Source: Candidatus Scatocola faecigallinarum
Lineage (GTDB): Bacteria; Pseudomonadota; Alphaproteobacteria; RF32; CAG-239
Reading direction: 5' to 3'
Length of the DNA: 64,000 nt
NCBI GenBank assembly: GCA_018713605.1
Contig: DVOM01000036.1
Span: 14,268-78,267 of the forward strand
The position numbers were made by a program, and so were the translations under genes. Positions within the stretch are counted from its first letter, which is position 1; the number at the start of each line of letters is the position of its first letter. A model generated the notes under the pieces. The model made no database searches, was not told the DNA's origin, and worked only from the letters and a program-made list of their open reading frames with translations. Positions 1 through 64,000 of this stretch are shown piece after piece.

Positions 1-1317
1 AAAATTGAATATACAGCCTTGGAAAATCTTAACCCTTATAAAGGAAATCCTAAGGTTCATGACGAGAAACAAATTCAGCAAATTGCTAAATCGATTGAAA
101 GATTTGGTTTTAATAATCCCATTTTGATTGATGAAAAATCAGAGGTAATTGCCGGTCATGGTCGTCTGTTGGCCGCAAGACTATTAAAACTGGAAACAGT
201 TCCGGTGGTTCGTCTTATACATCTTTCTGAAGCAGAAAAACGGGCTTATCGCATAGCGGACAATAAATTATCGGAGAATGGTCGATGGGATACGGATTTG
301 TTAAAGCTTGAATTTTCAGAAATTGAGAAACTGGCTCTAAATCTTGAAGACGAATTGAATCTTGATATTACCGGATTTGATTTCAAGGAAATAGACATTC
401 TTCTGGTTAAAGACAAGCCTAACGAAAAAGCGGATGAAAAACTTAATTCCGTTCCGTATGTGCCGGAAAATGAAATAGTCAGTCAACACGGCGATGTTTG
501 GCTTCTAGGAAAACACAAAATTATTTGCGGAGATTCGTTAAAAGAAGAAACATACCAGCGTTTGTTTGAAGACGTTAAAGCCAATATGGTCTTTACTGAC
601 CCGCCATTTAATGTGAAAATTCAAGGACATGTTTGCGGTGCTGGTCAGACAAAACATAACGAGTTTGCTTTTGCTTCCGGTGAGATGAATGAGGCCGAAT
701 TTATTTCGTTTTTGAAAACATCAATAGCGAATACAGCCAAATATTCTGCTGAAAATTCCATTCATTATGTTTGCATGGATTGGCGGCATATATACGAGCT
801 TCTTTCAGCGGCGAGGGATATCTATCCAAAAATGCTGAATATGGTGGTTTGGTGTAAGAAAAACGGCGGGATGGGAAGTTTTTACCGATCTCAGCATGAG
901 CTGATTTTCGTTTTTCAGAATGGCAAAGGTTCTCATGTTAATAATGTGGAATTAGGCAAACATGGGCGCTATCGAACGAATGTCTGGCATTATGCCGGCG
1001 TTAACAGTTTTGGTTCCGAACAGAAAAATCTCAAAATGCATCCAACCGTTAAACCTGTGGAATTAGTCCGCGATGCGATTTTGGATGCTTCTAAACGCGG
1101 CGATATTGTGCTGGACGCGTTTCTCGGCAGCGGAACAACGCTGATTGCGGTAGAAAAAGCTGGGCGTGTTTGTTATGGAATCGAATATGAGCCTTTGTAT
1201 ATCGACACGATTATCCGCCGATACCATGAACTGACCGGGAATTGGGCCATTCATCAAAGCTCGCAAAAATCATATGAACAATTACTGCAAGAAAAATTGG
1301 AGAAAAACAATGAGTGA
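1..1317 (+). CDS. ParB-like nuclease domain fused to a DNA N6-adenine/N4-cytosine methyltransferase; 5' end runs off the window
   Basis: The frame is open from base 1 (KIEYTALENLNPYKGNPKVH...), so the TTG at 19 is probably internal. N-terminal ParB/sulfiredoxin-like block (NPILIDEKSEVIAGHGRLLAA). Methylase catalytic motif 'FTDPPFN' and SAM-binding 'VLDAFLGSGTT'. This architecture is typical of phage or prophage orphan methylases. Confidence 0.85.
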   Translation, partial: KIEYTALENLNPYKGNPKVHDEKQIQQIAKSIERFGFNNPILIDEKSEVIAGHGRLLAARLLKLETVPVVRLIHLSEAEKRAYRIADNKLSENGRWDTDLLKLEFSEIEKLALNLEDELNLDITGFDFKEIDILLVKDKPNEKADEKLNSVPYVPENEIVSQHGDVWLLGKHKIICGDSLKEETYQRLFEDVKANMVFTDPPFNVKIQGHVCGAGQTKHNEFAFASGEMNEAEFISFLKTSIANTAKYSAENSIHYVCMDWRHIYELLSAARDIYPKMLNMVVWCKKNGGMGSFYRSQHELIFVFQNGKGSHVNNVELGKHGRYRTNVWHYAGVNSFGSEQKNLKMHPTVKPVELVRDAILDASKRGDIVLDAFLGSGTTLIAVEKAGRVCYGIEYEPLYIDTIIRRYHELTGNWAIHQSSQKSYEQLLQEKLEKNNE

Positions 1318-1681
1318 AAGCGGTTATAAAAACCCGCCCAAACATTCGCAATTTCCGAAAGGGTGTTCGGGTAATCCTGCCGGGAGACCGAAAGGAAGCA
1401 AAAACACGCTGAAACTTCTGGATGCTGTTTTGGAACAGAAAATCAAAATCCAGCAAGAGGGCAAAACCATCAGCATTACCAAAAAGCAGGCGATGCTGAT
1501 GCAATTGGTCAATGCTGCGGTAAAAGGCGAGATTAAGGCCATTGCGGCACTTTTCCCGTATATGATGCAGCTAGACATGAAAGAAGAACAATCCTTAGAA
1601 ACAAGCAAATTATCTCTAAAAGATGAGGAAATTTTACAACAATTTTTAGAAGAAAATAAACAGGAGAGTAAAAATGACTGA
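1310..1681 (+). CDS. DUF5681-like phage protein (the kind usually found just upstream of the large terminase; possible small-terminase role)
   Basis: 'MSESGYKNPPKHSQFPKGCSGNPAGRPKGSKN' matches the Gly/Pro/Lys-rich N-terminus I recall for DUF5681 proteins. The ATG at 1310 overlaps the methylase stop (1315-1317), and its own stop overlaps the terminase ATG at 1674. Confidence 0.6.
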   Translation: MSESGYKNPPKHSQFPKGCSGNPAGRPKGSKNTLKLLDAVLEQKIKIQQEGKTISITKKQAMLMQLVNAAVKGEIKAIAALFPYMMQLDMKEEQSLETSKLSLKDEEILQQFLEENKQESKND

Positions 1682-3239
1682 TAAAAATCAGGTTAAAAAT
1701 GCGATATTACGCAAAAGTTTTTCAAGCTTTGTATAGAAATGTTTTTATGAATTAAATCCTTCGGAGACATTTATAAAAGGCGCGTATATAGACTTATTAT
1801 GCGATCAAATCCAAAATATGATAGAGGGAAAAAATCAGAAACTGATAATCAATCTTCCCCCAAGATATTTAAAATCGGTTATATGTTCTATAGCTTTGCC
1901 CGCGTTTATTTTGGGGCATAATCCATCGACTAAAATTATGTGCATCAGCTATGGCGAGGAGTTGGCTTCCAAATTAGCGGCTGATTGTAAGAGCGTTATG
2001 GAGGCGGACTGGTATAAAGCGCTTTTTCCTGAGACGAGAATCCGGACAGATAAAAAATCTGTTATGGATTTTGAAACGACAAAACACGGCGGACGGTTTG
2101 CAACGACAATTTCAGGAGCAGTCACAGGCCGCGGCGCAGACTGGATTATTATAGATGATCCGCTAAAACCGGCTGATGCCCTTTCAGACGTGGTTAGGGA
2201 AAAAATTAATGAACTCTATGGAAATACTGTCAGTTCCAGACTGAATGATAAAAATACCGGGAGAATACTTGTAGTCATGCAGCGTTTGCATGCGCATGAT
2301 TTATCCGGTTTTTTGTTTGAGAACGATCCTGATTTTAAGTCTATCGTCTTGCCGCTAATTGCTGAAAAAGATGAAAAATGGCAAATAAAAAATCGTATTA
2401 CCAAAACGATAACGACATATGAGCGGAAAAAAGGAGAATTGCTGCATCCGGAACGCGAAGGCGAAAAAGTTGTAAACAGTTATCGCAATTCGATGAGCCC
2501 TTTTGTATTTTCTGCGCAGTATCAGCAGAATCCAATGCCTATCGGCAGCGGAATGATCAAACAGGAGTGGATGAAGTATTATCAAGCACTGCCATCAAGA
2601 TTAGATAAAATTATTTTATCGTGGGATACAGCGGCTAAGGCTATGGAAAATAATGCTTATTCTGCCTGCGCGGTTGTCGGAATCGGAAATGAAAATGGTC
2701 AGAAATATTATCTGATAGAGGTGTTTCGCGGCAGACTTAATTTTCCTGAATTAACAAAAAAGGTTCAAGAAATGTCTGATAAATATGAAAGAATTGCGCA
2801 GGGGCGGACTATAACTTTGATTGAAGACGCCTCATCCGGAACTTCTTTATATCAAACGTTGAAAGGCAGAATTGCAAGCCTGAAGTCTGTTTTTTGCAAA
2901 GGTTCTAAGGAGCAGCGCTTTAATATTGTCGCGTTAAAAACCGAGCAAGGGGACTTGTTGTTTCCGGGAAAATATGAATCCTGGTTCACAAATTTTGAAG
3001 ATGAGTTCTTAACTTTTCCGAATTCTTTATTCAAGGATCAATGTGACGCATTGAGCCAAGCCCTGAATTATGGTTTGGAAAATTATAATCAGGTTTCGCA
3101 AAATATGCCGTTGGCCGCCCGCGTGGATACGATGTGCGGTATGGGCGGTTATAATACCGGCATAGAGGAACTCTATAGCATGAATAATATACCATATAAA
3201 TCTAATGGAGGCTATGCTTGGTGGAATGGTAAATCTTAA
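1674..3239 (+). pseudogene. terL: Phage terminase large subunit interrupted by an in-frame TAG at 1734-1736 (the uninterrupted ORF is 1818..3239)
   Basis: Walker-B-like 'DWIIIDDPLKP' and the nuclease-half motif 'ILSWDTA'. The sequence upstream of the listed ORF, in the same frame, reads MTDKNQVKNAILRKSFSSFV*KCFYELNPSETFIKGAYIDLLCDQIQNMIEGKNQKLIINLPPRYLKS. This is the conserved terminase N-terminus broken by one TAG. Confidence 0.8.
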
Positions 3240-3245
3240 GACGTT

Positions 3246-3578
3246 TTACTTGGCGATTATTTCAAAATTGTCAATCAGCTTTAGCAGAGATTCCTTTTGA
3301 GAATCAGTCATAAGGTTGAGTTTGCGGATGATTTTGTCTTTCACGTCCTGCTGCGATATATCTTCTTTCAAATCTTTGGTAATATCAATGTCCAAAGCGA
3401 AAAGCAGTTTGTACAGCGAGTAGGAGCGCGGATTTTGCTTTTGATTCTCAATTAAGTTAATAGACGAATAATCCATACCGCTCAGCTCGGACAATTTTTC
3501 ACTGGAAATTTTGCCGGCTAATCGTCTTTTTCGAATAGAATCGCTGATAAGCCTTAAAAACTCTTTTTCATTAAGCAT
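3246..3578 (-). CDS. XRE-family helix-turn-helix transcriptional regulator (CI-like, no peptidase domain)
   Basis: HTH_3-like segment 'KISSEKLSELSGMDYSSINLIENQKQNP'. It is divergent from the 3700-6503 operon across an AT-rich region with promoter-like hexamers. Confidence 0.75.
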   Translation of the reverse strand: MLNEKEFLRLISDSIRKRRLAGKISSEKLSELSGMDYSSINLIENQKQNPRSYSLYKLLFALDIDITKDLKEDISQQDVKDKIIRKLNLMTDSQKESLLKLIDNFEIIAK

Positions 3579-3699
3579 GCTTCACCCCTTAAAAATATAT
3601 TGGGATGATACAATAGCTTTTTTGATAAAAGTATTGCGATAAAACAATATAATTTTATTGACTAAACAAAATAATTAAATCAACATAAGGAGAAAGAAA

Positions 3700-3993
3700 A
3701 TGGCGTTAGTTTACGTTACGGACATTGAATATCAGGCAGATATAAAAGTATTTGCCGTTAATGAGAGGTATCAGGCTGATTTATGTTTTTTCGAGGTTGA
3801 TCGAGATTACAAGGCCAATACGGAGGCAAAATGGTTTTTTGAAGATAAGGACTATAAAGCGACGGTTAAAATATATTGGGTTGAACATGAGTATCAGGCA
3901 GATCTTAAAGTCTTCCGTGTTACGCAGGAACACCTAGCCGGTTGGCAAAAGAGCCACCGTTTGATTACGAGATTGGGAAAATACACATATTAA
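3700..3993 (+). CDS. Small internally repetitive protein ((E/D)Y(Q/K)A(D/N/T)-type repeats; DUF6150-like from memory)
   Basis: Five roughly 13-aa repeats: DIEYQADIKVFAV / NERYQADLCFFEV / DRDYKANTEAKWFFE / DKDYKATVKIYWV / EHEYQADLKVFRV. A strong RBS (AAGGAGAAAG) lies just upstream of the ATG. Confidence 0.6.
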   Translation: MALVYVTDIEYQADIKVFAVNERYQADLCFFEVDRDYKANTEAKWFFEDKDYKATVKIYWVEHEYQADLKVFRVTQEHLAGWQKSHRLITRLGKYTY

Positions 3994-4005
3994 AGGAGAT
4001 AAAAA

Positions 4006-4254
4006 ATGACAGAGGAAGTTAAAAAAGAAACCCCAAAAACAAAATTGCCCGGCTTGCCGCCGTTGGCTGCGTTTATTTATGCGGTTCTCATTTTTATTAT
4101 GACCATGGGGTACCTTAAGGTATTTCTTATCATGGGTTTAAGGATGAATCCTGATGAAGCCGGAATATTGTCATTTTTTGCGGGAGCCTTTTTTGCCTAT
4201 ATCGGCAACAAAGGAGTTAGAGCCATGTTTAAGTTGAGAGAACTGTTGAAATAA
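4006..4254 (+). CDS. Small membrane protein (two predicted TM helices)
   Basis: Hydrophobic stretches LPPLAAFIYAVLIFIMTMGYL and ILSFFAGAFFAYIG. RBS AAGGAG upstream. Tightly packed within the operon. Confidence 0.5.
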   Translation: MTEEVKKETPKTKLPGLPPLAAFIYAVLIFIMTMGYLKVFLIMGLRMNPDEAGILSFFAGAFFAYIGNKGVRAMFKLRELLK

Positions 4255-4257
4255 AGG

Positions 4258-5079
4258 ATGCAGATTATGGTTAGGATATTACGCGCGGCAACTTGGAACT
4301 TTGGCTACGGTTCTGTTGGTTCACCCAGCAAGAATAACAAGACGAAAGTTCAAAAAGCCCTTGAATATCTGCGGAAAAATAATGTGGATATTGTTTTGGC
4401 GCAGGAAATTTTTGAACCAAGCGAGTTGCGGCGTCTTTATCCTAACCAGATTTATTCTGACATTCCCGTTTATAATCCGCAGGGGCAAGGATTATGGGGC
4501 GCGATGGATTTTTCGATCGATACACGCAATAACAATAGCCGCCCTAAATGGGGAACGGCGATATTGGCTGCCGAGAATGTCAATTTGAACAAAATTGAGT
4601 TAAAATATAGCACGGCCTATCCGGGAAGCATGACTGTTGCACAGATTGCAGGAATGGACATTGCCGTTATTTCCATGTATGGCAAAAATGTCTGCGATTA
4701 TGATAAAGTAACGGCTTTTTCGTATCTGGCCAATCTGCATCGCTGTTTATCCGATACTGCGCCGCTGCTGGACGGTTTTTCTTCTGCCAAAAGATTTATT
4801 ATTGCCGGCGATTGGAATGCCGGGCCGCAATGGGATAAGGAGAAGTCGCGCAAGAATTTTAACTTTTTTGAGCGGTTAGCAACCTTTGATCTTAAGGATT
4901 GTTTGAGGCATTTTCCTGACGGCGGTTATGAAACAACATTTAAACATAACGGGAATCGACAGATAGACTGGATGTTTGCCAGCCAGACGTTTACCGCCCA
5001 TAATCCGCATGTTGATTATGCGGCGGAGATTGAGGATTTGTCTGATCATTACCCGATAATTGCGGAATTTGAGATATGA
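4258..5079 (+). CDS. Endonuclease/exonuclease/phosphatase (EEP) family protein
   Basis: 'ATWNFG' near the N-terminus, 'IAGDWNAG', and the C-terminal 'SDHYPIIAEFEI'. These are the characteristic EEP (DNase I / AP-endonuclease fold) catalytic blocks. No signal peptide. Confidence 0.8.
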   Translation: MQIMVRILRAATWNFGYGSVGSPSKNNKTKVQKALEYLRKNNVDIVLAQEIFEPSELRRLYPNQIYSDIPVYNPQGQGLWGAMDFSIDTRNNNSRPKWGTAILAAENVNLNKIELKYSTAYPGSMTVAQIAGMDIAVISMYGKNVCDYDKVTAFSYLANLHRCLSDTAPLLDGFSSAKRFIIAGDWNAGPQWDKEKSRKNFNFFERLATFDLKDCLRHFPDGGYETTFKHNGNRQIDWMFASQTFTAHNPHVDYAAEIEDLSDHYPIIAEFEI

Positions 5080-5507
5080 AAAAGGGTAATGTAATGTTTT
5101 GGAAATTCTTATTTTTAGGCTTTATTGTATGTTTTTCTGTTCAAGCACAGGAAAAAGCCAATAGTACCAGCGAACAAAATGATTATGGTATCTTTATTAT
5201 CGGTGTTGCGATTTATTTACTTTTTAAAGCAGTGGGGGTTATCTGGCATTATCGCTGTCCGAAATGCAAAAAATGGTGGGTAATGCGACAGGAAAAGAAA
5301 GAACTGCTGAATACGGATGTTATGACCGAATCCAGAAAAGAAGAAATAAAAGACAATAACGGAAATGTGCTGCGGGTAGAGGAAGTAAAGGTTCCTGTAT
5401 TGGTTCATCATTATGAAATTTGGCGAAAATGTAAGCATTGCGGACATCTTGTTAAGATTTTTGAAGACGAGAAGGAAGAAAAATATAACAGAACAACGCT
5501 TAAATAA
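5076..5507 (+). CDS. Membrane-anchored zinc-ribbon protein
   Basis: N-terminal signal/TM segment plus a second TM segment, then two CxxC pairs (CPKCKKWW ... CKHCGH). The start overlaps the stop of the EEP gene (ATGA). Confidence 0.5.
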   Translation: MKKGNVMFWKFLFLGFIVCFSVQAQEKANSTSEQNDYGIFIIGVAIYLLFKAVGVIWHYRCPKCKKWWVMRQEKKELLNTDVMTESRKEEIKDNNGNVLRVEEVKVPVLVHHYEIWRKCKHCGHLVKIFEDEKEEKYNRTTLK

Positions 5508-5522
5508 TGAGAGGAAACAGAT

Positions 5523-6503
5523 ATGCGGAAAATTAGTTGGCTGGCGATTTTGTTGATAGGCGGATGTACTCTGATAGTAGAACAGAGTAATCTTGTTTCC
5601 TTAAATGATTCTTCAGAATTCCGCCTTCTGAATGAACAGGTATTCATACGCTCGTGCCGTCAGCTTAAGGAAGAAAGTTATGATATTTTCTATGCGGCGG
5701 AAAATCAAAAATGTCTGGAAGAGAATGCCAAGCAAATGCAAAAGCTGTCCGAACAGATTGAGCAGACGAATGATTTAATTAAGAAAGAGAAACTTCTTGA
5801 TGATGTATTGGTAAGTTCTGAAAAGTTTGATGCCTGTAAAATATCTAAGGGGTTAACTGTTGCCGGTTTTGCTGAACAATCTAATGATAGCGCTGTTACA
5901 TACTGGAAGCGTGATAAAATAATCGCTTATTTTACCCAAGTCTATCAGATTTGTGAAAACGGAGAATATTTTGATAAGAATGACGGAAACCGTATTGTTG
6001 CGGATTATCAAACTGTGGCGCGGCAAAAAGAGAAAAATACGCCGAAGATAGAAAAATTTAAGGAATTAAAAAGCGAAATTTCCTCTCAAAATCAGATGAA
6101 TAAAAAGATTGCGGCGCTTTTAGTCGAGGACAATCCGATTATAAGAAAAATGCAACAGGCGGCTCCGGATTTTATGCGGGTAAAGGTTAATAAATGTCCG
6201 ATTATCTTTTTTGTCCAGTTTCTTATAGAAGATGCGGCAAAGTTTAATTCTGATTTTGCCTTTACTGACAACTATCAGTTTATGAAAAAAGGCGCAGACA
6301 CGCTTGTTTTGACTGTCGGCGATATTGAATATACTTTCCTGAAAAAAGGAAAAAACAGCGCGGATGTCATCGTTGTCAAAGATGTTGACCAATGGGGCAA
6401 TCAAATAATCAATAAAAGCACTATTCTAAATAACATTGATGTTTCCTCATCGTGCTGGGGGTATGTGAGACATCGAGGAAGAGCAAATTATAATTTCTAT
6501 TAG
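5523..6503 (+). CDS. Putative lipoprotein, function unknown
   Basis: Lipobox-like 'AILLIGGC' at the N-terminus. Last gene of the 3700-6503 co-directional cluster. Confidence 0.5.
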   Translation: MRKISWLAILLIGGCTLIVEQSNLVSLNDSSEFRLLNEQVFIRSCRQLKEESYDIFYAAENQKCLEENAKQMQKLSEQIEQTNDLIKKEKLLDDVLVSSEKFDACKISKGLTVAGFAEQSNDSAVTYWKRDKIIAYFTQVYQICENGEYFDKNDGNRIVADYQTVARQKEKNTPKIEKFKELKSEISSQNQMNKKIAALLVEDNPIIRKMQQAAPDFMRVKVNKCPIIFFVQFLIEDAAKFNSDFAFTDNYQFMKKGADTLVLTVGDIEYTFLKKGKNSADVIVVKDVDQWGNQIINKSTILNNIDVSSSCWGYVRHRGRANYNFY

Positions 6504-6931
6504 TGCCTTCCCAAAAAGATATTTGGTGATAAAATTTAATTTTATTACTGTGAAAACATATATGTTTTTTTGTAAATTAGAAACCTTATCAATTTATTGC
6601 AATATTAAACAGTTTTTTGTATTTATTTAATAAATCCTGACAATCATCATCACAAATATCTGCATTTAGCTTTTTTTACTTCTAATTAATGTGTCTTTTG
6701 GCATCATGGATGATTTCTTTCTATGTTACAGTCTGTAATATAATTTCCATTGAATTTTTCTTCTAGGTATCCTTCTTGGGTAAATTTGGATCTAATAATA
6801 TTTGAAATTTGACTAGAGGGCAAACAATATTGTTATAAACAATCCTCCATTTCTCTGAATATGCTCTCTTATTATAATCTTGTTTTCATATTATTAATTT
6901 AAAATACTTTCAAAACTAATTTTTTAACGTA

Positions 6932-6977
6932 TTGACATTGAAATAAAAAACATATATTAATTTACCAAATAGGTAAA
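6932..6977 (+). promoter_or_regulatory. Predicted sigma70-type promoter plus inverted-repeat operator of the higB-like operon
   Basis: TTGACA (6932-6937), a 17-nt spacer, TATTAA (6955-6960), then the inverted repeat TTTACC-aaata-GGTAAA (6961-6977). This all lies 20 nt upstream of the GTG at 6997. Confidence 0.5.
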
Positions 6978-6996
6978 TTTTAAGAGAATAACTATA

Positions 6997-7320
6997 GTGA
7001 AATTAATAATAGATAATGGACGCTTAATAAAGCAATTAAGCGATGAGAAGAACTCAAAAAAGGCTTTTGGGGAATTGTCTGACTCTGTATATAGGAGAAT
7101 CCAATATCTAGAAGCAGCAGAAACTCTTGCAGATGTTTCGCATCTTCCTCCTCATAGAAGACATGTATTGACGGGGAAATATAAAGGGTGCTTTGCAATT
7201 TGTGTTGACAAGCGGCTTAGAATAATTTTTAAGCCAAACGAGGATGGTAATAACGATATTTCAAATTTATCCAACATAAGAGAAGTATGCATAATTGCAA
7301 TTGAGGACTATCATGACTGA
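6997..7320 (+). CDS. higB: HigB-family (COG3549 'killer protein') type II toxin
   Basis: The overall pattern and the C-terminal '...IIAIEDYHD' parallel Proteus vulgaris HigB (...LNYEDYH). 'HVLTGKYKGCFAICVDKRLRIIF' corresponds to 'HPLKGDREGYWSITVRANWRITF'. Confidence 0.75.
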   Translation: MKLIIDNGRLIKQLSDEKNSKKAFGELSDSVYRRIQYLEAAETLADVSHLPPHRRHVLTGKYKGCFAICVDKRLRIIFKPNEDGNNDISNLSNIREVCIIAIEDYHD

Positions 7321-8443
7321 GATGGAAAAGAAAATGAGCAACAACCCAAAAATTATATATGAAGGTATTCCATATTTTCATCCAGGACTGTTATTGAAGG
7401 AAATCTTGGAGGCTAGAGGTATTGAGCAAAAAGATTTTGCACAAAGAACGGGATTTACAGAAAAACATATATCCTATGTATTAACCGGTAAATCAGATAT
7501 TACTCCATCTTTTGCTGAAAAATTGGCGATAACCTTAGAAGAATCTGCTAATACGTGGATGAATTTGCAGTCTAAATTTGATGTAATAAAAAAAGAAGTC
7601 GAGTTAGCGGAAGAATTAAAAGATCATGTTAAATTGCTTAAAGATTTTCCTATCAAGGATATGGTAAAGAATAGGTTAATTGCTCCAGTAAAAGAGCCAT
7701 GGAAACAAGTAAGAGAGCTTATGTCGTTTTTTGCTGTGGGAGACATAACAAAACTAAAACAATTTTCAATTAACAACTACTCTGTTAGATATAGGGCATT
7801 AAATACAGGCGAAACATCCGAAGCTAAAGCTGTTCTATTTAGATGGGGAGAGAAGATTGCTATTGGACGAGAAACTCCACCACCCTATAAAAAAGAACTA
7901 TTAGAACAGGCTGTAATAAATATTCGGAATAACATGTTATTATCTTTCGCAGACGCCTTAGAGTATATAAAAGAAGAACTTAAAAAAGCAGGTGTTATAT
8001 TCATATTTACCCCAAAAATTAGCAATGCACCTGCTTCCGGATATAGTTATAGGTATAAAAGTAATCCTGTTATTCTTATAACCTACCGAAATCGGCAAAT
8101 TGATACTTTTTGGTTTTCTTTATTCCATGAAATATATCATATATTAAATGGTGATCTTGATATGGAAGAAAGTAAAGAAATGGAAATTGCTGCAAATAAG
8201 TATGCAAAAAATACTATTATTCCTTTAAAAGATTGGGTTCTTTTCTGGGCTGGCAATTCCAGGAATATTACAGAAGAAAAGATATTAACTTTATCGTCTA
8301 AGTTTAATGTTCCTAAAGCAAGTATTATAGGACGGCTTCAGGTGGAAAAATTTATTAAACAATGTGATTTTTTATACTTAAAAGAAAAAATGGATATTAA
8401 AACATTTGATGGAATAATATTTGAAGAGGAGAATATTTTATGA
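7313..8443 (+). CDS. HigA-type HTH antitoxin fused to an ImmA/IrrE (COG2856) zinc metallopeptidase domain
   Basis: N-terminus 'FHPGLLLKEILEARGIEQKDFAQRTGFTEKHISYVLTGKSDITPSFAEKLAITLEESANTWMNLQ' is a HigA (COG3093) signature. The C-terminal half carries the HExxH motif 'LFHEIYHILNGD'. The ATG at 7313 overlaps the higB stop. Confidence 0.8.
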   Translation: MTEMEKKMSNNPKIIYEGIPYFHPGLLLKEILEARGIEQKDFAQRTGFTEKHISYVLTGKSDITPSFAEKLAITLEESANTWMNLQSKFDVIKKEVELAEELKDHVKLLKDFPIKDMVKNRLIAPVKEPWKQVRELMSFFAVGDITKLKQFSINNYSVRYRALNTGETSEAKAVLFRWGEKIAIGRETPPPYKKELLEQAVINIRNNMLLSFADALEYIKEELKKAGVIFIFTPKISNAPASGYSYRYKSNPVILITYRNRQIDTFWFSLFHEIYHILNGDLDMEESKEMEIAANKYAKNTIIPLKDWVLFWAGNSRNITEEKILTLSSKFNVPKASIIGRLQVEKFIKQCDFLYLKEKMDIKTFDGIIFEEENIL

Positions 8444-9591
8444 CAGAATATGTTTTTTACTATCCAATTTTAAAATGGAAGCAAGGAGAATACAAAGCTC
8501 TTCATAGTCTAAACCCACAAATAAAAGATCGTATTTGTCCAATTATTGAGATAACACCTATAGGTTATGATCCTGAAAGTAAAGAAAATAGAATAACAAT
8601 AGATGAACATATAAAAGACATTGGTATAAGGCTGCGAAAATATTGGGAAGATAGAACATCTTTTATTGATACTATAAAATTAGATGCACCAGAAGAACAA
8701 AAACCTGCATATGTAAATAAAATTTTTGATAATTGTTTTAATTCTTTTTGCAGAGTTATTCCAGTTGTTCACTTGAAAGATAGTGATCAATTATTGAAAA
8801 CATATAAAGAAATCATAAAAAAACATAGATATGGCTGTATGCTAAGGGTAAATATGAATGAAATTGCGGATGATATAGCAGATAAAGTGAGAGCAATTTT
8901 AGAGAAACTTGATACTAATGCTACAGAAACATACTTATTAGCTGATTTTGATGTTATCAAAATTGGTGACGATGAAGTTTATGATATTTATTCTGAGCAA
9001 TTATGCAAAATATTTAATATTTTTGATTGGCATACAACAATAATTGCAGGATCCTCTTTCCCAGAAGAAATGACAGATGGAACTCTCAATAATAGATATG
9101 AGTGGAATTTATATGACAATTTTCTGAAGAAGTTTGCGATAACATCTAAAGAACCTAAATTTTCTGATTATTATATTTTAAATCCTGAGCATTCTTTTCC
9201 TCATGATGGAAAAATAATTAAGCCGAAAGCTAAATTACGTTATACCACAAATAATGGATGGTATTTTAATAAAATTCCTCCAAAATCAAAAAGAAATAAA
9301 GATATAGATGAAGTGGGTAAAGAATTAACAGAAGGAGAAAAATATAAATTTCTGTGTAAAGATTTAATAGCTAACTCTATTTTTAGAGGACCCTCATTTT
9401 CAAAAGGTGATGAATACATATATAAACAAGCAACAGATCCAAAAGCTAAAGGAGGAAATGCATCAATCTGGGTGGAAGCTTCTACTAATCAACACCTTAC
9501 CAAGGTCGTAAATGATTTGTCCAAGCTTCTCGGTTTTTCATTGCGTTGCGAACAAGGTCTTTTAGGTCTTTTAGAGAGAACTCTTGAGTAA
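8440..9591 (+). CDS. Beta-protein (PF14350)/sce7725-like family protein, function unknown
   Basis: The N-terminus 'YYPILKWKQGEYKALHSL' matches my recollection of the YxPxLKxKxGExxAL signature of this family. ATGA overlap with the upstream ImmA-fusion gene. Confidence 0.55.
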   Translation: MTEYVFYYPILKWKQGEYKALHSLNPQIKDRICPIIEITPIGYDPESKENRITIDEHIKDIGIRLRKYWEDRTSFIDTIKLDAPEEQKPAYVNKIFDNCFNSFCRVIPVVHLKDSDQLLKTYKEIIKKHRYGCMLRVNMNEIADDIADKVRAILEKLDTNATETYLLADFDVIKIGDDEVYDIYSEQLCKIFNIFDWHTTIIAGSSFPEEMTDGTLNNRYEWNLYDNFLKKFAITSKEPKFSDYYILNPEHSFPHDGKIIKPKAKLRYTTNNGWYFNKIPPKSKRNKDIDEVGKELTEGEKYKFLCKDLIANSIFRGPSFSKGDEYIYKQATDPKAKGGNASIWVEASTNQHLTKVVNDLSKLLGFSLRCEQGLLGLLERTLE

Positions 9592-10096
9592 GACGTGTAT
9601 AAAGTTCTTCTTTGTTTTTACGTAATTCTTTGGATGGGATCCCTTTAGAATGAAGCAAATTTATAACCTCATCTTTCCACAAAAGCTGTACTAGTGAATG
9701 AGAATCAACATTCTTATTTAGTTTACCTTTTCTATATTGTTTAAATTTTATAGTTCTGTTTTTTGTGTGTTTAACAAGTTGTATTTCCCACCAATCAGGT
9801 ATTATTTCTAAAGCCTTTTGAAGATGATTTTCTCCAACTACTAGTGTAGCTTTATCCAAAATTTTACTATAAACTTTTTCTTGATAAGGTAATCTATCTA
9901 GAGTATCCGCTTCGCTTTTTATTTCGTATCCATGAAGAGATCCATTTACAACAGCAATATCAACTCTGCATGCTCCCTGTAATAATCCTAATTCATTGAG
10001 CACAATAGTATCAAAAGCATCTTCATGTTTTTTCAGAATATTATTATACAGACTCTTCCTTATATCTGAATCTTTAAGTAAATCGCGATTCATCAA
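9497..10096 (-). CDS. sce7726/MmcB-like PD-(D/E)xK nuclease-fold protein
   Basis: 'NELGLLQGACRVDIAVVNGSLHGYEIKSEADTLDR' gives an E...D-x12-ExK arrangement typical of restriction-endonuclease-fold proteins. It is convergent with the Beta-like gene and overlaps it by 95 nt. Confidence 0.55.
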   Translation of the reverse strand: MMNRDLLKDSDIRKSLYNNILKKHEDAFDTIVLNELGLLQGACRVDIAVVNGSLHGYEIKSEADTLDRLPYQEKVYSKILDKATLVVGENHLQKALEIIPDWWEIQLVKHTKNRTIKFKQYRKGKLNKNVDSHSLVQLLWKDEVINLLHSKGIPSKELRKNKEELYTRLTQEFSLKDLKDLVRNAMKNREAWTNHLRPW

Positions 10097-10154
10097 TTAA
10101 AGCCCCAAGCATTTAAAAGTTAAAATTTAGTTAACAAATTATATTTTATATAGT

Positions 10155-10685
10155 ATGTTAAATCAACTTAATAAAGATTATATTAACAAATTTCCTTTTT
10201 ATTTGACAGAAATAATGACTAAATGGGATGAAGTAGGAATAATATTTGTGATTAAAATTATAGATTTTGATCTTTCTCTAAGTTTTCAGCGTTTTCCTGA
10301 AGGATACAGAGATGATCAATCTGAATTTGTAGAACTTAAAGGTGAAATCGTTTTTTCAAGCACAAAAAATTATCTCAAAGGAACTCATGTTCCTATTTAC
10401 GCTTTTACAAAATTTGAACATCCCAATCCTTCTGATCCAAGTGTTTTTGAGTTTAAATATTCTGGAAGACAAAGAATATACGACGATGCGCCGTTGGCTG
10501 GCGCTTTTGATGGAAAATATGCACACATCTCTGTAAATGATCGATTTTTACAAACATTGTGCTTTATAAAACAATTAAATAAGGATGCTTATTTAGCATT
10601 TAATTGTGTTCGTAAAAAATATCAAAAACCATGTATTAAAAGTTACACTCTAAGTACAGAATTCAATCTTGAAGATTATGAGTAA
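10155..10685 (+). CDS. Hypothetical protein
   Basis: A 176-aa ORF in the AT-rich island with no motif I recognise. It is the only long ORF in this interval apart from a short ORF (10342..10536) nested in another frame. Confidence 0.4.
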   Translation: MLNQLNKDYINKFPFYLTEIMTKWDEVGIIFVIKIIDFDLSLSFQRFPEGYRDDQSEFVELKGEIVFSSTKNYLKGTHVPIYAFTKFEHPNPSDPSVFEFKYSGRQRIYDDAPLAGAFDGKYAHISVNDRFLQTLCFIKQLNKDAYLAFNCVRKKYQKPCIKSYTLSTEFNLEDYE

Positions 10686-11038
10686 CTATTTTTAGAAATA
10701 TTAATAGATAAAATCCCTGTTCTTTGATCAAAATATCCCTGATAAATTTATGGGTAGTTAGGTGCTATTCAAGTAAATCTGCATATTTGTGGGAATTTTG
10801 CATGTAAAATCCACCCAAATTTCCCTGTAGATTCCCTGTTATTAGAAAATGGGTAATGATGTATTTGTGATTCAGGAGTCGAAAAGATTGGTGGTCAACA
10901 AAATTTATTGGCGTTATATTGGAAATTGAGTTGAACAATATTGTGTTTAACCATAAATAGCGGATATTTGTTTAATTTTATTTGATTCTTTTAAGTATCT
11001 TGGTACTCTGAAAATATAGGTTTATAGGGTAAGTTAAG

Positions 11039-12478
11039 ATGCTGGAACGAATTAGAAATCTTTTACAACAAGGCGAAGGTCTCAAGGTCGAATTTAAGGA
11101 AGCCCAAGGTGGTATGCCGAAAAGTCTCTATGCGACGGTATGTGCATTTTCCAATACGCAAGGGGGCGAAATACTTTTGGGTATCGCAGATAATGGCCAA
11201 GCTTTAGGTATTGCACCGAATAAGGTGGCTCAATATAAAAAGGATTTTGTTAATACAATAAATGATTCTGGTAAAAATTGTCCGCCTCTATATTTATCTA
11301 TTGATACTGTAGAAATTGATGGAAAAATAATTCTATATGTTAATGTTCCACAAAGTTCAGAAGTTCAACGTTGTGACGGAAAAATTTATATCCGCAATGA
11401 AGATGGTGATTTTGATATAACACACCAACAAAATCGTGTTGCTAATTTGTATGCTCGTAAACAGAATACATATTCTGAAAGTAAAATTTATAAGAATGTT
11501 GCATTAACAGATTTAAGATTGGATTTGATCGCTCGCGCGAGAAAATTGGCTGTTATTCGGCAACCTGGACACCCATGGACAGAACTGAACGATTTGGAAT
11601 TATTGAAAAGCTCTGGATTATATAAAAAGGATTATATTTCCGGTGAAGAAGGCATAACGTTGGCAGGAATTCTACTACTCGGTAAAGATGATGTTATAAA
11701 ATCTGTACTTCCTCATTTTAAAACTGATCTAATTATTAGAGTAAAAGATTCATCTCGTTATGATGATAGAGATGACGTTAGGACGAATCTTATAGAAAGT
11801 TATGACCATATCATGGATTTTGTTAATAAACACCTCCCATCACCTTTTTACTTAGAAGGATCTGTAAGAGTAGATGTACGAAATGTTATATTTCGAGAAA
11901 TAGCTGCTAATTTATTAATTCATAGAGAATATAACAGCCATTTTCCAGGAAGGTTTGTTATTGAGAAAGATAAAATTTTTACAGAAAATGGAAATAAACC
12001 ATATATTCATGGAAATATTAATCCTGAGCTAAGTGTTCCATACCCTAAAAACCCAACGATTGCTAAGTTCTTTAAGGAAATTGGCTTAGCAGAAGAGTTG
12101 GGCTCCGGGGTTAGGAATCTTGTAAAATATTCAAAGTTTTATGCTGGATATATTCCTGTTTTAACGGATACAGAGATTTTTAGATTAGATTGGAAAATTA
12201 ACTTATTTGATGAAAAAGAACAAGATGTTGTAGAGATTAGTGATCAAGTTAGTGATCAAGTTAGTGATCAAGTTAGTGATCAAGTTAACAAGATTCTTGA
12301 GTTTTGTTTGTCACCGCGTTCATTAGTTGAAATTATGGCGCAAACAAAATATGCAAGTAGAGTGCACTTTAGTAATAAGATATTAAAGCCTTTAATTAAG
12401 AAAGGATTAATTAAACAAACTGCACCAAATAAACCGAATAGTCCTAATCAAAAATACGTTACGGTAATTAAAGAATGA
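11039..12478 (+). CDS. AlbA_2 (Schlafen-like 'divergent AAA') / HATPase_c_4 / C-terminal wHTH protein
   Basis: The N-terminus 'EGLKVEFKEAQGGMPKSLYATVCAFSNTQGGEILLGIADNG' is the classic AlbA_2 signature. Mid-region motifs 'REIAANLLIHREY' and 'AEELGSGVRN' fit HATPase_c_4. The C-terminal 'LKPLIKKGLIKQT' looks like a winged helix. Confidence 0.75.
   Translation: MLERIRNLLQQGEGLKVEFKEAQGGMPKSLYATVCAFSNTQGGEILLGIADNGQALGIAPNKVAQYKKDFVNTINDSGKNCPPLYLSIDTVEIDGKIILYVNVPQSSEVQRCDGKIYIRNEDGDFDITHQQNRVANLYARKQNTYSESKIYKNVALTDLRLDLIARARKLAVIRQPGHPWTELNDLELLKSSGLYKKDYISGEEGITLAGILLLGKDDVIKSVLPHFKTDLIIRVKDSSRYDDRDDVRTNLIESYDHIMDFVNKHLPSPFYLEGSVRVDVRNVIFREIAANLLIHREYNSHFPGRFVIEKDKIFTENGNKPYIHGNINPELSVPYPKNPTIAKFFKEIGLAEELGSGVRNLVKYSKFYAGYIPVLTDTEIFRLDWKINLFDEKEQDVVEISDQVSDQVSDQVSDQVNKILEFCLSPRSLVEIMAQTKYASRVHFSNKILKPLIKKGLIKQTAPNKPNSPNQKYVTVIKE
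12239..12286 (+). repeat. Perfect 12-bp tandem repeat (AGTGATCAAGTT x4) encoding SDQV x4 inside the AlbA_2 gene
   Basis: Read directly: agtgatcaagtt repeated four times head to tail, in frame, in the linker before the C-terminal wHTH. Confidence 0.95.
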
Positions 12479-12596
12479 AGGTTAAACCATCTTGTTAAGG
12501 CTTAACTTGTGACCTTTTATCTCTGTGACCGTGATAATATTTTCTATTCTTTTCTTTAGTATGCTCAATACCGTTGAAGTTTACTATTCCGCCATT

Positions 12597-12632
12597 AAAC
12601 AGAAAGCCCTGCATTTGCAGGGCTTTCTGTTT
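12597..12632. terminator. Bidirectional intrinsic terminator at the island/core junction
   Basis: Perfect palindrome aaACAGAAAGCCCTGCAttTGCAGGGCTTTCTGTtt flanked by A/T runs. It lies between the convergent AlbA_2 gene (+) and the flavodoxin gene (-). Confidence 0.8.
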
Positions 12633-12645
12633 AATAAAGTCAGGT

Positions 12646-13227
12646 TCAATTGCTGAAACCCAAATCTTTCAGCCAGTCTGAGAGGCCTGTTGTACGGCTG
12701 CCGTAGCCAATCCAGGCATTGCTGTTCACGTCGCAGCCCTGACACTGTGCCGTTATGTCGGTAACCGTATGTTGGGCACCGCCGCCACCATGTGTTATAA
12801 ACGGGATAACTTTTTTTCCGTTCAGACGATAGGTTTCGAGAAAACTGCTTACCTGCGGCGTAATGGTGCCCCACCAGTTTGGCGAACCAAGGAAAACAAC
12901 GTCATATTGGGTTATGTCGGTAACTGCGGTTGTCAATTTAGGACGATAGCCAGCGTCGATTTCTTTTTTGGCCTGCGTGGTCATTGGGCGGTATTCTTCG
13001 GGATAGCTTCCTTCGGTTTTAATTTCGAACAGGTCTCCGCCGACGAGTTTATGAATTGCTTCGGCGACTTCTTTGGTGTTGCCGCTGTATGAATAGTAGG
13101 CAATCAGGATTTTGGGTGTTTCGTTTTTCACTGTATTGTTCTCCTCTTTAATTTGGGCATTTGATTTGTAGCCGAACAGAGCCAGCAGAGAAAGGACGAC
13201 GGCTCCGAACAGGATTGTTTTGTTCAT
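12646..13227 (-). CDS. Flavodoxin-family protein with an N-terminal Sec-type signal peptide
   Basis: 'KILIAYYSYSGNTKEVAEAI' (FMN phosphate-binding loop) and 'VFLGSPNWWGT' (Flavodoxin_4-like). The ATG at 13227 is preceded by AAGGAGAA. Signal-like 'MNKTILFGAVVLSLLALFGYKSNA'. Confidence 0.8.
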   Translation of the reverse strand: MNKTILFGAVVLSLLALFGYKSNAQIKEENNTVKNETPKILIAYYSYSGNTKEVAEAIHKLVGGDLFEIKTEGSYPEEYRPMTTQAKKEIDAGYRPKLTTAVTDITQYDVVFLGSPNWWGTITPQVSSFLETYRLNGKKVIPFITHGGGGAQHTVTDITAQCQGCDVNSNAWIGYGSRTTGLSDWLKDLGFSN

Positions 13228-13358
13228 TTTTTCTCCTTTGTTGGTGTGTTGAACTGAATTTGTGAACAATTCCGCCAGTTTCAATATATGGCAGAGATTT
13301 TTACTTTGATTTGATTACAGCTTAATCTTTAGAGTGTGCTCTAGGTCAAGAACTTTTT

Positions 13359-14066
13359 TTATTTTTGTTTCGGTCGCGAAAAAAACAAACTGGTTTCAAA
13401 AAGCGCATAAGTCGGAACGGCAAGCATTAGCTGGCTGACAATGTCGGGCGGTGTCAGCAGAGCGGCCAGAAGCAAAATGCCGACGATGACGTGCGGACGT
13501 TTGCCGGTTACGGAGCGGTAAGAAACGATACCGGAACGAATCAGCGAGCGGGTAATCAGCGGAAACTGAAACATCAGCCCGAAAACTACCGACAGCCAAA
13601 GTGCGGTTGAAATGATGCCGGAAACGCCAAAAACGGCTCTTATGTTCGGTGTGGCAAAACTCAAGCCGAAATTTACCAGCAGGGGCAGGATAAAAAAGAC
13701 GCAAAACAGTGCGCCAAAGATGAATAATATGCAGGAAGACAAGACGATGGACCTGATGAAACGGCGTTCGTTGTTGTGAAGTGCCGGCAGGACGAATTCC
13801 CAAATATTTTTGGCGATGTAAGGAGAACAGATCAGAATGTCCAGTACGACAGCCGTTTTGATCTGCAAAACGAAAACTTCCATCGGTGAAAAATAGTTTA
13901 AGGAGATGTTATTGCCTGATGTCATGATTCTGATAAGCAGGTCAATGCAGTCCGGTGCGGCAAGAAACATCGGAAGAAGTCCGATGCCCAATGCCGCAAA
14001 ACATTTTATCAATGTTGAACGGAGAGCTTCCAAATGTTCAATAAGACTTTCCTGCCGTTTTTCCAT
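13359..14066 (-). CDS. tatC: Twin-arginine translocase subunit TatC
   Basis: 'LIEHLEALRSTLIKCFAALGIG...' and a six-TM layout, including 'LLTPPDIVSQLMLAVP', typical of TatC. Confidence 0.9.
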   Translation of the reverse strand: MEKRQESLIEHLEALRSTLIKCFAALGIGLLPMFLAAPDCIDLLIRIMTSGNNISLNYFSPMEVFVLQIKTAVVLDILICSPYIAKNIWEFVLPALHNNERRFIRSIVLSSCILFIFGALFCVFFILPLLVNFGLSFATPNIRAVFGVSGIISTALWLSVVFGLMFQFPLITRSLIRSGIVSYRSVTGKRPHVIVGILLLAALLTPPDIVSQLMLAVPTYALFETSLFFSRPKQK

Positions 14067-14069
14067 CGG

Positions 14070-14279
14070 TTATTTTTCGTCTTTCTTTTTTTCTTCTTCG
14101 GCGGCGTTGGCGATGTCTTTTTTCAGCTCTTGTGCTTCGTTTTGCAGCATGTCCCGCGCTTTTTTGTATTCATACTGTGCTCTGCCGAGGGCTTTGGCGA
14201 GTTCGGGAATTCTTTTGCCGCCAAAAAGAATCAGAACAACGATTAGAATCAATACGATTTCGGATAAACCTAAAGACAT
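14070..14279 (-). CDS. tatA: Twin-arginine translocase subunit TatA/E
   Basis: '[34 protein letters not shown]' is the canonical TatA N-terminus. Confidence 0.9.
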
Positions 14280-14289
14280 TATTTTCTCC

Positions 14290-15564
14290 TTATAAAATTT
14301 TCTGTGTTTCTACGGGAATTACGGTAATGGCATTTACCGGACAGGCATTCTGGCATGCGCCGCAGCCAATGCAGCCTTTGGCGTCGATTTGCGGAAAGCC
14401 GCCGTTTTTTCGGCAAATAATCTGACGCGGGCATTTCATGACGCAAATGCCGCATTTGATGCAGGTGTTTTCGTCGACAGCGGCCAGGCCGATTTGTGTT
14501 TTCCGCTTTTCTGCCAGAGAAATTTTTTTAATGGCTCCCGACGGACAGACAGCAGAACAATTATGACAGTCATAGTCGCAAAAACTCTCGGCGTAGTCAA
14601 TATGTACGGCAGGATAATCCGCTGACGCCTTTTTTATGATTTTCATCGGGCAGCCTGCGACGCAGAGGTTGCAGTTGAGGCAGCGGCTGGCAAATTCTCT
14701 GGGGTTGCCAGCACCTGCAGGAAGAATGACTTTTTTAGTTTTGTCGGCGATTGTCCGGCTGAGCCTGATGCCGCCTTTTACGGCTACGGACAAAACCGCC
14801 GCTGCGGCCGCCGCTGTCAACAATCTGCGTCTTTCCGGACTGAACGGAACTGCCGCAACCGGTTCGCTGCGGTAATCAATGCCGTTTTGCCGACAAACAG
14901 TAAGGCACTTGAAGCATTTGATGCAGGTTTCGTTGTTGACGGTTTTGCTTCTGAAGTCAATACTGCCGGTTGGACATCCGGTTGCGCAAAGGCCGCAGGA
15001 AACACACTGTTCCGAGTTAATCAGAATTTTTTTACGGGCATGGATGGCAAGCAGGCCGAGGAGGGTTCCGACCGGACAGATGTTGGCGCAAAAAATACGT
15101 CCAAAAAACCAGGTCAGAACGGCAACGAATCCGAAAGCAGCCAGTCCGGGAAGCGCGCCGCTTGCCGCCGAACCGAAAAGAGCGTAGGGGTCAATCAGGC
15201 GAATGACGGCAACCGTGCCGCCGAGCAGCATGCCGAAGAAAACGGCAGCAAGAAAATATTTGGCCGGACGGTTTTGACGATAGCCGGTGCGGCGTCGGAA
15301 AAACAGCATCAGAAATTCCTGGAGCAGCCCGAAAGGGCAGAGGGTCGAGCAATAGACACGGCCGAAAAAGAGCGTGAGAAGCAATAATGCGCTGAGAAGA
15401 ATTGCCGCGGTCAGCGAGACGTCGACGAGAAAACGCTGCAGCAGCGCGGTCAATTGGAGGTCAAAAATTTTTACGGGATAAAATGCACTGAAAAAGGCAA
15501 GAAAGCACAATATGCCTGTAACCCAGGCGATGAAACAGCGAATGCGAAAGTAAGTTTTGTTCAT
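14290..15564 (-). CDS. Membrane polyferredoxin: NapH-like integral-membrane half fused to a NapG-like multi-[4Fe-4S] half
   Basis: The N-terminal TM region has the '[12 protein letters not shown]' and '[12 protein letters not shown]' motifs plus CxxCxxCxxxCP clusters. An internal '[21 protein letters not shown]' segment follows, then four more CxxCxxCxxxCP ferredoxin motifs. Confidence 0.75.
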
Positions 15565-15678
15565 TTTTTTCTGTTCGTTATGGCAATCGGTTACTTAAAG
15601 CATAAACCTTAGAGTCCGCTTTAAGTCAAGTCTTTTTATCCGTTTTCGGAGAAAACGTTTGGCCGCAGATACCGCGGC

Positions 15679-16074
15679 TTAGTCCCATCTTTTGAAGACG
15701 AAAAAAGCTGCCAGCAGAAGGAGCAGAAAACCGACCGCGTCGTTCCATTTCAGCCCTTCTTTGAGGTAAAGCGCCGAAAAGACTGCAAAAACCGCAAGGG
15801 TAATGATTTCCTGCATGATTTTAAGCTGCGGGGCGGTAAAATAGTCATGGCCGATGCGGTTGGCGGGAACTTGAAAGCAATATTCGAAAAAGGCTATTCC
15901 CCAGCTGGCCAGAATTACGGTCCACAGGGCGGCTGATTTGTATTTGAGGTGGCCGTACCAGGCGAAGGTCATGAAAATATTTGAAACGACAAGCAGTACA
16001 ATCGGATAAAACTGTCTCATTTTCATTCTCTGAAGAAGTTGTAAAACTGCCATTGATAATATGACCGGGAACAT
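15679..16074 (-). CDS. Small DMT-superfamily membrane protein (DUF486-like); start codon uncertain (16074, 16026 or 16020)
   Basis: 'NIFMTFAWYGHLKYK' and 'FEYCFQVPANRIG' resemble the DUF486/DMT small transporter family. Four TM helices. Confidence 0.6.
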   Translation of the reverse strand: MFPVILSMAVLQLLQRMKMRQFYPIVLLVVSNIFMTFAWYGHLKYKSAALWTVILASWGIAFFEYCFQVPANRIGHDYFTAPQLKIMQEIITLAVFAVFSALYLKEGLKWNDAVGFLLLLLAAFFVFKRWD

Positions 16075-16087
16075 TTAATTTCAAGGC

Positions 16088-16120
16088 AGAAAATACGGAA
16101 TCCGGTTGCGCGGATTCCGT
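16088..16120 (-). terminator. Hairpin (possible terminator or attenuator) between the NAS-like gene and the DMT gene
   Basis: Perfect 10-bp stem ACGGAATCCG-n6-CGGATTCCGT, followed on the minus strand by ATTTTCT. Confidence 0.5.
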
Positions 16121-16150
16121 ACCTTTCGTTTCAGGAGTTATATTTGATGT

Positions 16151-16939
16151 TTATTGTATTTCAAGGAGAAAAGATGAGTTTAACGTCATATTGTCTCCGG
16201 CATGATAGCTGCTTATTTTATATTTCTGAAAAATTTCCCTTTCCAGTTCGGCATAAAACAGGCAGGAGAATTTTTCAGCGTCCCGCACAATCAGATATTT
16301 GATTCCGGTGTTGTGCAGTTTATTGACCAGGGATGTCTTTTCATCGATCATGCTGGCGATGAAAACCAGGTCATATCTGCGATAGTCCGCCTGTGCGGCT
16401 TCGGCGTGAATGAAGCCGAAGTCAAGGTTCAGACTGTCGCATAATCGTTTTGAAAGCGTCAACGCTTTCAAATCTTTGTCAATCAGGTCGATTTCGTAAC
16501 CGCCGAGCTGCCGTAACAGAATCGCGGTTATCGGCAGAGGGCCGGAACCGACGAAAGCAATGTGCCTGACATTGGGCAGGTCTTTGATGAAGCCGTATTC
16601 ATTCAGGGTAATCTGTCGATACTGTTCGTAATACCAGAAAGCTTTCAGCCGGTTTATGCTGCCGTTCGGTTCTTTGCAAAATCGGGCAGCCCAGTATTTT
16701 TCCATCTCGCATTCGGCGCATTGGGCAATGCTGCGGATTTTGCCAACCAGCGGCCTGATGCCGGGGCTGTTCAGAATTTTGTCGCAAAATGTCTGCGTAC
16801 AGACGTTTTTTTCTATCAGCGTCATGACCAGACGATTAAGAACGCGGCAGAGCGTTTCGTTGTCCGGCGTCATGTCTTTCTGCCGACGGAGAATCCTATA
16901 GGAATCCTGAATGAAAGAAATTGTTTCCGGCTCAGTCAT
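16151..16939 (-). CDS. Nicotianamine synthase (NAS)-like / CntL-like metallophore synthase
   Basis: 'HIAFVGSGPLPITAILL' matches the NAS SAM-site motif (plant 'VAFVGSGPLP', archaeal MtNAS 'AVFIGGGPLPLTGILL'). Also 'CEMEKYWA', 'FWYYEQY' and 'YDLVFIASM', with a length near the roughly 266 aa I recall for archaeal NAS. The first ATG is at 16939; the listed start at 16951 is a TTG. Confidence 0.8.
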   Translation of the reverse strand: MTEPETISFIQDSYRILRRQKDMTPDNETLCRVLNRLVMTLIEKNVCTQTFCDKILNSPGIRPLVGKIRSIAQCAECEMEKYWAARFCKEPNGSINRLKAFWYYEQYRQITLNEYGFIKDLPNVRHIAFVGSGPLPITAILLRQLGGYEIDLIDKDLKALTLSKRLCDSLNLDFGFIHAEAAQADYRRYDLVFIASMIDEKTSLVNKLHNTGIKYLIVRDAEKFSCLFYAELEREIFQKYKISSYHAGDNMTLNSSFLLEIQ

Positions 16940-16958
16940 GATTTGTTCCAAATTACGG

Positions 16959-16986
16959 TTGACTTATTTGTTGAGAATGATAATCT
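16959..16986 (+). promoter_or_regulatory. Predicted promoter of the fur operon, overlapping the Fur box
   Basis: TTGACT (16959-16964), a 16-nt spacer, TAATCT (16981-16986). Confidence 0.45.
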
Positions 16987-16991
16987 TTCTC
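16973..16991. promoter_or_regulatory. Fur box (16 of 19 matches to GATAATGATAATCATTATC)
   Basis: GAGAATGATAATCTTTCTC read directly, lying between the divergent NAS-like and fur genes. Confidence 0.75.
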
Positions 16992-17002
16992 AAACAGAAG
17001 AT

Positions 17003-17031
17003 TTTATAAAACTTTATTTTTTATGTGTCAA
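17003..17031 (-). promoter_or_regulatory. Predicted promoter of the NAS-like gene; the Fur box sits just downstream of its -10 element
   Basis: On the minus strand: TTGACA (17031-17026), a 17-nt spacer, TATAAA (17008-17003). Confidence 0.5.
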
Positions 17032-17051
17032 CATTTTTTATGAGGAAATTT

Positions 17052-17465
17052 ATGTCGCTTTTTGAGAAAGTATTTAAGGAAAAGGGAATCAATATGACGT
17101 CTTCCCGGCGGGCGCTGTTTCAGGTGCTGGAGAATTCGAAAAACCATCTTACGGTGGACGAGATTCTGAACCGGGCGAGAAAAAAAGACAAGACGCTCGG
17201 CCTGGCAACGGTTTACCGTACTCTGAACATGCTTTGCGAACTCGGCCTGATTGAAAAACACGAGTTTCCGAATTTGGAGCCTGCGTACGAAAAGGTTTCG
17301 GGGGAGGCGCGTCACCACCATCATATTATTGATATGGGAGACGGTGCGGTTACCGAATTTGCGGCTGACGAGCTGGACGCCATTTTGGAGAAAATTGCGG
17401 CGGCGCACGGTTATAAGATGCTTGGGCATAAGATTGAAATATACGGAGAAAAAACTGAAAAATGA
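17052..17465 (+). CDS. fur: Fur-family metalloregulator (Fur, Zur or similar)
   Basis: 'TSSRRALFQVLENSKNHLTVDEILNRARKKDKTLGLATVYRTLNMLCELGLIEKHEF' is a Fur-type wHTH, and the His-rich 'ARHHHHIIDMG' looks like a metal site. The ATG at 17052 follows a GAGGA RBS. Confidence 0.85.
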   Translation: MSLFEKVFKEKGINMTSSRRALFQVLENSKNHLTVDEILNRARKKDKTLGLATVYRTLNMLCELGLIEKHEFPNLEPAYEKVSGEARHHHHIIDMGDGAVTEFAADELDAILEKIAAAHGYKMLGHKIEIYGEKTEK

Positions 17466-18781
17466 CTGATGCGGTCGAAATTGTCAGCGATTTGGTCAAA
17501 ATTCCTTCGGTTTCGCCGTTCGGACGAAACGAAACAGAACGTCGCGAGCGCTTTGAGCGTTGTCGCGAAGTCCTTGCATATCTGGAAGAGTTTTTGCAGA
17601 AACAGGGTGCGCAGACCGAGCAGCTGGTTTTTGAAGGCGGGCATGACAAATGGTGGTATCCGGTGCCGAATCTGTATGCGGAACTGACTATCGGCGACAG
17701 GAAGGCCGCCGGTCACAAATTTTTATGTTATATGGGGCATATCGACGTTGTTCCGGTTGGCGAAGAAAAGCTCTGGCGTCGGCCGCCTTTTTCCGGACAG
17801 GTTGACGAAGGTTTCGTCTGGGGGCGGGGCGCAACGGACATGAAAGGCAGCGTCGGCGCCTGGATGAGCGCTCTGGAAAAGCTGAAAGCCGGCAAAGGCG
17901 ACGGCGTAAACCTGACGATCGGCACGCTGATTACCGGCGACGAGGAATGGGCTGCGGTTAACGGCAGTGACAAGGTGTTGGCCTGGATGAAAGCCAACGG
18001 CAAAAATCCCGATGCTTTTATCGTCGGAGAACCGTCGTCGCGGGATTATCTCGGAACGCATGTCAAAACCGGCCGCCGCGGTTCGCTGGTCGGATATCTG
18101 GAGGCAAAGGGAACACAGGGACACCGGGCTTATGAGGAGCTGTTTGAAAATCCGAACCGGGCGCTGGCTTACGCCATGGTTATTCTTAATGCCAAAAGAT
18201 GGAAAGACGGCAGCCGGCATTTTCCGAATACGACTTTCGAAACGGTGGCCCTGCGGTCTGGCGATTTTGCCGCCAGCGCGGTTATTCCGGAAACAGCCGG
18301 GGCAATGTGGAACGTGCGGTTTACGAGCCGGCAGAGCAAAGAAAAGGTGCTGGCCGATTTGCAGGAGATATTGTTGAATCCGCCGCGTTTCCTGCGCAGG
18401 CATCCTGATTATGCCAAGGCACGGGAAGTGATCGTGCGGGCAAATATGGAAACGGCGTCGGAACCTTATTATTCGGAACCGGGATCGTTGGCGCAGAGTG
18501 CGCTTGAAGCTATTCGCGCATCGCTGCGAATCGAGGCACAGACCGACGGTTCGGGCGGAACGACCGACGGCCGTTTTATCGGCAGATATTTTCCTCGGGC
18601 GCAGATTATTGAACTCGGAACGCCCGAGAAAGGCGGCATCGTTGACGGCAAGCCGCGCAGCGATTACGGCAGAAGAGGCGGCATGCATCAGATTGATGAA
18701 CGGGCGGCACAGCAGGATTTGCGGAAAGTAAGCGAAATTTATGCCTTAACCCTGAAAAATTTTGCCATGAAGGAGTATTGA
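17462..18781 (+). CDS. M20-family metallopeptidase (DapE/ArgE-like desuccinylase/deacetylase)
   Basis: 'LVKIPSVSP', 'YMGHIDVVPVG', 'GRGATDMKG' and 'ITGDEEW' are M20 metal-ligand blocks. The start overlaps the fur stop (ATGA). Confidence 0.8.
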   Translation: MTDAVEIVSDLVKIPSVSPFGRNETERRERFERCREVLAYLEEFLQKQGAQTEQLVFEGGHDKWWYPVPNLYAELTIGDRKAAGHKFLCYMGHIDVVPVGEEKLWRRPPFSGQVDEGFVWGRGATDMKGSVGAWMSALEKLKAGKGDGVNLTIGTLITGDEEWAAVNGSDKVLAWMKANGKNPDAFIVGEPSSRDYLGTHVKTGRRGSLVGYLEAKGTQGHRAYEELFENPNRALAYAMVILNAKRWKDGSRHFPNTTFETVALRSGDFAASAVIPETAGAMWNVRFTSRQSKEKVLADLQEILLNPPRFLRRHPDYAKAREVIVRANMETASEPYYSEPGSLAQSALEAIRASLRIEAQTDGSGGTTDGRFIGRYFPRAQIIELGTPEKGGIVDGKPRSDYGRRGGMHQIDERAAQQDLRKVSEIYALTLKNFAMKEY

Positions 18782-18783
18782 CG

Positions 18784-19272
18784 ATGGTTGAAGTCAAAGT
18801 TTTACGCGAAGAAAATCTGGCCGCGGCGGAACAGCTTTATGTGGCTTCGGTTCGGGACAATCCGCAGGGGTTTATCCAGCAGCTGCATCTTTTTCCGAAC
18901 ATCAAGACATTTATCCGACAGGCTGAACGCGACGGCGGTATATTTGCCGGCGTTTTTGAAAACGGGCAAATCGTCGGAATGGGCGGTATCGTCAGGAAGA
19001 GCGACAGAGAGGCCGAAGTCTGTAAAATTCATGTCCGCAAAGAGTTTAAGGGGCGCGGGTATGGCGAAAAGCTGTTAAATTATCTGGAACGCATGGCGCG
19101 TCGGAAAGGCTTTGAAAAACTGCGTCTGCATGTTACGACGAGCCAGCGTCCGGCGATTAATCTGTATCGGAAGCAGGCATTTTTGCCGACCGGAAACGAG
19201 GTTTATATTACGGAGATTGAGGGCAAGGCATATGAATATGATACCTTGTATATGGAAAAATTAATTGTTTGA
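18784..19272 (+). CDS. GNAT-family N-acetyltransferase
   Basis: 'KIHVRKEFKGRGYGEKLLNYLERMARRKGFEKLRLHV' is the acetyl-CoA-binding motif A (R/Q-x-x-G-x-G/A). Confidence 0.85.
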   Translation: MVEVKVLREENLAAAEQLYVASVRDNPQGFIQQLHLFPNIKTFIRQAERDGGIFAGVFENGQIVGMGGIVRKSDREAEVCKIHVRKEFKGRGYGEKLLNYLERMARRKGFEKLRLHVTTSQRPAINLYRKQAFLPTGNEVYITEIEGKAYEYDTLYMEKLIV

Positions 19273-19320
19273 CATCGCTTCCCGCTTATTGCAAAAAGAA
19301 AAAAACAAAGGGGGAAAAAG

Positions 19321-19683
19321 ATGGGTTTTGAATTTGCGCATTTTAATTTTAATGTTACGAGTCTGGAAAACAGCAAAAAGTTTTATGAAGAGGCACTGGG
19401 ACTGAAGGAGATTCACCGAATGACGGGAAACGGGTTTACACTGGTTTATCTCGGCGACGGCAGAACGCCCTTTGAGTTGGAACTGACCGAACTGCAGAAT
19501 CATCCGCAGAAATATGATTTGGGCGAGGGCGAATTTCATCTGGCTGTTTATCCCGACGATTATGACGCGGCTTTTCGCAAACATTCGGAAATGGGGTGCA
19601 TTTGTTTTGAAAACCGGGAGATGGGCGTTTATTTCATTGAAGATCCCGACGGTTACTGGATTGAGATTCTGCCGAAGAAGTGA
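19321..19683 (+). CDS. VOC-family protein (glyoxalase I-like)
   Basis: 'FAHFNFNVTSLENSKKFYEEALGL', 'ELELTE' and 'FHLAV...EDPDGYWIEIL' fit the glyoxalase/bleomycin-resistance fold. Confidence 0.8.
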   Translation: MGFEFAHFNFNVTSLENSKKFYEEALGLKEIHRMTGNGFTLVYLGDGRTPFELELTELQNHPQKYDLGEGEFHLAVYPDDYDAAFRKHSEMGCICFENREMGVYFIEDPDGYWIEILPKK

Positions 19684-19714
19684 TGACTGATCCGGGACGG
19701 AGAACCTGAACCGT

Positions 19715-21073
19715 TCAAAGCAGATTCAGACTCTGGTTGGTACGGGCGATGTCAGTGGTAAGTTTTTTGATTCGTTCGGAAAGCTGAGCGTTTTCAAAAA
19801 TGTACAGGGCGTCGTGAAAATGTTCAAGCGCTTCTTCAAGAGCGGCGCGGTCGGCCTTGTTTCTGCCAATGCGATAGTAGATGTCGCCGATGTTTTCCGA
19901 ACATTCGGCCCAGAGCAGAGGATCGCGGCGTTCGGTAATGACTTTTTGGCGGTTCTTGTAGCTGGCGATAGCCAGTTCGGAGATGTCCTCGCTTTTGGTA
20001 AACGAACCCAGCAGCGAGAGCAGATAGCCGAGCTGTCCCTGAATTTCGGCCCAAAATTCGGGAAACAACGCATAGGTATAGATTTTTTCGGCTTCGCGGA
20101 GTTGGAAGACGGCATCGCGGAGTGCCTGAATGTCTTCCTTTTGCCGCCAGTAGTTAAAGAACAGTTTGGACAGTTTGTAGGATATGTAGCCGTAATCGTA
20201 CGGATAGGTATATTTGCTCAGGTATTTTTGAGCCAGGCGGTAATATTCGATGGCGCCTTTGAAATAAGCGGCCGGATTTTTATCCATATAACGGGTGGCG
20301 CAGTCGTAGAGCTGGCCGAGATGGTTGTAAATACAGCCCAGATGAATCGGCGAGGTAATCAGGTCCTGATGTTTAATGGCCGTGTCAAAAAGGCTTTTGA
20401 CAATTTTGAAGTCGCGGCCGTCCGATTTGTCGAAAGCGTAACTGAGGTAAATAATACCCAGAAAGTTCATAATATAAGGCATATATTCAATGGACAGCGT
20501 TTTGGCCGAGTTGTCTTTGGACAGGCGGTCGATGATTTTTTTGAGCAGGTAGCGTTTGTAGACCTTGGTCTGAGCCCCCGCGGCGTTCAGGGAACTGAGC
20601 AGTCCGCCGTAGATGAGGTTTATTACAGCGTCAGGATAGTTTTCGCTTTCGGGACGAGCCGGAATGTAAAGGCTGTCCATCAGCGAAACAAAGGCCAGCT
20701 CCTCGTCTTCGTACTGACTGGGCACCTGAAAGTTCAGGCGGATGCGGCTGCCTTCTCTGCAGCCCCAGAGCAGGACGTCGGCGCCTGTCTTGTCCAGAAT
20801 CGTCTGGCCTTTGTCTATAAGGTCAAACAGGGTGCGGCTTTCCAGATTGAGAAAACTTTTGTTGAAAGGCTCATCGAAATAGCCGACCTCTATCCCTTCG
20901 CGCGTCGCCAACTGTCTGGCGATGATTTCGCCGCTGCTGCCTTCAACGTTGTCGCTGAACTCAATGACCTTGACCCGGAAGCGGGGCATGACAGCCGAAG
21001 CGGGGCAGACCGTTTCGGCCGAACGGCTGGCCGTATTTTGAAACAGTTTTTTTATTGCGCCGAAAAGTGCCAT
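19715..21073 (-). CDS. Hypothetical protein with a TPR-like helical-repeat C-terminal half
   Basis: A 452-aa ORF with protein-like composition. Repeated Tyr/Leu-rich helical segments (AIEYYRLAQKYL, LEEALEHFHDALYIFE). The overlapping + strand ORF is judged spurious. Confidence 0.55.
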   Translation of the reverse strand: MALFGAIKKLFQNTASRSAETVCPASAVMPRFRVKVIEFSDNVEGSSGEIIARQLATREGIEVGYFDEPFNKSFLNLESRTLFDLIDKGQTILDKTGADVLLWGCREGSRIRLNFQVPSQYEDEELAFVSLMDSLYIPARPESENYPDAVINLIYGGLLSSLNAAGAQTKVYKRYLLKKIIDRLSKDNSAKTLSIEYMPYIMNFLGIIYLSYAFDKSDGRDFKIVKSLFDTAIKHQDLITSPIHLGCIYNHLGQLYDCATRYMDKNPAAYFKGAIEYYRLAQKYLSKYTYPYDYGYISYKLSKLFFNYWRQKEDIQALRDAVFQLREAEKIYTYALFPEFWAEIQGQLGYLLSLLGSFTKSEDISELAIASYKNRQKVITERRDPLLWAECSENIGDIYYRIGRNKADRAALEEALEHFHDALYIFENAQLSERIKKLTTDIARTNQSLNLL

Positions 21074-21089
21074 CGTTTCGAGACCGTTC

Positions 21090-22154
21090 CTATCTGATTA
21101 TCTTCTTTATGTCTTCGACATTGTCTTTGATGTCGCGAATGACTTCGCGATTGATGTCTTTCAGGCTTTGCTGCGGTTCCTGCCAGTTGTTGAGTTTGCT
21201 CATAAACCAGAGGGCAACGAGCGCGGCGGCCAGCGGCAAAGAATAGTTATTGGGCGCATAAACCTGAAAGCTGCCCAGAACCAGCAGGACGGTCAGCAGT
21301 TTGGCGACGTTTTGGCCGATTTCGGCCGGGGACAGGCCTGAGGCGTTGAGACGGTAATACAGCGTATTGGAAACCAGGCTGCCGTCATTGGCAATCAGTT
21401 TGCGGCCGACGGCCCAGCAGATCTCAAGAATATAATACATGGCGTAAATCAGAGCGCTGCTGCCCGTGCCTTCGCGAGCCGTCAGAATCGTCAGCCAGCC
21501 GAGCAGGAATCCCAGCGAAACGCAGGCACCGTCTTTGAGCAGAAGTTTGGCCGGGTACCAGTTGTAAACGAGCAATGCGGTCAGGGCACCAAGCAGTGCT
21601 GCGGCAAAATTGCCGTATAAGAGCGGCAGGCCGCCGAGTACGGAAAGGATAAGCAGCCCGCAGACGAAACCGGAAGCCTGCAGGGAGGCGATGCCGTCAA
21701 TGCCGTTCATATAACGAAAACACCAGGCAAACAGCGTCCAGAGCAGGACGATGCAGAACCGATCTCCCCAGAAAGGCAGATGATTCTGAAACAGCATGAA
21801 ATCGGCCGGCAGAAACGCAGTGCAGAGCAGTACGGCGCCTGCCAGTGCCGGCAGTGCAAAACGGCCGGTTTTTTTGAACAGGGAAACGGCATAAACCGCC
21901 GCTGCCGAAACAAAAGCGAGCAACAGGTCAACCCAGGTCAACGGAAAAATCTGATCATATGTTCGGTTGGCAAAGGCAAAAAGAAGGACAAAAGCGGCAA
22001 AGGAAACCAGCAATACCGGCAGGAAAGCGTCGCAGCGCCAGCTGCTGCCGGGAACAGGAGATGACAATTCCGAAGCGGCCAGCCGCAGGCCGACAAGCGC
22101 GGCCAAGAAACAAACCAGAAAAGCGGCAAGAGTGATGATGTATGCAAATTCCAT
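21090..22154 (-). CDS. Glycosyltransferase family 4 (MraY/WecA-type polyprenyl-phosphate sugar-1-phosphate transferase)
   Basis: A multi-TM protein with 'YMNGIDGIASL', which corresponds to the NxxDGxDGLA motif of the MraY/WecA family. Confidence 0.7.
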   Translation of the reverse strand: MEFAYIITLAAFLVCFLAALVGLRLAASELSSPVPGSSWRCDAFLPVLLVSFAAFVLLFAFANRTYDQIFPLTWVDLLLAFVSAAAVYAVSLFKKTGRFALPALAGAVLLCTAFLPADFMLFQNHLPFWGDRFCIVLLWTLFAWCFRYMNGIDGIASLQASGFVCGLLILSVLGGLPLLYGNFAAALLGALTALLVYNWYPAKLLLKDGACVSLGFLLGWLTILTAREGTGSSALIYAMYYILEICWAVGRKLIANDGSLVSNTLYYRLNASGLSPAEIGQNVAKLLTVLLVLGSFQVYAPNNYSLPLAAALVALWFMSKLNNWQEPQQSLKDINREVIRDIKDNVEDIKKIIR

Positions 22155-22234
22155 GGGCCAGAGCCTTTTGATTATTGAGTCAACTTACTTTTTTATAATC
22201 CGTTTCTTCTTTTTCTTCAACCTGCAAAGCACTT

Positions 22235-23227
22235 TTATACTAAGATTAAGTTGTATATCTGCTTGAGGATTTTGTTGAGGCTGCTGTCCATAAAGCGGAT
22301 TTTGGCGCTGCGTGCGGCGTTCATCAGCACCGAGCTGATGAGGTTGGCCTCGCCGTAGCCGCCGCCGTTGATTTCGTCCTGAAGCGGAAAGCGATAGTTC
22401 ATCGGCGCAGCGTAAAGCTTTTTGACCAGCGGCTCGCAATCCAGTTCCAGTCCTTCGCCGGCGGCAATCGCCGCCGTTTCGGCAATCAGCCGGGGAATTT
22501 GGTCTCGAAGCTGCTTGTCCTTGGTAATGTCAAACAGATTTTTGTTGTTGAGGGCGGACAAAAGCGAACCGACCGCGTAAGGTGCGAAGAATTCCCAGTA
22601 ACAGCGTACGGTGTCGGTTTCGTATCCGATATTCAGGCCGGTGTAGGCAAAAATGTCCGGAAAAGGGTTTTCCTTCTCCCAGTTGACGTTTTTGCAGATT
22701 TTTACCTGCGGCGTGCGGCCGTAAAGAAAAACCTGCTGTCCGTTCTGTTGCAGATAGCCGTCGAAAAAGGCCCGGAAAAGATTGCCGCCGACCATGGCTT
22801 CGATGTAGTTGACGTCTTTGAGCGGCGTAAAGCACAGAACCGGCGCCGCGCCGATTTTGTCTTTGGCCACGGCGGCCAGCGAGGCGTTGACATGGCCTGC
22901 GTCGGCGGCGATGATAACCAGTTTCGGTTCTTCCTTTATCCAGAAAGAAGTGTTGAACTTGTAGCGGCTGAGTTTGAGGCTGCTGTCTTCCTTGAGGCTG
23001 ATGCCGTTGGTGGAAAAGCTGAGGTTGTTTTCTTTGCCGGCGATGACGATGACATCATGTCCGGCATCGGTCAGCTTGGCGGCCAGATAGCAGGTAAGGG
23101 CATTGTCGCCGATGACATAGACCGGGCGCGTGTCGGAGGGCGGGTTTCTGACTTCGTCTTCGGCCGTTTCGGCTTCAGGGTCGAGCGCGGCGGGTTTGAT
23201 GTTGAAGATATCTTTGCGGAAAAACAT
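22235..23227 (-). CDS. Putative NAD(P)-binding ketopantoate-reductase (ApbA/PanE)-like protein
   Basis: Rossmann-like 'VYVIGDNALTCYLAAKLTDAGHDVIVIAG' followed by a helical C-terminal domain. The assignment is tentative. Confidence 0.4.
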   Translation of the reverse strand: MFFRKDIFNIKPAALDPEAETAEDEVRNPPSDTRPVYVIGDNALTCYLAAKLTDAGHDVIVIAGKENNLSFSTNGISLKEDSSLKLSRYKFNTSFWIKEEPKLVIIAADAGHVNASLAAVAKDKIGAAPVLCFTPLKDVNYIEAMVGGNLFRAFFDGYLQQNGQQVFLYGRTPQVKICKNVNWEKENPFPDIFAYTGLNIGYETDTVRCYWEFFAPYAVGSLLSALNNKNLFDITKDKQLRDQIPRLIAETAAIAAGEGLELDCEPLVKKLYAAPMNYRFPLQDEINGGGYGEANLISSVLMNAARSAKIRFMDSSLNKILKQIYNLILV

Positions 23228-24523
23228 TCAGGCAACCTTTTGCAGTTTGGCAATGAAAAAAGAATCGAGGCCTCCGCAGTCCGCGAGATGGAACGGCAGT
23301 GTACGGATGCAGCCTTCGGGGGTGAATATTTCGGAAATGTCGGGACCGGGGCAGCGGCATATATCTTTGGCGGCGAGCGGACAAAGCCGGAAGCCGGCAT
23401 GCGTTTCCAAAAATGTTTTCAGCTGTTCTTCGCCTTCGGCTTTGGCGATTGAGCAAACGCAGTAAACGAGAAAGCCTCCCGGCTTGAGGGCGGGCGGAAC
23501 GGCGTCGAGCAGCTTTCTCTGCAGGACGGTTTGTTTCTCGACATCGGCGACGGTTTTTATATGTACGAGTTCCGGGTGCCGACGGAGTGTTCCGGTCGCA
23601 GAGCAGGGCGCATCAAGAAGGATGGCGTCGAACTGTCCGCTTTTGCAATTCTGCAAATAGTCCGCGCCGTCGGCGCAGGCGGTCTGCGGCGGCGAGAACT
23701 GCAGGCGCGCCATATTATCGCGCAGTTTTTTCAGTCGGGTTTCGGAAATGTCCAGAGAAATGACTTCGGCGCCGCCGTTGATGAGCTGGGCGGTTTTGCC
23801 GCCGGGAGCGGCGCACATGTCAAGAACTTTCAGGCCGCGGATATCGCCGAGGCATTTGACAGGCAGAGCTGCCGCGGCATCCTGAACCCACCAGGCGCCG
23901 CTTTCGTAGCCTTCGATTTCGGTAATGCGGCCGTTGTTGTTCAGACGGACGGAACCAGTCGGTAGCAACAGGCCGCCGAGCCTCTGCGCCCAGCCGGCAG
24001 GGTCGGCCTTGACGGTAAGGTCGAGCGCCGGTTCGATTAATGCGGCCGCCTGCATTTTGGAAACGGTTTTTTTGCCGTAGGCATGATTGAGAATCCGGTA
24101 AAACTCCGAAGTGAAAAACTCTCCCGTATCACGGCTTTTCAATTCCTCACGATCGGCGCAGGCTTTGCGGAGGACGGCGTTGACGAATCCGGCGACATAT
24201 TTGTCGGCTTTTCTTTTGACGATTTCGACCCAGCTGTTGATGACGGCATAGTTCGGCGTTTCCATAAAGAGAATCTCAGTCAGGCCGAGCAGCAGGGCAA
24301 ATTCGGCAAAGGCGGCTTTTTCGGGAAGTTTTTTTCTGGCGTATTGTCTGAGTGCCTTCTTCAGAAAAACCAGCCGGCGCAGTGCCGTCAGCACCAGCAT
24401 GTTGGCAAAAGCAGCGTCTTTGCCGGCGAGCGAATCGACAGAGCCTTTAACCTCGCTGAAAAAGGCTTTTTCGGTCAGGACTTTTTGAAGCATTTCGGCG
24501 GCGGTTTGGCGGGGATCTGGCAT
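23228..24523 (-). CDS. rsmB: 16S rRNA (cytosine967-C5)-methyltransferase RsmB/Sun
   Basis: NusB-like N-terminus, 'VLDMCAAPGGKT', 'ILLDAPCSATGTLRRHPE' and 'LVYCVCS'. Confidence 0.9.
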   Translation of the reverse strand: MPDPRQTAAEMLQKVLTEKAFFSEVKGSVDSLAGKDAAFANMLVLTALRRLVFLKKALRQYARKKLPEKAAFAEFALLLGLTEILFMETPNYAVINSWVEIVKRKADKYVAGFVNAVLRKACADREELKSRDTGEFFTSEFYRILNHAYGKKTVSKMQAAALIEPALDLTVKADPAGWAQRLGGLLLPTGSVRLNNNGRITEIEGYESGAWWVQDAAAALPVKCLGDIRGLKVLDMCAAPGGKTAQLINGGAEVISLDISETRLKKLRDNMARLQFSPPQTACADGADYLQNCKSGQFDAILLDAPCSATGTLRRHPELVHIKTVADVEKQTVLQRKLLDAVPPALKPGGFLVYCVCSIAKAEGEEQLKTFLETHAGFRLCPLAAKDICRCPGPDISEIFTPEGCIRTLPFHLADCGGLDSFFIAKLQKVA

Positions 24524-24673
24524 CTTTCGTTCCTTGTTGAGGGTAATTTTTGCCTATCTTATGCAAAAGACACGTTAATTACAAGTGAGAAAATGGCGCA
24601 AGTGACTTGTCTTTTGGTGAAAAGTATTATACTTTTGGTGCAATGTGTAATTTGAATGAATGAGGTTTATCCG

Positions 24674-25141
24674 ATGAAAAAGCAACTAAGCACGGTTCTG
24701 ATTGCAATACTGATGGTTTCCGGCTGTTCCTGGCTGCCGTCGATGTCATCCCTTAACCCGTTTGCCGAGGGTGCGTCCGAAGCGGAAAGCAAAGCGCCGG
24801 CAGAAGAAAGCATAGGGGTTAATCCGTATCTGTGGCAGGCGGCGCTTACCAAGCTTTCCTTTATGCCCCTTGCTTCGGCGGATTCCGCAGGCGGCGTCAT
24901 CATTACCGACTGGGCGGCGATGGACAACATTCAGAACGAGCAGTTCAAAATTACCGTCAACATTTTGTCACGCAATCTGCGTGCCGACTGCCTGAAAGTG
25001 GCAGTCTTCAAAAGAGTTCTGCGCGACGGCAAGTGGGTTAACGATACAGCGGACAGAAGACTGGCCGGCGAAATCGAGAACGCCATCCTGACCCAGGCCA
25101 GAAAACTGTACAGAAGAGACTTAGCGGCTAGAGAGGAATAA
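24674..25141 (+). CDS. DUF3576-like lipoprotein
   Basis: Lipobox 'LMVSGCSW'. A position immediately upstream of leuS is, as I recall, typical for DUF3576 in Alphaproteobacteria. Confidence 0.6.
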   Translation: MKKQLSTVLIAILMVSGCSWLPSMSSLNPFAEGASEAESKAPAEESIGVNPYLWQAALTKLSFMPLASADSAGGVIITDWAAMDNIQNEQFKITVNILSRNLRADCLKVAVFKRVLRDGKWVNDTADRRLAGEIENAILTQARKLYRRDLAAREE

Positions 25142-25147
25142 GCGAAA

Positions 25148-27646
25148 ATGACCGAGAACAATGCCAGATACAATGGCAAAGCAAATTTTGAAGAATGGCG
25201 CAAGGAGTGGGCGCTGGAAGACAGGTACAATTTTCATACCATTGAGAAAAAGTGGCAGAAAATCTGGGACGATGAGAAAGCCTACAAGGTAGAAATCGAC
25301 CATGACAAGGAAAAATTTTATGCCCTGGTCGAATTTCCGTATCCGTCCGGCGCCGGTTTGCATGTCGGACATCCGCGCTCTTACACCGCTTTGGACGTCA
25401 TTGCCCGTAAAAAACGCATGCAGGGCTTCAACGTTTTGTATCCGATGGGCTTTGACGCTTTCGGACTGCCTGCCGAGAACTACGCCATCAAAACCGGCGT
25501 ACATCCGGCGGTTTCGACACAGGCTAACATCAAAACCTTTACCAAGCAGTTGAAATCGCTCGGTTTCAGTTTTGATTGGGACAGGTGTATCGATACCTCG
25601 TCGCCGGAATATTTCAAGTGGACGCAGTGGATGTTCATCAAGTTCTTTGAAAAGGGACTGGCCTATAAAGACAAAATTGCCATCAACTGGTGCCCGTCCT
25701 GCAAGGTCGGCCTGGCCAACGAAGAGGTTGTCAACGGCTGCTGCGAGCGCTGCGGCGCACAGGTGGTACGCAAAAACAAAGAACAGTGGATGATTGCGAT
25801 TACCAAATACGCCGATCGTTTGATTAATGATTTGGACGGGCTGGATTTTATTGACCGCGTCAAGTCGCAGCAGATTAACTGGATCGGCCGCTCGGAAGGT
25901 GCCGAGCTTGACTTCGGCCTGACTGACAATAATGGCGCGCCTTTGGGCGACAAAAAGCTGACCGTTTTCACGACCCGTCCGGACACGGCTTTCGGCGTTA
26001 CCTATATGGTTCTGGCGCCGGAGCACGAATATGTCGGCGCGTTGGCGGACAAATTTGAAAATGCCGGGGAAGTCAAGGCCTATGTTGCCGAAACAGCCAA
26101 GAAATCGGATTTGCAACGTACGGCGAACGATTCCAAAACCGGTGTCGAACTGAAAGGAATCAAGGCCAAAAACCCGTATAACGGCGAGTTGATTCCGGTG
26201 TTTATTTCCGATTATGTGCTGATGGGCTACGGTACCGGCGCGATTATGGCGGTGCCGGCACATGATCAGCGCGACTATGACTTTGCCAAGGCTTTCGATC
26301 TGCCGATTGTTCAGGTTCTGGAAGGCGGCGACATTTCCGAAAAGGCGTGGGAAGAGGACGGCGCACATATCAACTCAGGTTTTCTGAACGGCATGAACAA
26401 GGAAGACGGCATGAAAGCTGCCATCAGGTATGCCGAAGAGCATGGTTTCGGCCGTTCGAAAGTTAACTTCAAACTGCGCGACTGGGTTTTCTCCCGCCAA
26501 CGTTACTGGGGCGAACCGATACCGATGGTTTATTGCGAGAAATGCGGCTGGCAGCCGATACCCGAATCGGAACTGCCGCTGACGCTGCCTCCGGTTCCGG
26601 ACTATCATCCGAACGATGAGGGCGAATCGCCGCTGTCAAAGGCCGGCGACTGGCTGAACGCCACATGTCCGAAATGCGGCGGCCATGCCCGCCGGGAAAC
26701 GGACACAATGCCGAACTGGGCAGGTTCCTCCTGGTATTTCCTGCGTTATTGCGATCCGCACAACGACAAGGCATTTGCGTCCAAGGAAGCTCTGGACTAC
26801 TGGATGAATGTCGATTGGTATAACGGCGGTATGGAACATACGACGCTGCATCTGCTGTATTCGCGTTTCTGGCATAAGTTTTTGTACGACTGCGGTTTGG
26901 TTCCGACCAAAGAACCTTACAACAAGCGCACTTCGCATGGCATGATTTTGGCCGAAAACGGAGAGAAAATGTCGAAGTCGCGCGGCAACGTCATTAATCC
27001 GGACGATATTGTCGACGCCTATGGCGCGGATACGTTCCGTTTATATGAAATGTTCATCGGACCCTTTGACCAGGTCGCAATGTGGTCGGACGAGAGCCTG
27101 ATGGGCGTTTACCGTTTTGTCAGCAAGGTTTATGCGCTGATGAAGAAGGTATATGACGTTCAGCCGAACGAGAAGGATCTGCGCGCGATGCACAAGTGCA
27201 TTCTTGAGGTAACCGAGCGCATAGACCAGATGAAGTTCAATACGGCGGTTTCGTCCCTTATGACCTATGTCAACTATATGTCAGGGCTGGAAAAGGTTCC
27301 GGCCGAGCTGTATTTGACGCTGTTGAAACTGATGTCGCCGTTTACACCGCATCTGGCCGAAGAAATGTGGGCGCGTATGGGCAAACAGTCGCTGATTATT
27401 ACCGAAAGCTGGCCGCAGGGCGATGCTAAACTGGCGCAGGACGATGTCGTAACGATTGCGGTTCAGGTCTGCGGCAAAATGCGCGGCACGATTGAAATGC
27501 CGAAAGACGCCTCAAAAGAAGACCTTGAAAAGGCGGCGCTGAATGTCGACAATGTCAAACGCCAGCTGGAAGGTCAGGAAGTCGTTAAAATTATCGTCGT
27601 TCCGAACAAAATCGTCAATATCGTCGCCAAGGCCGCTGCGGCTTAG
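25148..27646 (+). CDS. leuS: Leucine--tRNA ligase
   Basis: 'FPYPSGAGLHVGHPRSY' (HIGH) and 'KMSKSRGN' (KMSKS). 832 aa. Confidence 0.97.
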   Translation: MTENNARYNGKANFEEWRKEWALEDRYNFHTIEKKWQKIWDDEKAYKVEIDHDKEKFYALVEFPYPSGAGLHVGHPRSYTALDVIARKKRMQGFNVLYPMGFDAFGLPAENYAIKTGVHPAVSTQANIKTFTKQLKSLGFSFDWDRCIDTSSPEYFKWTQWMFIKFFEKGLAYKDKIAINWCPSCKVGLANEEVVNGCCERCGAQVVRKNKEQWMIAITKYADRLINDLDGLDFIDRVKSQQINWIGRSEGAELDFGLTDNNGAPLGDKKLTVFTTRPDTAFGVTYMVLAPEHEYVGALADKFENAGEVKAYVAETAKKSDLQRTANDSKTGVELKGIKAKNPYNGELIPVFISDYVLMGYGTGAIMAVPAHDQRDYDFAKAFDLPIVQVLEGGDISEKAWEEDGAHINSGFLNGMNKEDGMKAAIRYAEEHGFGRSKVNFKLRDWVFSRQRYWGEPIPMVYCEKCGWQPIPESELPLTLPPVPDYHPNDEGESPLSKAGDWLNATCPKCGGHARRETDTMPNWAGSSWYFLRYCDPHNDKAFASKEALDYWMNVDWYNGGMEHTTLHLLYSRFWHKFLYDCGLVPTKEPYNKRTSHGMILAENGEKMSKSRGNVINPDDIVDAYGADTFRLYEMFIGPFDQVAMWSDESLMGVYRFVSKVYALMKKVYDVQPNEKDLRAMHKCILEVTERIDQMKFNTAVSSLMTYVNYMSGLEKVPAELYLTLLKLMSPFTPHLAEEMWARMGKQSLIITESWPQGDAKLAQDDVVTIAVQVCGKMRGTIEMPKDASKEDLEKAALNVDNVKRQLEGQEVVKIIVVPNKIVNIVAKAAAA

Positions 27647-27661
27647 AGAGGAGTTCCGAAA

Positions 27662-28216
27662 ATGAAAAAATGCCGGGTTTTGTTTTTGTTTTTGCTGGTT
27701 TCCGCCTGCGGGTTTCAGCCGTTGTACGTGGAAAAAAAGCATAACAACGCCTGGTATTTTTCCGGGGACTTTGACACCTCAATTACACAGGAGATGTCGC
27801 AGATTAAGGTTGAGCCGATTGAAGAGCGATTCGGCCAGATTGTGCGCAATGAACTGCTGGACAGCCTGACGCCGCGCGGTGTTCCGTCGCATCCTAAGTA
27901 TCGTCTGTATGTCGAACTGACCGACCGCCAGATTATTCAGCAGGCGCTGCGCAACGACATTACGGCAACCCGCGAGCAGGTTCGCTATCGGGTGGATTAT
28001 ATTCTGTATGACGCTCAGAGTGACGAGGAACTGGTGCGCGGCAACAGCATTGCCTATTCCAGCTATGACATTATGTCCAATCCGTATTCGACGACGATTG
28101 CCGAGAAAAAAGGCGAAAAAGACTGTGCGCAGATTATTGCCAATGACATAGCGTTGCGTCTGGGGGCATATTTCCATTCCCGGAAAACCGGCGTGGGAGA
28201 CAGCAGTGCAATTTAA
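27662..28216 (+). CDS. lptE: LPS-assembly lipoprotein LptE
   Basis: Lipobox 'LLVSACGF' and the conserved leuS-lptE-holA order. Confidence 0.75.
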   Translation: MKKCRVLFLFLLVSACGFQPLYVEKKHNNAWYFSGDFDTSITQEMSQIKVEPIEERFGQIVRNELLDSLTPRGVPSHPKYRLYVELTDRQIIQQALRNDITATREQVRYRVDYILYDAQSDEELVRGNSIAYSSYDIMSNPYSTTIAEKKGEKDCAQIIANDIALRLGAYFHSRKTGVGDSSAI

Positions 28217-29231
28217 GCAGGCACAAATAGACAAGTATCTGAAAAAGCCGGACGACGTGCTGCGCTGTGCGGTAATTTACGGCAGCAACGAGGGACTGCA
28301 GGCCGAATATGTCAAGAAATTTACGACGGCAGTTTGTCCAGATCCATATGATCCGTTTCGGGTCGTTTACCTGAACGGGAGCGACATTAACAGCGATCCG
28401 GGAATCCTGTTCGGCGAATATAACGGGCAGTCGCTGATGGGCGGCCGCCGCGTGGTTATCGTGCGGGACGGAGACAATAATCTGACCAAACATGTCAAAG
28501 CGCTGCTGGAAAATAATGTTTCCGACACGCTGCTGATTGTGTCTTCGGGGAGTCTGAACAAAAAGTCTTCGCTGGTCAGGCTGGCGGAAGAAAACGAGAA
28601 TATGGCGGCAATCGCCTGCTATGAAGATCGTGATGAAGATATTTTCAACTCGACCCGCGCCAAGTTTATCGAAAACGGGATTACTATCGGCAACGAGGCG
28701 CTGCAGCTGTTATGCGCGCGGCTTTCCAATGACCGGATGAGCAATTCCGGCGAAATCGAGAAACTGATAACCTATCTCGGCGATCATAAAAACGTAACGG
28801 TTGAAGACGTGCAGAAAATTATCAGCGATGCGTCTTCTTCTTCCGGCGACGACGTTTGTTTTGCCGCGGCGGGCGGTTATGCAGACAAAGCGCTGGCCGC
28901 TTTCAACAAGCTGGTTAACGAAGGGAACGAGCCGATTTCGATTATTCGCAGCCTGACTTATCATTTTAACAAAATTTTGACCTGCAAGGCTTACATGGAA
29001 AACGGCGACACCGTAGACAAGGCGGTTTTCAAGCTGCAGCCGCGGATTATCTTCTTTCGCGAATCGAGTTTTAAGCGGCAGGTCAGCATCTGGCCGCGCG
29101 AGAAACTGCTCTGTGTGCTGGAGCTTCTTTACAAGTGCGAACGTGACTGCAAGACGACCAACATGCCGGTTGTGGAAATTGTGTCTTATACGCTTATGCA
29201 GATTTCGTCCGCGGCGAGAAAACTTGCATAA
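28206..29231 (+). CDS. holA: DNA polymerase III subunit delta
   Basis: 'YLKKPDDVLRCAVIYGSNEGL' fits a HolA N-terminus. Supported by length and by synteny after lptE. Confidence 0.8.
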   Translation: MQFKQAQIDKYLKKPDDVLRCAVIYGSNEGLQAEYVKKFTTAVCPDPYDPFRVVYLNGSDINSDPGILFGEYNGQSLMGGRRVVIVRDGDNNLTKHVKALLENNVSDTLLIVSSGSLNKKSSLVRLAEENENMAAIACYEDRDEDIFNSTRAKFIENGITIGNEALQLLCARLSNDRMSNSGEIEKLITYLGDHKNVTVEDVQKIISDASSSSGDDVCFAAAGGYADKALAAFNKLVNEGNEPISIIRSLTYHFNKILTCKAYMENGDTVDKAVFKLQPRIIFFRESSFKRQVSIWPREKLLCVLELLYKCERDCKTTNMPVVEIVSYTLMQISSAARKLA

Positions 29232-29300
29232 AGTTATTTTCTTAATTTTCCGGTTTTCGATCCAGCGGGCGTAAGACGGTTCGTATCGAAACTGCGGTTT

Positions 29301-29639
29301 TTATTCGGCAGCGGCAAAGGCTTTTTCGAAAACGCGGTTTTGCAGCCGCAGATGTTCTTCAAGTATTTCGGGAGCAACGCTGCCGGTGCGGCTGAAGTAG
29401 GTGTAGCCGCGTTTAATCAGTTTCCGGGCATAAAGTTTATTGTACAGAAAGGCAAAAGGGACTGCCGCCAGACCGAAAGTCACAATCTGAGAAAAGAGAA
29501 TGATTGCGGTCCACAGCCAGTCTTTGCGATGCAGGGGAACCAGAAATCCAAACAGCAGAACCGTCCATGAAAAACCGGTCGGAGCAACTTTGATTATTCC
29601 GGTGCGGGGATTTTTGAAGATTAAATTTGCGCCTGCCAT
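29301..29639 (-). CDS. Small membrane protein (DUF2628-like, tentative)
   Basis: 'GFSWTVLLFGFLVPLHRKDWLW' plus a second TM helix. Confidence 0.45.
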   Translation of the reverse strand: MAGANLIFKNPRTGIIKVAPTGFSWTVLLFGFLVPLHRKDWLWTAIILFSQIVTFGLAAVPFAFLYNKLYARKLIKRGYTYFSRTGSVAPEILEEHLRLQNRVFEKAFAAAE

Positions 29640-29710
29640 GTCAGCCCTCAATTTTGTTTTCTTTGATTGTACATCAGAGTTATTGATTAATCTTTAATGA
29701 CGGAAAAATT

Positions 29711-29739
29711 TGTTCTCTCCCTCACTGAGGGAGAGAACA
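29711..29739 (-). terminator. Intrinsic terminator downstream of the DUF378 gene
   Basis: Palindrome GTTCTCTCCCTCActGAGGGAGAGAAC, followed on the minus strand by AAATTTTT. Confidence 0.65.
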
Positions 29740-29743
29740 GGAC

Positions 29744-29971
29744 TTATTTGCTGATTTCTTTTACAAAATGCTCTTCCGTACGGCAGCAGGTGGCTGCAGA
29801 GTAGGCTACAACCAGAGCGGAAAGTCCGACCAGCATGTAGATAATGCGGGACAAAATGCTCATGCTGCCAAACAGGAAGGCAACCAGATTGAAGTCGAAA
29901 AATCCGACCAGGCCCCAGTTGAGGGCGCCGATGATGGTCAGAACCAGAGAGGTTTTTCTTAAATATTCCAT
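29744..29971 (-). CDS. DUF378 family membrane protein
   Basis: 'LTIIGALNWGLVGFFDFNLVAFLFG' is the DUF378 signature. Confidence 0.8.
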   Translation of the reverse strand: MEYLRKTSLVLTIIGALNWGLVGFFDFNLVAFLFGSMSILSRIIYMLVGLSALVVAYSAATCCRTEEHFVKEISK

Positions 29972-30054
29972 TGTAATCTCCTAAAAAACATTTCAAAAAA
30001 CCGTACTTTTATGATATATGTGCCGCAAACATATTTTCAACGGAGACCGTCCGA

Positions 30055-30753
30055 ATGTTTAGCGACAAGTTTATGAAATTTATTGAGATGTGGCAGAAAG
30101 AATATGCCATTGAACGCAGCATCGACGAAAAAGTCTGTGCGGATAAAGACGGTAATCCCATTCCCTGGTATACTTATCCGGCGATTGAGTATCTGTCGCA
30201 GTTTGATTATGGCGGCAAAAGGGTTTTTGAATACGGCTGCGGCTATTCGTCGCTGTTTTGGGCTGAACGGGCGGCAAAAGTTATCAGTATTGAAGATAAT
30301 CCGGAATGGTTTGCCCGCTGGCGCGAGGAATTTAAATGTCCCAATCTTTCCGTTTGCTGGCGGGATGAAGGCGAAGCTTATTTCAATGCGATTTTTGAGC
30401 AGGATGAGGTTTATGACGTGATTGTGATTGACGGCAAATGCCGGGCCTACTGCGCTGAAGCAGCGGTTAGAAAACTGGCGCCGGGCGGCATTGTCATACT
30501 GGATGACAGCGACCGTATCAATACGTCGCAGGAATATGTCCGAGCCGTTGCAGAACTGCGTGCGGCGAATCTGCTGCAGGTTGATTTTTACGGTTTTTGC
30601 CCGATGAACAATTACACTAAAACGACGTCGGTTTTCTTCAGCCGGGACTTTAACTTTAATTCTTTGTATGCGGTGCAGCCGATAAACGGTATCGGCAACC
30701 TGTGGTCAATGGGGCGCAAAAACCGCAAAAGTTTTGTCAAATCAAACTGTTGA
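30055..30753 (+). CDS. Putative class I SAM-dependent methyltransferase-like protein
   Basis: Motif-I-like '[14 protein letters not shown]' and 'DVIVIDGK...[11 protein letters not shown]'. Confidence 0.45.
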
Positions 30754-31372
30754 TTTCGGCTTTAAGTTCATCCAGTCCGCGGTTTTTTTCCGAACTGGTG
30801 GCTAAAATGTCAACGTAGGCGGCGCCGTGCTTTTTGATGATTTCTTCGGTTCTTTTGATTGTATCGGCCAGAGCTTTGGCGCTGATTTTATCGGTTTTGG
30901 TCAGGACAATCTGATAAGTGACGGCCGCTTTGTCGAGCAGTTTCATCGTTTCTTCGTCGACCTTTTTTATGCCGTGCCGCGAATCGATGAGCAGAAAAAC
31001 CCGTTTGAGATTTACCCGTCCCTGCAAATAGGCAAAGATGAGTTTCTGCCATGATTTGACCATGCTTTCGGGAGCCTGAGCAAAACCGTAGCCGGGCAGG
31101 TCAACCAGGTGAATCTTATCGGCCAGATTGAAGTAATTCAACTGCTGGGTGCGGCCGGGCGTCGAGGAGGTTTTCGCCAGTTTGCGCTGATTAAACAAGG
31201 CATTGATGAGACTTGACTTGCCGACGTTGGAGCGTCCGGCAAACGCAACTTCGCCCATTTCGGTTAACGGCAGCTGGTCAAGTTTGGCCACGCTCAGCAC
31301 AAAATTGCAGGGCTTGTTAAACAAGCTTTCGGCTTCTTCAATCTGTTCGGGGCTGAACTTGTCCGAGGCCAT
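30737..31372 (-). CDS. engB: Ribosome biogenesis GTP-binding protein YihA/EngB
   Basis: '[18 protein letters not shown]', 'DLPGYGF' and 'LTKTDK'. Confidence 0.93.
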
Positions 31373-31373
31373 G

Positions 31374-33047
31374 TCATTTTACTCCGTTTTTCTTCATAAT
31401 CGCTTTTTGCTGGATAATGGAAAGGATGTTACTCAGGGTCCAGTAGATGACCAGACCGGAAGCAAAATGTCCGAGCATAAAGGTAAAGATTACCGGCATC
31501 ATGGCAAACATGCGCGCCTGATCTTTGTTGGTGGGCGCCGGATTAAGTTTTTGCTGAATCCACATGGTCAGTCCCATGAGAATCGGCCAGACGCCGATGT
31601 CAAGAAGACCGGGGATCGGCAGATGCGTCCAAGCGGAAAGCGTCAGAGGATCCGGCGCGGAAAGGTCTTTAATCCAGCCGATGAACGGCGCGTGGCGAAT
31701 TTCGATGGAAATGTTCAGAACCTTGTACAGTGAGAAAAAGACCGGAATCTGAATCAGCATCGGCAGGCAGCCGGCGGCCGGATTTATTTTTTCGCGGCGG
31801 TACAGTTCAAGCGTTTCCTGCTGAAGCTTCATTTTGTCGTCGCCGTATCTTTCCTGCAGCTCTTTAATCCGAGGCTGAACCTTTTTCATTTTGGACATGC
31901 TCTCATAGGATTTGTTGGCTATCGGGAACATCAGAAAACGGAGCAGGGCGGCAAACAGGAGAATGGCCCAGCCCATGTTTCCGATGAAGTTGTAAAGGAA
32001 ATCGAGAATATAGAAAAAAGGTTTGGTCAGGAAGTAATACCAGCCGAAGTCGACGGCAAGGTCAAACTTGGGAATGTTAAACTGTTTGGTATAGTTGTCC
32101 AGCAGTTTGATTTCTTTGGCGCCGGCAAACATCTTGACCGTATTGGTGCCGACGGAGCCCGGAGCGACGGTTATCGGTGCGCCGACATAATCTGTCTGAT
32201 AGGTGTCTTTGCCGGTATTGCTGAATTTGACGGTGCCGTTTTGAGCGTTGTTCATGACAAAGGCCGAAAACCAGTAGCGGTCGGAAAAGCCTGCCCAGCC
32301 GCCTGTTGTTTTGAAGTCTTCTTTTTTGCCGTCTTCAAGATCTTTGTATTTGATTTCTTTCAGGGTGTTGTCGACAACGCCGATAAGCCCTTCATGAACG
32401 ACACTGCTGGCTGCCGCCTGATTGTGGAAACGGCTGATTAAGCCGTAGGGGTAAAGGACAATACTGCGGCCGGTATTGTTTTCGACGCTTTGTTCAATGG
32501 TAAACATATAGTTGTCGTCTAAGCTGATGCGGCGGACAAAGGTCAGTCCCTGTCCGTTGTTCCATTCCAGCGTTACCGGCGTCTGCGGGGTCAATTCTCT
32601 GCCTTTGACGTTCCAGAGCGTGTCGGCGTTCGGCGTGCGGACGGCCGTGTCCTGCGGCAGCCAGCCGAATTCGGCATAGTAGGGGGCGGCAGTTTTAGCC
32701 GGAGCAAAGAGCTCTACGTCTGCGCTGTCTGCTTCCAGCGTTTGCTTGTACTTGTCGAGCAAAATTTCGTCAAAACGGGCGCCCTTAATGCGGAGGGAGC
32801 CGCTGACTGCAGCGTTTTTGATTTTAATCCGGGCGTCTTTGCCGAGGACTTCGGAGACTTCCAACGGCGTTTCGGCCGTAACATCGTCAAGCGGCTGCTC
32901 GACTTTTTCTGCGACGGTTTCGACAGCCGGAACTTCCGGCGTCGTCGGTGTTGTTGCCGGTTTGCGCGGGAAAAAGTAGTTGGTTATGAAAATAACGGCA
33001 ATTGACAGGATAACGGCCCAGTAAATGCCTTTCATTTCTTCTTTCAT
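31374..33047 (-). CDS. yidC: Membrane protein insertase YidC
   Basis: Large periplasmic P1 domain. C-terminal '[20 protein letters not shown]' and '[17 protein letters not shown]'. Confidence 0.95.
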
Positions 33048-33158
33048 CTTTTTTTTAATCTCCTCGGTTAACGCTCGGTCGGCCGGTGTTCGGCGTCTTT
33101 GTTCTCTTCTTAAATTTTCTACTGTATAATTAGGGTTTAGGCAAGCAAATATCCAGCC

Positions 33159-33407
33159 TTATTCCTTATTTTCTTTTTCGCGTTTCGGCGGAACCGGGTC
33201 GTACCCCGAACCTCCCCACGGATGGCAGCGCAGAATACGGCGGATGCCGAGGTACAGCCCTTTGATGACGCCGTGGACGGAGATGGCTTCTATCATATAT
33301 TGCGAGCAGGTCGGCCGAAAACGGCAGACGCCCGGACAAAGCGGCGAGAGAAATTTCTGGTAAAATTTAATCGGCCAAATCAACAGGTTTTTCAGTAGCC
33401 GGTTCAT
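33159..33407 (-). CDS. yidD: Membrane protein insertion efficiency factor YidD
   Basis: '[29 protein letters not shown]...G..L...[15 protein letters not shown]'. Confidence 0.93.
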
Positions 33408-33771
33408 GTTTTTTTTCTTCCGGATTGAGCAGTTTGTGGAGTTTTTTCAGCCCATAACAAAGATCACCCTTCAGTTTGTCAAAGGGGCAGTCCGCCGTGT
33501 TGTAACGGCCAATCAGAACATAGTCGACACCGGGACGGGCGCGGGCCGGAAAAAGTTCGCGGACGGCGGCGCGCATGCGGCGGCGGGTCCGGTTGCGGAC
33601 ATGAGCCTTGCCGATTTTCTTGGTTGTCGTGTAGCCGGTGCGGCAGGAGCCCTCGGGTGCAGATAAACTTTGAGCCGCCTGCAAAATGAGCGTCGAGGTA
33701 GCTACCTTAACGCCTTTTGCGGCGACTCTTACAAAATCTTTCCGTTTTTTTAAAATCAAAACTTCAGACAT
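33367..33771 (-). CDS. rnpA: Ribonuclease P protein component
   Basis: '[14 protein letters not shown]' and '[22 protein letters not shown]' (the RNR motif). Located directly downstream of rpmH. Confidence 0.9.
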
Positions 33772-33782
33772 AGGTTTGCAGC

Positions 33783-33917
33783 CTAAGCCGAAAGATTTTT
33801 ACGTCCTCTGCTGCGGCGAGCGGCAATGACTTTGCGGCCGCCGGCCGTGGCCATGCGGGCACGGAAACCGTGACGGCGGGCTCTGACCAGTTTACTCGGC
33901 TGATAGGTTCTTTTCAT
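33783..33917 (-). CDS. rpmH: 50S ribosomal protein L34 (too short for the ORF track)
   Basis: My own translation of the minus strand gives [56 protein letters not shown] lies upstream. Confidence 0.95.
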
Positions 33918-34008
33918 TTGTTTTCTCCGGTTAACGCCGGCGTCAGCCGGCTGATTTTTATTAGTTATTTAAGCCTTAATTTTGAATCTAAGGCCTCGGG
34001 TAATTCTG

Positions 34009-34037
34009 CTTATAGACATTTTTGGGCGGCAAGTCAA
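34009..34037 (-). promoter_or_regulatory. Predicted rpmH-rnpA operon promoter
   Basis: On the minus strand: TTGACT (34037-34032), a 17-nt spacer, TATAAG (34014-34009). Confidence 0.45.
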
Positions 34038-34048
34038 TGATTTTTTGC

Positions 34049-34074
34049 AAAAAAAAGCTCCGTATGCACGGAGC
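34049..34074 (-). terminator. Intrinsic terminator of the BI-1/YccA gene
   Basis: On the minus strand: GCTCCGTGCATACGGAGC followed by TTTTTTTT. Confidence 0.8.
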
Positions 34075-34093
34075 CTGAAAACACTTTGTTTTT

Positions 34094-34825
34094 TTAACGG
34101 CGGTCGCCGAAAAGTCTGAGCAGAGCCAGGAACAGGTTGATGAAATCAAGATAGAGTTCCAATGCTCCGGCAATGGCTTTGCGGGAAAGCGTATCGCCCG
34201 TGTCGGCACTGAGGTAAAGACTGCGGATTTTCTGCGTATCATAAGCGGTAAGGCCGGTAAAGATGATGACAGTCAGAATCGACAGCGCAAAACTCAGGCC
34301 GGAGCTCTGCATAAAGATATTGACGATGGAAGCGATAATGACTCCCCACAAGCCCATGACCATAAAGGAACCCATGGCGGTCAGGTCTCTTTTGGTGGTG
34401 TAGCCGTAGATGCTCATTCCGCCGAAAGTTGCGGCGGTAATCAGAAACAGGCGGGTAATGCTGTCACCGGTATAAGTCAGGAAAATCGGCGCCAGAGAAA
34501 TGCCCATAACTGCCGAAAAGCCCCAGAATACGCCCTGAACCTGCTGCAGCGTGCCGCGGCTGATGACCCAGCCGAAAGCAAAAATCATCAGAAACGGCGC
34601 CAGCAGAAACAGCCAGCCCAAACCGGACAGGCTGGCGCCCTGCGGGGTAATGTTGAAAAAGAGCCTTATCAGCGAGGTATTGGCAACCAGATAGGCGGCA
34701 AAGGCGGTCAGGCAGAGACCCGCAGCCATGTAGTTGTAAACTTTAATCATGTACTGGCGAAGCCCTTCGTCTACGGTTGCGGCCGATTTGGCACTGACGG
34801 CGGCAAAATTTTTATTTTCTAACAT
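34094..34825 (-). CDS. Bax inhibitor-1/YccA family membrane protein
   Basis: 'EGLRQYMIKVYNYMAAGL' and seven TM helices. The C-terminal 'GALELYLDFINLFLALLRLFG' is typical of the family. Confidence 0.88.
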   Translation of the reverse strand: MLENKNFAAVSAKSAATVDEGLRQYMIKVYNYMAAGLCLTAFAAYLVANTSLIRLFFNITPQGASLSGLGWLFLLAPFLMIFAFGWVISRGTLQQVQGVFWGFSAVMGISLAPIFLTYTGDSITRLFLITAATFGGMSIYGYTTKRDLTAMGSFMVMGLWGVIIASIVNIFMQSSGLSFALSILTVIIFTGLTAYDTQKIRSLYLSADTGDTLSRKAIAGALELYLDFINLFLALLRLFGDRR

Positions 34826-34897
34826 TTAAATTGTTCTCCATGAAGTTGGTGTCTGTTTAAAATATAAGGAGCAAATATGTAATTATCAAGTTTTTTG

Positions 34898-35608
34898 TTA
34901 TTCGTACCGATAGAGTTCCCTGCTGTGCAGGCGGAGCCAGACTTTGCCGGCCTCGGCCTCGGGATAAAGTTCGCGGACGCAACGCCAGAATGCTCTGGAA
35001 TGGTCCTGGTGCCTGAGATGGGCAACCTCATGGGCAATCAAATAGTCGATTACGGTTTCGGGGGCAAGGGCGATGCGCCAGCTGTAGTTGATGTTGTGCA
35101 TGGACGAACAGCTGCCCCAGCGTGATTTGGTATCTTTTATCGTGACGTCGTTCAGAGGGCAGCCGAGCCGGTCGGCGAGAATTTTGGAACGGCGGTAAAA
35201 TTCGGTTTTTGCCTGTGCCTTAATGTAGTCTTTGACCCGGCGGTGCAAAAATTCGGCGTCGCCGGAAACGTTCAGAAAACCGTTTTCGAGAAAAGTGCCG
35301 CCGCGACGGTCGTTTGTCCGGCGAATAACAACCGGTTGGCCGAACAGAGAGATTTGCTCTCCGTCTTCAAAGTTTTTGGTTTGCGGCAGCCGTGCCAGAG
35401 AGCGTTCTATCCAGCCGCGGTGCAGGTTGACGAAGTCAACGGCACGTTTGGCCGCGCAACGTTCGGGAATGGTCAGAACCGGCAGCCGTTCTTTGGAATC
35501 AATGCGGAGCGTCATTCGTCTGGCGCGCGACGATTTGACGATTTTTATATCAAAGCCGAGCGCTTCGCGGATCTCAAAGGTCTTCCCAGTAAACAATGTA
35601 ATTTTCAT
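34898..35608 (-). CDS. YgjP-like (DUF45/M48-related) metal-dependent hydrolase
   Basis: 'IDYLIAHEVAHLRHQDHSRAFW' is an HExxH site in the YgjP/WLM-like context. Confidence 0.8.
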   Translation of the reverse strand: MKITLFTGKTFEIREALGFDIKIVKSSRARRMTLRIDSKERLPVLTIPERCAAKRAVDFVNLHRGWIERSLARLPQTKNFEDGEQISLFGQPVVIRRTNDRRGGTFLENGFLNVSGDAEFLHRRVKDYIKAQAKTEFYRRSKILADRLGCPLNDVTIKDTKSRWGSCSSMHNINYSWRIALAPETVIDYLIAHEVAHLRHQDHSRAFWRCVRELYPEAEAGKVWLRLHSRELYRYE

Positions 35609-36080
35609 AATTCTGTATTCCTGTTTCCGAGACGGTTTCGCGGTCTTTCAGCGACATCTTTGCCTCATGTACGGAAGCGGCGCGGCCGGTTTTAAGCGGA
35701 TGCCATTCCGGGAGGTCGAAACCGTTGTCCAGCAGCCAGTAGGTGCAGGTTTTGGGCAGCCAGCGCGGCTTTTCGCGGACAGCGTTCAGGTCAATGTCGC
35801 GACAGTCGGGAACTTTCTCAAAGCGTTCGGGATAAATCCGGCACAGGCAGCTCCGGCAGTCCAGAAAGCGGCAGCGGGTATTGGTAAAACGTATTTTGCC
35901 CTTGATTTCCAATTTGTTCAAACAACATTTGCCGCAGCCGTCGCAGAGAAGCTCCCATTCTTCGGCGGACATTTCCTCAAGTTTTTTCTTTTTCCAGAAT
36001 TCGGGTTCGATATGTTCCAGATGTTCAAACCGGGACTGAGGGTTAAAAGTGTCTTCTATTATATAGTCGTCTTTGTTCAT
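35574..36080 (-). CDS. ycgN: YcgN-family (UPF0260) cysteine-cluster protein
   Basis: 'FWKKKKLEEMSAEEWELLCDGCGKCCLNKL' and 'WLPKTCTYWLL..G.DLPEWHPL' closely parallel E. coli YcgN. Confidence 0.8.
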   Translation of the reverse strand: MNKDDYIIEDTFNPQSRFEHLEHIEPEFWKKKKLEEMSAEEWELLCDGCGKCCLNKLEIKGKIRFTNTRCRFLDCRSCLCRIYPERFEKVPDCRDIDLNAVREKPRWLPKTCTYWLLDNGFDLPEWHPLKTGRAASVHEAKMSLKDRETVSETGIQNYENYIVYWEDL

Positions 36081-36457
36081 AAGTCATCCCGTTCCAGAAT
36101 ATGGTCCTCCAGTTCGTCATCGCTGACCAGATTTTCGGAAATGCAGAATGCCGATACCGGTTCTCGCACCGGGCGCGGCCGTCCTTCAATCAGGCAGCGG
36201 TATGCGCATGACTTCGGCATCCAGCCGATTTTGCCGACATTGTTTTTGGTCAGTTTCAGACATTCGGGCACCAGCGTGCAGCGGTTTTGGTATTGCGTAC
36301 ATTCGCATGTGTCGAAATCAAAATATTTGCAGACGACGTCGGTGTAGTAAATTTCGCCGGTGTCTTCGTCCTGAAGCTTTATCAGACAGCATTTTCCGCA
36401 ACGGTTGCAGACGGCTTCCCATTCTTCTTCGGTCATATTTTCCAGTTTTTTTGGCAA
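36077..36457 (-). CDS. Second, divergent YcgN-family (UPF0260) paralog
   Basis: 'LENMTEEEWEAVCNRCGKCCLIKLQDEDTGEIYYTDVVCKYFDFDTCECTQYQNR...WMPKSCAYRCL'. ATGA-type overlap with the downstream paralog. Confidence 0.75.
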   Translation of the reverse strand: MPKKLENMTEEEWEAVCNRCGKCCLIKLQDEDTGEIYYTDVVCKYFDFDTCECTQYQNRCTLVPECLKLTKNNVGKIGWMPKSCAYRCLIEGRPRPVREPVSAFCISENLVSDDELEDHILERDDL

Positions 36458-36524
36458 GGCGTTTCCTTTTTATTCATAAATTTTACGGTATATTATACAG
36501 GATATTAATTAAGGAGTAGTGAAA

Positions 36525-36824
36525 ATGTTTAAATGGCTGGCCGACATGCTGGTTAAGACCCCGGTACAGAGTTCGTGCTCCTGTTGCGAGGGCAAAAAAC
36601 AACGGTTGCAAAAAATGCAGGAGGCAATTCTCAGCGGCGACATTGAAAGCGAACCGCAGTCGACTGAAGACGCGGTTATGACCTGCGATACGCCGGAGCA
36701 TGAATATGCCGGAAAAATCCTCGGTTCGGCATTTTACGGCGGTTATCCGGTGGGGGTCAAGGACGGTTCCGGCTGTGACGGCGAGGACTCCTGCGGCTGC
36801 GGCCGTTGCTGCAACCGCAAATAA
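36525..36824 (+). CDS. Small Cys-rich hypothetical protein
   Basis: AAGGAG lies 8 nt upstream of the ATG at 36525. The protein has 'SSCSCCEGKK' and a C-terminal 'GSGCDGEDSCGCGRCCNRK'. I recognise no homology. Confidence 0.4.
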   Translation: MFKWLADMLVKTPVQSSCSCCEGKKQRLQKMQEAILSGDIESEPQSTEDAVMTCDTPEHEYAGKILGSAFYGGYPVGVKDGSGCDGEDSCGCGRCCNRK

Positions 36825-36826
36825 AC

Positions 36827-38299
36827 TCAGCCGATTTGGTCGGGGAGGTATTCTTCCTTAACCAGATTGCCGAACTGGGCAAACTCTCCGTTCCAGAACA
36901 GTTTGACGGTGCCGGTCGGGCCGTGGCGCTGCTTGCCGATGATGACTTCGCCGAGATTGGCGGTTTCGCGGATGCGTTTCTGCCATTCTTCCATGCGGTT
37001 TTGCAGATGCTCCGGCGTTTCGCCCGAGCGCTGTTTGGGTTCTTCGTTTTGGATATAATAGTTTTCGCGGAAAACAAACATGACGATATCGGCGTCCTGT
37101 TCGATTGAGCCGGATTCACGCAAGTCGGACATAACCGGACGTTTGTCATCGCGTTGTTCGACGCCGCGGTTCAGCTGTGACAGGGCGATGACCGGAACAT
37201 TCAGTTCCTTGGCGAGGATTTTCAGGCCGCGGGAGATTTCGGAAAGTTCCTGCACGCGGTTGCCTTCGGTCTTTTTGCTGCCTGTTCCCATAATCAATTG
37301 GATATAGTCGATGACAATCAAGCCCAGACCTTTGTTGCGTTTGAGGCGGCGGGCGCGGGTGCGGATGGCGTTGATGTTCAGGCCCGGCGTGTCGTCGATG
37401 TACAGCGGAATGGTTTCCAGTTCGCGGACGGCGGCGGCAATGCGGGTAAACTCGGCATTGTCGAGTTCGCCGGTGCGCATTTTGTGTCCGGGCGTCTGTG
37501 TAACGGTGGACAAAATACGGCCGGCCAACTGGTCGGCGGACATTTCAAGCGAAAAGAAAGCGACGCCGCGCGATTTTGGGTCGACGGATTTGTCATGGCT
37601 CATAAATTCGGCCACATTATAGGCGATATTGGTAGCAAGAGCGGTTTTGCCCATTGCCGGACGTCCGGCAATGATAATGAGGTCGGAATTGTTGAGCCCG
37701 CCGGTTTTTTCGTCGAGAGCATCAAGGCCGGAGGGAAGGCCGGATATTTTGCCGTCTTTCTGATAGGCCTGTTCGATTTGTCCGAGGGAAGACGTGAGCG
37801 CTTCGGCAAAGTCGATGAATCCGCCTTGGCTTTCACCCTGGTTAGACAGTTCGAAAAGTTTCTTTTCGGCAGTTTCTATCTGGGCGGTCGCATCGGTATC
37901 CAAGTCTTCTTTCATAGCGTCGTTGACGATTTCGTAACCGGTGTTTATCAGTTCGCGGCGCAGGTATTTGTCATAAATGAATTGTGCGTAATATTCGACG
38001 TTGGTCAGAGGCGAAGCGCTGTCGGCAAGTTTTATCAGATATTGGTGGCCGCCGACTTCGTTTAGGGAGCCTTCCTGTTCAAAATAGTTTTTGAGCGTGA
38101 TGACGTCCGCAACATGACCGCGCTGAATCAGTTTGGAAATGACTTCGAAAATCTTGGCGTGAATCGAATCGGCAAAGTGGTAGGGGCGCAGGAATTCGGA
38201 AACTTTTTCATAGGCTTTGTTGTTGGCCAGAACGGCGCCGAGCAGAGCCTGTTCGGCTTCCAGGTTTTGCGGCAGCGAAGCGGTGTCGATTTGTTCCAT
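36827..38299 (-). CDS. dnaB: Replicative DNA helicase DnaB
   Basis: 'PQNLEAEQALLGAVL', Walker A 'IIAGRPAMGKTALA', 'LIVIDYIQLI' and 'ALSQLNRGVEQR'. Confidence 0.97.
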   Translation of the reverse strand: MEQIDTASLPQNLEAEQALLGAVLANNKAYEKVSEFLRPYHFADSIHAKIFEVISKLIQRGHVADVITLKNYFEQEGSLNEVGGHQYLIKLADSASPLTNVEYYAQFIYDKYLRRELINTGYEIVNDAMKEDLDTDATAQIETAEKKLFELSNQGESQGGFIDFAEALTSSLGQIEQAYQKDGKISGLPSGLDALDEKTGGLNNSDLIIIAGRPAMGKTALATNIAYNVAEFMSHDKSVDPKSRGVAFFSLEMSADQLAGRILSTVTQTPGHKMRTGELDNAEFTRIAAAVRELETIPLYIDDTPGLNINAIRTRARRLKRNKGLGLIVIDYIQLIMGTGSKKTEGNRVQELSEISRGLKILAKELNVPVIALSQLNRGVEQRDDKRPVMSDLRESGSIEQDADIVMFVFRENYYIQNEEPKQRSGETPEHLQNRMEEWQKRIRETANLGEVIIGKQRHGPTGTVKLFWNGEFAQFGNLVKEEYLPDQIG

Positions 38300-38418
38300 C
38301 GGGGCAGACTTTCATGTGAAAAAAATTAGTTCTTTTACTGCCTCTTTATAAACAAGTTCTCGGTAAAACTCAAAGGATTTGACGCGAAGGGGGTTTCAGG
38401 GCTGTTAATTGTGGGGAT

Positions 38419-38452
38419 AAAAAAATATCCCCCTGAAAAATCAGAGGGATAT
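38419..38452 (-). terminator. Intrinsic terminator of rpmB
   Basis: On the minus strand: ATATCCCTCTGA-tttt-TCAGGGGGATAT followed by TTTTTTT. Confidence 0.75.
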
Positions 38453-38474
38453 TTCGGAGTTGACCTGTTTATAA

Positions 38475-38762
38475 TTATTTAGCGGCTTTGCTTTTCGCAA
38501 TGCTCTTTTTTATTTTTTTAGCTTCTTCGGTCAGTTTGCTGTTGGACGTGGATTCCAGATAAGCGTCCAGTCCGCCGTTGTGTTCAATAGAACGCAGGGT
38601 TTTGGAGCAAACTTTGAGTTTGAACATTTTGCCCAGGGTTTCGCTCAGAAGAGATACAACCTGCAGGTTGGGCAGAAAACGGCGACGGGTTTTGTTGTGA
38701 GCGTGGCTGACATTGTTGCCGCTCATAACGCCGGTGCCGGAAATATCACATTTTTTAGCCAT
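38475..38762 (-). CDS. rpmB: 50S ribosomal protein L28
   Basis: 'MAKKCDISGTGVMSGNNVSHAHNKTRRRFLPNLQ'. Confidence 0.95.
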   Translation of the reverse strand: MAKKCDISGTGVMSGNNVSHAHNKTRRRFLPNLQVVSLLSETLGKMFKLKVCSKTLRSIEHNGGLDAYLESTSNSKLTEEAKKIKKSIAKSKAAK

Positions 38763-38944
38763 TGTATTAATCCTCGTAAATAAACTTGTTGCTTGTTAAT
38801 AACGTTTCCGTAACTAAAAGTCAAGCCCAAATTGCGATAATTTTGGCAAATTTTCTGCGAAGCGGGAAAGAAGAGAGGATTTTTTCAAAAAAGACTGGAA
38901 ATGTAAATTAAAATAATGTACATAAAGAAACAATGTATGAAGAT

Positions 38945-39021
38945 GTACCCGTAGCTCAGTTGGATAGAGTATCGGCCTCCGACGCCGAGGGTCGTGGGTT
39001 CGAATCCCTCCGGGTACGCCA
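38945..39021 (+). tRNA. tRNA-Arg (anticodon CCG)
   Basis: Cloverleaf read by hand. Acceptor stem GTACCCG/CGGGTAC, D-arm AGCTCAGTTGGATAGAGT, anticodon arm TCGGC-CTCCGAC-GCCGA (loop CT-CCG-AC), T-arm GTGGGTTCGAATCCCTC?, and an encoded CCA. The T-arm boundaries were not fully checked. Confidence 0.85.
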
Positions 39022-39026
39022 TTTAT

Positions 39027-39054
39027 AAGCCGTCCTATCAGGGCGGCTTTTTTT
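39027..39054 (+). terminator. Intrinsic terminator directly after the tRNA
   Basis: AAGCCGTCC-tatca-GGGCGGCTT followed by TTTTTT. Confidence 0.7.
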
Positions 39055-39203
39055 ATAAAAGGCTTCCCGGCAGGGTCGAACCCGGGTTCGTTCTCAGGCA
39101 TCTAAATTCGTTTCGGTCAAAGAGTTTCCCTTACTCATTAAGATGTTACGGAGAGCTTACAGACAAAATTAACCGGAGCAGCGGTTAATTTTGCTTAGCG
39201 CTT

Positions 39204-39221
39204 CCTCCGGGTACGCCATTT
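39204..39221 (+). repeat. Perfect 18-bp direct repeat of the tRNA-Arg 3' end (att-like duplication; the first copy is at 39007-39024)
   Basis: CCTCCGGGTACGCCATTT occurs at 39007-39024 (the tRNA 3' end plus 3 nt) and again at 39204-39221. Confidence 0.9.
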
Positions 39222-39223
39222 TA

Positions 39224-39253
39224 AAAATCCCCTGCATTGCAGGGGATTTTTTT
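39224..39253. terminator. Bidirectional intrinsic terminator (after the second att-like copy, and for the beta-lactamase gene)
   Basis: AAAAATCCCCTGCATTGCAGGGGATTTTTTT. Confidence 0.75.
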
Positions 39254-39264
39254 GTGATTTTTCT

Positions 39265-40155
39265 CTAGTCGGTTTTTTCTGTCGTCAGATAATTGTAAAC
39301 GGTCTGCGATATTTGGGCGGCCAGTGCGGCATTGGCACGGTCGTCAAGTTTTGATTCGGTTATCATGACGGCGATATAATAAGTGCGGCCATTTGTCAAA
39401 GTGACAAAGCCGGCGTCATTGTCGGCAATTTTAATGCCGTCGGCGGTGCGTGACGACGAACCGGTTTTGTGGCCGAACATGACGCCGGGCGGAAGGCCTT
39501 GTTTTATTTTGTCTGCGCCGGTGGATGTTTTAACCATGATGCCGGAGAGAAACTTCCGGTGTTCGGCTGACAAAACGTCTTTTTCAAGAACAAGTTTCAT
39601 CAGTCCGGCGACATCTGACGGCGTGGCCTGATTCAGGTATTGGTTTTCTGCTTTTTGGTTCATCTGTTTTTCGTTGACGCGAATGTCAATGCCGGAAAAA
39701 CCGAGGTTATGCAGAAATTTTTCCAATTGTCCGGTTCCGCCGGAATATTTCAGCAGAATGTCCGAGGCATTGTTGTCGCTTTCGGCAATCATATATTCGA
39801 GCAGCTCGGCCAGACTGATTTCGAAGGGGCGGCGGGGATGTTTTTTCAGCATGGGGCTGTACATGTTTGCGTCCGTCATGTTTTCTTCGACTGTCAGTTT
39901 TGCGTTAAGAGCCGTTCCGGTTTGCTCCATCTGCCGGAGGGTTTGAACCGCAATAAAAAACTTGAAAACGCTGAGCAGCGGGCGTTTTCGGTTGCCGACC
40001 GCCCAATTTCGGCTGCCGCTGATGACGGTGACGCCTGCATCGGTGTTTGAGAGGCGTATTATGCGGCGAAGTCTGCTTTCCAGAGGATTTTCGCGAACTG
40101 CAAACGCTGTTGCGCCCAGCAGCAGAAACAGGCAGAGTGATGTCCAGAGTTTCAT
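39265..40155 (-). CDS. Class A beta-lactamase (CfxA/CblA/CepA-like subgroup by motif context)
   Basis: Signal peptide, S-x-x-K 'SVFK', SDN 'ESDNNAS', and KTG 'HKTGSS'. The spacing and flanking residues resemble the Bacteroidetes-type class A enzymes I remember. Confidence 0.85.
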   Translation of the reverse strand: MKLWTSLCLFLLLGATAFAVRENPLESRLRRIIRLSNTDAGVTVISGSRNWAVGNRKRPLLSVFKFFIAVQTLRQMEQTGTALNAKLTVEENMTDANMYSPMLKKHPRRPFEISLAELLEYMIAESDNNASDILLKYSGGTGQLEKFLHNLGFSGIDIRVNEKQMNQKAENQYLNQATPSDVAGLMKLVLEKDVLSAEHRKFLSGIMVKTSTGADKIKQGLPPGVMFGHKTGSSSRTADGIKIADNDAGFVTLTNGRTYYIAVMITESKLDDRANAALAAQISQTVYNYLTTEKTD

Positions 40156-40311
40156 GTTTTTCCGGTAACGTTAAATTTTGTTCAGAATATTGCGGATAAT
40201 TTAATTTTTCGTATAGTTCGGCTAATCCATTCGGTTTAAAGGCACTGGATTCCGGCCTTCGTCTGATTACATAGGAGGGGAAAACCGTTTTACAGCAAAG
40301 GAAAAAAAGCC

Positions 40312-41205
40312 ATGAATGAAAAATCTGAACTGATTAATCCGCAAAAAGCGTATTTTAACGGCAAGTTTAAAGAAAAGCTCCAGAAAGCGCCCGGTGTGCA
40401 GGCCGAAATGGAACAGAAGCCTGACTGCGGCGAAGACAGTTATCAGGGGTGCAACCGGCTGGCCGGCCGCAAGGCGCTGGTTACGGGCGGCGATTCCGGC
40501 ATCGGACGGGCGGCGGCAATCGCCTTTGCCCGGGAAGGGGCCGATGTGGCGCTGAACTATTTTCCGAGTGAGGAAGAAGATGCCGAGGAAGTGAAAAAGC
40601 TGATTGAAAAAGCCGGACAAAAGGCGGTTTTGCTTCCCGGAGACCTTAACCGCAGGGAAGTATGCGCGGAAATTGTCGAAAAAGCCGTTGACGAGCTCGG
40701 CGGCCTTGATGTTTTGGTTTTGGCGGCCGGCCGGCAGACAGCCTGCCCCGACCTTGCCGAACTGTCCGACGCGCAATTGCTGGAAACATTTCAGGTCAAC
40801 GTCTTTTCGATGTTTTGGACGGTTAAGGCCGCACTGCCCCATCTGCCGACCGGTTCGAGCATTATTACCACTTCGTCGATACAGGCTTATCAGCCGAGCA
40901 AGTACCTGCTTGATTATGCGGCGACCAAAGGCGCAATCGTCTGTTTTACGCGTGCGCTGGCCAAGCAGCTTGCCGACCGCGGCATTCGGGCGAATTCGGT
41001 GGCGCCGGGGCCGATTTGGACGCCTTTGCAGATTTGCGGCGGACAGCTGCCGGAAAACATTCCCGAGTTTGGGCAGGAAACGCCGCTCAGAAGAGCCGGC
41101 CAGCCGGCGGAACTGGCTTCGCTGTACGTTTATCTGGCGTCGAACGAATCAAGTTATGTGACGGCGGAGGTTATGGGCGTAACCGGAGGCATGCATTTGT
41201 CCTGA
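40312..41205 (+). CDS. SDR-family oxidoreductase (YhdF/YghA-like)
   Basis: '[26 protein letters not shown]', '[21 protein letters not shown]' (YxxxK) and '[12 protein letters not shown]'. Confidence 0.88.
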
Positions 41206-41317
41206 CGCACGGGAAACAGACGCGGCCGGCGGTTTTATGGCGCTGCATTAAGGAAATTTAAACAGAAATAAAATTAATTTAATTTCAGTTTAATCCTTTA
41301 TTTTAATGTAAGAAAAA

Positions 41318-43240
41318 ATGCACCATATCCATACCCTTATTTTAGACTTGACCCTTATTACCATTTATGCCGGCATAATGACGCTCATTTGCAAAAAACT
41401 GAAACAGCCGATTGTTCTCGGGTATGTGGTTGCCGGTATTCTGGCCGGTCCGTTTTTCAATTTTCTGCCGACGGTCAGCGACCGCGAAGACCTGACGCTG
41501 TGGGCGGACATCGGCGTTATTTTTCTTCTGTTCGGCCTGGGACTGGAGTTCAGCTTCAAAAAAATGATCAATGTCGGCAAGTCGGCAATGATTACGGCCA
41601 ACGCCAACATTCTGTTCATGCTTTATCTGGGATACAGCACCGGCATTCTGCTCGGGTGGTCGACGATGGACAGCTTTTTTCTGGGCAGCATGATTTCAAT
41701 GTCGTCAACGACGATTATCATTAAGGCTTTTGATGACCTGAACGTCAAAAAACAGCGATTTACGGATTTGGTTTTCGGCGTGCTGGTGGTTGAAGACATT
41801 ATGGGAATTCTGATGCTGGTGCTGCTGCCGACGATTGCGCTGGGCAACAGCATTGACGGCGAGGCTTTGTTCGGCAGCGCGCTGAAACTGGTGTTCTTTT
41901 TGGTTTTGTGTTTTATTGCCGGAATTTATCTGGTGCCGACGTTTTTGAAAAAAATCGAAGGTTTCCTGACTGACGAAATGCTTTTGCTGATTACCATCAG
42001 CCTGTGTTTCGGCATGGTTTATCTGGCAACCTGTTCCGGCTTTTCGTCGGCGCTGGGCGCTTTTATCATGGGTTCCATTCTGGCGGAAAGCAGTCTGATT
42101 CAGCGAATCGAAAAGAACATTCAGCCGATTAAGGACTTTTTCGGTGCGGTGTTTTTCGTTTCGGTCGGCATGATGGTCGACCCGTCGATGTTTGTGACGT
42201 ATGCCTGGCCGATTTTTCTGATTACGCTGATTGTCGTCATCGGCAAGGTTGCTTTTTCGTGTCTGGGTTTCATCATTTCCGGCCAACCGGTAAAGACGGC
42301 GATTCTCTGCGGTTTTTCGCTGGCGCAGGTCGGCGAGTTTGCCTTTATTATCGCCAGCCTGGGCATGAGCCTTAAGGTTCTCGACGCGCAGGTTTATCCG
42401 ATTATCGTGGCGGTGTCGGTAATTACGACCTTTTTGACGCCGATGATGATTAAGACTGCCGATCCGTTTTACCGGCTGGTGCTGAAACTTTGTCCGGAAT
42501 CGTGGCGGCGTTACATCGGCCGGGCGGAAGAACCGGTTCGGGTAAGCCCCTCGGAGGAGCGGCTGTGGTCGGAACTGTTTAAAAACTATCTGTTGCGGAT
42601 GGTGCTGTTTTCGATGATATTATACACGATTATTCTGCTTGCGCAGCATTATGTACAGCCGGTTGTCCTACATTATCTGCCGAACTTGAGCGGCCGGGTG
42701 GTTATGACCGGGATAACGCTGCTGGTCATGGCGCCGTTCCTGAAAGCGCTTATCGGCTGGGAAGCTATTCTGCCGGCATTTCTGCGCGATACGGTAATGC
42801 GGATTTTGTGCCGGTTGAGCGGCCGTTCGCCGGACGACGGCCATGAAGCCGGCTGGCTGAAAAAAGTGAGCGAAAAATTCGCTTTCTGCGGTAATCTGAG
42901 CGAAAATGCCGAAAATATCAAAAACTTTTTCATTTCCAACAGTATTCTGGCTAAAATCTATTATAAACTGTGGATTTCGAAAAAGGCGAACCGGCTGCCT
43001 CTGATTCTGATGACCAGTTTCCGACTGCTGGTGGTGGCGTTTTTCATTGTCACGGTCTTTCATACCTTTTTGACCGAAGACGCGCGGATTTCGCTGCTGC
43101 TGTTGTTTGTTTCGGTAATTGTTCTGGCGCAGTCCAAGTGGCTGCTGACCCAGTATATGAAAATCGAGGCGCAGTTTTTGGCAAATCTGCGCGGACATCA
43201 TCAGGAAAAGAGGGAAGAAGAGGGCAAAGCCGCAGACTGA
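41318..43240 (+). CDS. Cation:proton antiporter (CPA2/Kef-type) with an extra C-terminal membrane domain
   Basis: 'LKQPIVLGYVVAGILAGP', 'IGVIFLLFGLGLEF' and 12 or more TM helices. No KTN/TrkA-N motif was seen. Confidence 0.8.
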   Translation: MHHIHTLILDLTLITIYAGIMTLICKKLKQPIVLGYVVAGILAGPFFNFLPTVSDREDLTLWADIGVIFLLFGLGLEFSFKKMINVGKSAMITANANILFMLYLGYSTGILLGWSTMDSFFLGSMISMSSTTIIIKAFDDLNVKKQRFTDLVFGVLVVEDIMGILMLVLLPTIALGNSIDGEALFGSALKLVFFLVLCFIAGIYLVPTFLKKIEGFLTDEMLLLITISLCFGMVYLATCSGFSSALGAFIMGSILAESSLIQRIEKNIQPIKDFFGAVFFVSVGMMVDPSMFVTYAWPIFLITLIVVIGKVAFSCLGFIISGQPVKTAILCGFSLAQVGEFAFIIASLGMSLKVLDAQVYPIIVAVSVITTFLTPMMIKTADPFYRLVLKLCPESWRRYIGRAEEPVRVSPSEERLWSELFKNYLLRMVLFSMILYTIILLAQHYVQPVVLHYLPNLSGRVVMTGITLLVMAPFLKALIGWEAILPAFLRDTVMRILCRLSGRSPDDGHEAGWLKKVSEKFAFCGNLSENAENIKNFFISNSILAKIYYKLWISKKANRLPLILMTSFRLLVVAFFIVTVFHTFLTEDARISLLLLFVSVIVLAQSKWLLTQYMKIEAQFLANLRGHHQEKREEEGKAAD

Positions 43241-43247
43241 GCAGGAA

Positions 43248-43892
43248 TCAGAAAGCGCCTTTGTCTTCAAGCGAATCGTAACGTTTGTGAATGCATTGGA
43301 CGCAGGTTTTGTGCACACCCTGCGTAATGTCATAGATGACAAAACGTCCCTGGCGCCGCGAGATGACAAAACCGTCGTCTTTCAGCCGTTTGAGATATTG
43401 TGAAACCTTGAGCTGTTCGCTGCCGATGCCGTTGACGATTTCGGTAACATTTTGGGGACCGTAAAGGGTCAAGAACTCCAGAATGCGCATTTTGTCGTAA
43501 TTGGCAAAGAGCTTGATGCGGTTGGCGGTCATCATGGTATAGTCCGAAGGCAGAATCGCCTTGACGCCGTCTTCAAGAAAGTAGAAATTGTCGGTCATCA
43601 TGGCATAGAGTTTGCGCAGACAGGTAAAGATGCTGGCCGGGTATTCTTCGCAGATGTCGTAATAGATGAAAATGCCGCGGCGGTTGGTTCTGACCAGGTT
43701 AGCCTCGCGCATTTTCTTCAGGCTCTGGGAGATGATGACCTGTTCTTCGCCGAGGGCTTTGGTTATGGCCGAAACGGAAGAACTGCCGTTGACGTCGAGG
43801 TATTCCAAAATGCGCAGGCGCAGCGGGTGGGCAATGTAAGAAATGCCTTTGACGGCTTTGCGCATGATGTTTTCGGGCAGCTGCTGTTCCAT
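43248..43892 (-). CDS. Transcriptional regulator with two tandem ArsR/SmtB-type wHTH domains
   Basis: 'AHPLRLRILEYLDVNGSSSVSAITKALGEEQVIISQSLKKMREANLV' and 'DKMRILEFLTLYGPQNVTEIVNGIGSEQLKVSQYLKRLKDDGFV'. Confidence 0.75.
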   Translation of the reverse strand: MEQQLPENIMRKAVKGISYIAHPLRLRILEYLDVNGSSSVSAITKALGEEQVIISQSLKKMREANLVRTNRRGIFIYYDICEEYPASIFTCLRKLYAMMTDNFYFLEDGVKAILPSDYTMMTANRIKLFANYDKMRILEFLTLYGPQNVTEIVNGIGSEQLKVSQYLKRLKDDGFVISRRQGRFVIYDITQGVHKTCVQCIHKRYDSLEDKGAF

Positions 43893-44007
43893 TTGAACCT
43901 CTTTTTAATATCTTTCGCTTTTTATATATAGCAGATTTTGCAGGTATTGCAAACAAAAACGTCCCTCCGGCGGTGACCGGAGGGACAAGGATACTAAAAG
44001 CGTTTTA

Positions 44008-44382
44008 TTATTTGAGATAGGGTTTGACATATTCGTCAAATTTGCGGGCGTTGTTTTCGGACCAGCCCATGAGGTATTTGCCGCCCATGCAGAACAACGG
44101 GGTGCCGATGCTGTTGCCGAGTCTGAACTTTTCGCCGCAGGCTTTGAAGAGTTCAAAGCCGTTGCCGACATGGATGTTGACCATAGCCATGTTCAGGTTC
44201 GGGTATTGCCGGTCAATGTAGTCTATGGCATCGTGGCAATAAGGGCATTCGTTATAGTAGAAAAAATAGATTTTGCCGTCGTCGAGCGCGGCGGTTTCGG
44301 TTTTTTTGCCGCAGCCGCAGACAAGCAGAACGGCGGCAAACAGAGTCAGACAGATTTTGCGCATGGTTTTCCCCTTATTCAA
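44008..44382 (-). CDS. Thioredoxin-fold (glutaredoxin/DsbA-like) lipoprotein
   Basis: Lipobox 'LLVCGCG' and redox motif 'CPYCH'. Confidence 0.65.
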   Translation of the reverse strand: MNKGKTMRKICLTLFAAVLLVCGCGKKTETAALDDGKIYFFYYNECPYCHDAIDYIDRQYPNLNMAMVNIHVGNGFELFKACGEKFRLGNSIGTPLFCMGGKYLMGWSENNARKFDEYVKPYLK

Positions 44383-44947
44383 TGCAACAGTCGACGGCTT
44401 TGCGAACGAAGGCCTTCATTTTGGAAAGTGCGCCGGTCTTTTCGGCGGCGGCAGGCGCTTCCCTGACGACGGCGTCGAGTTTGGAAGAAAGTTTTTTGAT
44501 GTCTTCGGACTTGTCTTCAATCCATTTGATATCGTCGACGTTAAGCATGTTCATGTTCAGTCCCCAAAACAGGCAGTAAAGTTCATAGGCCTGATTGAAA
44601 AGCCTGTAGGCCTCTTCGGGGTGGTTGAGCGACTGCTGTTTGGTGCCGACTTCCATAAGGCGCATGGACGAGGCCAGCAGATGTTTGGATATGCACCAGA
44701 CTTCGCCTTCGTAAGAAGGAATTATTTTTTGCATGAGGTTTTTGCGCATTTCGCGAACGTCCCGAATCAGGTCATAGAAAGAATTTTTACCGGTTTTGGC
44801 GCCGGAAAAAACCAGATGTTCCTCAATGGAAATCAGGTTCATGATGGCAATGCTCAAATCCTGGTCGGAAGACAAATCTTTCGGGTTTACTTTTTTGGAA
44901 CTGTCGATTTTTTCGACGAACTCCTTAACACTGTCAATTTTTTTCAT
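44375..44947 (-). CDS. Hypothetical helical protein ending in ...DCCIE
   Basis: A 190-aa ORF with protein-like composition. It overlaps the downstream thioredoxin-like gene by 8 nt. No family recognised. Confidence 0.5.
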   Translation of the reverse strand: MKKIDSVKEFVEKIDSSKKVNPKDLSSDQDLSIAIMNLISIEEHLVFSGAKTGKNSFYDLIRDVREMRKNLMQKIIPSYEGEVWCISKHLLASSMRLMEVGTKQQSLNHPEEAYRLFNQAYELYCLFWGLNMNMLNVDDIKWIEDKSEDIKKLSSKLDAVVREAPAAAEKTGALSKMKAFVRKAVDCCIE

Positions 44948-45112
44948 ATCAGACTCCTTTTAATGCAATATTTTATACATATCAATATTTCTATATATAG
45001 AATATTACATATATTAAAAATGTCAATAATTAATTTTACGAGATTATGCTTGCCAGCTCCGTGGCGTTTGGGTAGGATTGAAACAAAGTTACAGCGCAAA
45101 AACGGATGAAAG

Positions 45113-45433
45113 ATGAAGAACTTTAATCAGAGAGTGTTTGCCATCGTGCGGCGGATTCCGCGGGGAAAGGTCATGAACTACGGACAGACGGCGCGGCTGG
45201 CCGGCAGTCCGCATGCGGCGCGCGCCGTCGGTTATGCTCTGCATCAGGCGCGGGCGGAAGATAACGTTCCCTGGCAGCGGGTCGTTTATAAGGACGGCGG
45301 CATGGCTTTTGCCGATGCCGGACAAAGGGCTTTGCTGGCAGCGGAAGGCGCGGTCTTTACGGACGAAGGCAAAGTCGACATGGCCGTCTGCGGCTGGGAT
45401 GCCGCAGAGATTGAGGCTGAACTGTTTTTTTAA
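45113..45433 (+). CDS. Alkyltransferase-like (ATL) protein / MGMT-family DNA-binding domain without the acceptor cysteine
   Basis: 'IVRRIPRGKVMNYGQTARLAG.P.AARAVG.AL' plus 'VPWQRVV' in the place of the MGMT 'PCHRV' site (Trp replaces Cys, as in ATL/YbaZ). Confidence 0.8.
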   Translation: MKNFNQRVFAIVRRIPRGKVMNYGQTARLAGSPHAARAVGYALHQARAEDNVPWQRVVYKDGGMAFADAGQRALLAAEGAVFTDEGKVDMAVCGWDAAEIEAELFF

Positions 45434-45445
45434 CGCCTGACCGTT

Positions 45446-46003
45446 TCAGCGGCAGAGATTCCAGAGTTCCTGAAAGCTGCGTCCGGTTTTGCCGGCGGTA
45501 AAATGTCCGAAATTGAGATAATCGTGAAAAACGATTTGCGGGTAGGCGGCCAGCAGCCTGTCTTTGGTTTGGCGTTCGGCCTCGTCATCGTCTTCCGAAA
45601 AGATAAGATGGACTTCATCTATGCTGTTTAAGGCTGTCGGTTTGAGGTCGGTTTGCAGAAAGTCGTCAAATTCCCGTTCCGGGTCCAGCCAGGGGGCGAC
45701 TAAAATGAGTTTTTCAAGTTTGAGTTTGTGTTCCTGCAAATATTTTATGGCGAATCCACCACCGGCGCTGTGCCCGACGAGAAGAGAAAGCTTTTGGGGT
45801 TTGAAACATTCGAAAGTTTCTTTCCATTCGGCATAGGACGGGCGGTAAGGATGCGGAAGTTCCGGCGTCTGGCACTGCCAGCCGGCGCGCAGAAACTGCT
45901 GTTGCAACCAGGGCAGCCACCAGGCATTGGAAGGTGACGGGTATTTGGAAAAGAAAAATTCTTCTTCGGGGCAGATCCCGTGCAGGATAAGTGCGGTTTT
46001 CAT
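45446..46003 (-). CDS. YdeN/RBBP9-type alpha/beta serine hydrolase
   Basis: 'MKTALILHG' and the nucleophile elbow 'LVGHSAGG'. The ATG at 46003 is preferred over the longer listed ORF. Confidence 0.7.
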   Translation of the reverse strand: MKTALILHGICPEEEFFFSKYPSPSNAWWLPWLQQQFLRAGWQCQTPELPHPYRPSYAEWKETFECFKPQKLSLLVGHSAGGGFAIKYLQEHKLKLEKLILVAPWLDPEREFDDFLQTDLKPTALNSIDEVHLIFSEDDDEAERQTKDRLLAAYPQIVFHDYLNFGHFTAGKTGRSFQELWNLCR

Positions 46004-46088
46004 GGTTGCGGCTCCGTATTTTTCTGTTATAGTGACAAAAGCATTATGCGGTTTCCGCCGCAAAAAGTCATCTGTTATTTGGGACGAA

Positions 46089-46883
46089 ATGATAAGTATT
46101 CCGGTCATATTGGTTATGTTGGGCGCGGCGGCGCTGCTCTGGGGGTTCGGAATTGAACCGAAACTGCTGAAAACTTCGGTTTACTGCATTCGGCAGCCGG
46201 AGCTGGCGGGGCTGAAAATCGTCTTTGCCAGCGACTTCCATGCGGCGCCGGGGCATGAGCGGCGGCTGCGGAAAATCGTCGGCAGAATTGCCGCGCAGCA
46301 AGCGGACATGATTCTGCTCGGCGGCGATTTTGTCAAGGGACGCCGTTTTGAGAAAAGTATGCCGATTGAAAAGATTGCGCCGATACTGGCAGAGCTGCAT
46401 GCGCCGCTCGGAGTTTATGCGGTGCTGGGCAATCACGACTGGCGGCGGGACGGGGTGCGGATTGCCGACGTTTTGCAAAAACACGGCATTGAAGTTCTGG
46501 AAAACGAGAATCGGCGGATTGACCGTTCGGGCGGCAGTTTTTGGCTGGCCGGGCTGGCCGATTGCAACATGCGGCGGCCGGATGTGCACAGGGCGTTGGA
46601 AAATGCCGGCAATCCGGTTCTGGTAATAACCCATTCGCCGGACATATTTCCGCAGGTGCCGGAGCGGGCGGCGCTGACGCTGGCCGGACATACCCACGGC
46701 GGACAGGTGGCGCTGCCCTGGCTGGGGGCGCTGCTGGTACCGTCCGTTTTCGGCAAAAGGTATGAGGGCGGGCTGACGGCGGAAAACGGCAAAAGGCTTT
46801 TGGTCAGCCGGGGGCTGGGTACCAGTCTGCTGCCGGTGCGTTTTAACTGCCGGCCGGAGATTGTTGTCGTAGAGTTTGAGTAA
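46089..46883 (+). CDS. Membrane-anchored metallophosphoesterase
   Basis: 'ASDFH', 'LLGGDFV', 'LGNHD' and 'LAGHTHGGQ'. The ATG at 46089 gives an N-terminal TM helix. Confidence 0.85.
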   Translation: MISIPVILVMLGAAALLWGFGIEPKLLKTSVYCIRQPELAGLKIVFASDFHAAPGHERRLRKIVGRIAAQQADMILLGGDFVKGRRFEKSMPIEKIAPILAELHAPLGVYAVLGNHDWRRDGVRIADVLQKHGIEVLENENRRIDRSGGSFWLAGLADCNMRRPDVHRALENAGNPVLVITHSPDIFPQVPERAALTLAGHTHGGQVALPWLGALLVPSVFGKRYEGGLTAENGKRLLVSRGLGTSLLPVRFNCRPEIVVVEFE

Positions 46884-46895
46884 CTGAAACGCCGG

Positions 46896-47156
46896 TCAGA
46901 CCGTTTTTTCGTCCTTTTCGGGGTTGAAATCAAAGCGCCAGCCGTAAAAATCTATCAGCGCCAGCAAATCGCCCCATGCAACGTTGCCTTTGCCGATTTC
47001 TATCCGGTCGATTACTTCCGCTTTAAGGCCTGTACGGCGGGCGACGTATTCCAAGGTCAGCTGCTGGTCGTGCCGCCGGGCAAAGAGTTGCAGACCCAGG
47101 CGGCGGCGCAGAATGCGGCGCGGGTTTTCCGTACGCGGGTTGTATTCAAATGACAT
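46896..47156 (-). CDS. Small XRE-family HTH protein
   Basis: 'QLTLEYVARRTGLKAEVIDRIEIGKGN'. RBS AAGGAG at 47171-47166. Confidence 0.7.
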   Translation of the reverse strand: MSFEYNPRTENPRRILRRRLGLQLFARRHDQQLTLEYVARRTGLKAEVIDRIEIGKGNVAWGDLLALIDFYGWRFDFNPEKDEKTV

Positions 47157-47186
47157 GATGTCCGACTCCTTCTAATGTTTTGTCGT

Positions 47187-47363
47187 AAAACAAAACCACC
47201 TTACTTTGAGTAAGGTGGGAGGAGTTCGAAGCTGCAAATAGACAGTGTGCTGATTCGTCCGCAAAGCGGCTTATATCGCACCATCCTCCCTTACAGGAGG
47301 TTATTACGGTTCTATTTGATGAGCTTCGACACTCCGTTATCAGCTTAACCGTTTCTGATAACA
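47187..47363 (-). ncRNA. Candidate structured RNA (cis-regulatory leader or sRNA) with its own promoter and intrinsic terminator
   Basis: On the minus strand: TTGCAA (47397-47392), a 16-nt spacer, TATAAT (47375-47370). A multi-helix RNA follows. P1 is CACTCC-T-GTTATCAG/CTGATAAC-GGAGTG. P2 is TCGAAGCT/AGCTTCGA. P3 is AAATAGA/TCTATTT. P4 is CCTCC/GGAGG. P5 is GCCGC/GCGGC. It ends in the terminator CCACCTTAC-tcaaa-GTAAGGTGG-TTTTGTTTT (47218-47187), 30 nt before the XRE ATG. Confidence 0.55.
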
Positions 47364-47414
47364 GGAGTGATTATAGAGGCAAAATTCTATTTTGCAACGA
47401 AGAAATTCCGGCGG

Positions 47415-47696
47415 TCAGTCGACGATAATTTCGGGTTTGGTATCTTTGCCGAAGCACATGCGCCTGTCGATACCGCGGGTTTGGCAGTCGAGTGTACGGT
47501 CGCTGTCCGGCAGGTCGTCGGCATTGCCGAGGTTGTACATGTCCTGCTCAAAAAGTTCGTCAAGTTCCGGAACGGTGTCAATCAGCCGTTCTTCGCGCAG
47601 AGTTTTAACCTCAAAGTCCTTTTCGTCGTCGGGGGTAAAATTCTGGTCGGAGTAGTCGCGGACTTTTACCGGTTCGTTAATTTTTCCCGTAATCAT
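47415..47696 (-). CDS. Hypothetical acidic protein
   Basis: A 93-aa ORF rich in D/E. No family recognised. It lies 23 nt downstream of the pirin gene on the same strand. Confidence 0.4.
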   Translation of the reverse strand: MITGKINEPVKVRDYSDQNFTPDDEKDFEVKTLREERLIDTVPELDELFEQDMYNLGNADDLPDSDRTLDCQTRGIDRRMCFGKDTKPEIIVD

Positions 47697-47719
47697 ATTT
47701 TTTCTCCCGAGAAGTTGCG

Positions 47720-48427
47720 TTATTTCGGCAGGTTGAAGAGCAGAAAGTCTGATTCTGCGTCGACCCCGCGCAGCTGCAAGGTTGCATTCTCGTCTTCAAC
47801 GGCCATGCCGTCGCCGGCAACCATTATTTGTCCGTTGAGAACCAGGCTTCCCCGGGCGACGTGCAGCCAGTATTTCCGGTTCGGTTCAAGTTTGTAGACG
47901 ATTTCGGCATTTTCCTGAAGCAGGGTGCGGAGGATTTCGCAATTCTGCTGAATGATAAAAGAGTTGTGGCGGCCGTCCGGCGTGGCGACGCAGCAAAGAC
48001 GGTTAAGCATGTCGTCTTCGGTAAAATGCCTGTGGCCATAGGTCGGCTTAATGTCTTCGATGTCGGGAAGAATCCAGATTTGCAGAAAATGCAGAGGCTT
48101 GTCCGCCGAGGCGTTTAGTTCGCTGTGATAAACGCCGGTGCCTGCCGACATTTTCTGGATATCGCCCGGTTTGAGCAGCGCTTTTTGCCCTATGCTGTCT
48201 TTGTGCTCAAGCTCGCCGTCAAGGACGATGCTTATAATTTCCATGTTGGCGTGGGGGTGCATGTTGAAACCGGTGCCGGGCGCGAAAACGTCGTCGTTAA
48301 TAACGCGCAGGACGCCGAATCCCATGTGCTCCGGGTCATAATAGCCGCTGAACGAAAAGGTATGATAACTGTCGAGCCAGCCGATTTGCGTATGGCCGCG
48401 TTCGTTGGCAGGTCTTAGTGTGAACAT
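47720..48427 (-). CDS. Pirin-family protein
   Basis: 'RGHTQIGWLDSYHTFSF', 'FNMHPHANMEIISIVLDGELEHKDS' and 'GVYHSE'. The ATG at 48427 has an upstream GGAGAAA. Confidence 0.9.
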   Translation of the reverse strand: MFTLRPANERGHTQIGWLDSYHTFSFSGYYDPEHMGFGVLRVINDDVFAPGTGFNMHPHANMEIISIVLDGELEHKDSIGQKALLKPGDIQKMSAGTGVYHSELNASADKPLHFLQIWILPDIEDIKPTYGHRHFTEDDMLNRLCCVATPDGRHNSFIIQQNCEILRTLLQENAEIVYKLEPNRKYWLHVARGSLVLNGQIMVAGDGMAVEDENATLQLRGVDAESDFLLFNLPK

Positions 48428-48582
48428 CTTTTTTTCTCCCGAAAGATTATGCTGGTTTGTATATAACACCGGCTTTCCGGGTTTCAACAAGACGAAGTCT
48501 GCGAAAGTTTTATTTTCCGACTGTTCAAATTAATATCTCTGTAGTATAAGCAAACAAGTTGCGTATCTGCCGGGAGAAATCG

Positions 48583-50460
48583 ATGTATATTTTGCGCAGG
48601 CTTTTGCCTTTCGGTGTTTTCAGCATCGGGCTGGAACTGCTTTATAAAACCGGACTGATGGCATTTGAGGCCGATAAGCCGGATTTTGCCGCAGCCGAAC
48701 TTTTGAAAACTTTCGGCGTGATGTTGCTGACGACGGCTATAGCCACGCTGTATATGCTTATTCCCTATATGCTGTTTTTGCTGGCGCTGCCCGCGGCGCG
48801 CCGGAACGGAAAACTTGACCGTGCCGTGACGGTGTTTATGTATGCGTCTTTTGTGTTTGCGCTGTTGTTTGAGAAGACTGCGTCTTTTGTGTTCTGGGAT
48901 GAATTTTCGGCAGCGTTCAACTTTATTGCCGTCGATTATCTGGTTTATACCAACGAGGTTATTGCCAACATTTATCAGTCGTATCCGGTTAATCTGATTT
49001 TGTCGGCGCTGCTGGCGGCAACGGCGGCAATCGTTTGGCTTACGAAGCGGTTTCTTTTTCCGGCTTCCGGAGGCTGCGGGCCGCGCTGCCGATTATCTGC
49101 CGCCGCCGTTTATGCGCTGTTGTGTCTGGCAGCGTACCGGTTTGTCGATATGGCAAATTTGGAAGCAAACCGGAATTTTTACAATGCAGAAATTTCCAAA
49201 AACGGAACCTACAGCCTGTTTTCGGCCTTTTTGAAAAACGAGCTGGATTATGCCAGTTTTTATCCGGTGCAGGACGTACGCGAGAATCTGAAAATTCTGC
49301 ATAAAAAGTTTGCCGCGCCGAATGTTCGTTTTCTGGCGCCGGAAAAGGGAATTTCACGGCATATCGGTTCGTATCGGCCGGAGAACCGGGCCAATGTGAT
49401 TGTGGTGCTGATGGAAAGCATGAGCGCCAAGTATCTGGACGAGAATCAGCCGGAAGGCATGCCCGAGATTACGCCGAATCTGAGCCGCCTTTCCCGCGAG
49501 GGGCTGTTTTTCAGCAATGCCTATGCAACCGGTACGCGTTCGGTGCGGGGAATCGAAGCGGTAACGCTGTCGGTGCCGCCGCTGCCCGGAATGTCGATTG
49601 TCCGCCGCCAGAAAAACGAAAACCTGTTTAATATCGGTTCGGTTTTTGCGGAAAAGGGATATGACAATAAATGGATTTACGGCGGCTACGGGTATTTTGA
49701 CAATATGAACTATTTTTTCGGCCATAACGGTTTTCAGGTTGTTGACCGCACGGTATGGGACAAGGACGAGGTTACTTTTGCCAATGCCTGGGGGGCGGCG
49801 GACGAAGACGCTTTTGCCAAGGTTATTCGCGAAGCGGACAAGTCCTATGCGGCGGGCAAGCCGTTTTTGACCGTGCTGCTGACGATTTCCAATCATCGGC
49901 CGTACACTTATCCGGATGGGCGGATAGACATTCCGTCCGAGAAAGGCGGGCGGCTCGGCGGCGTGAAATATGCCGACTATGCCGTCGGACAGTTTGTGAA
50001 AGAGGCCAAATCGAAACCCTGGTTTGACAATACCCTGTTCGTGTTTGTGGCCGATCATACGGCCGGGGCGGCAGGCAAGGAGGAAATCAGTCTTGAGGGG
50101 CATCATATTCCGTTTATCATCTATGCGCCGAAACTGGTCAAAGCGCGGCGAATTGACATGCCGGTCAGTCAGATTGACGTTTTGCCGACGCTGCTCGGGC
50201 TGTTGAATTTTGACTATGACAGCCGTTTTTACGGGCAGGACGCGCTGTCGGCGGATTATGAGCCGCGTTTTTTTGTCAGCAATTATCAGAAAGTCGGGTA
50301 TGTAAAGAACGGCGTGAACGTGATTTTGAAACCGGTTCGCCGCTTTTCATACGAGCCGGGCGACGCCGACCCGAAAACCGTGGACGAAAACCTGAAAGAG
50401 GGAATCGCATTTTATCAGCAGGCCGACCGTTGGGAAGAAAATATGCGACACGGCGAATAA
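48583..50460 (+). CDS. LTA-synthase/sulfatase-family phosphoglycerol (or phosphoethanolamine) transferase, MdoB-like
   Basis: N-terminal multi-TM domain. Alkaline-phosphatase-superfamily blocks 'NVIVVLMESMS', 'ATGTRSVRG' and 'TISNHRPY'. Confidence 0.8.
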   Translation: MYILRRLLPFGVFSIGLELLYKTGLMAFEADKPDFAAAELLKTFGVMLLTTAIATLYMLIPYMLFLLALPAARRNGKLDRAVTVFMYASFVFALLFEKTASFVFWDEFSAAFNFIAVDYLVYTNEVIANIYQSYPVNLILSALLAATAAIVWLTKRFLFPASGGCGPRCRLSAAAVYALLCLAAYRFVDMANLEANRNFYNAEISKNGTYSLFSAFLKNELDYASFYPVQDVRENLKILHKKFAAPNVRFLAPEKGISRHIGSYRPENRANVIVVLMESMSAKYLDENQPEGMPEITPNLSRLSREGLFFSNAYATGTRSVRGIEAVTLSVPPLPGMSIVRRQKNENLFNIGSVFAEKGYDNKWIYGGYGYFDNMNYFFGHNGFQVVDRTVWDKDEVTFANAWGAADEDAFAKVIREADKSYAAGKPFLTVLLTISNHRPYTYPDGRIDIPSEKGGRLGGVKYADYAVGQFVKEAKSKPWFDNTLFVFVADHTAGAAGKEEISLEGHHIPFIIYAPKLVKARRIDMPVSQIDVLPTLLGLLNFDYDSRFYGQDALSADYEPRFFVSNYQKVGYVKNGVNVILKPVRRFSYEPGDADPKTVDENLKEGIAFYQQADRWEENMRHGE

Positions 50461-50462
50461 AT

Positions 50463-50493
50463 AAAAAAACCGCTCGGATGAGCGGCTTTTTTT
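50463..50493. terminator. Bidirectional intrinsic terminator
   Basis: AAAAAAA-CCGCTC-ggat-GAGCGG-CTTTTTTT between convergent genes. Confidence 0.8.
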
Positions 50494-50779
50494 ATTTTTC
50501 GACAATTGGTTTGGGCGCCGAAGCCTGACTGCGAATATTGTAGGGAACAACTTCTTTTTTGCCTTCGACCTCCATTTGCGGGTCGACAAAGCTGATAGTG
50601 CCTTTTTCGTAGAAATAAAAGTCGCGGCGGATGCGGGCCTTGTCTTTAATCGACAGTTCGTTCCATTCCTTTTCGGTCATGCCGTAGGGATAGGTTTCCT
50701 TTGGCTGGGGCAGCGGCTGCGGTTCGGAAGCGCAGGCGGAAACCAAAAGCATTAAACCCATTGCTAACAGTTTTTTCAT
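50492..50779 (-). CDS. Small lipoprotein
   Basis: Lipobox 'LLVSACAS'. Confidence 0.55.
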   Translation of the reverse strand: MKKLLAMGLMLLVSACASEPQPLPQPKETYPYGMTEKEWNELSIKDKARIRRDFYFYEKGTISFVDPQMEVEGKKEVVPYNIRSQASAPKPIVEK

Positions 50780-50973
50780 AGTTCTTTCTTCCTTTCCATT
50801 ATCAGCCAGTATTCTAATCTCAAATTAAGATTATGCCATTTTATTGTTTTCTTTTCTACAAAAAATTTGCTTTTATACGGCGTTTTTAATTGCGGGCGGC
50901 TGAAAAATATGATATTTTGTCCGGGATTTTGATTAAGTATTTTCTGATGTATAATTATAAAATTTTAAGTAAC

Positions 50974-51525
50974 ATGAAAAAAGTCAATGACGTTGCCGTT
51001 GAGGTTTTGTGCGGCGACATTACCAAAATTACCACGGCCGCGCTGGTGGTGCCCGAGTTTTGCAACAAAATTGCCGATACGGCGCTGACCAGAAGACTGG
51101 TGTACTGCGGTGCCGAAGACGGACTGAAGTCTTTTGAAGCGTATTCGAAAAAGACGCAGCTGAAGCCCGGATGCGTCGTTACGACACCGGGCGGCGGCAA
51201 TGCAAAGTATCTGTTTCATTCGGCAATGGAACCCGGCGACAAGGAAACGTATTTGCTGCAGCTGAAGACGGCGGTTGCCAATATTTTGGTCAAGGCGTTG
51301 GAATTTAAGCTGACGACGCTGGCGGTTCCGGATTTTCGTCTGGGCGGGAATTGTCCTCTGTCGCAGGCCGAAATGGTGGAAGCAATGCTTTCGGTTCTGA
51401 ACGGCTGTCCGCAGAAAGGCGTTGTCGAAGAGTTTACGATTGTCCTGAGCGAAGGCGGCAAGGAATATGAAAAGGCCGTCGACGTTCTCGAAAGCGAAAG
51501 TTATGTCTGTCCGGCGTCGGTATGA
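50974..51525 (+). CDS. Macro-domain (ADP-ribose binding/hydrolase-like) protein
   Basis: 'VEVLCGDITKITTAALVVPE' and 'VVTTPGGGNAKYLFHSA' follow the macro-domain pattern (GDIT...; G-rich phosphate loop). Confidence 0.65.
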   Translation: MKKVNDVAVEVLCGDITKITTAALVVPEFCNKIADTALTRRLVYCGAEDGLKSFEAYSKKTQLKPGCVVTTPGGGNAKYLFHSAMEPGDKETYLLQLKTAVANILVKALEFKLTTLAVPDFRLGGNCPLSQAEMVEAMLSVLNGCPQKGVVEEFTIVLSEGGKEYEKAVDVLESESYVCPASV

Positions 51526-51545
51526 TTTCGGTTTTTAGGACTTTG

Positions 51546-51587
51546 AGCAGTTCCTCCGGGGTTCCGGCGGAGCTGCTTTTGGTTTTT
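51546..51587 (+). terminator. Intrinsic terminator after the macro-domain gene
   Basis: AGCAGTTCCTCCGG-ggtt-CCGGCGGAGCTGCT followed by TTTTGGTTTTT. Confidence 0.65.
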
Positions 51588-51778
51588 AAAGCAAAAAAAA
51601 TCTTATATCCACCGCGGGGCGAATCGGCGGAAACCGAATCACATCAAGAATCTTAACCGATTCTTTAGATTCCGGGATTAGACTTTTGGCCATAATTTAA
51701 CTTAGCGCTTGCAACTCTCGTTTTCGGGCGATAAGCTAATTTTATCAACTTTTGTATTAACTTTTTAAGGATAAGGAT

Positions 51779-54208
51779 ATGACAGCATGTAAGAAAATCG
51801 GCAGCGTTATGTTGATGACCCTGCTGGTTATGACGGCCCTGATTCAGGGTGCGGCTGCTTCCGAAATTGACCTGAACATTCCGATGCTGGATGTCAGCTA
51901 CAATATCTGGGGTTATGCCACGACCGGTTCGCAGCTCCTGCTTTACGGCATGGGTATCTGTGTTCTGGGTATGCTTTTCGGATTTTATGAATTTGTCAAA
52001 ATCAAGGGAATGCCGGCGCACAAGCTGATGCTGAACGTGTCGGAAACCATTTATGAAACCTGCAAGACCTATATGAAGCAGCAGGCTAAGCTTCTGGTGC
52101 TGCTGGAAGTTTTCATTGCCGCCTGCATTTTTTACTATTTCTTTTATCTGAACGCGACGCCGCTGCCGAAGGTTCTGACCATTCTGGGCTGGTCAATTCT
52201 GGGTATTCTGGGTTCGTTCTCGGTAGCCTGGTTCGGCATGCGAATCAACACCTACGCCAATTCGCGCACGGCGTTTGACTCCCTGAAGGCAAAACCGTTT
52301 TCGGTTATGAGCCTGCCGCTGCGTTCCGGCATGTCTATCGGCGTGCTGCTGATTTGCGTCGAATTGATTATGATGATTGCCATCCTGCTGTTTGTCGACA
52401 GGGAAAGCGCCGGCGCCTGCTTCGTCGGCTTTGCCATCGGCGAATCGCTCGGCGCTTCGGCGTTGCGCATCTGCGGCGGCATCTTTACGAAGATTGCCGA
52501 CATTGGCGCCGATCTGATGAAAATCATTTTCAAAATTGACGAAGACGATGCGCGCAATCCGGGCGTGATTGCCGACTGTACCGGCGACAATGCCGGCGAC
52601 TCCGTCGGCCCGACCGCTGACGGTTTTGAGACCTACGGCGTAACCGGCGTGGCCCTCATCAGTTTTATCGTTCTGGCCGCGGGCATGATGTATGCGCCGA
52701 ACGGCGATCTGACCCTGATGGCCGGAGGCATTGATATTCAGGCTCGGCTGATTGTCTGGATTTTTGCGATGCGCGTACTGATGATTATCACTTCGGTCGT
52801 TTCGTATCTGATTAACAACAAGGCTTCGAAGATGATCTTCGGCAACAGAGCCGCCTTTAACTTCGAAACGCCGCTGACAAGCCTGATCTGGCTGACCTCA
52901 ATCCTGTCGATTTTGGTTACGTTCGGCGTTTCCTACGTAATGATCGGCGACATGGGTGCCGACCTGTGGTGGAAGCTTTCGGTCATTATCTCCTGCGGTA
53001 CGCTGGCCGCGGCACTGATTCCGGAATTTACCAAAATCTTCACTTCTTCGAAATCGAAGCATGTTGACGAAATCGTCAACGCCAGCCGTGAAGCCGGCGC
53101 TTCCCTGAACATTATTTCGGGTATCGTTGCCGGTAACTTCTCCGCCTTCTGGCAGGGTATGGTCATGGTCGGCCTGATGGTTATCGCCTTCTTTACCGCC
53201 CGCACCGGCCTGGATGCCTATATGGTATATCCGACGGTGTTTGCGTTCGGTCTGGTTGCTTTCGGCATGCTCGGCATGGGTCCGGTTACGATTGCCGTCG
53301 ACTCCTACGGGCCGGTTACCGACAATGCACAGTCCGTATTTGAACTGTCGCAGATTGAGGGCGTGAAGGGCATTGATAAGGAAATTGAGAAAGAATACGG
53401 CTTTAAACCGAACTTTGAGCAGGGAAAACAGCTGCTGGAAGAAAACGATTCTGCCGGCAATACGTTTAAAGCGACGGCCAAACCGGTGCTTATCGGCACG
53501 GCGGTTATCGGCGCAACGACAATGATTTTCTCAATCATTCTGCTTTTGAATCTGCAGCTGAACCTGTTGGATCCGAATGTTCTGTTCGGCTTGATTCTGG
53601 GCGGCACGGTCATTTACTGGTTCTCGGGCGCTTCAATGCAGGCGGTTTCGACCGGTGCTTATCGCGCGGTCAACTACATTAAGGAGCACATCAAGCTGGA
53701 TACCAACAAGGCAGCGTCGATTGAGGATTCCAAGAGCGTGGTCAAAATCTGCACGATTTATGCGCAGAAAGGCATGCTGAACATTTTCATCGTCATCTTC
53801 TCGTTTACGATTGCCTTTGCCTGCTTTAATGCAACGTTGTTTGCCAGCTATCTGATTTCGATAGCGGTCTTTGGTCTGTTTCAGGCTCTGTATATGGCAA
53901 ATGCCGGCGGTGCCTGGGACAATGCCAAGAAAGTGGTTGAAGTCGATTTGCATGAAAAAGGTTCTGCGCTGCATGCGGCTGCCGTTGTCGGCGATACGGT
54001 CGGCGATCCGTATAAGGACACCTCTTCGGTGGCTCTGAATCCGATTATCAAGTTCACGACGCTGTTCGGTCTGCTGGCGGTCGAGATGGCTGTCGCTGCG
54101 CCGCGCTGCGTATCCGTCGGACTTGGCGTCGCGTTTTTCCTCATCGGTTTGTATTTCGTATACAGATCGTTCTACGGAATGCGTATTGAGCCGAAGAAAG
54201 TAGACTGA
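51779..54208 (+). CDS. hppA: Membrane-bound proton-translocating pyrophosphatase
   Basis: 'DCTGDNAGDSVGPTADGFETY', 'GGAWDNAKK' and 'VGDTVGDPYKDTSS'. 'GNTFKATAK' has Lys at the position that, as I recall, marks K+-independent H+-PPases (the GNTTKA versus GNTTAA rule). Confidence 0.93.
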   Translation: MTACKKIGSVMLMTLLVMTALIQGAAASEIDLNIPMLDVSYNIWGYATTGSQLLLYGMGICVLGMLFGFYEFVKIKGMPAHKLMLNVSETIYETCKTYMKQQAKLLVLLEVFIAACIFYYFFYLNATPLPKVLTILGWSILGILGSFSVAWFGMRINTYANSRTAFDSLKAKPFSVMSLPLRSGMSIGVLLICVELIMMIAILLFVDRESAGACFVGFAIGESLGASALRICGGIFTKIADIGADLMKIIFKIDEDDARNPGVIADCTGDNAGDSVGPTADGFETYGVTGVALISFIVLAAGMMYAPNGDLTLMAGGIDIQARLIVWIFAMRVLMIITSVVSYLINNKASKMIFGNRAAFNFETPLTSLIWLTSILSILVTFGVSYVMIGDMGADLWWKLSVIISCGTLAAALIPEFTKIFTSSKSKHVDEIVNASREAGASLNIISGIVAGNFSAFWQGMVMVGLMVIAFFTARTGLDAYMVYPTVFAFGLVAFGMLGMGPVTIAVDSYGPVTDNAQSVFELSQIEGVKGIDKEIEKEYGFKPNFEQGKQLLEENDSAGNTFKATAKPVLIGTAVIGATTMIFSIILLLNLQLNLLDPNVLFGLILGGTVIYWFSGASMQAVSTGAYRAVNYIKEHIKLDTNKAASIEDSKSVVKICTIYAQKGMLNIFIVIFSFTIAFACFNATLFASYLISIAVFGLFQALYMANAGGAWDNAKKVVEVDLHEKGSALHAAAVVGDTVGDPYKDTSSVALNPIIKFTTLFGLLAVEMAVAAPRCVSVGLGVAFFLIGLYFVYRSFYGMRIEPKKVD

Positions 54209-54239
54209 GTTTTATACGCTCGTCCATTAAAAAAAGAGC

Positions 54240-54290
54240 GGCGGAAAATTCGAAAGGGCTTGTCCCGGACGGGTTTTCCGCCCTTTTTTT
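54240..54290 (+). terminator. Intrinsic terminator of hppA
   Basis: GGCGGAAAA...TTTTCCGCC stem enclosing a smaller hairpin, followed by CTTTTTTT. Confidence 0.7.
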
Positions 54291-54427
54291 ACGCGTTTTG
54301 AAGAGAAAACAGTGGTTGACAAAGATGGACAAAAGACTTATGGTAATGGTTCAAAATTTTATGTTTATGCGAATGTATTTTTATACAAGATATGTATTTT
54401 TTTATGTTTAACTAAAGTTTTTAGCTT

Positions 54428-54997
54428 ATGGATAAGTTGCAAAAGGCACGGTTGGATTTATTCAACATGATGCACGGACGGATTATTCCTAACAGTGTGA
54501 TGGCGGATATTCGCTATGATGCAGGCGATGACCTGTTTGACAAGTTCAGAAAAATTTACGAAGACCCGAAACAAAAGTATCTTCTGATTGCGAATGATAC
54601 GACCTTGTCGGGTTATCAGGCTTTTTGGAATGAGATATTTCCGGAAGACGGTTTGGATTTGTCGGCGCTTGAGTTTTTGCAGGGCAGGGATTTTGCCGAA
54701 GTGAAGTTTTGTTGGAAGGACGAACTGACCAATTTTATTCGCAACGAAGCGAATATTTGCAAGCGTCCTTATCTTGCGCAGTTGGCTGACGCCCTGTATG
54801 TTACGCATACAAAACTTGACTTCTCGCAAGTGTTGGGAGACATGCTGAAGAAACAGGCGGACGTTTCTGCCGATTATGACGTTTACTGGGGTTTTTGCCT
54901 CGTGGCGTTCAGGTTTGACCTGATGAGCGAAGACCTGCTGCCGCTGCTTTATCAGGCGTTGGAAAAGCACAACGGTTTGCTGGTCGCACTTGGTTAA
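54428..54997 (+). CDS. Hypothetical protein, paralog A of a tandem pair
   Basis: Shares 'L.L...MHG..IP' at the N-terminus and 'Y.V..(G/A)FCL(V/L)A..F......LP(L/M)L' near the C-terminus with the next ORF. Confidence 0.5.
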   Translation: MDKLQKARLDLFNMMHGRIIPNSVMADIRYDAGDDLFDKFRKIYEDPKQKYLLIANDTTLSGYQAFWNEIFPEDGLDLSALEFLQGRDFAEVKFCWKDELTNFIRNEANICKRPYLAQLADALYVTHTKLDFSQVLGDMLKKQADVSADYDVYWGFCLVAFRFDLMSEDLLPLLYQALEKHNGLLVALG

Positions 54998-55071
54998 ATT
55001 TTTTTAATATGCGGACGGTTCCTGTTTGGAACTGTCCGTTAATTGATTGTTTATTATTAAATATCTGAACT

Positions 55072-55572
55072 ATGACAAAGAAAGAAATGCAGCTTGAGCT
55101 GTGGAAGGCCATGCACGGCATGGTAATTCCGATGCCGTTTTTAAAAGATATACCGGAAGCGAATATGAAATCTTTTTGGGAAATTTATGATAATCCGAAA
55201 AAGAATCGGCAATTGGCGGAAAATCGTTTTGAAAATGCCCCTTTGCTTGAAAAAGTGCGTAAGGAAACGGCCTTGTGTATTCTGGAATATGCTTCGCGAG
55301 GTTTGTTTGAGGAGCTGGGTGCGCTGGCCGTGGTATTTTATTACGGTTCCAGCGGGTACTCGTGCGCTGCCGAAACGGAAGATTTGCTGGCAGTTTTGGC
55401 TCGGCGAAACTATTCGTATGCGGTGCATTGCGCTTTCTGTCTGCTGGCGCTTAATTTTGAAAGCATTGACGACAGCTGTCTGCCAATGCTTGAAAGGGTT
55501 TTTTACCGGCATAAGGCGGGACTGGAAGCCCGTGGAAAGAGATGGTTTAAAAAACGCTGCGGCTGTAATTGA
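55072..55572 (+). CDS. Hypothetical protein, paralog B of a tandem pair
   Basis: See paralog A. 'LELWKAMHGMVIPMPFL' and 'YAVHCAFCLLALNFESIDDSCLPML'. Confidence 0.5.
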   Translation: MTKKEMQLELWKAMHGMVIPMPFLKDIPEANMKSFWEIYDNPKKNRQLAENRFENAPLLEKVRKETALCILEYASRGLFEELGALAVVFYYGSSGYSCAAETEDLLAVLARRNYSYAVHCAFCLLALNFESIDDSCLPMLERVFYRHKAGLEARGKRWFKKRCGCN

Positions 55573-55628
55573 AAAGCGGTCGGATTAAAAGTTTGCAAGG
55601 CGGAACGTTGGTTCCGCCTTGTTTCGTT

Positions 55629-56573
55629 TCAGAGCAGACAATCGGTGGCTTCGGGATTAGCACAGCGGATCCTGCGGTCGAGACGGTCTTCGTCGATACC
55701 GGCCGGATCTTCGTGAATGATTATCTGTGCATTCGGATAAGCCTTGAGCAGCGCTTTCTCAACCTCGTCGGTATAGTCATGCGCCTGATACAGAGAAAGG
55801 GCGCCATCCAGTTCCAAATGGAATTCGAACATATATTCGCCGCCGAGGTCGCGGGTGCGCAGGTCATGGATGCCGTGGGCAAAATCGTGGCCGAGGACGA
55901 TTTTTTTGATGTTCAGGCGAATTTCGTCGTCAAGCTCCCGGTCGGTCAGCAGTCCGACGGCGTCGCGCGCCAGTTTGTAGGCGTTGTACAACAGATAGGC
56001 GGATACGGCAAAGGCGGTCAGCGTATCAAACCAACTCCAACCCAAAAACTTGACGACAACAAGCGTGACGATGATGGAGAGGTTGGTTGCGACGTCGACG
56101 GTATAGTGGGCGCTGTCGGCTTCAATTGCCTGTGAAGCGGTGTGCCGGGTAACGTATTTTTGAAAGGCGATCAGCGCCAGCGTGCCGAACAGGCTGATCA
56201 GCATGATGGCTATGCCGATGCCGGTTTGTTCAACCTTTACCGGCGTAATAAAGCGGCTGATGCCGTCATACATGACAAAAATGCCGGAACCGGCGACAAA
56301 AGCCGACTGAATAAGCGCCGAAATGGCCTCGGCTTTGCCATGACCGTAACGGTGATTGGAATCGGCCGGCTGGGAGGATATTTTGACGGCGATAAAAGTG
56401 ACTGAAGACGCGAAAATGTCGGCAAGGCTGTCAATCATGGACGAGAGCACGGCCAGCGAACCGGTGTAAAGGGCGCCGAACATCTTGAGAAGGCTGAGGC
56501 TGACGGCCAGCGCGACGCTGGCGGCGGTGGCCGTTTTTTTAAGTTTTCTGCTTTCTTCCTGACTTAAGGGCAT
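55629..56573 (-). CDS. Cation diffusion facilitator (CDF) family metal efflux transporter
   Basis: 'GSLAVLSSMIDSLADI', 'HRYGHGKAEA', and 'HYTVDVATNL' fit the CDF TM2/TM5 metal-site blocks. The C-terminal cytoplasmic domain carries 'HDLRTR'. Confidence 0.88.
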   Translation of the reverse strand: MPLSQEESRKLKKTATAASVALAVSLSLLKMFGALYTGSLAVLSSMIDSLADIFASSVTFIAVKISSQPADSNHRYGHGKAEAISALIQSAFVAGSGIFVMYDGISRFITPVKVEQTGIGIAIMLISLFGTLALIAFQKYVTRHTASQAIEADSAHYTVDVATNLSIIVTLVVVKFLGWSWFDTLTAFAVSAYLLYNAYKLARDAVGLLTDRELDDEIRLNIKKIVLGHDFAHGIHDLRTRDLGGEYMFEFHLELDGALSLYQAHDYTDEVEKALLKAYPNAQIIIHEDPAGIDEDRLDRRIRCANPEATDCLL

Positions 56574-59500
56574 TTTGTATTTTCTCCATATCTTCGGCAG
56601 TTATTTCAAAAAACTTATTTTTAGTGCCGTCAGCGAAAGTTTGCAAATGTTTTCCGTTGATTGTGCCGATGAAATCGTAAACGACATAATAGCGGCCTTT
56701 CTCGCGATAAAATTTCAAATCGACACGGTTTCCGTTCTCGGCGTCCAGCGTGAAACCGAACATTTTTTCGGCATTTGTTTTTTCGGGCGCTTCACCGGTA
56801 AAGTAGGTGTTCAGCATTATCCGGGCCAGATTGGCCAGCAGGCCGGCGTCCGTTTGGCCGTTTACGGCGGCCAGCCGTCCGAAACGCAGGTTCCAGAGCG
56901 AACTGTAAGTCCAGTTTTGCCAGACAGGTTCAAGATCAATGAAGTCGGCGGCAATCAGCCAGACCTGGAAACGGTTGTCAAACTTGATATAGGCGGCTTT
57001 AGCTCCGCGGCCGACGTCCAGATCATAGCGGCCGACGTTGAAGGCCGTCAGGCTGTTTCCGTCCGCATCCTGCAGTTCAATGCGGATATTGGGCGTACCG
57101 GCGACACCCAGCGGCGCCAGTCCGAATTTGCCCAAATCTTCGCCGCGGTCGGATTTCTTCTCATAATAAACGGCTTCCAGCATTGCGCTCAAGAAGCTGC
57201 GAAGCCGCTCCTGATAAACCGGAAAAATTTCATGTCCTTTCAGTTTCCAGTTGTCACCGTCAAGATAAAACTCAAGGATATTGCTGTTGTTTTGGAGAGT
57301 TATATGCCGGACGTCGTTGATTTTTTTATCAAGTCCGGCGAAGACGGGTTTGTTTTCATAAGCTTCGATTTGGCGGTCTTCGGTCAGATAGACCGATGCA
57401 ACGCCCAATCCGAGCAAAAGCAGGGAAGCGGCAAGAATCCTGCCGAGTTTTTCGTTGAAACGGAAAGAGCTTCCCGGCCGTCTGCGGCGGGAGAAAAATG
57501 CCGACAGCAGCAGTCCGGCCAATATGGACAGCGGAACCGCGTAGATGTTGGCAATTTTTACCCATGTGTCGATGGCGTTGATTTCGGCGTTAAGCGTGCG
57601 GCGGATTTCGCCGAGTTCTTTTCTTTCGGCGTCCAGACGTTTGCGAATGCCGGCAATCAGGGATAATTCGTCCGCAGTAAAGGTCTGCCGCCGTTCGAAG
57701 TCTTTTTTGCCCCAGATTTCCTGAAGTTCGGTTTTGGTTCGATTGATGCGTTCGATGATTTCGTTCTCTTTAACCTTAAAGTCAAGCTGCGCGTTGCGCC
57801 GGATTCTTTCGACGTCTTCAAATCGTCTGACCTTGGCCGATTTGCCGCGCAGGCCGATGAGGTTGTCGCCGCCGCTCAGACTTTCGAGCGCATTAAGAAC
57901 AAAGTTGCCGTTGTCCATGACCGGCACGGCAAAGTTACCATCCAGCAGTTTGACCGAACTGGTCCAAAACGAATCGTAGAGAAAGTCGGAATCGCCGACG
58001 GCAATAAGTTCAAAGGGGCGGTCAGCGCGGCCGCTTTTGATTTTCGCGGCGATGACCTTCGGTGTATTGTCCGAGCGGAAGCTGCGGAGAATGTCGCCGG
58101 GGTTGACGTTTTGGTAAACTGCCGAGACGTCGAGGTATGCGGCGTTGGGCGAAGTGATTATCAGCGGTTCGAAAATGATGTCCGGTGCCGCCGGTTCGAT
58201 TTCTGAAGCGGAGGAAAAAAGAAGGTTCTTAAGTTTGGAAACCTCCGGCGCCTTCGGATTGACGTTTTTCTCGGTCAGGATAAACTGAACCACGTCGCGG
58301 GTAAAGGACGGGTTGTTTTTATAGTCTTTGGTGGCATCGACCATTATGGAGTTGTCCAAATCGGCGACGACGGCATCGTTGCGGAAGCGGATACCCCAGA
58401 AGCCGGCCAGTTCGCCGGGATATGACGGAACGTATTCATGGTTGACCGGCGAGAAAATGCGCGGCGCTTCGGCGGCGTTGTCGAGAATAAGCAGCACTTT
58501 GCCGCCGTCGAGGGAATAACGTTTGATTTTGCCGGTCAAATTCTCGTCGGGATTCTGCGGGTTGATTATCATCAGGACGTCAAGATCGTCGGGGAAGTCT
58601 TCCGCGGTTTTGATGTGCTTTATTCGGTAAAGCTCTTTGAGCTGTTTGATAATCTGCCATTCCTGGCTGACGACGTTGTTGTTGATGACGGTGTCGAAGA
58701 CCGGCAGCGTGGTAATGATGCCGAGTTTTTTGCGGGGATGTGTAAGTTCGAATATTTTCTGGGTAATATCCTGTTCCAAAAAGTTCTGTCTCTCCAGGGC
58801 GAAAAACGGAATGGTTTGACGATTGTCAACCGAATCGGTTAGCGTCAGACCGAAAAAGGCATTGACGTTGAGGTCGGCAACCGGCAGCGGTTGCAGGCCG
58901 GCGGCAATGGCTCTGTCTTCGATTTCGTCAAGCGGTTCGGGATTGTAAATCCGGTAGGCAAAACGGCCGCCGGACAGCGCGGCATACTGGCGAAGCAGCA
59001 GGCGGACTTTGTCAAACATCAGGCGCAGGTCTGGGTTGCGTTCGCCCAAAACCGGGGAATAGTAGAGTTTTGCAGTTATCGGCCGGGGCAGGTAGCGGAG
59101 CGTGTTTTTTGTGGTGTCGGTAAGGGTAAAGATTTTTTCTTCGGTAAAATCGGCGGATATGCCGCGGGTAAGGTTGTTGGCGAGCAGGTTGAGCCCGGCG
59201 AAACCGAGCAACAGGCAGAAAAAGGCAAAAATATAATAGCTCCGCGACGTTGACTTAAGCCATCCGGCGGTTCCGGCGGTTTTGAAACTGACAATCAGAA
59301 CGGTGGTAAAATTGAACAGCAGAATCAGCGAAACGAAGAAAATGAGATCGCGCAGTTCGAGAAGGCCGCGGGATATGGCGTCAAAATGGGTAAGAAAGCT
59401 GAACGAAGCAATCATATCGACGGCGGCCAGCGGCAAAAACAGCCTGACAAAGGCCAGTATGTATTCCAGTCCGCTCAGAAAAAAAGCCAGATTGGCGACA

Positions 59501-60003
59501 ACGGAAAGCACCAGGGCGATAACCTGGTTTTTGGTCAGTGCCGACATGGTCTGCGAAATGGCGAGCATGCAGCCGGCGAGGACAAAACTGCCTGCGTAAC
59601 TCAGGGCAATGACGCCGTTGTCGGGCGTGCCGAGAATGTTGACGGTAATCCAAAACGGAAAGGTCAGAAACAGTGCCAGAGCGCAGAATGTCCAGGCGGC
59701 AAAAAACTTTCCCCAGACGAAAGCAGACACAGGAACCGGCATGGTCATAATCTGGACGACGGTTTTGGCACGAAACTCCTCGCTCCACAGCCGCATGGAA
59801 ATGCCGGGAATAAACAGAAGGTAAAGCCAGGGCTGAAAGGCAAACATAGACGACAGGTCGGCCGAGCCGCGTTCAAAGAAACTGCCGAAATAAACGGCAA
59901 AGGAACCGTTGAGCAGCAGAAAGGCTATCAGATAGACGTAAGCCAGCGGCGAGATGAAGTAACGCAGGAGTTCGTTTTTGGCAACCGCAAACAGCTTGTT
60001 CAT
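56539..60003 (-). CDS. Fusion protein: ABC-2-type permease (GldF-like) + GldG-like ABC auxiliary domain + DUF4340-like C-terminal domain
   Basis: The N-terminal roughly 240 aa form a six-TM ABC-2 permease. The middle region, 'LPRPITAKLYYSPVLGERNPDLRLMFDKVRLLLRQYAALSGGRFAYRIYNPEP', fits the GldG/ABC_transp_aux pattern. A TM segment near residue 790 is followed by a roughly 330-aa domain in the position normally taken by a separate DUF4340 gene. The DUF4340 call is tentative. Confidence 0.7.
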   Translation of the reverse strand: MNKLFAVAKNELLRYFISPLAYVYLIAFLLLNGSFAVYFGSFFERGSADLSSMFAFQPWLYLLFIPGISMRLWSEEFRAKTVVQIMTMPVPVSAFVWGKFFAAWTFCALALFLTFPFWITVNILGTPDNGVIALSYAGSFVLAGCMLAISQTMSALTKNQVIALVLSVVANLAFFLSGLEYILAFVRLFLPLAAVDMIASFSFLTHFDAISRGLLELRDLIFFVSLILLFNFTTVLIVSFKTAGTAGWLKSTSRSYYIFAFFCLLLGFAGLNLLANNLTRGISADFTEEKIFTLTDTTKNTLRYLPRPITAKLYYSPVLGERNPDLRLMFDKVRLLLRQYAALSGGRFAYRIYNPEPLDEIEDRAIAAGLQPLPVADLNVNAFFGLTLTDSVDNRQTIPFFALERQNFLEQDITQKIFELTHPRKKLGIITTLPVFDTVINNNVVSQEWQIIKQLKELYRIKHIKTAEDFPDDLDVLMIINPQNPDENLTGKIKRYSLDGGKVLLILDNAAEAPRIFSPVNHEYVPSYPGELAGFWGIRFRNDAVVADLDNSIMVDATKDYKNNPSFTRDVVQFILTEKNVNPKAPEVSKLKNLLFSSASEIEPAAPDIIFEPLIITSPNAAYLDVSAVYQNVNPGDILRSFRSDNTPKVIAAKIKSGRADRPFELIAVGDSDFLYDSFWTSSVKLLDGNFAVPVMDNGNFVLNALESLSGGDNLIGLRGKSAKVRRFEDVERIRRNAQLDFKVKENEIIERINRTKTELQEIWGKKDFERRQTFTADELSLIAGIRKRLDAERKELGEIRRTLNAEINAIDTWVKIANIYAVPLSILAGLLLSAFFSRRRRPGSSFRFNEKLGRILAASLLLLGLGVASVYLTEDRQIEAYENKPVFAGLDKKINDVRHITLQNNSNILEFYLDGDNWKLKGHEIFPVYQERLRSFLSAMLEAVYYEKKSDRGEDLGKFGLAPLGVAGTPNIRIELQDADGNSLTAFNVGRYDLDVGRGAKAAYIKFDNRFQVWLIAADFIDLEPVWQNWTYSSLWNLRFGRLAAVNGQTDAGLLANLARIMLNTYFTGEAPEKTNAEKMFGFTLDAENGNRVDLKFYREKGRYYVVYDFIGTINGKHLQTFADGTKNKFFEITAEDMEKIQNALKSGRKQKT

Positions 60004-60725
60004 CAGTTTTCCTCCTCGGAAACGGTCAGTTTGCGGAAAGCTTCGGCCAGCGTTTTGCCGCCGCTGCGGGCGATGATTTCCGCACAGCTGCCGTCAGCCA
60101 TGATTTTGCCCCGGTTCATAAGAATGATCCGGCTGCAGACGGTTTCAGCTTCTTCCAACAGGTGGGTCGAAATGAGAATGGTTTTTTCCTGTCCCATTTG
60201 GTTAATCAGACTGCGAATGTGGGCCTTTTGGTTGGGGTCGAGACCGTCGGTCGGTTCGTCAAGCAGCAACACCGGCGGATTGCTCAAAATGCTTTGAGCA
60301 AAGCCGACGCGGCGCAGATATCCTTTGGAAAGCGTTTCGATTTTCTGTTGCATAACCTGCGTAACATTGGCTGTTTCCGCCGCCTCGGCAATGCGCGCTG
60401 CGGGCAACCCACGCAATTCGGCCATATAGCGCAGAAAGTCCCTGACGCTCAGGTCCGGATACAACGGCGCGCCCTCCGGCAGGAAGCCGACCGAAGCCTT
60501 GGCGGACAACGGGTTGTCGCGGATGTTGCGGCCGAGGATGAAAATGTCTCCGGAAGAGGGCGCAAGATAGCCGGTTATCATGTTCATCAGAGTTGATTTG
60601 CCGGCGCCGTTCGGCCCCAAAAGGGCGATGATTTCTCCAGCAGCGGCCGTGAAGCTCAAGTCGTCGACTGCCCTGAGATTTCCGTAATCTTTGGTCAGAT
60701 GCCTGATTTCTATGGCGGCTGGCAA
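60003..60725 (-). CDS. ABC transporter ATP-binding protein (GldA/CcmA-like)
   Basis: Walker A 'GPNGAGKST', signature 'LSKGYLRRV' and Walker B 'LLLDEPTDGLD'. ATGA overlap with the permease fusion. Confidence 0.92.
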   Translation of the reverse strand: MPAAIEIRHLTKDYGNLRAVDDLSFTAAAGEIIALLGPNGAGKSTLMNMITGYLAPSSGDIFILGRNIRDNPLSAKASVGFLPEGAPLYPDLSVRDFLRYMAELRGLPAARIAEAAETANVTQVMQQKIETLSKGYLRRVGFAQSILSNPPVLLLDEPTDGLDPNQKAHIRSLINQMGQEKTILISTHLLEEAETVCSRIILMNRGKIMADGSCAEIIARSGGKTLAEAFRKLTVSEEEN

Positions 60726-60741
60726 AGCAGGTCTCCTTTGG

Positions 60742-61164
60742 TTATTTTTTGCCGTCGGAATTTTTGCGCCAGCCGAGTTCCGATTTGATGAAAGCGTCGA
60801 TTTCGGCAGGTGCTATCAGTTTGCCGTTGGCATAGAAAACGTCAGGTTCGCCACCGGCTTGGGCAACTTCGGCCAGACGGGCGGGGCTGGTGTTTTCGTT
60901 ATAGATTTCATAAGCGAGAACCTTTATCTTTCGGCCGTCAAGCGCGGCGATAACCTTGTCGGCGTTGCGAATGTCGGCCGGGCTGTTATAGGCCAAAATA
61001 ACAACCGATGCGGCCTTTTTCTGCTCCAGCGCAGACAGAACCTCAGCCGCAAAGGACGGTTCTGCCGGCGATGAAACCCGATCGTCGCCGGGATTGTTGA
61101 GGCGAAAGGAAATGAAAACGACCGCGGCGATAACGATAAGTGTGAAAATGAGTTTTTTAACCAT
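60742..61164 (-). CDS. Membrane-anchored hypothetical protein
   Basis: N-terminal TM 'LIFTLIVIAAVVFISF'. No catalytic motif recognised. Confidence 0.45.
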   Translation of the reverse strand: MVKKLIFTLIVIAAVVFISFRLNNPGDDRVSSPAEPSFAAEVLSALEQKKAASVVILAYNSPADIRNADKVIAALDGRKIKVLAYEIYNENTSPARLAEVAQAGGEPDVFYANGKLIAPAEIDAFIKSELGWRKNSDGKK

Positions 61165-61220
61165 GTTTTTTCTCCCTGAAATTGTCATTAATATAATCGA
61201 AGATGGTTAATTAATAATAA

Positions 61221-61982
61221 CTATTTTTTACTGACTTCGTAGAGGGCAATGGCGGCGGCCGTCGAAACGTTGAGACTTTCAACCCGGCCGGAGATGGGCA
61301 GGCGGACCGTCATGTCGCAGCTTTCTTCAACCAGACGACGCATGCCTTTGCCTTCGGATCCCATAATGATGGCTATTTTTCCGCCTTTGTTCATTTTGTC
61401 GATGGTTGTCTGCGCGTAGCCGTCCATTCCGACTGTCCAGAAGCCGGCCTCTTTCAGGCGGTTGACGGCGCGGGAAAGATTCGTAACCCGGCAAACGGGC
61501 AGATATTCAATGGTGCCGGCCGCGGCTTTTGCCATGGCTCCGGTTTCGGCCGGCGCATTTTTGTCCTGCATTATCAGCGCCAGCGTGTCGAAAGCGACGC
61601 AGGAACGGATGACGGCGCCGATGTTCTGCGGGTCGGTTACCTGGTCAAGAATCAGAAGATGGCAGTCCGGTTTGTCTGCGGCCAGAATGCAGATGTCTTC
61701 CAAAGAATATTCGGGAAGTTCCGAGCAATAGAGCGCAAAACCCTGATGAACGGCATCCCGGGGCAGAATGCGGTCAATTTCCCGACGGTCGACGATGTTG
61801 ACCGCGGCTTCGGGCAGGCCTCGCGCCGCACAGATTTTTTTTGCCTCGGGCGCGTTCTCGGCCGTGCAGAGCAGTTTGGCAATTTTGCGTTCGGGATTGG
61901 CGAGGGCTGCGGTTACGGCATGGCGCCCGTAAAGAATGAGAGGCGTTTTGGCTGCTGTCGGTACTGAGAATTTTTTAGACAT
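61221..61982 (-). CDS. rlmB: 23S rRNA (guanosine-2'-O)-methyltransferase RlmB (SpoU/TrmH family)
   Basis: 'LILDQVTDPQNIGAVIRS', 'IIMGSEGKGMR' and 'VESLNVSTAAAIALYE'. Confidence 0.88.
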   Translation of the reverse strand: MSKKFSVPTAAKTPLILYGRHAVTAALANPERKIAKLLCTAENAPEAKKICAARGLPEAAVNIVDRREIDRILPRDAVHQGFALYCSELPEYSLEDICILAADKPDCHLLILDQVTDPQNIGAVIRSCVAFDTLALIMQDKNAPAETGAMAKAAAGTIEYLPVCRVTNLSRAVNRLKEAGFWTVGMDGYAQTTIDKMNKGGKIAIIMGSEGKGMRRLVEESCDMTVRLPISGRVESLNVSTAAAIALYEVSKK

Positions 61983-62865
61983 TTTCTTTTCCTTGCTGAA
62001 TGACTTTGCGCAGAGAACTGTCGTTTTGCGCCAGAAGCCTTTCGGCTTCGGCGGGCAGACAATTCATTGCGGCCATGACACAGGCGGTTTTTACATTTTT
62101 GTCCGCGGCAAGAAGACATTTTTCGGCGACACCGCGGTTTACTCCGGTAATCCGCTCAATCATATCCAAGGCCCGTCGATAAAGCTTTTCGTTGCTGACA
62201 TTGACATCAATCATCAGGTTTTCGTAGGTTTTTCCGAGCCGAATCATGGCTCCGGTGGATATCATGTTGAGAATCATTTTCTGAGCGGAACCCGATTTCA
62301 TTCGCGAGGAGCCGTCAATGGCCTCAGAACCGACGAGCGGATTGATAAAGACGTCGGCATAGGGTTTGAATTTTGCCTGCGGATTGGACGTGACGGCAAC
62401 GGTTTTGGCACCGCGGCGCCGGGCTTCTGCAAGCACGGACACGACATAGGCGGGATTGCCGCTGGCCGAAATGCCGACAACAACGTCGCCGGCGCCGGCA
62501 TTGAAAGTTTCAAGGTCTTTGACGGCCAGTTCGGCATTGTCTTCCGCGCCGTTGACCGAAGCGCGGATACATTCGTCGCCGCCGGCGATGAAACTTTGAA
62601 TCAGGTTTTCGTCGATGCCGAAAGTCTGCGGACAGTCGGTAGCGTCAAGTATGGCGATTTTGCCGCTGGTGCCGGCGCCGAAGTAGCCAAGCCGGCCGCC
62701 GCTGCGGAGAGCTTCGGCAGCAAGGTCTATGGCACGGGCGACATCGGGCAGAACCTGGCTTACGGCCGCCGCAACTTTTGTGTCTTCGCGGTTTATGCTT
62801 CGGGCTATTTCGAGAGAATCCATCAAATCAATGTCGACCGTATCGGGGTTGCGGTTTTCAGTCAT
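61975..62865 (-). CDS. murQ: N-acetylmuramic acid 6-phosphate etherase
   Basis: SIS-domain blocks 'GGRLGYFGAGTSGKIA', 'DVVVGISASGNPAYV' and 'GSSRMKSGSAQKMILNMIS'. The ATG at 62865 gives the usual roughly 297 aa. The longer listed ORF (to 63177) overlaps the HAD gene and is not needed. Confidence 0.9.
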   Translation of the reverse strand: MTENRNPDTVDIDLMDSLEIARSINREDTKVAAAVSQVLPDVARAIDLAAEALRSGGRLGYFGAGTSGKIAILDATDCPQTFGIDENLIQSFIAGGDECIRASVNGAEDNAELAVKDLETFNAGAGDVVVGISASGNPAYVVSVLAEARRRGAKTVAVTSNPQAKFKPYADVFINPLVGSEAIDGSSRMKSGSAQKMILNMISTGAMIRLGKTYENLMIDVNVSNEKLYRRALDMIERITGVNRGVAEKCLLAADKNVKTACVMAAMNCLPAEAERLLAQNDSSLRKVIQQGKENV

Positions 62866-63511
62866 TGCATTCTCCGATAATCTCAATGACCTGCCGCAGG
62901 TCGTCAATTTTGCGGTCAGGCTCGCTGCCCTTGTATTTGCGTTTGGGGTCATAGATGACGCAAAAAGCTTTTCGGTTGTCATGCGCATAGGTTGCCGCGG
63001 TTTGAAAATCGGCTTCGCCGTCGCCCAAAACCAGTATTTCGTCGGCCTGCGGAAGCTTCCCGCCAAAAGCGGCGTGCGTGGCCAGAGGGTGCGGTTTGTC
63101 TTCCGCATATTCGCCGGCGGCAATGACCTTGTCAAAAAATTCGGAAAAACCGAGTTTTTCGATTTCTTCGGCAACATAAAGCGTTTTTTTGTTGGTAATC
63201 AGGATGCTGGTAATATTGTGTTTCCGGCAGTATTCCAAAACGCTGCGGGCACCGGGCATTGCTTCCAGAGCGGCGGCGTGGTGTTTGCCGATGAAGCTGT
63301 AGTAAGCGTCGGCGGCTTCCTGCTTGCGTTCGCCGAAGATGCAGCCCAGAGTGTCTTTGTTCTGAAGCGTGCTGGTAATGCGTTTAACTTCGTCATAGGG
63401 AATGCGGGGCAGGCCGAGCGTGTCGAAAGTGTAGTCATAGGCGGCGGAAATAACCGGGTAGGTGTCGGCCAAGGTGCCGTCCCAGTCGAAAACAACGTAT
63501 TTTATACTCAT
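62858..63511 (-). CDS. HAD-superfamily hydrolase (phosphoglycolate phosphatase-like)
   Basis: 'YVVFDWDGTLADT', 'ILITNK' and 'LGDGEADFQTA'. Confidence 0.85.
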   Translation of the reverse strand: MSIKYVVFDWDGTLADTYPVISAAYDYTFDTLGLPRIPYDEVKRITSTLQNKDTLGCIFGERKQEAADAYYSFIGKHHAAALEAMPGARSVLEYCRKHNITSILITNKKTLYVAEEIEKLGFSEFFDKVIAAGEYAEDKPHPLATHAAFGGKLPQADEILVLGDGEADFQTAATYAHDNRKAFCVIYDPKRKYKGSEPDRKIDDLRQVIEIIGECND

Positions 63512-63591
63512 AAAACCTCCGATTTTAAGCTTTATTTAAATGGTATCGGTTATATAAAAAAGTATGATAGCCAGTAAAGGAGACAGGGTCA

Positions 63592-64000
63592 ATGGAAAAG
63601 AATCAGCGCGCATTAAGAATAAAGGCGTTTCTGGAAAAAGACTGCGGGCTTGCCGGATATCGTCTGGAAGACATGGTAACGGACGCTTCGGTGCGCAGAT
63701 ATTTCAGGGTTGTGCGGGCCGACGGGTCGACGGCGGTGCTGATGGACGACGAAAGTCCGTATACGAAAATCCGCGAGTTCGTCAAAATTGACAGCCTGTT
63801 GCGTGGTATCGGCGTACGGGCGCCGGAAATTCTGGCGCAGAAAACCGAAGAGGGCTTTTTGCTGCTGGAGGATTTCGGCGACAGGGATTTTGCCGCAGTT
63901 CTGGACGGCAGAAACGATGCGGCCGTCTTTAAACTGGCCGTTGATGCTTTGCTGAAAATTTATAAGGATGCCCGGCGTCCCGATTATGTCAAAGACATGG
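63592..64000 (+). CDS. Aminoglycoside-phosphotransferase-fold kinase, AmgK-like (MurNAc/GlcNAc anomeric kinase); 3' end off the window
   Basis: My own translation from the ATG at 63592 is open to the window end: MEKNQRALRIKAFLEKDCGLAGYRLEDMVTDASVRRYFRVVRADGSTAVLMDDE...GFLLLEDFGD. 'DASVRRYFR' and 'LLLEDFGD' fit my memory of the AmgK/APH-type N-lobe. Confidence 0.65.
   Translation, partial: MEKNQRALRIKAFLEKDCGLAGYRLEDMVTDASVRRYFRVVRADGSTAVLMDDESPYTKIREFVKIDSLLRGIGVRAPEILAQKTEEGFLLLEDFGDRDFAAVLDGRNDAAVFKLAVDALLKIYKDARRPDYVKDM

Follow-up and report, generated by a model that had tools for sequence, protein, structure and literature searches.

A divergent four-gene locus related to the PD-λ-2 and gop-β-cII anti-phage systems in an uncultured gut alphaproteobacterium

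The locus is found at positions 6997-10096 of the window, which is the whole 64 kb stretch of DNA that was analysed, and consists of four real genes, each present where a preliminary description had placed an open reading frame. Genes A, B and C lie on the forward strand, and gene D lies on the reverse strand, convergent with gene C. Gene A (6997-7320, forward) encodes a HigB-like RelE-fold protein of 107 aa from a GTG start that is conserved among its homologues. Gene B (7313-8443, forward; 376 aa from an ATG) encodes a fusion of a HigA-type Xre HTH with a zinc metallopeptidase of the M78 (ImmA/IrrE) family. Gene C (8440-9591, forward; 383 aa) encodes a Beta-family protein that is predicted to form a TIM barrel, and gene D (9497-10096, reverse) encodes a protein resembling PD-(D/E)xK nucleases of the P4 cII/sce7726 family, with 199 aa from a TTG or 198 aa from a conserved ATG at 10093.

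Direct reading of the sequence bears out the proposed overlaps among A, B and C. Genes A and B overlap by 8 nucleotides (7313-7320, ATGACTGA), and the stop codon of B and the start codon of C share the sequence ATGA at 8440-8443. The coding regions of C and D overlap tail to tail by 95 bp (9497-9591), a length set by both stop codons; the preliminary description makes no mention of it. This overlap includes a perfect 9-nucleotide repeat in 2.2 copies (9555-9574) and shows the highest nucleotide conservation within the locus, with a three-way identity of 0.90 over 9515-9574. The four-gene layout, including the 95-bp overlap and the B/C coupling, is kept in relatives at 62-71% identity whose flanks are different.

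The surroundings had been described as an AT-rich island beside a prophage remnant and a Schlafen-like gene, and all three elements are present. The GC content is 0.28-0.34 across 6-12 kb, compared with about 0.5 elsewhere; a ParB-methylase and a large terminase are found in the same neighbourhood (19-3239); and a Schlafen/AlbA_2 protein is encoded at 11039-12478. All four proteins of the locus are taken in by PHROG phage families.

A putative sigma-70-like promoter of the A-B-C operon was read directly from the forward strand at 6932-6960, with TTGACA at 6932-6937 and a TATTAA-like -10 element near 6955-6960. Position 6932, earlier taken as the start of gene A, is non-coding and belongs to a conserved -35-like hexamer. 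Two homologous loci, L005 and L009, retain the sequence TATTGAC(A/T)TT at the same spacing, although their coding DNA shows only about 55-70% identity. A repeat search revealed a candidate operator between the -10 element and the start codon, a perfect inverted repeat AATTTACC-N5-GGTAAATT at 6959-6979, which is found at no other place in the 64 kb window. Its arms are invariant and its spacer variable among the window, L005 and L009, and we infer that it is bound by the HigA-type HTH of gene B. Gene D has its own putative promoter region on the reverse strand (10097-10170), where a promoter scan gave 10 of 12 matches for TTGATT-17-TATAAT at 10166-10138. This region is 81% identical among the same three loci, which is above the identity of the flanking coding DNA.

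Gene A matches the PF05015 HigB-like_toxin profile (30.4 bits; cut-off 27), in agreement with its description as a HigB-type toxin, and phrog_3066, annotated "toxin of TA system" (E = 1e-9), but none of the PADLOC PD-Lambda-2_A models. Its invariant H56 aligns, in a weak alignment, with H54 of Proteus HigB, a catalytic histidine, and a C-terminal Tyr-His is also conserved.

Gene B was likewise correctly recognized as a HigA-type HTH joined to an ImmA/IrrE peptidase. Profiles for HTH_3 (E = 3e-8), Peptidase_M78 (E = 1e-6) and TIGR02607 HigA (E = 4e-15, 55.5 bits; cut-off 47.7) all match, the solved HigA structure 4mcx matches residues 22-95 (1.7e-8), and PADLOC PD-Lambda-2_B matches residues 33-346 (E = 7e-28). 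The FHEIYH sequence is present, and the HExxH...E arrangement of the ImmA domain is intact; of 41 Beta-linked peptidases, 40-41 keep HExxH and the downstream Glu.

Gene C belongs to the Beta-protein family (PF14350, E = 6e-63), as had been proposed. Its additional assignment to sce7725 does not hold, because the NCBIfam sce7725 model fails to match it and matches only 2 of 28 Beta-family members, weakly. PADLOC models PD-Lambda-2_C (E = 2.4e-35) and "beta" (E = 8.5e-8) do match. The AlphaFold2 model (pLDDT 83.9, pTM 0.85) shows alternating strands and helices, and we confidently predict a TIM barrel. Foldseek returned generic TIM-barrel matches only (TM ≤ 0.40), and neither the predicted structure nor these matches indicate a specific chemistry. 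Residues Y7, E17, P34, D77, P108, D169, D243, G323 and H352 are invariant, and R136 is nearly so. Most of the conserved residues lie at the C-terminal ends of strands in the model, and the invariant set appears enzyme-like.

Gene D is a member of the sce7726 family (NF033832, E = 3e-52), matches PADLOC "cll" (E = 6e-35), and shares 27.5% identity with P4 cII across 96% of its length. The reported nuclease signature stands with respect to family and ExK motif, but its spacing is D46-x11-E58-x-K60 rather than x12. E35, D46, E58 and K60 do not vary in sets of 25 and 61 homologues. With the AlphaFold2 model (pLDDT 94.2), the sole Foldseek match below 1e-3 is 3dnx (3.5e-4), followed by weak nuclease-fold matches. 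The cII protein is predicted from its modelled structure to be a PD-(D/E)xK nuclease.

The gene neighbourhoods of 67 non-redundant Beta loci were compared; these were sampled with one N-terminal peptide pattern, so the frequencies of the architectures are approximate. A cII gene accompanies Beta in about 84% of the loci and is usually convergent with it, and the convergent pair has overlapping 3' ends in 51 of 54 cases, from many phyla. An M78 peptidase module is located near Beta in 36 of the 67 loci (about 54%), which represent three or more architectures. Beta and convergent cII occur alone in 29 loci, with a separate Xre HTH and M78 pair in 19, and with an upstream M78 fusion in 6-7, whereas 10 loci are canonical PD-λ-2 without cII. 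One locus with fusion, Beta and cII (L028) includes bona fide PD-Lambda-2_A (3e-38) and PD-Lambda-2_B (3e-145). PF09907, the family of PD-λ-2A, is found in 11 of 18 upstream ORFs. The stand-alone pair is also present in 93 E. coli genomes, as a Rac-type prophage pair, and Beta-cII pairs are carried by the temperate phages Rac-SA53, Mycofy1 and Gordonia phage Powerball. The Beta-cII pair is old and widely distributed; phages often carry it, and it mostly occurs by itself.

The locus had been presented as an uncharacterised system, and its Beta/sce7726 pair as described only in terms of conserved linkage, with no known function. Neither statement applies, because B and C match PD-Lambda-2_B and _C, the PADLOC models "beta" and "cll" of Rst_gop_beta_cll match C and D, and beta and cII are part of gop-β-cII, which protects against λ and P1 (Rousset et al. 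2022, PMC9122126). The P4 satellite does not need its gop-β-cII genes, and killing by this system is triggered by phage orf184. PD-λ-2 is an abortive-infection defence against λvir, in which the peptidase fusion B is toxic alone and is neutralized by the HigB-like A, and in which defence also depends on the Beta protein C (Vassallo et al. 2022, Nat Microbiol, PMC9519451). Homology of B, C and D to these systems, both of which have been shown by experiment to act against phages, supports the earlier suggestion of defence or abortive infection. On this basis, the locus is likely to be a four-gene anti-phage system, probably acting by abortive infection, in which a Beta-cII core is joined to a TA-like HTH-protease control module.

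In such a system, the core would consist of the Beta TIM-barrel protein and the convergent cII-type PD-(D/E)xK nuclease, and the control module would be the TA-like cassette of A and B, translationally coupled upstream of Beta. In the uninfected cell, the HTH of B, complexed with A, would occupy the TTTACC-N5-GGTAAA operator and keep expression of A-B-C low, while A and B would hold each other in check. Either Beta or the peptidase could sense a phage cue, upon which the activity of the M78 peptidase, HigB or both would be freed and the operon de-repressed. Translation would then stop, and the cell would undergo proteolysis and have its DNA cut by cII. The obligate antisense overlap may couple Beta and cII in their expression. 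A protease-gated nuclease, as proposed in the preliminary description, would be a plausible mechanism. However, canonical PD-λ-2 defends without cII, so the nuclease cannot be the sole effector of the family, and because P4 has gop instead of the peptidase, the roles of the parts are not fixed across it. Also, gene A belongs to another RelE-fold family and lacks a PD-Lambda-2_A match, so the behaviour of A and B may differ from that published for PD-λ-2.

It is possible, though unlikely, that two independent neighbours are juxtaposed here without cross-talk, with A and B a selfish HigBA-type addiction cassette that stabilizes the island and Beta-cII a separate defence pair. The RelE/ParE and HigA-M78 cassettes closest to B are on plasmids, where they precede unrelated cargo, such as Fic or an S subunit, or nothing, so A and B could be an autonomous TA cassette; RelE with Xre-COG2856 (M78) has been predicted to be a stand-alone "three-component TA" (Makarova, Wolf and Koonin 2009, PMC2701414). 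The frequent solitary Beta-cII pairs fit the same idea, as does a rough NJ tree in which the window Beta nests among pair-only Betas, suggesting that A and B were acquired secondarily. Against this, the ATGA coupling of B and C is kept in L005 and L009, chance juxtaposition is hard to reconcile with the variety of M78 modules beside Beta, and PD-λ-2 defence needs the Beta gene along with A and B.

Quite improbable is a purely transcriptional role for A and B, of the CapH/CapP, ImmR/ImmA or DdrO/IrrE type, in which the HTH represses, M78 cleaves the HTH after DNA damage or infection to yield more Beta, HigB is a degenerate accessory, and killing or restriction is left entirely to Beta-cII. The conserved operator-like repeat, weak PADLOC capP matches of B (stronger for L028), the 19 loci with a split, ImmR/ImmA-like HTH and M78 pair without HigB, and the IrrE/DdrO and ImmA/ImmR precedents (PMC2701414, PMC6868357) are consistent with it. 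However, toxicity of PD-λ-2B and its rescue by A would be unexpected for a pure repressor-protease, canonical PD-λ-2 needs no cII, and the conserved His and Tyr-His of gene A argue against degeneracy. A non-defence role, as the ImmR/ImmA-like lysis-lysogeny switch of a prophage-like element with a nuclease/TIM-barrel pair in phage DNA metabolism, appears very improbable. The adjoining terminase and ParB-methylase, the cII-like nuclease cores in 470 phage records, many of them from lytic Staphylococcus and Bacillus phages, and the pairs on temperate phages would suit such a role. Yet the window element contains no portal, capsid or tail genes after the terminase, the P4 genes are dispensable and confer defence, the same four genes have non-phage neighbours in L009 (WYL, Bro-N, HEPN), and it is common for Beta loci to adjoin further defence genes (AbiJ and HEPN in L012, SIR2 in L164).

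Judged by its sequences, the locus is a divergent hybrid of PD-λ-2 and P4 satellite gop-β-cII, both of which have anti-phage activity in E. coli. PD-λ-2 (PADLOC PD-Lambda-2; E. coli ECOR42) has the same order of three co-directional, coupled genes, namely a RelE-fold HigB-type gene, an Xre-HTH/M78 fusion and Beta, and HExxH is intact in the window. The window's gene A is of PF05015, whereas HigB of canonical PD-λ-2 is of PF09907; gene B scores 96 bits on PD-Lambda-2_B, compared with 480-610 for canonical members, and gene C 120 bits on PD-Lambda-2_C, compared with 514. Canonical PD-λ-2 (Enterobacterales, Vibrio, Pseudomonas) and the tested clone lack the convergent cII nuclease, and the host here is an uncultured gut alphaproteobacterium rather than E. 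coli.

P4 gop-β-cII (Ghisotti 1990; DefenseFinder/PADLOC Rst_gop_beta_cll) likewise has a convergent cII/sce7726-family gene after beta, and a toxic-type co-directional gene upstream of beta. In the window, which has no gop homologue, HigB and the HigA-M78 fusion take its place, and the locus is outside any P4-like satellite. P4 cII has 264 aa with a C-terminal extension, compared with 198-199 aa for gene D; P4 cII and beta are separated by a 27-bp gap with a terminator instead of overlapping by 95 bp; and identity between the gop-β-cII Beta proteins and gene C is only about 19-22%. Stand-alone Beta/sce7726 pairs, such as Elusimicrobium minutum Emin_1452 and its neighbour, are nearest to C (37-40% identity) and D (about 52%) outside their own clade, and share the convergence and overlapping 3' ends, but not an upstream HigB or peptidase module. 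RelE/HigB with Xre-COG2856 resembles A and B in that HTH and M78 occur together downstream of a RelE-fold gene; in the window they are fused. The operator-like palindrome is reminiscent of the ImmR/ImmA, DdrO/IrrE and CapH/CapP switches, in which the protease cleaves a separate repressor and neither a RelE toxin nor Beta/cII cargo is present, whereas the HTH-M78 cassette of the window is translationally coupled to Beta.

The four genes at 6997-10096 probably form an abortive-infection defence system, in which a Beta-cII core is controlled by a HigB/HigA-M78 module resembling a toxin-antitoxin (TA) pair. The preliminary description proposed a defence or abortive-infection system of an uncharacterised kind. 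The first part agrees with the homology of the locus to PD-λ-2 (PADLOC PD-Lambda-2) and to gop-β-cII of satellite P4 (PADLOC Rst_gop_beta_cll). The second part has to be given up, because both systems have already been described, and the PADLOC models PD-Lambda-2_B, PD-Lambda-2_C, 'beta' and 'cll' all match the locus.

Gene A (6997-7320, forward strand) encodes a HigB-like protein of 107 amino acids from a GTG start. Gene B (7313-8443, forward strand; 376 amino acids from its ATG) encodes a HigA-type helix-turn-helix (HTH) domain fused to an ImmA/IrrE (M78) peptidase. Gene C (8440-9591, forward strand; 383 amino acids) encodes Beta, and gene D (9497-10096, reverse strand) encodes cII, which has 199 amino acids, or 198 from a conserved ATG at 10093. 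The toxin gene comes first in the A-B pair, with an 8-nucleotide overlap (ATGACTGA), and B and C overlap by 4 nucleotides (ATGA). These open reading frames are present where the preliminary description placed them, but the start that it gave, 6932, is the position of a TTGACA hexamer upstream of A.

This hexamer is accompanied by a -10-like element, and both are kept in two homologous loci. A perfect inverted repeat (AATTTACC-N5-GGTAAATT) is found at 6959-6979, and its arms are invariant and its spacer variable among the window and the two homologous loci. Judged by sequence, the region upstream of A-B-C resembles a promoter under autoregulation, whose operator would be bound by the HTH domain of B. 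A separate conserved promoter-like region (TTGATT-17-TATAAT; 81% identity over three loci) lies upstream of D. A direct repeat (AATTTGTTAA...) around the cII promoter was a further candidate, but was unsupported on checking. No Rfam family was detected within 6400-10800 at E <= 1.

The HigBA arrangement, a RelE-fold HigB toxin upstream of a HigA HTH antitoxin, is present, with PF05015 HigB-like_toxin in A (30.4 bits; cut-off 27) and TIGR02607 HigA in B both above their cut-offs. In a weak alignment (E = 0.55), the invariant H56 of A lies opposite the histidine of Proteus HigB in 'klHplkG', and the C-terminal Y105-H106 of A is invariant in the clade that includes the window. We take H56, Y105 and H106 to correspond to H54, Y91 and H92 of HigB. 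The alignment is suggestive only, but A may retain the HigB-type active-site histidine and C-terminal Tyr-His. In the PADLOC search, B, C and D match defence models, whereas neither A nor its orthologue in L005 (one of the two homologous loci mentioned above) has a match, even at E <= 10.

Gene B also contains HTH_3 and Peptidase_M78 (PF06114, 28.9 bits; cut-off 22). Its HigA domain (residues about 22-95) aligns with the solved HigA 4mcx (1.7e-8) and is followed by a linker of about 130 amino acids and the M78 domain. In contrast, HigBA type II TA modules have a small stand-alone antitoxin of about 100 amino acids. The zinc motif (H272, E273 and H276, numbered from the ATG) and the downstream E291 are intact, and HExxH plus Glu is invariant in 40-41 of 41 Beta-linked M78 peptidases, as anticipated for a catalytic ImmA domain. 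The nearest annotated relatives of B occur in RelE/ParE + HigA-M78 cassettes on plasmids of Microscilla, Tenacibaculum, Deinococcus and Paraburkholderia (L080-L083). Downstream of these cassettes the genes differ (Fic family, overlapping by 4 bp; restriction S subunit; hypothetical) or are missing altogether. The cassette seems to be a portable front end.

Gene C is a Beta protein, as first proposed (PF14350, E = 6e-63). It matches two PD-Lambda-2_C models over its full length (E = 2.4e-35 and 3.9e-33), and the PADLOC 'beta' model at only 8.5e-8, versus 8e-188 for P4 beta. The structure prediction suggested at the outset returned a confident TIM barrel (pLDDT 84, pTM 0.85). E17, D77, D169, D243 and H352 are invariant and R136 is nearly so; these residues sit at the C-terminal ends of strands or immediately beyond, the usual location of TIM-barrel active sites. 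Because conserved polar residues occupy these strand ends in the predicted barrel, Beta is more likely to be an enzyme or a ligand-binding sensor than a simple 'antitoxin'. Foldseek returned only generic TIM barrels for Beta (aroD, aldolases, TIM, UVDE; TM <= 0.40), and the sole match among viral models is another Beta homologue. Profile searches of PDB sequences with Beta and cII gave nothing meaningful, and no solved structure closely resembling either protein was found. In three loci from metagenome-assembled genomes (L004, L074 and L076), two ORFs take the place of a single Beta gene, and the cause could be an assembly error, a frameshift or pseudogene formation; L004 also has a DUF6932 protein, not HigB, upstream of the peptidase.

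Gene D belongs to the sce7726 family (NF033832, E = 3e-52, 177 bits; cut-off 70) and matches PADLOC 'cll' at E = 6e-35. It shares 27.5% identity with P4 cII over 96% (tblastn). The motif E...D-x(n)-(D/E)-x-K is represented by residues of catalytic type, E35, D46, E58 and K60, all four invariant among 61 sequences. The best Foldseek match of the predicted structure (pLDDT 94), and its sole significant neighbour, is 3dnx (SPO1766; E = 3.5e-4, TM 0.48 normalised by target), which we take to be a representative of MmcB-like/DUF1052 proteins. Weaker matches are to the Bax1, tRNA-splicing and Can2 nuclease folds, and no sequence-level match was found in the PDB or Pfam-A. Thus, D has the features of the MmcB-like/DUF1052 branch of the PD-(D/E)xK superfamily and is a predicted nuclease. 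A nuclease core like that of cII (about residues 30-150 of the query) also occurs in 470 phage records, mostly from large Staphylococcus and Bacillus phages, and in most of these records no Beta partner was detectable. In Gordonia phage Powerball, cII occurs together with a Beta-fold protein (BFVD TM 0.77).

C and D had been read as an sce7725/sce7726 pair. This holds for D; C has no match to the sce7725 model (NF033831) at E <= 0.01, so the pair is recognized by one of its two models. NF033831 is touched by only two of 28 diverse Beta proteins (best E = 1.5e-4), and sce7725 may at most be a distant branch of the Beta family.

The convergent genes C and D share 95 bp of coding sequence at their 3' ends (9497-9591), in a tail-to-tail overlap. 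Such 3' overlaps occur in 51 of the 54 convergent Beta/cII pairs in L001-L078 and the window, with lengths of 11-107 bp (median 59) that equal 2 modulo 3 in 49 of the 51. They are common to bacteria of many phyla and to several phages (Rac-SA53, Mycofy1), and P4 is an exception. The overlap is not an artefact of ORF calling, because the two stop codons fix it and it recurs across phyla. It is also the most conserved nucleotide stretch in the window clade (0.90). A structured RNA is not proposed, because the 95 bp fold no better than shuffled sequences on either strand (z = -1.1 and -0.15). A scan for intrinsic terminators between the two genes also found none. The inherited dual-coding arrangement explains the conservation, and the overlap might also couple Beta and cII expression through antisense pairing or transcriptional interference. 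This unusual conserved feature could be a regulatory principle. Inside the overlap, at 9555-9574, is a perfect 9-nucleotide repeat of 2.2 copies (AGGTCTTTT). It is translated as LKDLKDL in the cII frame and as GLLGLL in the Beta frame, and the homologues retain the latter.

The AT-rich island of the preliminary description is evident in the GC content, which is 0.28-0.34 over 6-12 kb versus about 0.5 elsewhere. Genes for a ParB-N6/N4 methyltransferase and a large terminase (19-3239) lie 3.7 kb upstream of the system. Four unannotated genes intervene (4006-6503). One encodes a small membrane protein and another (4258-5079) an endonuclease/exonuclease/phosphatase-family protein; the latter is overlapped by the start of a gene for a Zn-ribbon/TM protein (5076-5507), and the fourth encodes a 326-amino-acid protein matching no family. 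In L005 the same methylase and terminase pair (1305-4450), with a small DUF5681 gene between its members, is only about 110 bp from the system. On the other flank, both the window and L005 have host housekeeping genes. The system may take up a cargo position near the terminase, where a prophage-like element ends, an arrangement reminiscent of the cos-proximal hotspots of P2 and P4. No P4-type genes were detected in the flanks, which hold the ParB-methylase, the large terminase, unknown genes and a Schlafen-like gene. The last of these (Schlafen/AlbA_2-HATPase_c_4-Fic_C; 11039-12478) includes a perfect 12-nucleotide tandem repeat of 4.2 copies at 12237-12287 (TTAGTGATCAAG), encoding (SDQV)4, which could be a length-variable linker. 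The flanking ORF at 10155-10685 was left out of the system because it is not conserved with the gene at the same position in L005. The host is an alphaproteobacterium, and its LeuRS shares 96% identity with the enzyme in MAGs of uncultured gut Alphaproteobacteria.

A locus search with C alone found one relative, and word-indexed protein searches found 9 and then 38, so an alignment-based locus search was needed. For comparison, 66 Beta-encoding loci, found via one N-terminal peptide pattern, were fetched from species-representative genomes and annotated with iterated profiles; counts refer to 67 non-redundant loci. Beta with only a convergent cII is found in 29 loci, and Beta-cII near a split pair of Xre HTH (about 128 amino acids) and M78 (about 340 amino acids) genes in 19. 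Canonical PD-λ-2 without cII accounts for 10 loci, an upstream M78 fusion with Beta and cII for 6-7, and P4, with gop, for one. The proposed co-occurrence is thereby borne out, as cII is found with Beta in about 84% of the loci; an M78 peptidase is found with Beta in about 54%. The split HTH/M78 group has two arrangements. In Burkholderiales and Xanthomonadales (L033-L054, L078; L041-L048, L071), Beta-cII is flanked by an Xre HTH gene overlapping an M78 gene, and these separate genes resemble ImmR/ImmA. In Variovorax, cII is co-directional with Beta rather than convergent.

The group with a fusion and cII includes the window clade and three loci with bona fide PD-Lambda-2_A and _B (L028, L032 and L037). 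The four-gene layout is kept exactly in relatives of C at 62-71% identity with other flanks; it directly follows the terminase in L005, and in L009 its neighbours are WYL, Bro-N and HEPN genes. In an exhaustive search, Beta proteins grouped at 50% identity gave about 2,100 clusters. The window clade is a single one of these, two short fragments aside, and its next relatives are at <= 40% identity. In a rough distance-based neighbour-joining tree, the window Beta is among pair-only Betas, apart from both PD-λ-2 clades. This position, together with plasmid A+B cassettes that have other cargo or none, points to modular assembly, in which HTH-protease or toxin modules may have been attached to a Beta-cII core more than once.

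Other, less probable explanations must be weighed against a single defence system. A+B and Beta-cII might be independent neighbouring modules, as the plasmid cassettes and the 29 pair-only loci would allow; the ATGA overlap of B with C and the constancy of the layout with other flanks speak against this. A+B might instead be purely regulatory. The operator-like repeat is compatible with such a role; against it are the toxicity of B in PD-λ-2, from which A rescues, and the putative HigB-type residues of A. Finally, the locus might have a prophage housekeeping role, for which the nearby terminase could be cited, and against which stand the defence conferred by the non-essential P4 genes and the non-phage flank in L009. 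For a single defence system, PD-λ-2 genetics and the precedents of ImmA/IrrE/CapP suggest a detailed course of events that, taken alone, is doubtful. The A-B complex would be bound at the operator until a phage cue arrives, whereupon protease and RNase would be released and the operon de-repressed; Beta-dependent activation would follow, and cII would then cleave DNA.

The locus and the survey suggest that PD-λ-2 and gop-β-cII share a core, Beta with or without cII, and have swappable protease, HTH and toxin modules. More tentatively, PD-λ-2, gop-β-cII and thousands of unannotated Beta/sce7726 pairs might represent one ancient immune superfamily, with a core of TIM-barrel Beta and cII, an obligate antisense 3' overlap coupling their expression, interchangeable sensor/control modules and novel catalysis by Beta. 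If so, the modules, added repeatedly, would be HigB plus an HTH-M78 fusion in two kinds, split ImmR/ImmA-like pairs, and Gop; Beta would perform a catalytic step new to bacterial immunity, on nucleic acid or a small molecule; and the window would present an uncommon, complete version in which a single locus has every part. The locus is a compact natural construct in which four predicted activities could be dissected and the mechanism worked out: RNase of the RelE type (A), M78 protease (B), TIM-barrel protein (C) and PD-(D/E)xK nuclease (D). Current HMM sets probably miss or half-call such variants, because gene A is unrecognized and gop is absent. Specialists would recognize both halves as already known; the value lies in the link between two catalogued systems, the recurrent Beta-cII-M78 association and the conserved gene overlap.

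PD-λ-2 is a three-gene abortive-infection system of E. coli ECOR42; its products are a HigB-like protein (A), an Xre-peptidase fusion (B) and, as C, a protein 'related to a P4 phage antitoxin' (Vassallo 2022, PMC9519451). Among PD-λ-2 loci, the phenotype is known from the ECOR42 system alone: B by itself is toxic, A rescues, and C is needed for defence against λvir (PMC9519451). Component A is of the PF09907 HigB_toxin type in PD-λ-2, and upstream ORFs of canonical loci carry PF09907 in 11 of 18 cases and match PD-Lambda-2_A at 3e-28 to 3e-38. In contrast, A of the window fails these models, and the window pairs a different RelE-fold family, PF05015, with a Proteus-type HigA domain. B matches PD-Lambda-2_B at 96 bits (E = 7e-28), with residues 33-346 aligned to positions 69-377 of the 402 in the model, far more weakly than canonical members do (3e-145 to 4e-184). 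C matches its counterpart, likewise as a distant member, and is directly downstream of B, co-directional and joined by the ATGA overlap. Canonical examples (Winslowiella L072, E. coli C L164) score 3e-28, 4e-184 and 5e-155 for A, B and C. Canonical loci are without cII, whereas the window has a cII gene attached. The ECOR42 clone reached only about 390 bp past the three genes, and from the cloned coordinates and the canonical homologues we infer that cII is absent there. Downstream of Beta, the ten canonical PD-λ-2-like loci showed no conserved gene in place of cII. In E. coli C (L164, NZ_CP029371.1), a convergent SIR2-family gene (6135-7652) lies 80 bp after beta, in the usual position of cII; other canonical loci have unrelated genes there, so SIR2 is not general.

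The P4 genes gop, β and cII, which are non-essential, confer protection from λ and P1 (Rousset 2022, PMC9122126), and the phage accessory gene orf184 triggers P4 gop-β-cII to kill the cell. Catalogues treat PD-λ-2 and gop-β-cII as two distinct defence systems, and no mechanistic literature on either was found. In P4, gop and beta are on one strand with cII convergent, and Beta and cII have the identical geometry in the window, where C and the convergent D are the counterparts of beta and cII. No window protein matches PADLOC 'gop', and an iterated search with P4 Gop over all loci and the window recovered only P4 itself. Also, gop-β-cII occupies a cos-proximal hotspot of a P4-like satellite, whereas the window locus is not in such a site. 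The locus is thus a PD-λ-2-like operon with its HigB family swapped, plus a P4-type cII nuclease.

Follow-up and report, generated by a model that had tools for sequence, protein, structure and literature searches.

A nicotianamine synthase-like gene with a conserved Fur box and its probable hydrolase and acetyltransferase partners in Alphaproteobacteria

The known bacterial enzymes of the nicotianamine synthase (NAS) type have been studied within the CntLM opine zincophore systems of pathogens and, as far as we are aware, the only NAS-like enzyme characterised in a prokaryote without such a partner is archaeal. What, then, might be made by a bacterial NAS-like gene that a first-pass annotation read as a stand-alone gene, lying under a near-consensus Fur box and lacking an opine dehydrogenase, and is this gene really alone? 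The 64-kb stretch of DNA analysed here (the window) and its relatives lead us to propose, with a probability of roughly 0.6, that the best explanation is a Fur-controlled cassette of NAS, an M20 hydrolase and a GNAT acetyltransferase, making a nicotianamine-type chelator without an opine step. The features on which the argument turns are the following:

15679-16020, minus strand: DMT_6 (DUF486) membrane protein, an outsider to the cassette (Pfam DMT_6, 159.6 bits)
16085-16121, minus strand: intrinsic-terminator-like hairpin and U-tract, end of the NAS transcript (folding, RNA contig ends)
16151-16939, minus strand: NAS-like aminobutyryl (3-amino-3-carboxypropyl) transferase, 262 aa from the ATG (Pfam, profile, AlphaFold model, aligned residues)
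16973-16991, no strand: Fur box GAGAATGATAATCTTTCTC, a putative palindromic operator between the divergent NAS and fur-M20-GNAT genes (consensus match and footprint)
17003-17031, minus strand: predicted NAS promoter, with -35 TTGACA at 17031-17026, a 17-nt spacer and -10 TATAAA at 17008-17003 (by eye)
17052-17465, plus strand: Fur/Mur-type regulator, 137 aa, without cysteines (Pfam FUR, 108 bits)
17462-18781, plus strand: long DapE-like M20 metallohydrolase, 439 aa (Pfam M20 and M20_dimer)
18784-19272, plus strand: GNAT N-acetyltransferase, 162 aa, homologue of Helicobacter pylori HP0935 (Pfam Acetyltransf_1)

The NAS-family enzyme and the opine question

NAS-family enzymes use SAM as the donor of a 3-amino-3-carboxypropyl (aminobutyrate) group, with an amine as the acceptor, and all the characterised members that we know of make metal chelators. 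The ORF at 16151-16939(-), which carries IAFVGSGPLPITAILL, had been assigned to the NAS/CntL type, and this assignment was borne out. Its 262-aa product scores 68.6 bits against the Pfam NAS family PF03059 (cut-off 27.1), with residues 10-255 covering positions 12-265 of the 276 in the profile. A profile of its family finds MtNAS, the enzyme of Methanothermobacter, at 2.8e-22 (residues 40-261) and SaCntL at 1.2e-12, while the single sequence matches CntL in the PDB at E = 0.14, and the score of 17.4 bits against the CntL equivalog model NF033601 lies far under the cut-off of 350. The AlphaFold model (pLDDT 94) has both parts of the NAS fold, an N-terminal helical domain and a Rossmann domain; in Foldseek it reaches a TM score of 0.84 with MtNAS (3fpe) over 263 columns and 0.74 with CntL, whereas methyltransferases stay at or below 0.5 and match the Rossmann part only. 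Identity with MtNAS is about 17-25%; the invariant AECEMEK of the family aligns with the E81 motif of MtNAS, LEMEK (the E81Q entry has LQMEK), Y107 of the window protein lies opposite Y107 of MtNAS, and the SAM motif GxGxLP takes the invariant form GSGPLP. As judged from sequence and model, the protein is thus a true NAS-family enzyme and not an ordinary methyltransferase, and it belongs to a distinct alphaproteobacterial clade that is nearer to the archaeal thermonicotianamine synthase than to CntL.

The lack of a CntM-like neighbour, which the first-pass annotation had noted, was found again on a wider scale. Neither Staph_opine_DH nor any other opine dehydrogenase is among the Pfam matches of the genes called from about 6 to 64 kb of the window and in part of 1-6 kb; no CntM-like gene is present in about 55 related loci or in the gut-clade relatives; and no Cnt cluster (CntM, CntK, exporters, importers) recurs in 40 + 45 loci. 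A prophage end lies at 1-6 kb of the window.

The Fur box and the NAS transcript

The near-consensus Fur box was likewise recovered, at 16973-16991: it matches the E. coli consensus GATAATGATAATCATTATC at 16 of 19 positions and is the only site with three or fewer mismatches in the 64 kb, where shuffled sequences predict 0. Four gut-clade species have exactly this 19-mer and a fifth has a variant of it, and the rest of the spacer has diverged. When boxes of the type GAGAATGAT-NN-TCAWTMTC were searched with up to three mismatches, they headed the operon in 23 other loci, with one off-target match in 632 kb; such a box lies in the NAS/M20 spacer of three loci (L059, L062 and L084) and 5' of the M20 gene in another (L095), and about 28 species have this type of box in front of the homologous operon. 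The divergent gene had been called a Fur-family regulator, and rightly so; among solved structures its product is most similar to 4ray, the Fur of Magnetospirillum, and to 5fd5 (E = 6e-29), and it has H32, E80, H88-H91, E102 and H126 but no CxxC.

The predicted NAS promoter was missed by a consensus promoter tool because the tool demands a T at position 6 of the -10. The -35 element of this promoter, TTGACA, is conserved among the gut-clade relatives. Going by the promoter sequence, transcription would start near 16996, and the Fur box, which begins 12 nt downstream of the predicted -10 (11 bases between), would occupy about +5 to +23 of the mRNA. RNA contigs begin within the box, those of four runs at 16982/16983. 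On the fur side, a conserved TTGACT (16959-16964) is found without a good -10 at the proper distance. At the other end of the gene, the hairpin that had been noted between NAS and the DMT gene is present at 16094-16121; it has an 11-bp stem, extendable to 13, a folding energy of -21 kcal/mol with z = -4.4 on the NAS strand, and UUUUCU 3' of it. The NAS RNA contigs end at 16080-16198 and none bridges into the DMT gene.

Eight gut metatranscriptomes contain a discrete and comparatively abundant NAS mRNA. In the four from chicken gut, word depth is 12-49.5 over an RNA contig of about 16131-16983 and 0-4.2 over fur-M20-GNAT, contig depth being a poor gauge of expression; four runs of a second study give a like picture, with NAS 3' ends at 16080-16149. 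Since NAS RNA lies far above M20 and GNAT RNA in these gut samples, the three genes are not co-expressed there.

The small DMT-family gene that had been remarked on downstream of NAS does exist, in an ORF at 15679-16074(-) whose real start is probably 16020 (113 aa; an RNA contig starts at 16041). Its role as a partner does not stand: the gene is absent from all the gut-clade relatives examined, has a promoter-like site of its own at 16084-16056, and shares with a polyferredoxin gene an RNA contig (14200-16041) that is separate from NAS. DMT_6 was therefore rejected as the exporter partner of NAS, being neither conserved nor on the same transcript. The polyferredoxin is NapH-like and lies two genes from NAS, also in another transcript.

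The box looks functional and is conserved across species, and on this sequence evidence NAS is best read as a gene of the Fur regulon. For the same reason, the metal-starvation control that had been proposed for the locus, together with a nicotianamine-like product that is not an opine, is the best reading.

The long M20 hydrolase, the GNAT and their linkage to NAS

It is in the notion of a stand-alone, minimal locus that the first-pass annotation went wrong. Behind fur, at 17462-19272, lie the M20 gene, whose start overlaps the fur stop (ATGA), and the GNAT gene, and both are conserved partners of NAS: in about 27 alphaproteobacterial loci the three form one operon, the M20 gene abutting or overlapping the NAS stop and the GNAT gene following. 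All five gut-clade species keep NAS divergent from fur-M20-GNAT, with unrelated outer flanks, and the adjacency of NAS and M20 survives four different geometries. Four related loci (L021, L035, L044 and L045) have the box and then cupredoxin (PF13473), FTR1 (PF03239), NAS, M20 and GNAT genes. NAS also occurs without the long M20, in seven Hyphomicrobiales genomes (group b) and in L015, and four long M20-GNAT loci (L081, L086, L088 and L090) have neither NAS nor a box nearby.

Some further observations concern these neighbourhoods. The group-b Hyphomicrobiales have a Zur-like palindrome, TGTAA-N5-TTACA, which resembles a published GTTA-N5-TAAC core (PMC4176598). A 374-aa M20 near NAS in Hyphomicrobiales was considered as a positional DapE orthologue and rejected, as NCBIfam assigns this protein to TIGR01910, an ArgE/DapE subfamily; with the long M20 it shares 22-26% identity. 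The 190-nt leader of the environmental loci, considered as a decayed FTR1 gene, has in common with FTR1 only a 14-18-nt element around the FTR1 stop codon, which does not support that reading. Rfam gave nothing beyond tRNAs in the window and five related loci, and the NAS neighbourhood in Halocatena, looked at for archaeal context, was uninformative.

The long M20 could simply be DapE. Its top PDB matches are DapE (2e-48), it passes the NCBIfam model PRK13009 dapE (302.8, cut-off 284), and every catalytic and substrate residue of DapE that could be checked is kept, including the metal ligands, the H194/Y197 motif (QGHxAY), R258, T325 and R329. It scores, on the other hand, 239 against TIGR01246, under the cut-off of 361.8, carries about 60 extra residues, among them an insert of about 17 aa before the last metal-ligand His, and falls in a clade that is sister to the canonical alpha, beta and gamma DapE and not within them, with 30-39% identity to canonical DapE. 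Its distribution is also narrow: of 185,579 species genomes, only 43 carry a signature for the long form (GGMHQ[VI]DE / ELG[LT]PE[RK]GG), nearly always beside NAS; 32 of the 43 have the NAS signature in the same assembly and 4 more have NAS adjacent.

In almost every related locus the M20 gene is followed by the GNAT gene. The closest characterised GNAT is HP0935, a promiscuous amino-acid and protein acetyltransferase, to which the cassette protein aligns over its full length (PDB 8iym, 1.4e-29). We know of no link between HP0935 and NAS or DapE, nor of a NAS gene in H. pylori. Published work on HP0935 has dealt with its acetylation of proteins and amino acids (PMC12273574).

A search of the literature on NAS/CntL in Alphaproteobacteria, on dapE, on Micavibrio and on Rhodomicrobium found no description of a NAS-M20-GNAT cassette. 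NAS, the DapE-like deacylase and the GNAT are thus probably an undescribed cassette of Alphaproteobacteria, with a non-opine metal chelator as its product.

Proposed function and comparison with known systems

In the scheme that we favour, the Cys-less Fur/Mur-type repressor encoded next door would bind the palindromic box, so that an adequate supply of Fe(II) (or Mn) would shut NAS off and damp fur-M20-GNAT. Under metal limitation a monocistronic NAS mRNA of about 0.9 kb, ending at the hairpin, would be made, and the predicted-active enzyme would use SAM to attach an aminobutyrate group to an amine. The cassette of free-living relatives is arranged as a single Fur-box operon, at the head of which the cupredoxin-FTR1 iron-permease genes sometimes stand. 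The product would be a nicotianamine-type polyamino-carboxylate chelator formed without a CntM step, and GNAT and M20 may be an N-acylation/deacylation pair that acts on this product or on an amino-acid starter. Since the loci have no conserved exporter or importer of their own and the link is to an ion permease, an intracellular role in iron handling is more likely for the chelator than one as a secreted metallophore. A bolder version, possible but tentative, makes of the cassette a new three-enzyme pathway under Fur control that would "protect-alkylate-deprotect" a diamino acid, N-acyl-diaminopimelate for example being aminocarboxypropylated and then deacylated, and inside the cell the resulting chelator would take over the iron that FTR1-type permeases import; its hosts would be widespread Alphaproteobacteria, among them a commensal that is prevalent in the guts of humans, poultry and cattle.

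MtNAS-type enzymes work without a partner (PDB 3fpe), and the same could be true here: NAS alone would make a (thermo)nicotianamine-like molecule, the M20 would be a housekeeping succinyl-diaminopimelate desuccinylase, the GNAT a general acetyltransferase, and their adjacency a matter of inherited gene order or shared regulation. The PRK13009 match and the retained DapE residues, the promiscuity of HP0935, the monocistronic NAS message with RNA far above that of M20 and GNAT, and the occurrence of NAS without M20 in the group-b Hyphomicrobiales and L015 all fit this simpler account. We nevertheless consider it unlikely: the long M20 is limited to 43 of the 185,579 species genomes, sits almost always beside NAS, and stands outside canonical alphaproteobacterial DapE at 30-39% identity; Rhodomicrobium and Micavibrio would be expected to need a DapE, yet no named member of either is among the matches, and such genomes, if in the collection, lack both signatures. 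Moreover, the adjacency of NAS and M20 has outlasted four rearrangements, and one would hardly expect an essential gene to be placed under a Fur box in an operon for iron uptake.

The close tie to a DapE-like enzyme, the want of a conserved transporter and the several non-chelator uses to which SAM aminocarboxypropyl transfer is reportedly put could instead suggest that the group is added to a diaminopimelate-related or other metabolite, for instance of the cell envelope, with Fur control being secondary. This seems improbable, given a Fur box conserved in about 28 species, FTR1 and cupredoxin genes within the same operon in four of them, and NAS-family members that, where characterised and as far as we know, all make metal chelators. 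Less credible still, and in our view very improbable, is a canonical opine metallophore system of the staphylopine, pseudopaline or yersinopine type with CntM and the transporters encoded elsewhere in the genome. Our view of this genome spans 64 kb and CntL-type enzymes have a like fold (TM 0.74), but NF033601 gives 17.4 bits instead of 350, the family is nearer to MtNAS, no CntM-size partner recurs in about 55 related loci, and the regulator and box are of the Fur and not of the Zur type; in addition, in a published survey (PMC7438024) CntM genes nearly always lay together with the zincophore gene cluster.

If the Fur-controlled cassette that we prefer does make a new chelator, it would add a metal-handling strategy for gut and soil bacteria and, if the proposal is true, give a new function to a DapE paralogue that annotation pipelines now name dapE. 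The cassette is conserved in many uncultured Alphaproteobacteria and expressed in animal guts, and it shows both similarities to and differences from several known systems: (i) MtNAS (PDB 3fpe, 3fpg and 3o31) is the best match in sequence and fold, is of similar length, and has in common with the window NAS the catalytic Glu (E81 motif), Tyr107 and the lack of both a dehydrogenase partner and dedicated transporters nearby; the window enzyme differs in its identity of about 17-25%, its own AECEMEK motif, its bacterial host, its Fur box and its linkage to M20 and GNAT. (ii) The CntKLM systems (staphylopine, pseudopaline, yersinopine and bacillopaline) likewise use an aminobutyryl transferase of the NAS fold under metal-starvation control, but the window locus has no CntM, CntK, CntE or CntABCDF and falls short of the CntL equivalog model; their control is mainly by Zur and zinc, whereas that of the window locus is of the Fur/iron type and its partners are a deacylase and an acetyltransferase. 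(iii) Plant and fungal nicotianamine synthases belong to the same Pfam family at a large phylogenetic distance; nicotianamine is an intracellular ligand of Fe(II) and other metals in plant cytosol and phloem, and the role proposed for the window product is similar. (iv) The cupredoxin and FTR1 genes of FtrABCD/EfeUOB-type FTR1 uptake lead the Fur-box operon in four related genomes and are absent from the window. (v) DapE (e.g. Neisseria 5UEJ) agrees with the partner M20 in metal ligands, QGHxAY, R258, T325, R329 and the passing of PRK13009, and the latter differs by its extra residues, its TIGR01246 score under the cut-off, its own clade and its NAS-tied distribution. (vi) H. pylori HP0935 (PDB 8IYM) aligns with the cassette GNAT along its full length, and the latter differs by its linkage to NAS and M20. 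Taken together, these comparisons suggest a third arrangement of prokaryotic NAS, one under Fur/iron control, with no opine step, and linked genetically to a DapE-like deacylase, an acetyltransferase and, in some genomes, an FTR1 iron permease as well.

The NAS enzyme and its relatives

The locus centres on a 262-aa nicotianamine-synthase-like protein (NAS), encoded divergently from a fur gene that is followed by the genes for a DapE-like hydrolase (M20) and an acetyltransferase (GNAT). All features named in the first-pass annotation lie at the positions it gave.

Features of the NAS locus (window coordinates)
16094-16121, NAS strand: hairpin with an 11-bp stem (-21 kcal/mol, z = -4.4), then UUUUCU
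16151-16939, minus strand: NAS open reading frame, 262 aa, containing IAFVGSGPLPITAILL
16973-16991: Fur box GAGAATGATAATCTTTCTC, 16 of 19 positions matching the E. coli Fur consensus
17031-17026 and 17008-17003, NAS strand: predicted NAS promoter, read from the sequence (-35 TTGACA, 17-nt spacer, -10 TATAAA)
17462-18781: M20, after fur, its start overlapping the fur stop as ATGA
18784-19272: GNAT, after M20
Downstream of NAS: DMT_6/DUF486 membrane protein gene (Pfam)

The NAS-family hallmarks noticed in the first-pass annotation are borne out by a Pfam NAS match of 68.6 bits (cut-off 27.1) and by the AlphaFold model (pLDDT 94), which superposes on the archaeal thermonicotianamine synthase of Methanothermobacter (MtNAS) with a TM of 0.84 and on the opine metallophore enzyme CntL with 0.74. 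In a single-sequence search the MtNAS entries were the top solved relatives (E = 2e-10), S. aureus CntL reaching only E = 0.14; a 13-member family profile gave 2.8e-22 for MtNAS (residues 40-261) and 1.2e-12 for CntL, and the CntL equivalog model scored 17 bits against 350, far below its cut-off. In the profile alignment AECEMEK, invariant in the family, falls on LEMEK of MtNAS at residue E81 (a Q in the E81Q entries), and Y107 aligns with MtNAS Y107. Given these profile and fold matches, and a TM of at most 0.5 to ordinary methyltransferases, the alternative that the protein is an ordinary SAM-dependent methyltransferase is therefore rejected. The window NAS is a predicted NAS-type aminobutyryl transferase, belonging to a separate clade that is nearer to the archaeal enzyme than to CntL.

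An exhaustive profile search recovered 257 clusters (50% identity) at E <= 1e-30. Scanning 185,579 species genomes for the NAS signature gave 40 loci, nearly all labelled Alphaproteobacteria; the labels comprise Micavibrio-like organisms, Hyphomicrobiales, Rhodomicrobium and unclassified MAGs, with a few given merely as Proteobacteria/Pseudomonadota and single ones as Patescibacteria group and Bdellovibrionales. The closest genome in this collection is "uncultured Alphaproteobacteria UMGS241" (NAS identity 58%). Numerous contigs from human-gut metagenomes, up to 510 kb long, encode the identical protein, and gut metagenomes of chicken, cattle and mouse contain the window DNA too.

The NAS-M20-GNAT cassette

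NAS had been described as a stand-alone gene, which proved wrong. ORF clustering of the NAS loci revealed about 27 in which NAS is followed by a co-directional M20 gene (440-505 aa), whose start adjoins or overlaps the stop of NAS, and then by GNAT; these are the same genes that come after fur in the window. The divergent NAS/fur-M20-GNAT block is kept in all 5 species of the gut clade (the window species and its gut relatives), with NAS identities from 41% to 100% (the latter being the window species), and its flanking genes are unrelated from species to species (prfA, WG-repeat protein, PBP, atpC; DMT_6 in the window). Adjacency of NAS and M20 is also kept where they diverge without fur (L059, L062, L084) and where they converge (Rhodomicrobium L016/L092), and in L015 GNAT lies directly after NAS. 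Across the related loci compared, no exporter or receptor gene is conserved beside NAS, the only linked transport genes being FTR1-type ion permeases, and the earlier claim that no CntM-like gene lies nearby was upheld.

Two other neighbourhoods were observed. In two low-GC relatives (L062:3553-9793 and L084:2742-10616) the cassette adjoins a cluster of rubrerythrin, Fur-PerR-like regulator and flavodiiron-like genes as well as a gene for superoxide dismutase; these names are putative, taken from N-terminal sequences, and, if right, would put the cassette in oxidative-stress surroundings. In about 25 environmental loci (e.g. L024:8768-9742) a divergent aldo/keto reductase gene adjoins the Fur-box promoter of the NAS operon, keeping its place even with cupredoxin-FTR1 inserted; it is missing from the gut clade. 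The deoxymugineic acid synthase of plants is an aldo/keto reductase too.

M20 could be a plain DapE or a paralogue tied to NAS. The best-matching solved structures are all DapE enzymes (E = 2e-48), its score on NCBIfam PRK13009 lies above the cut-off (302.8 vs 284), and M20 keeps the DapE residues named in the literature, namely the His194 oxyanion motif, Arg258, Thr325 and Arg329 (PMC10815964). It fails TIGR01246 (239 vs 361.8), and is longer than DapE by about 60 residues, including an insert ahead of the last His ligand. Its signature peptides, GGMHQ[VI]DE and ELG[LT]PE[RK]GG, are confined to 45 loci, spread over 43 assemblies, in the entire 185,579-genome collection; the NAS signature is also present in 32 of these 43, and 4 more have NAS adjacent by tblastn. 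Identity is 46-80% inside the long-M20 clade and 30-39% between M20 and the canonical DapE of Sinorhizobium, Methylobacterium, Paracoccus, Sphingomonas, Neisseria and E. coli. In a neighbour-joining tree without bootstrap support, the long clade, which includes members from Hyphomicrobiales MAGs, is sister to canonical alpha, beta and gamma DapE and not nested in alphaproteobacterial DapE. Because of the extra residues, the NAS-tied distribution, the low identity and the separate clade, M20 is probably a NAS-linked paralogue. The whole length of the cassette GNAT can be aligned with H. pylori HP0935 (E = 1.4e-29), an acetyltransferase of free amino acids, for which its Km is very high, and in vitro also of DprA (PMC12273574).

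Transcription and predicted Fur control

Both the near-consensus Fur box and the divergent Fur-family gene claimed upstream of NAS were confirmed. In the 64-kb window the box alone lies within 3 mismatches of the E. coli consensus (shuffles expect none), and it covers about +5 to +23 relative to the predicted NAS start. The identical 19-mer occurs in the window, L001, L051 and L053, with a palindromic variant in L052, the remaining spacer having diverged. A scan of all loci with GAGAATGATNNTCATTCTC (3 or fewer mismatches) hit the operon head in 23 further loci, with 1 off-target match only in 632 kb. The box lies 76-89 nt upstream of NAS, behind TTGACA...TATATT, in Micavibrio-like loci; 186-272 nt upstream, behind TTGACA-17-CTAAAT, in another group; and about 2.1 kb upstream in L021, L035, L044 and L045, before genes for a cupredoxin and an FTR1 iron permease that run straight into NAS-M20-GNAT. 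It is also found in the NAS/M20 spacer of the three fur-less divergent loci (L059, L062, L084) and upstream of M20 in L095. The window regulator is closest to Magnetospirillum Fur and the Fur-family protein 5fd5 (E = 6e-29); because His32, Glu80, a His88-91 run and His126 are present and cysteine is absent, its sequence indicates a Fur/Mur-type Fe/Mn sensor rather than Zur.

The Fur box was not found in 7-8 Hyphomicrobiales NAS loci (L012, L014, L019, L020, L023, L026, L032, L048), which are also without the long M20. Between obg and NAS, about 40-90 nt upstream of NAS, they carry a palindrome, (A)TGTAAC-N3-4-GTTACA(T) (TGTAA-N5-TTACA), similar to the core motif that PMC4176598 gives for proteobacterial Zur, and their NAS may be under zinc rather than iron control.

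Other elements accompany the box in relatives. Nine loci (L018, L022, L025, L029, L031, L033, L036, L046, L049) have a leader of about 190 nt between the Fur-box promoter and NAS (e.g. L025:9794-9982), with an invariant 25-nt stretch, CTTCGTCGTGTAAGTGAAGATCCCC, then a long hairpin in which 7 base-pair changes are compensatory. This leader, absent from the window and matching no Rfam family, is a candidate for a cis-regulatory RNA or an sRNA under Fur control. In the four loci with a single Fur-box operon of cupredoxin, FTR1, NAS, M20 and GNAT (e.g. L035:7871-12591), FTR1 is extended at its C-terminus by about 250 aa that end in ...RFKLEYE..F, and a 14-18-nt element, GTTTTCTGACAAACT, spans its stop codon; in FTR1-less loci the element is kept about 45 nt before NAS.

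Four chicken-gut metatranscriptomes contained one RNA contig from about 16131-16198 to 16982/16983 at a word depth of 12-49.5, with fur-M20-GNAT at 0-4.2 and the polyferredoxin gene at 9-11 in two of these runs and close to zero in the others; these contigs are unstranded and their depth is a rough guide only. In 4 runs of a second study NAS was again the dominant RNA of the 5.6-kb stretch, with 3' ends at 16080-16149, which puts them at, or a little short of, the hairpin that lies between NAS and the DMT gene as first reported. A separate RNA contig (14200-16041), beginning shortly downstream of a promoter-like site at 16084-16056, links DMT_6 with the polyferredoxin gene. Thus, NAS is transcribed in vivo as a monocistronic mRNA, and DMT_6 is in another unit. 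Since the flanking genes differ in each gut-clade species, the DMT gene is specific to the window species, and its proposal as a NAS partner was mistaken. At 14200-16049 one strand carries DMT_6, a 424-aa NapH-like membrane polyferredoxin and TatA/TatC (by position); the polyferredoxin recalls FtrD of the FtrABCD iron uptake system, and no FTR1 gene lies within the window.

Elsewhere in the window, 1-12500 holds prophage/mobile-element cargo beside a flavodoxin gene (terminase at 1818-3239, an HTH/M78 pair, genes of the P4 cII-like and Beta_protein types); the cargo differs in other strains, e.g. DNA methylase and HATPase or HD and nitroreductase genes, and the site looks like a strain-variable integration hotspot. 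Near the C-terminus of a 479-aa protein (11039-12478) without a precomputed Pfam match, SDQV is repeated four times in perfect tandem. A CDF-family cation-efflux gene (55629-56573) and a membrane H+-pyrophosphatase gene (51779-54208) have no Fur-type box near them in the window.

Proposed mechanism and known systems

In our model, Fur would occupy the operator common to both units when metal is sufficient, blocking the NAS promoter; under metal limitation NAS would turn SAM and an amine starter into a nicotianamine-type chelator, without opine condensation. M20 deacylases serve a protect/deprotect logic in Arg, Lys and DAP synthesis, and by this logic GNAT and the DapE-like deacylase might acylate and deacylate the alpha-amino group of the product or the starter. 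Because the linked transport genes are only of the FTR1 type, with no conserved exporter or receptor, we slightly favour, at roughly 55:45, an iron ligand working within the cell over a secreted metallophore. The first-pass interpretation stands as to family, Fur control and the lack of a nearby CntM, and falls as to the isolation of the gene and its DMT partner.

In our full-text literature searches on NAS/CntL with Alphaproteobacteria, dapE, Micavibrio or Rhodomicrobium, we found no description of a NAS, M20 and GNAT cassette, nor of an alphaproteobacterial NAS. The window enzyme falls outside the Cnt opine systems; it is predicted to act as does MtNAS, with which it shares the NAS family.

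Follow-up and report, generated by a model that had tools for sequence, protein, structure and literature searches.

A previously uncatalogued family of structured RNAs, about 176 nt long, is present in human-gut Alphaproteobacteria in several copies per genome, and each RNA is obligatorily linked, one-to-one, to a gene for a small XRE-family regulator. The member described here lies on the minus strand of a 64-kb window (the whole 64,000-nucleotide stretch of DNA that was analysed, to which all coordinates refer; every feature given below is on that minus strand). A preliminary description of this DNA had read a promoter (TTGCAA-16-TATAAT), a structured RNA, a terminator, a ribosome-binding site (RBS) and an XRE gene, in that order, and each of these is found where it had been placed. 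The reading that we favour, and hold tentatively, is that of a self-contained RNA-plus-XRE cassette, in which most transcripts would end at the terminator to yield a stable RNA and XRE would be made from read-through only.

That the RNA is real follows from its folding and its pattern of change. As had been proposed, it is unusually well paired: the folding energy of the 193-nt stretch is −72.7 kcal/mol as against −44.3 ± 4.0 kcal/mol for shuffled sequences (z = −7.0, none of 200 shuffles being as stable), and for the 176-nt RNA counted from its likely start the value is −70.5 kcal/mol (z = −7.2). Homologous copies number 81, of which 65 come from gut metagenomes and the other 16 from five MAGs of gut Alphaproteobacteria, each of which yielded 1 to 5; there is no second copy within the 64-kb window. 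Among the 52 distinct sequences and 49 base pairs that make up the covariation set, compensatory double changes occur at 26 of the 49 pairs; the helices are both better than shuffled controls and supported by compensatory changes in homologues. Moreover, 94.9% of the cells in these 52 sequences are paired, compared with 83.4% in shuffles and 37–47% in slid controls, and 326 are compensated, compared with 97 ± 9 in shuffles. The excess of G:U over A:C (130 against 8) fixes the RNA strand. A hidden small open reading frame inside the RNA was considered and rejected, given that the stem changes are compensatory and that loop indels disrupt every frame.

The family matches no known RNA class, as the preliminary description had suspected from a comparison by eye. 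With Rfam 15, the window at gathering threshold returned one tRNA only, elsewhere in the window, and the 16 MAG loci at gathering threshold returned tRNAs only; the 1-kb region at E <= 10 gave sRNA-Xcc1 (RF02221) as its sole match, at E = 0.84, and 10 further loci at E <= 5 gave nothing consistent beyond weak sRNA-Xcc1. This sole recurring match involves the same part of three copies, spanning the 3′ arm of P3 through the terminator, and scores 20.9, 26.9 and 23.0 bits where the gathering score is 53 (E = 0.5–4.5). Since these scores are below threshold and the match relies on a disfavoured alternative fold, kinship with sRNA-Xcc1 was rejected and the match treated as a chance resemblance. ARAGORN found no tRNA or tmRNA gene over 46800..47800. 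Fremin and Bhatt, in their catalogue of structured RNAs from the gut, give HTH_XRE as the commonest domain directly 3′ of candidates (PMC8040213); in the 200 of its 408 supplementary files that were searched there is no Azospirillum entry and no matching sequence (PMC8040213).

Transcription is governed by a sigma-70-type promoter (47370..47397) that matches the consensus at 10 of 12 positions in a promoter scan, with a −35 element TTGCAA (47397..47392), a spacer of 16 nt and a −10 element TATAAT (47375..47370). It is kept in every homologous copy, with an A-rich tract upstream. A perfect dyad, GCAAAAT-AGA-ATTTTGC (47395..47379), overlaps the −35 element and the spacer and is the single perfect match to itself across the 64-kb window. 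Paralogue-specific autoregulation through this dyad was considered and set aside, as the promoter type does not track XRE subfamily; indeed, L017 and L018 have the same promoter and different proteins, and L008 and L020 the same protein and different promoters. A near-invariant G stands 7 nt past the −10 element in the aligned copies and, by standard promoter geometry, the 5′ end of the transcript is probably G47362. Between the −10 element and this likely start is a pyrimidine-rich stretch of fixed position, CACTCCT (47363..47369), which contains the 5′ arm of the lower hairpin stem and probably lies outside the transcript. The 14-bp 5′ hairpin of the preliminary description is shortened: its upper part, P1, covaries, but its lower six pairs, CACTCC/GGAGTG, are peculiar to the window, do not pair above slid controls, and are probably upstream of the transcription start.

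The RNA itself opens with the P1 hairpin, GTTATCAG(A)/(G)CTGATAAC (47336..47362), in which seven of nine pairs show compensatory changes and the loop sequence GGUUA is invariant. There follows the 5′ strand of a long closing helix (47311..47335), comprising GGAGU (P2ext), TCGAAGCT (P2) and CAAATAGA (P2a), whose 3′ strand, TCTATTTG, C, AGCTTCGA and ACTCC, lies after the junction segment J4/2a (ACTG) at 47221..47246. Both strands are assigned from the RNAalifold consensus and supported by covariation; double changes occur at 5 of 13 pairs in P2ext and P2 together and at 7 of 8 in P2a. The two helices seen in the window, TCGAAGCT/AGCTTCGA and AAATAGA/TCTATTT, both covary in relatives, and in the consensus fold GGAGU pairs with the ACUCC that adjoins the terminator. 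The closing helix P2ext/P2/P2a thus comes to about 21 bp, is capped by a three-way junction bearing P3 and P4, and has no overlap with the terminator.

Within the junction, J2a/3 (ACCGTAATAA, 47301..47310) varies in length and has a conserved 3′ end, (U)AA; joined to the CC at the start of P3, this end makes up (U)AACC, a complement of the loop of P1. Pairing of GGUUA with UAACC is possible in 98% of sequences but, because both sides are invariant, is beyond the reach of covariation. The longer pseudoknot that had been proposed, ACGGTT:AACCGT, does not hold for the family, as AACCGT is present in the window and missing in 5 of 16 distinct aligned copies (L006, L009, L012, L014 and L018). The P3 hairpin, CCTCC-TGTAAG-GGAGG (47285..47300), has a variable loop and an invariant stem, all five pairs being unchanged across the 52 distinct sequences. 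Next to it is the P4 domain (47247..47281), formed by GTGC/GCAC, a conserved internal loop GAUAUAAG / ACGAAUNA, and an apical CCG/CGG helix with a variable loop; three of four pairs are compensated in P4 and three of four in P4b, and the internal-loop sequence is also conserved in sets of copies chosen without that sequence. With regard to the two small hairpins previously described, CCTCC/GGAGG is indeed present, but GCCGC-ttt-GCGGC was a mis-reading of GCCGCTTTGCGGA, which gives CCGC/GCGG, of 4 bp, and the enclosing helix GTGC/GCAC with its conserved 8 × 8 internal loop had been overlooked.

Directly after the closing helix come a CUCCUCC run, similar to an anti-Shine–Dalgarno sequence, and an intrinsic terminator (together 47187..47220), with stem CCACCTTAC/GTAAGGTGG, loop TCAAA and U-tract TTTTGTTTT at 47195..47187; a terminator scan places the element at 47219..47187. 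The terminator hairpin alone has a predicted energy of −14.6 kcal/mol. Every complete copy has the terminator plus GGTTTTGTTT, and the minimum-energy fold includes the terminator in all 43 sequences tested. In nascent RNAs cut ahead of the terminator 3′ arm (four of the 43 shown), the sensor domain is kept and the terminator 5′ arm is free. A second hairpin, possible in read-through transcripts only, would be formed at 47177..47196 by the U-tract GUUUUGUU with the conserved GACAAAAC across a UUAC loop, and is predicted in all 10 of the read-through RNAs folded. Its site coincides with a DNA palindrome, GTTTTGTT-N4-GACAAAAC (47196..47177), and CAAAAC is kept in nearly all copies. Beyond it lies a short leader (47157..47176) containing the RBS AAGGAG (47170..47165), in which the paralogues keep either AGGAGTTGAAC or AGGAGTCGGAC; the gap between the end of the U-tract (47187) and the ATG (47156) is 30 nt. 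Sequestration of the RBS in the read-through mRNA was considered and rejected, since the Shine–Dalgarno sequence lacks a consistent pairing partner and its unpaired probability lies anywhere between 0.02 and 0.95.

The gene that follows (46896..47156) encodes an 86-aa helix-turn-helix protein of the XRE family (HTH_31, E = 2.8e-8). It is monocistronic, its next gene is convergent, and the downstream neighbour is convergent at almost all loci. A promoter scan between the terminator and the XRE ATG found no internal promoter, and the gene stands directly 3′ of the RNA and terminator, as had been described. The AlphaFold model of the protein (pLDDT 77.8) is a plain DNA-binding fold of the Cro/HipB/C-protein type, which among solved structures comes closest to HipB antitoxins, pSK41 Cop, restriction–modification controller proteins and ClgR; the protein is presumably a DNA-binding regulator.

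The linkage of gene and RNA is complete in both directions. In all copies with enough downstream sequence, an HTH gene of 75–107 aa begins on the same strand 22–30 nt past the U-tract, and across about 75 copies both the linkage and the distance to the XRE start codon are invariant; conversely, a tblastn search with the XRE protein family found the RNA upstream in 86 of 86 matches. For one linked XRE protein, 6211 blocks of the contig collection are indexed with it. The linked genes belong to at least seven diverged subfamilies, their proteins being 17–48% identical, and the RNA is nearly uniform within one genome, where the same promoter and leader precede different XRE subfamilies.

The following sequence of events can be envisaged for the cassette. 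The strong promoter, whose hexamers are close to consensus and are preceded by an A-rich tract, would fire, with transcription probably starting at G47362; the nascent RNA would fold first into P1 and then into the closing helix of about 21 bp, with the three-way junction bearing P3 and P4. Because the folded domain does not overlap the terminator, polymerase would by default stop at the U-tract (47195..47187), with the predicted release of an abundant and stable RNA of about 176 nt. XRE, lacking a promoter of its own, would be translated from the minority of read-through transcripts only, such that the terminator would set a high ratio of RNA to protein off a single promoter. Both the high efficiency of termination and the RNA's stability are predictions. 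In this regard there is a parallel in the PR′-tR′ ('6S') unit of phage lambda, where a strong promoter, active constitutively, yields a short transcript that terminates after about 190 nt and the downstream genes need passage of the terminator, read-through requiring the Q protein at a DNA/RNA site near the promoter. The two are alike in having a strong promoter, a short terminated transcript and downstream expression by read-through (as proposed here), and unlike in that the cassette serves a single small regulator outside a phage context.

As to what the RNA does once made, its domain may be a selected effector or binding platform, whose partners could be proteins, small molecules, or other RNAs engaged through its single-stranded CU-rich and GGUUA segments. 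Two features count against the favoured reading. An RNA built on a three-way junction, in which the nucleotides of the junction and the internal loop never change, looks more like a sensor (of a ligand or protein) than like a plain base-pairing sRNA. Moreover, a fixed site before one gene family is a hallmark of a cis-regulator, and because of this fixed position read-through may well be regulated.

Taken further, this line of thought leads to a conditional attenuator, in which the three-way-junction domain senses a small molecule, as an orphan riboswitch, or a protein or RNA factor, and binding alters passage through the terminator; we consider this possible but unlikely. Were it so, all XRE paralogues of a genome would answer one signal together, and a common promoter and leader before different XRE subfamilies make such a shared input plausible. 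The element resembles terminating riboswitches and leader attenuators in that a covarying domain occupies the 5′ leader, here invariably that of one gene family, a terminator follows at once, and several copies precede related genes; its stems covary and its junctions, P1 loop and P4 internal loop are invariant, much as in an aptamer. It is unlike them in having no Rfam match, no competitive antiterminator, a closing helix of about 21 bp that is independent of the terminator and much stabler than ligand-dependent P1 stems, and small XRE targets only, riboswitches for small XRE regulators alone being unusual.

The antiterminator put forward in the preliminary description, in which the inner hairpin pairs with the terminator 5′ arm, costs +22.9 kcal/mol in the full RNA and +16.1 kcal/mol in a nascent RNA that still lacks the 3′ arm of the terminator, and all that is conserved of it is GGAGGA:UCCUCC and one covarying pair, GTAAGG/CCTTAC being specific to the window. 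When GGAGGA:UCCUCC is forced to pair, the cost averages +14.2 kcal/mol (range +7 to +31) and the terminator hairpin still forms. A competitive antiterminator is thus absent and, given that closing helix and terminator do not overlap, termination is the default state as opposed to a balanced two-state switch; in other words, the riboswitch-like covarying domain and leader location are found without a comparable terminator/antiterminator platform. Still, GGAGGA:UCCUCC is able to pair, and the invariant sequence of the P3 stem suggests a second role for its bases. The pair adjoining GGAGGA:UCCUCC, the seventh, is GC in 22 sequences, UG in 20, UA in 3 and mismatched in 7, a covariation that hints at a real alternative fold, but this pair follows lineages and recombinant blocks, and mosaic copies are mismatched.

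A second alternative, which appears improbable, is an RNA–protein partner module similar to type III toxin–antitoxin systems (toxIN, cptIN, tenpIN), in which a leaky terminator would fix an excess of RNA that acts as decoy, antagonist or cofactor of the HTH protein or its paralogues. In type III loci the proportion of RNA to protein transcript is determined by the terminator, upstream of which lie tandem nucleotide repeats (PMC3401426). The cassette has the same order of promoter, non-coding RNA, terminator and protein gene (PMC3401426), strict one-to-one co-inheritance of RNA and protein, and several chromosomal copies with unrelated flanks. The differences are as follows: there is one complex fold and no repeat array (Tandem Repeats Finder found no tandem repeats over 46800..47800), and the protein has an ordinary XRE DNA-binding fold, with no endoribonuclease of the ToxN/AbiQ or ToxN/CptN/TenpN type. 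PADLOC gave no match for the window protein, and none of its defence models rose above noise. Proteins of 17–48% identity are, furthermore, served by an RNA nearly uniform per genome, and two RNA alleles accompany the same protein at the window locus, so the stems are not a specificity code.

An independent, trans-acting base-pairing sRNA gene that neighbours XRE genes by chance, in the manner of the multicopy alphaproteobacterial anti-Shine–Dalgarno sRNAs, would account for the strong promoter and the terminator with a long U-tail in all copies, for the several copies and for the CUCCUCC run adjoining the terminator, but appears equally improbable given the invariant linkage and spacing to the XRE start (about 75 copies), the absence of an XRE promoter and the RNA upstream of all 86 family proteins, which together speak against genomic independence, as well as the pairing of ACUCC in the consensus fold and an architecture far more complex than the 2–4 simple hairpins of cuckoo/CcsR (PMC4615179). 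Cuckoo, CcsR and alpha-r14 with CcaF1 are likewise alphaproteobacterial and multicopy, with a CU-rich anti-Shine–Dalgarno-like motif and a co-transcribed small protein gene (PMC4615179, PMC8034643). Cuckoo RNAs, however, consist of 2–4 adjacent hairpins with CCUCCUCCC in each loop (PMC4615179) and sit in the DUF1127 3′ UTR, whereas the RNA here has a three-way junction, lies 5′ of the XRE gene and carries CUCCUCC once, outside loops, between the long helix and the terminator; nor does it have an Rfam match to cuckoo/CcsR/alpha-r14.

Returning to the RNA-plus-XRE cassette, its genomic setting is multicopy and chromosomal, with unrelated flanks. Its loci are outside phage contexts, blastn against phage and plasmid collections and two independent patterns against viral contigs having given no match. 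Flanking repeats of 90 nt were considered as cassette boundaries and rejected, being generic, interspersed, in both orientations and missing at the window copy. At the window locus, near-identical strains carry two alleles of the RNA core that are 65% identical, both preceding the same protein (coding sequences of 98.5–99.6% nucleotide identity). A far-reaching interpretation, which we regard as quite improbable, is that of a new two-component unit, with RNA and XRE held at a fixed ratio and the RNA serving either as decoy, antagonist or cofactor of the paralogues or as a sensor of a gut signal that gates all of them, the allele pair being then under selection on the RNA as opposed to neutral gene conversion.

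Up to five copies in one small-genome MAG, a conserved fold and complete linkage to XRE point to a regulatory layer specific to this clade, whose members abound in human gut metagenomes and have hardly been studied. If read-through is gated, the family would be an orphan riboswitch-like class placed over a whole transcription-factor family; if it is ungated, it would be a new and abundant structured RNA. The covariance model and alignment provide a basis for Rfam curation and for experiments. The host MAGs are labelled 'Azospirillum sp.' or uncultured Alphaproteobacteria, and their genomes are small, the longest contig seen being 1.89 Mb.

The order of elements in the preliminary description, namely promoter, RNA, intrinsic terminator, ribosome-binding site (RBS) and XRE gene, is confirmed on the minus strand, positions included. 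The promoter (TTGCAA-16-TATAAT, 47397..47370) matches 10 of 12 consensus positions, and from its geometry the RNA likely starts at G47362, a nearly invariant G 7 nt past the -10 element. P1, a covarying 9-bp hairpin whose loop carries an invariant GGUUA, occupies 47362..47336 and is followed by GGAGU (47335..47331), which pairs with ACUCC (47225..47221). This pairing is continued by P2 (TCGAAGCT/AGCTTCGA) and then P2a (CAAATAGA/TCTATTTG), giving a closing helix of ~21 bp which encloses both P3 (CCUCC/GGAGG, 47300..47285), with a stem that never varies and a loop that is free to do so, and P4 (GUGC/GCAC plus CCG/CGG, 47281..47247), with its conserved internal loop GAUAUAAG / ACGAAUNA. The terminator (stem CCACCTTAC/GTAAGGTGG, loop TCAAA, U-tract TTTTGTTTT) starts 1 nt past the closing helix and ends at 47187, from where 30 nt, including the RBS AAGGAG, lead to the ATG at 47156 of the 86-aa XRE ORF (46896..47156; HTH_31, E = 2.8e-8). 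Some helices had been drawn differently: the hairpin given as GCCGC-ttt-GCGGC is actually CCGC/GCGG, its enclosing P4 helix having been overlooked, and the bottom six pairs in the 5' hairpin (CACTCC/GGAGTG), located 5' of the likely start, pair across the family no better than slid controls.

The 193 nt 3' of the -10 element fold at -72.7 kcal/mol against -44.3 +/- 4.0 for shuffles (z = -7.0); for the 176-nt stretch beginning at the likely start, the values are -70.5 kcal/mol and z = -7.2. Folding of the opposite strand is about equally good, as for any set of helices, and the RNA is assigned to the minus strand because promoter, U-tract and family data all point there. Directly 5' of the promoter is an acidic 93-aa ORF (47415..47696, minus strand) without a match in Pfam, NCBIfam or PADLOC; its synteny is kept in L002 and L003, and it was not found beside other copies of the RNA. 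A pirin gene lies further upstream and a convergent metallophosphoesterase gene downstream. The 64-kb window contains one RNA copy only.

The window XRE protein has few relatives, all of them metagenomic. One relative with 70% identity sits on a contig (L001) whose RNA has diverged: P1, P2 and P2a are changed on both sides of the stems, with promoter, terminator and RBS almost unchanged. Scanning genomes with the pattern GGAGGATGGTNCGATATAAG yielded 16 true copies, spread over five MAGs named as uncultured Alphaproteobacteria or proteobacterium (5, 3, 4, 3 and 1 found per MAG), and a second pattern, which does not overlap the first, gave 65 true copies in metagenomes, nearly all from human gut. 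When each pattern block was scored in the set chosen by the other, mean column identities were 0.97 and 0.87; the conservation is therefore not an artefact of ascertainment. From 16 distinct sequences RNAalifold derived 49 pairs, of which 23 have compensatory changes. When 52 distinct sequences were aligned with a covariance model, 94.9% of cells were paired (83.4% in shuffles, 37-47% in slid controls), two-sided changes occur in 26 of the 49 pairs, and compensated cells number 326 against 97 +/- 9 in shuffles. Among the family's pairs G:U outnumbers A:C by 130 to 8, and hence the strand that folds is that transcribed from the predicted promoter. In other words, the proposal of a real, well-paired structured RNA is upheld both by folding and by strong covariation.

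Nor does it belong to a known class, as had been suspected by eye. With Rfam 15 at gathering thresholds the window yields only one tRNA, located elsewhere, and a permissive search of the element region returns sRNA-Xcc1 alone (20.9 bits, threshold 53; E = 0.84). Sixteen homologous loci gave only tRNAs, and ten more, at E <= 5, nothing consistent except, again, a weak sRNA-Xcc1. Phage and plasmid collections gave zero blastn matches, viral contigs matched neither of two independent patterns, and the element region contains neither tandem repeats nor a tRNA- or tmRNA-like gene. The RNA is thus a new, uncatalogued structured family, of a known general kind. A published catalogue of structured RNAs from the gut names HTH_XRE as the domain most often encoded immediately 3' of its candidates (PMC8040213); the window motif was not found in the text-form part of its supplement.

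The pairing with XRE paralogues is strict and unusual. In every copy with sufficient downstream sequence (~75), an HTH gene of 75-107 aa begins 22-30 nt past the U-tract, and the linked proteins form at least seven subfamilies with 17-48% identity to the window protein. Conversely, the RNA lies upstream in 86 of 86 tblastn hits of the XRE family in all fetched DNA, a set biased in that most loci were fetched via the RNA. A profile search gave 144 protein clusters, nearly all from gut metagenomes, one of which carries the NCBI name 'Azospirillum sp.'; a GcrA gene close to one such locus is consistent with Alphaproteobacteria. In almost all loci the gene past XRE is convergent, and flanks vary from copy to copy, so that the unit comprises promoter, RNA, terminator and a single small gene. 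Four database XRE gene calls (P0021, P0066, P0113, P0115) have false N-terminal extensions in which terminator and leader are translated, e.g. …RTGYGFRKVVVM…, and two complete RNA-XRE cassettes stand in tandem on the same strand, ~700 nt apart, in two contigs (L060 1317..2204; L041 4947..5705).

The conserved block extends from ~-40 to +215 regardless of XRE subfamily. Within one genome, promoter and leader are common to different subfamilies, and identical subfamilies can differ in promoter, a pattern in favour of either concerted evolution among leaders or a common input. Paralogue-specific autoregulation via a promoter dyad is argued against, since promoter type does not follow subfamily.

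Contigs from other samples that are syntenic with the window have 96-99.6% identity in the pirin gene, 93-aa ORF and XRE gene, an unchanged -35 to -10 region and 2-3 differences in a 34-nt terminator segment (91-94% identity). The 142-nt RNA core (47221..47362) is 99.3% identical in one of them (L057) and 65.5% identical, with 49 differences, in four others (L030, L065, L063, L069). Judged by their flanks, no strains are closer than L030 and L065 (99.5-99.6%), and yet both have the diverged core, and so the allele does not track strain relatedness. The differences, which are compensated, fall in P1, P2, P2a and the junction J2a/3, with P3, the P4 loop and GGUUA the same in both alleles. Of the contigs fetched here, ~12 have one allele and nine the other. 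The pattern resembles either replacement of a patch between the conserved -10 and terminator or a polymorphism that has been maintained; no donor copy with the diverged-allele stems was found. Eight contigs (L074, L035, L043, L044, L023, L070, L046, L021) are mosaics of different RNA copies: for example, a 5' half of window type is joined to the 3' half of another copy, or an XRE gene of MATKN type follows a window-type RNA. They represent either true recombination between paralogous leaders or chimeric assembly across the repeat.

The reading that we tentatively put first, at a little under even probability, is that the strong promoter would yield mainly a stable ~176-nt RNA ended at the terminator, that XRE protein would come only from read-through, and that the terminator would thereby set the RNA to protein ratio. 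The lambda PR'-tR' unit, whose terminator sets such a ratio, can be likened to this. So can type III toxin-antitoxin loci, where a terminator is likewise the ratio setter (PMC3401426). The RNA domain, the most constrained part, is probably a binding platform.

That the RNA domain instead gates read-through, as a riboswitch or factor-dependent attenuator, is the less likely but still appreciable alternative. In the mutually exclusive anti-terminator originally proposed, GGAGGA:UCCUCC and one covarying pair beside it are conserved and the remainder is not. The covarying pair (GC 22, UG 20, UA 3, mismatched 7) may simply track lineages, since its mismatches fall in mosaic copies. Forcing GGAGGA:UCCUCC costs a mean of +14.2 kcal/mol (+7 to +31 across the family) and leaves the terminator 3' arm still paired; the longer anti-terminator costs +22.9 kcal/mol in the window, and +16.1 in nascent RNA without that arm. 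The sensor-like domain and the terminator are therefore structurally independent, with termination as the default state, and the analysis lends no support to the riboswitch mechanism as specifically proposed. In the suggested pseudoknot, the partner AACCGT is missing in 5 of 16 distinct aligned copies. GGUUA could pair instead with an invariant UAACC at the foot of P3, which is 98% pairable and, being invariant, gives no covariation signal.

Action of the RNA on the XRE proteins would sit well with the strict pairing and is improbable: the modelled window protein has a plain Cro-type fold (pLDDT 77.8), nearest among solved folds to HipB antitoxins, pSK41 Cop, restriction-modification controller proteins and ClgR, and neither model nor fold matches give any sign of RNA binding. 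Action in trans on mRNAs is equally doubtful, its closest alphaproteobacterial analogy being the cuckoo/CcsR RNAs, CU-rich, multicopy and co-transcribed with a small protein (PMC4615179, PMC8034643), whose defining architecture the window RNA does not share.

The U-tract GUUUUGUU is exactly complementary to a conserved GACAAAAC 4 nt downstream (47177..47196), and a second, 8-bp hairpin is therefore predicted in read-through transcripts. The same segment is a DNA palindrome between terminator and RBS; hairpin or palindrome would explain the invariant G within the U-tract. A perfect dyad, GCAAAAT-AGA-ATTTTGC (47379..47395), the sole perfect copy in the window, overlaps the -35 and spacer, and GCAAA(A/T)..(A/T)TTTGC-like dyads occur in many paralogous promoters without tracking XRE subfamily.

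Many MAG cassettes are flanked by interspersed REP/MITE-like repeats of ~90 nt (…GCCAGCTTGACCGCGGCA…GAACCATTGTTGAACCGCGATGCTTCC…GTGCATATCGTGAGATTGTGCC…), in both orientations and sometimes tandem, at ~-320..-40 and +500..+635 from the RNA start (L004, L010, L011, L012, L015, L018, L019); none adjoins the window copy. Positions 1..12600 of the window form a low-GC island (GC 0.30-0.42 against ~0.50 elsewhere) of mobile- or defence-like genes, encoding an N6/N4 DNA methylase, a terminase-like protein, an Exo_endo_phos protein, an HTH_3+Peptidase_M78 (ImmA/IrrE-like) protein, a PF14350 'Beta protein' and a Schlafen AlbA_2 + Fic-like_C protein.
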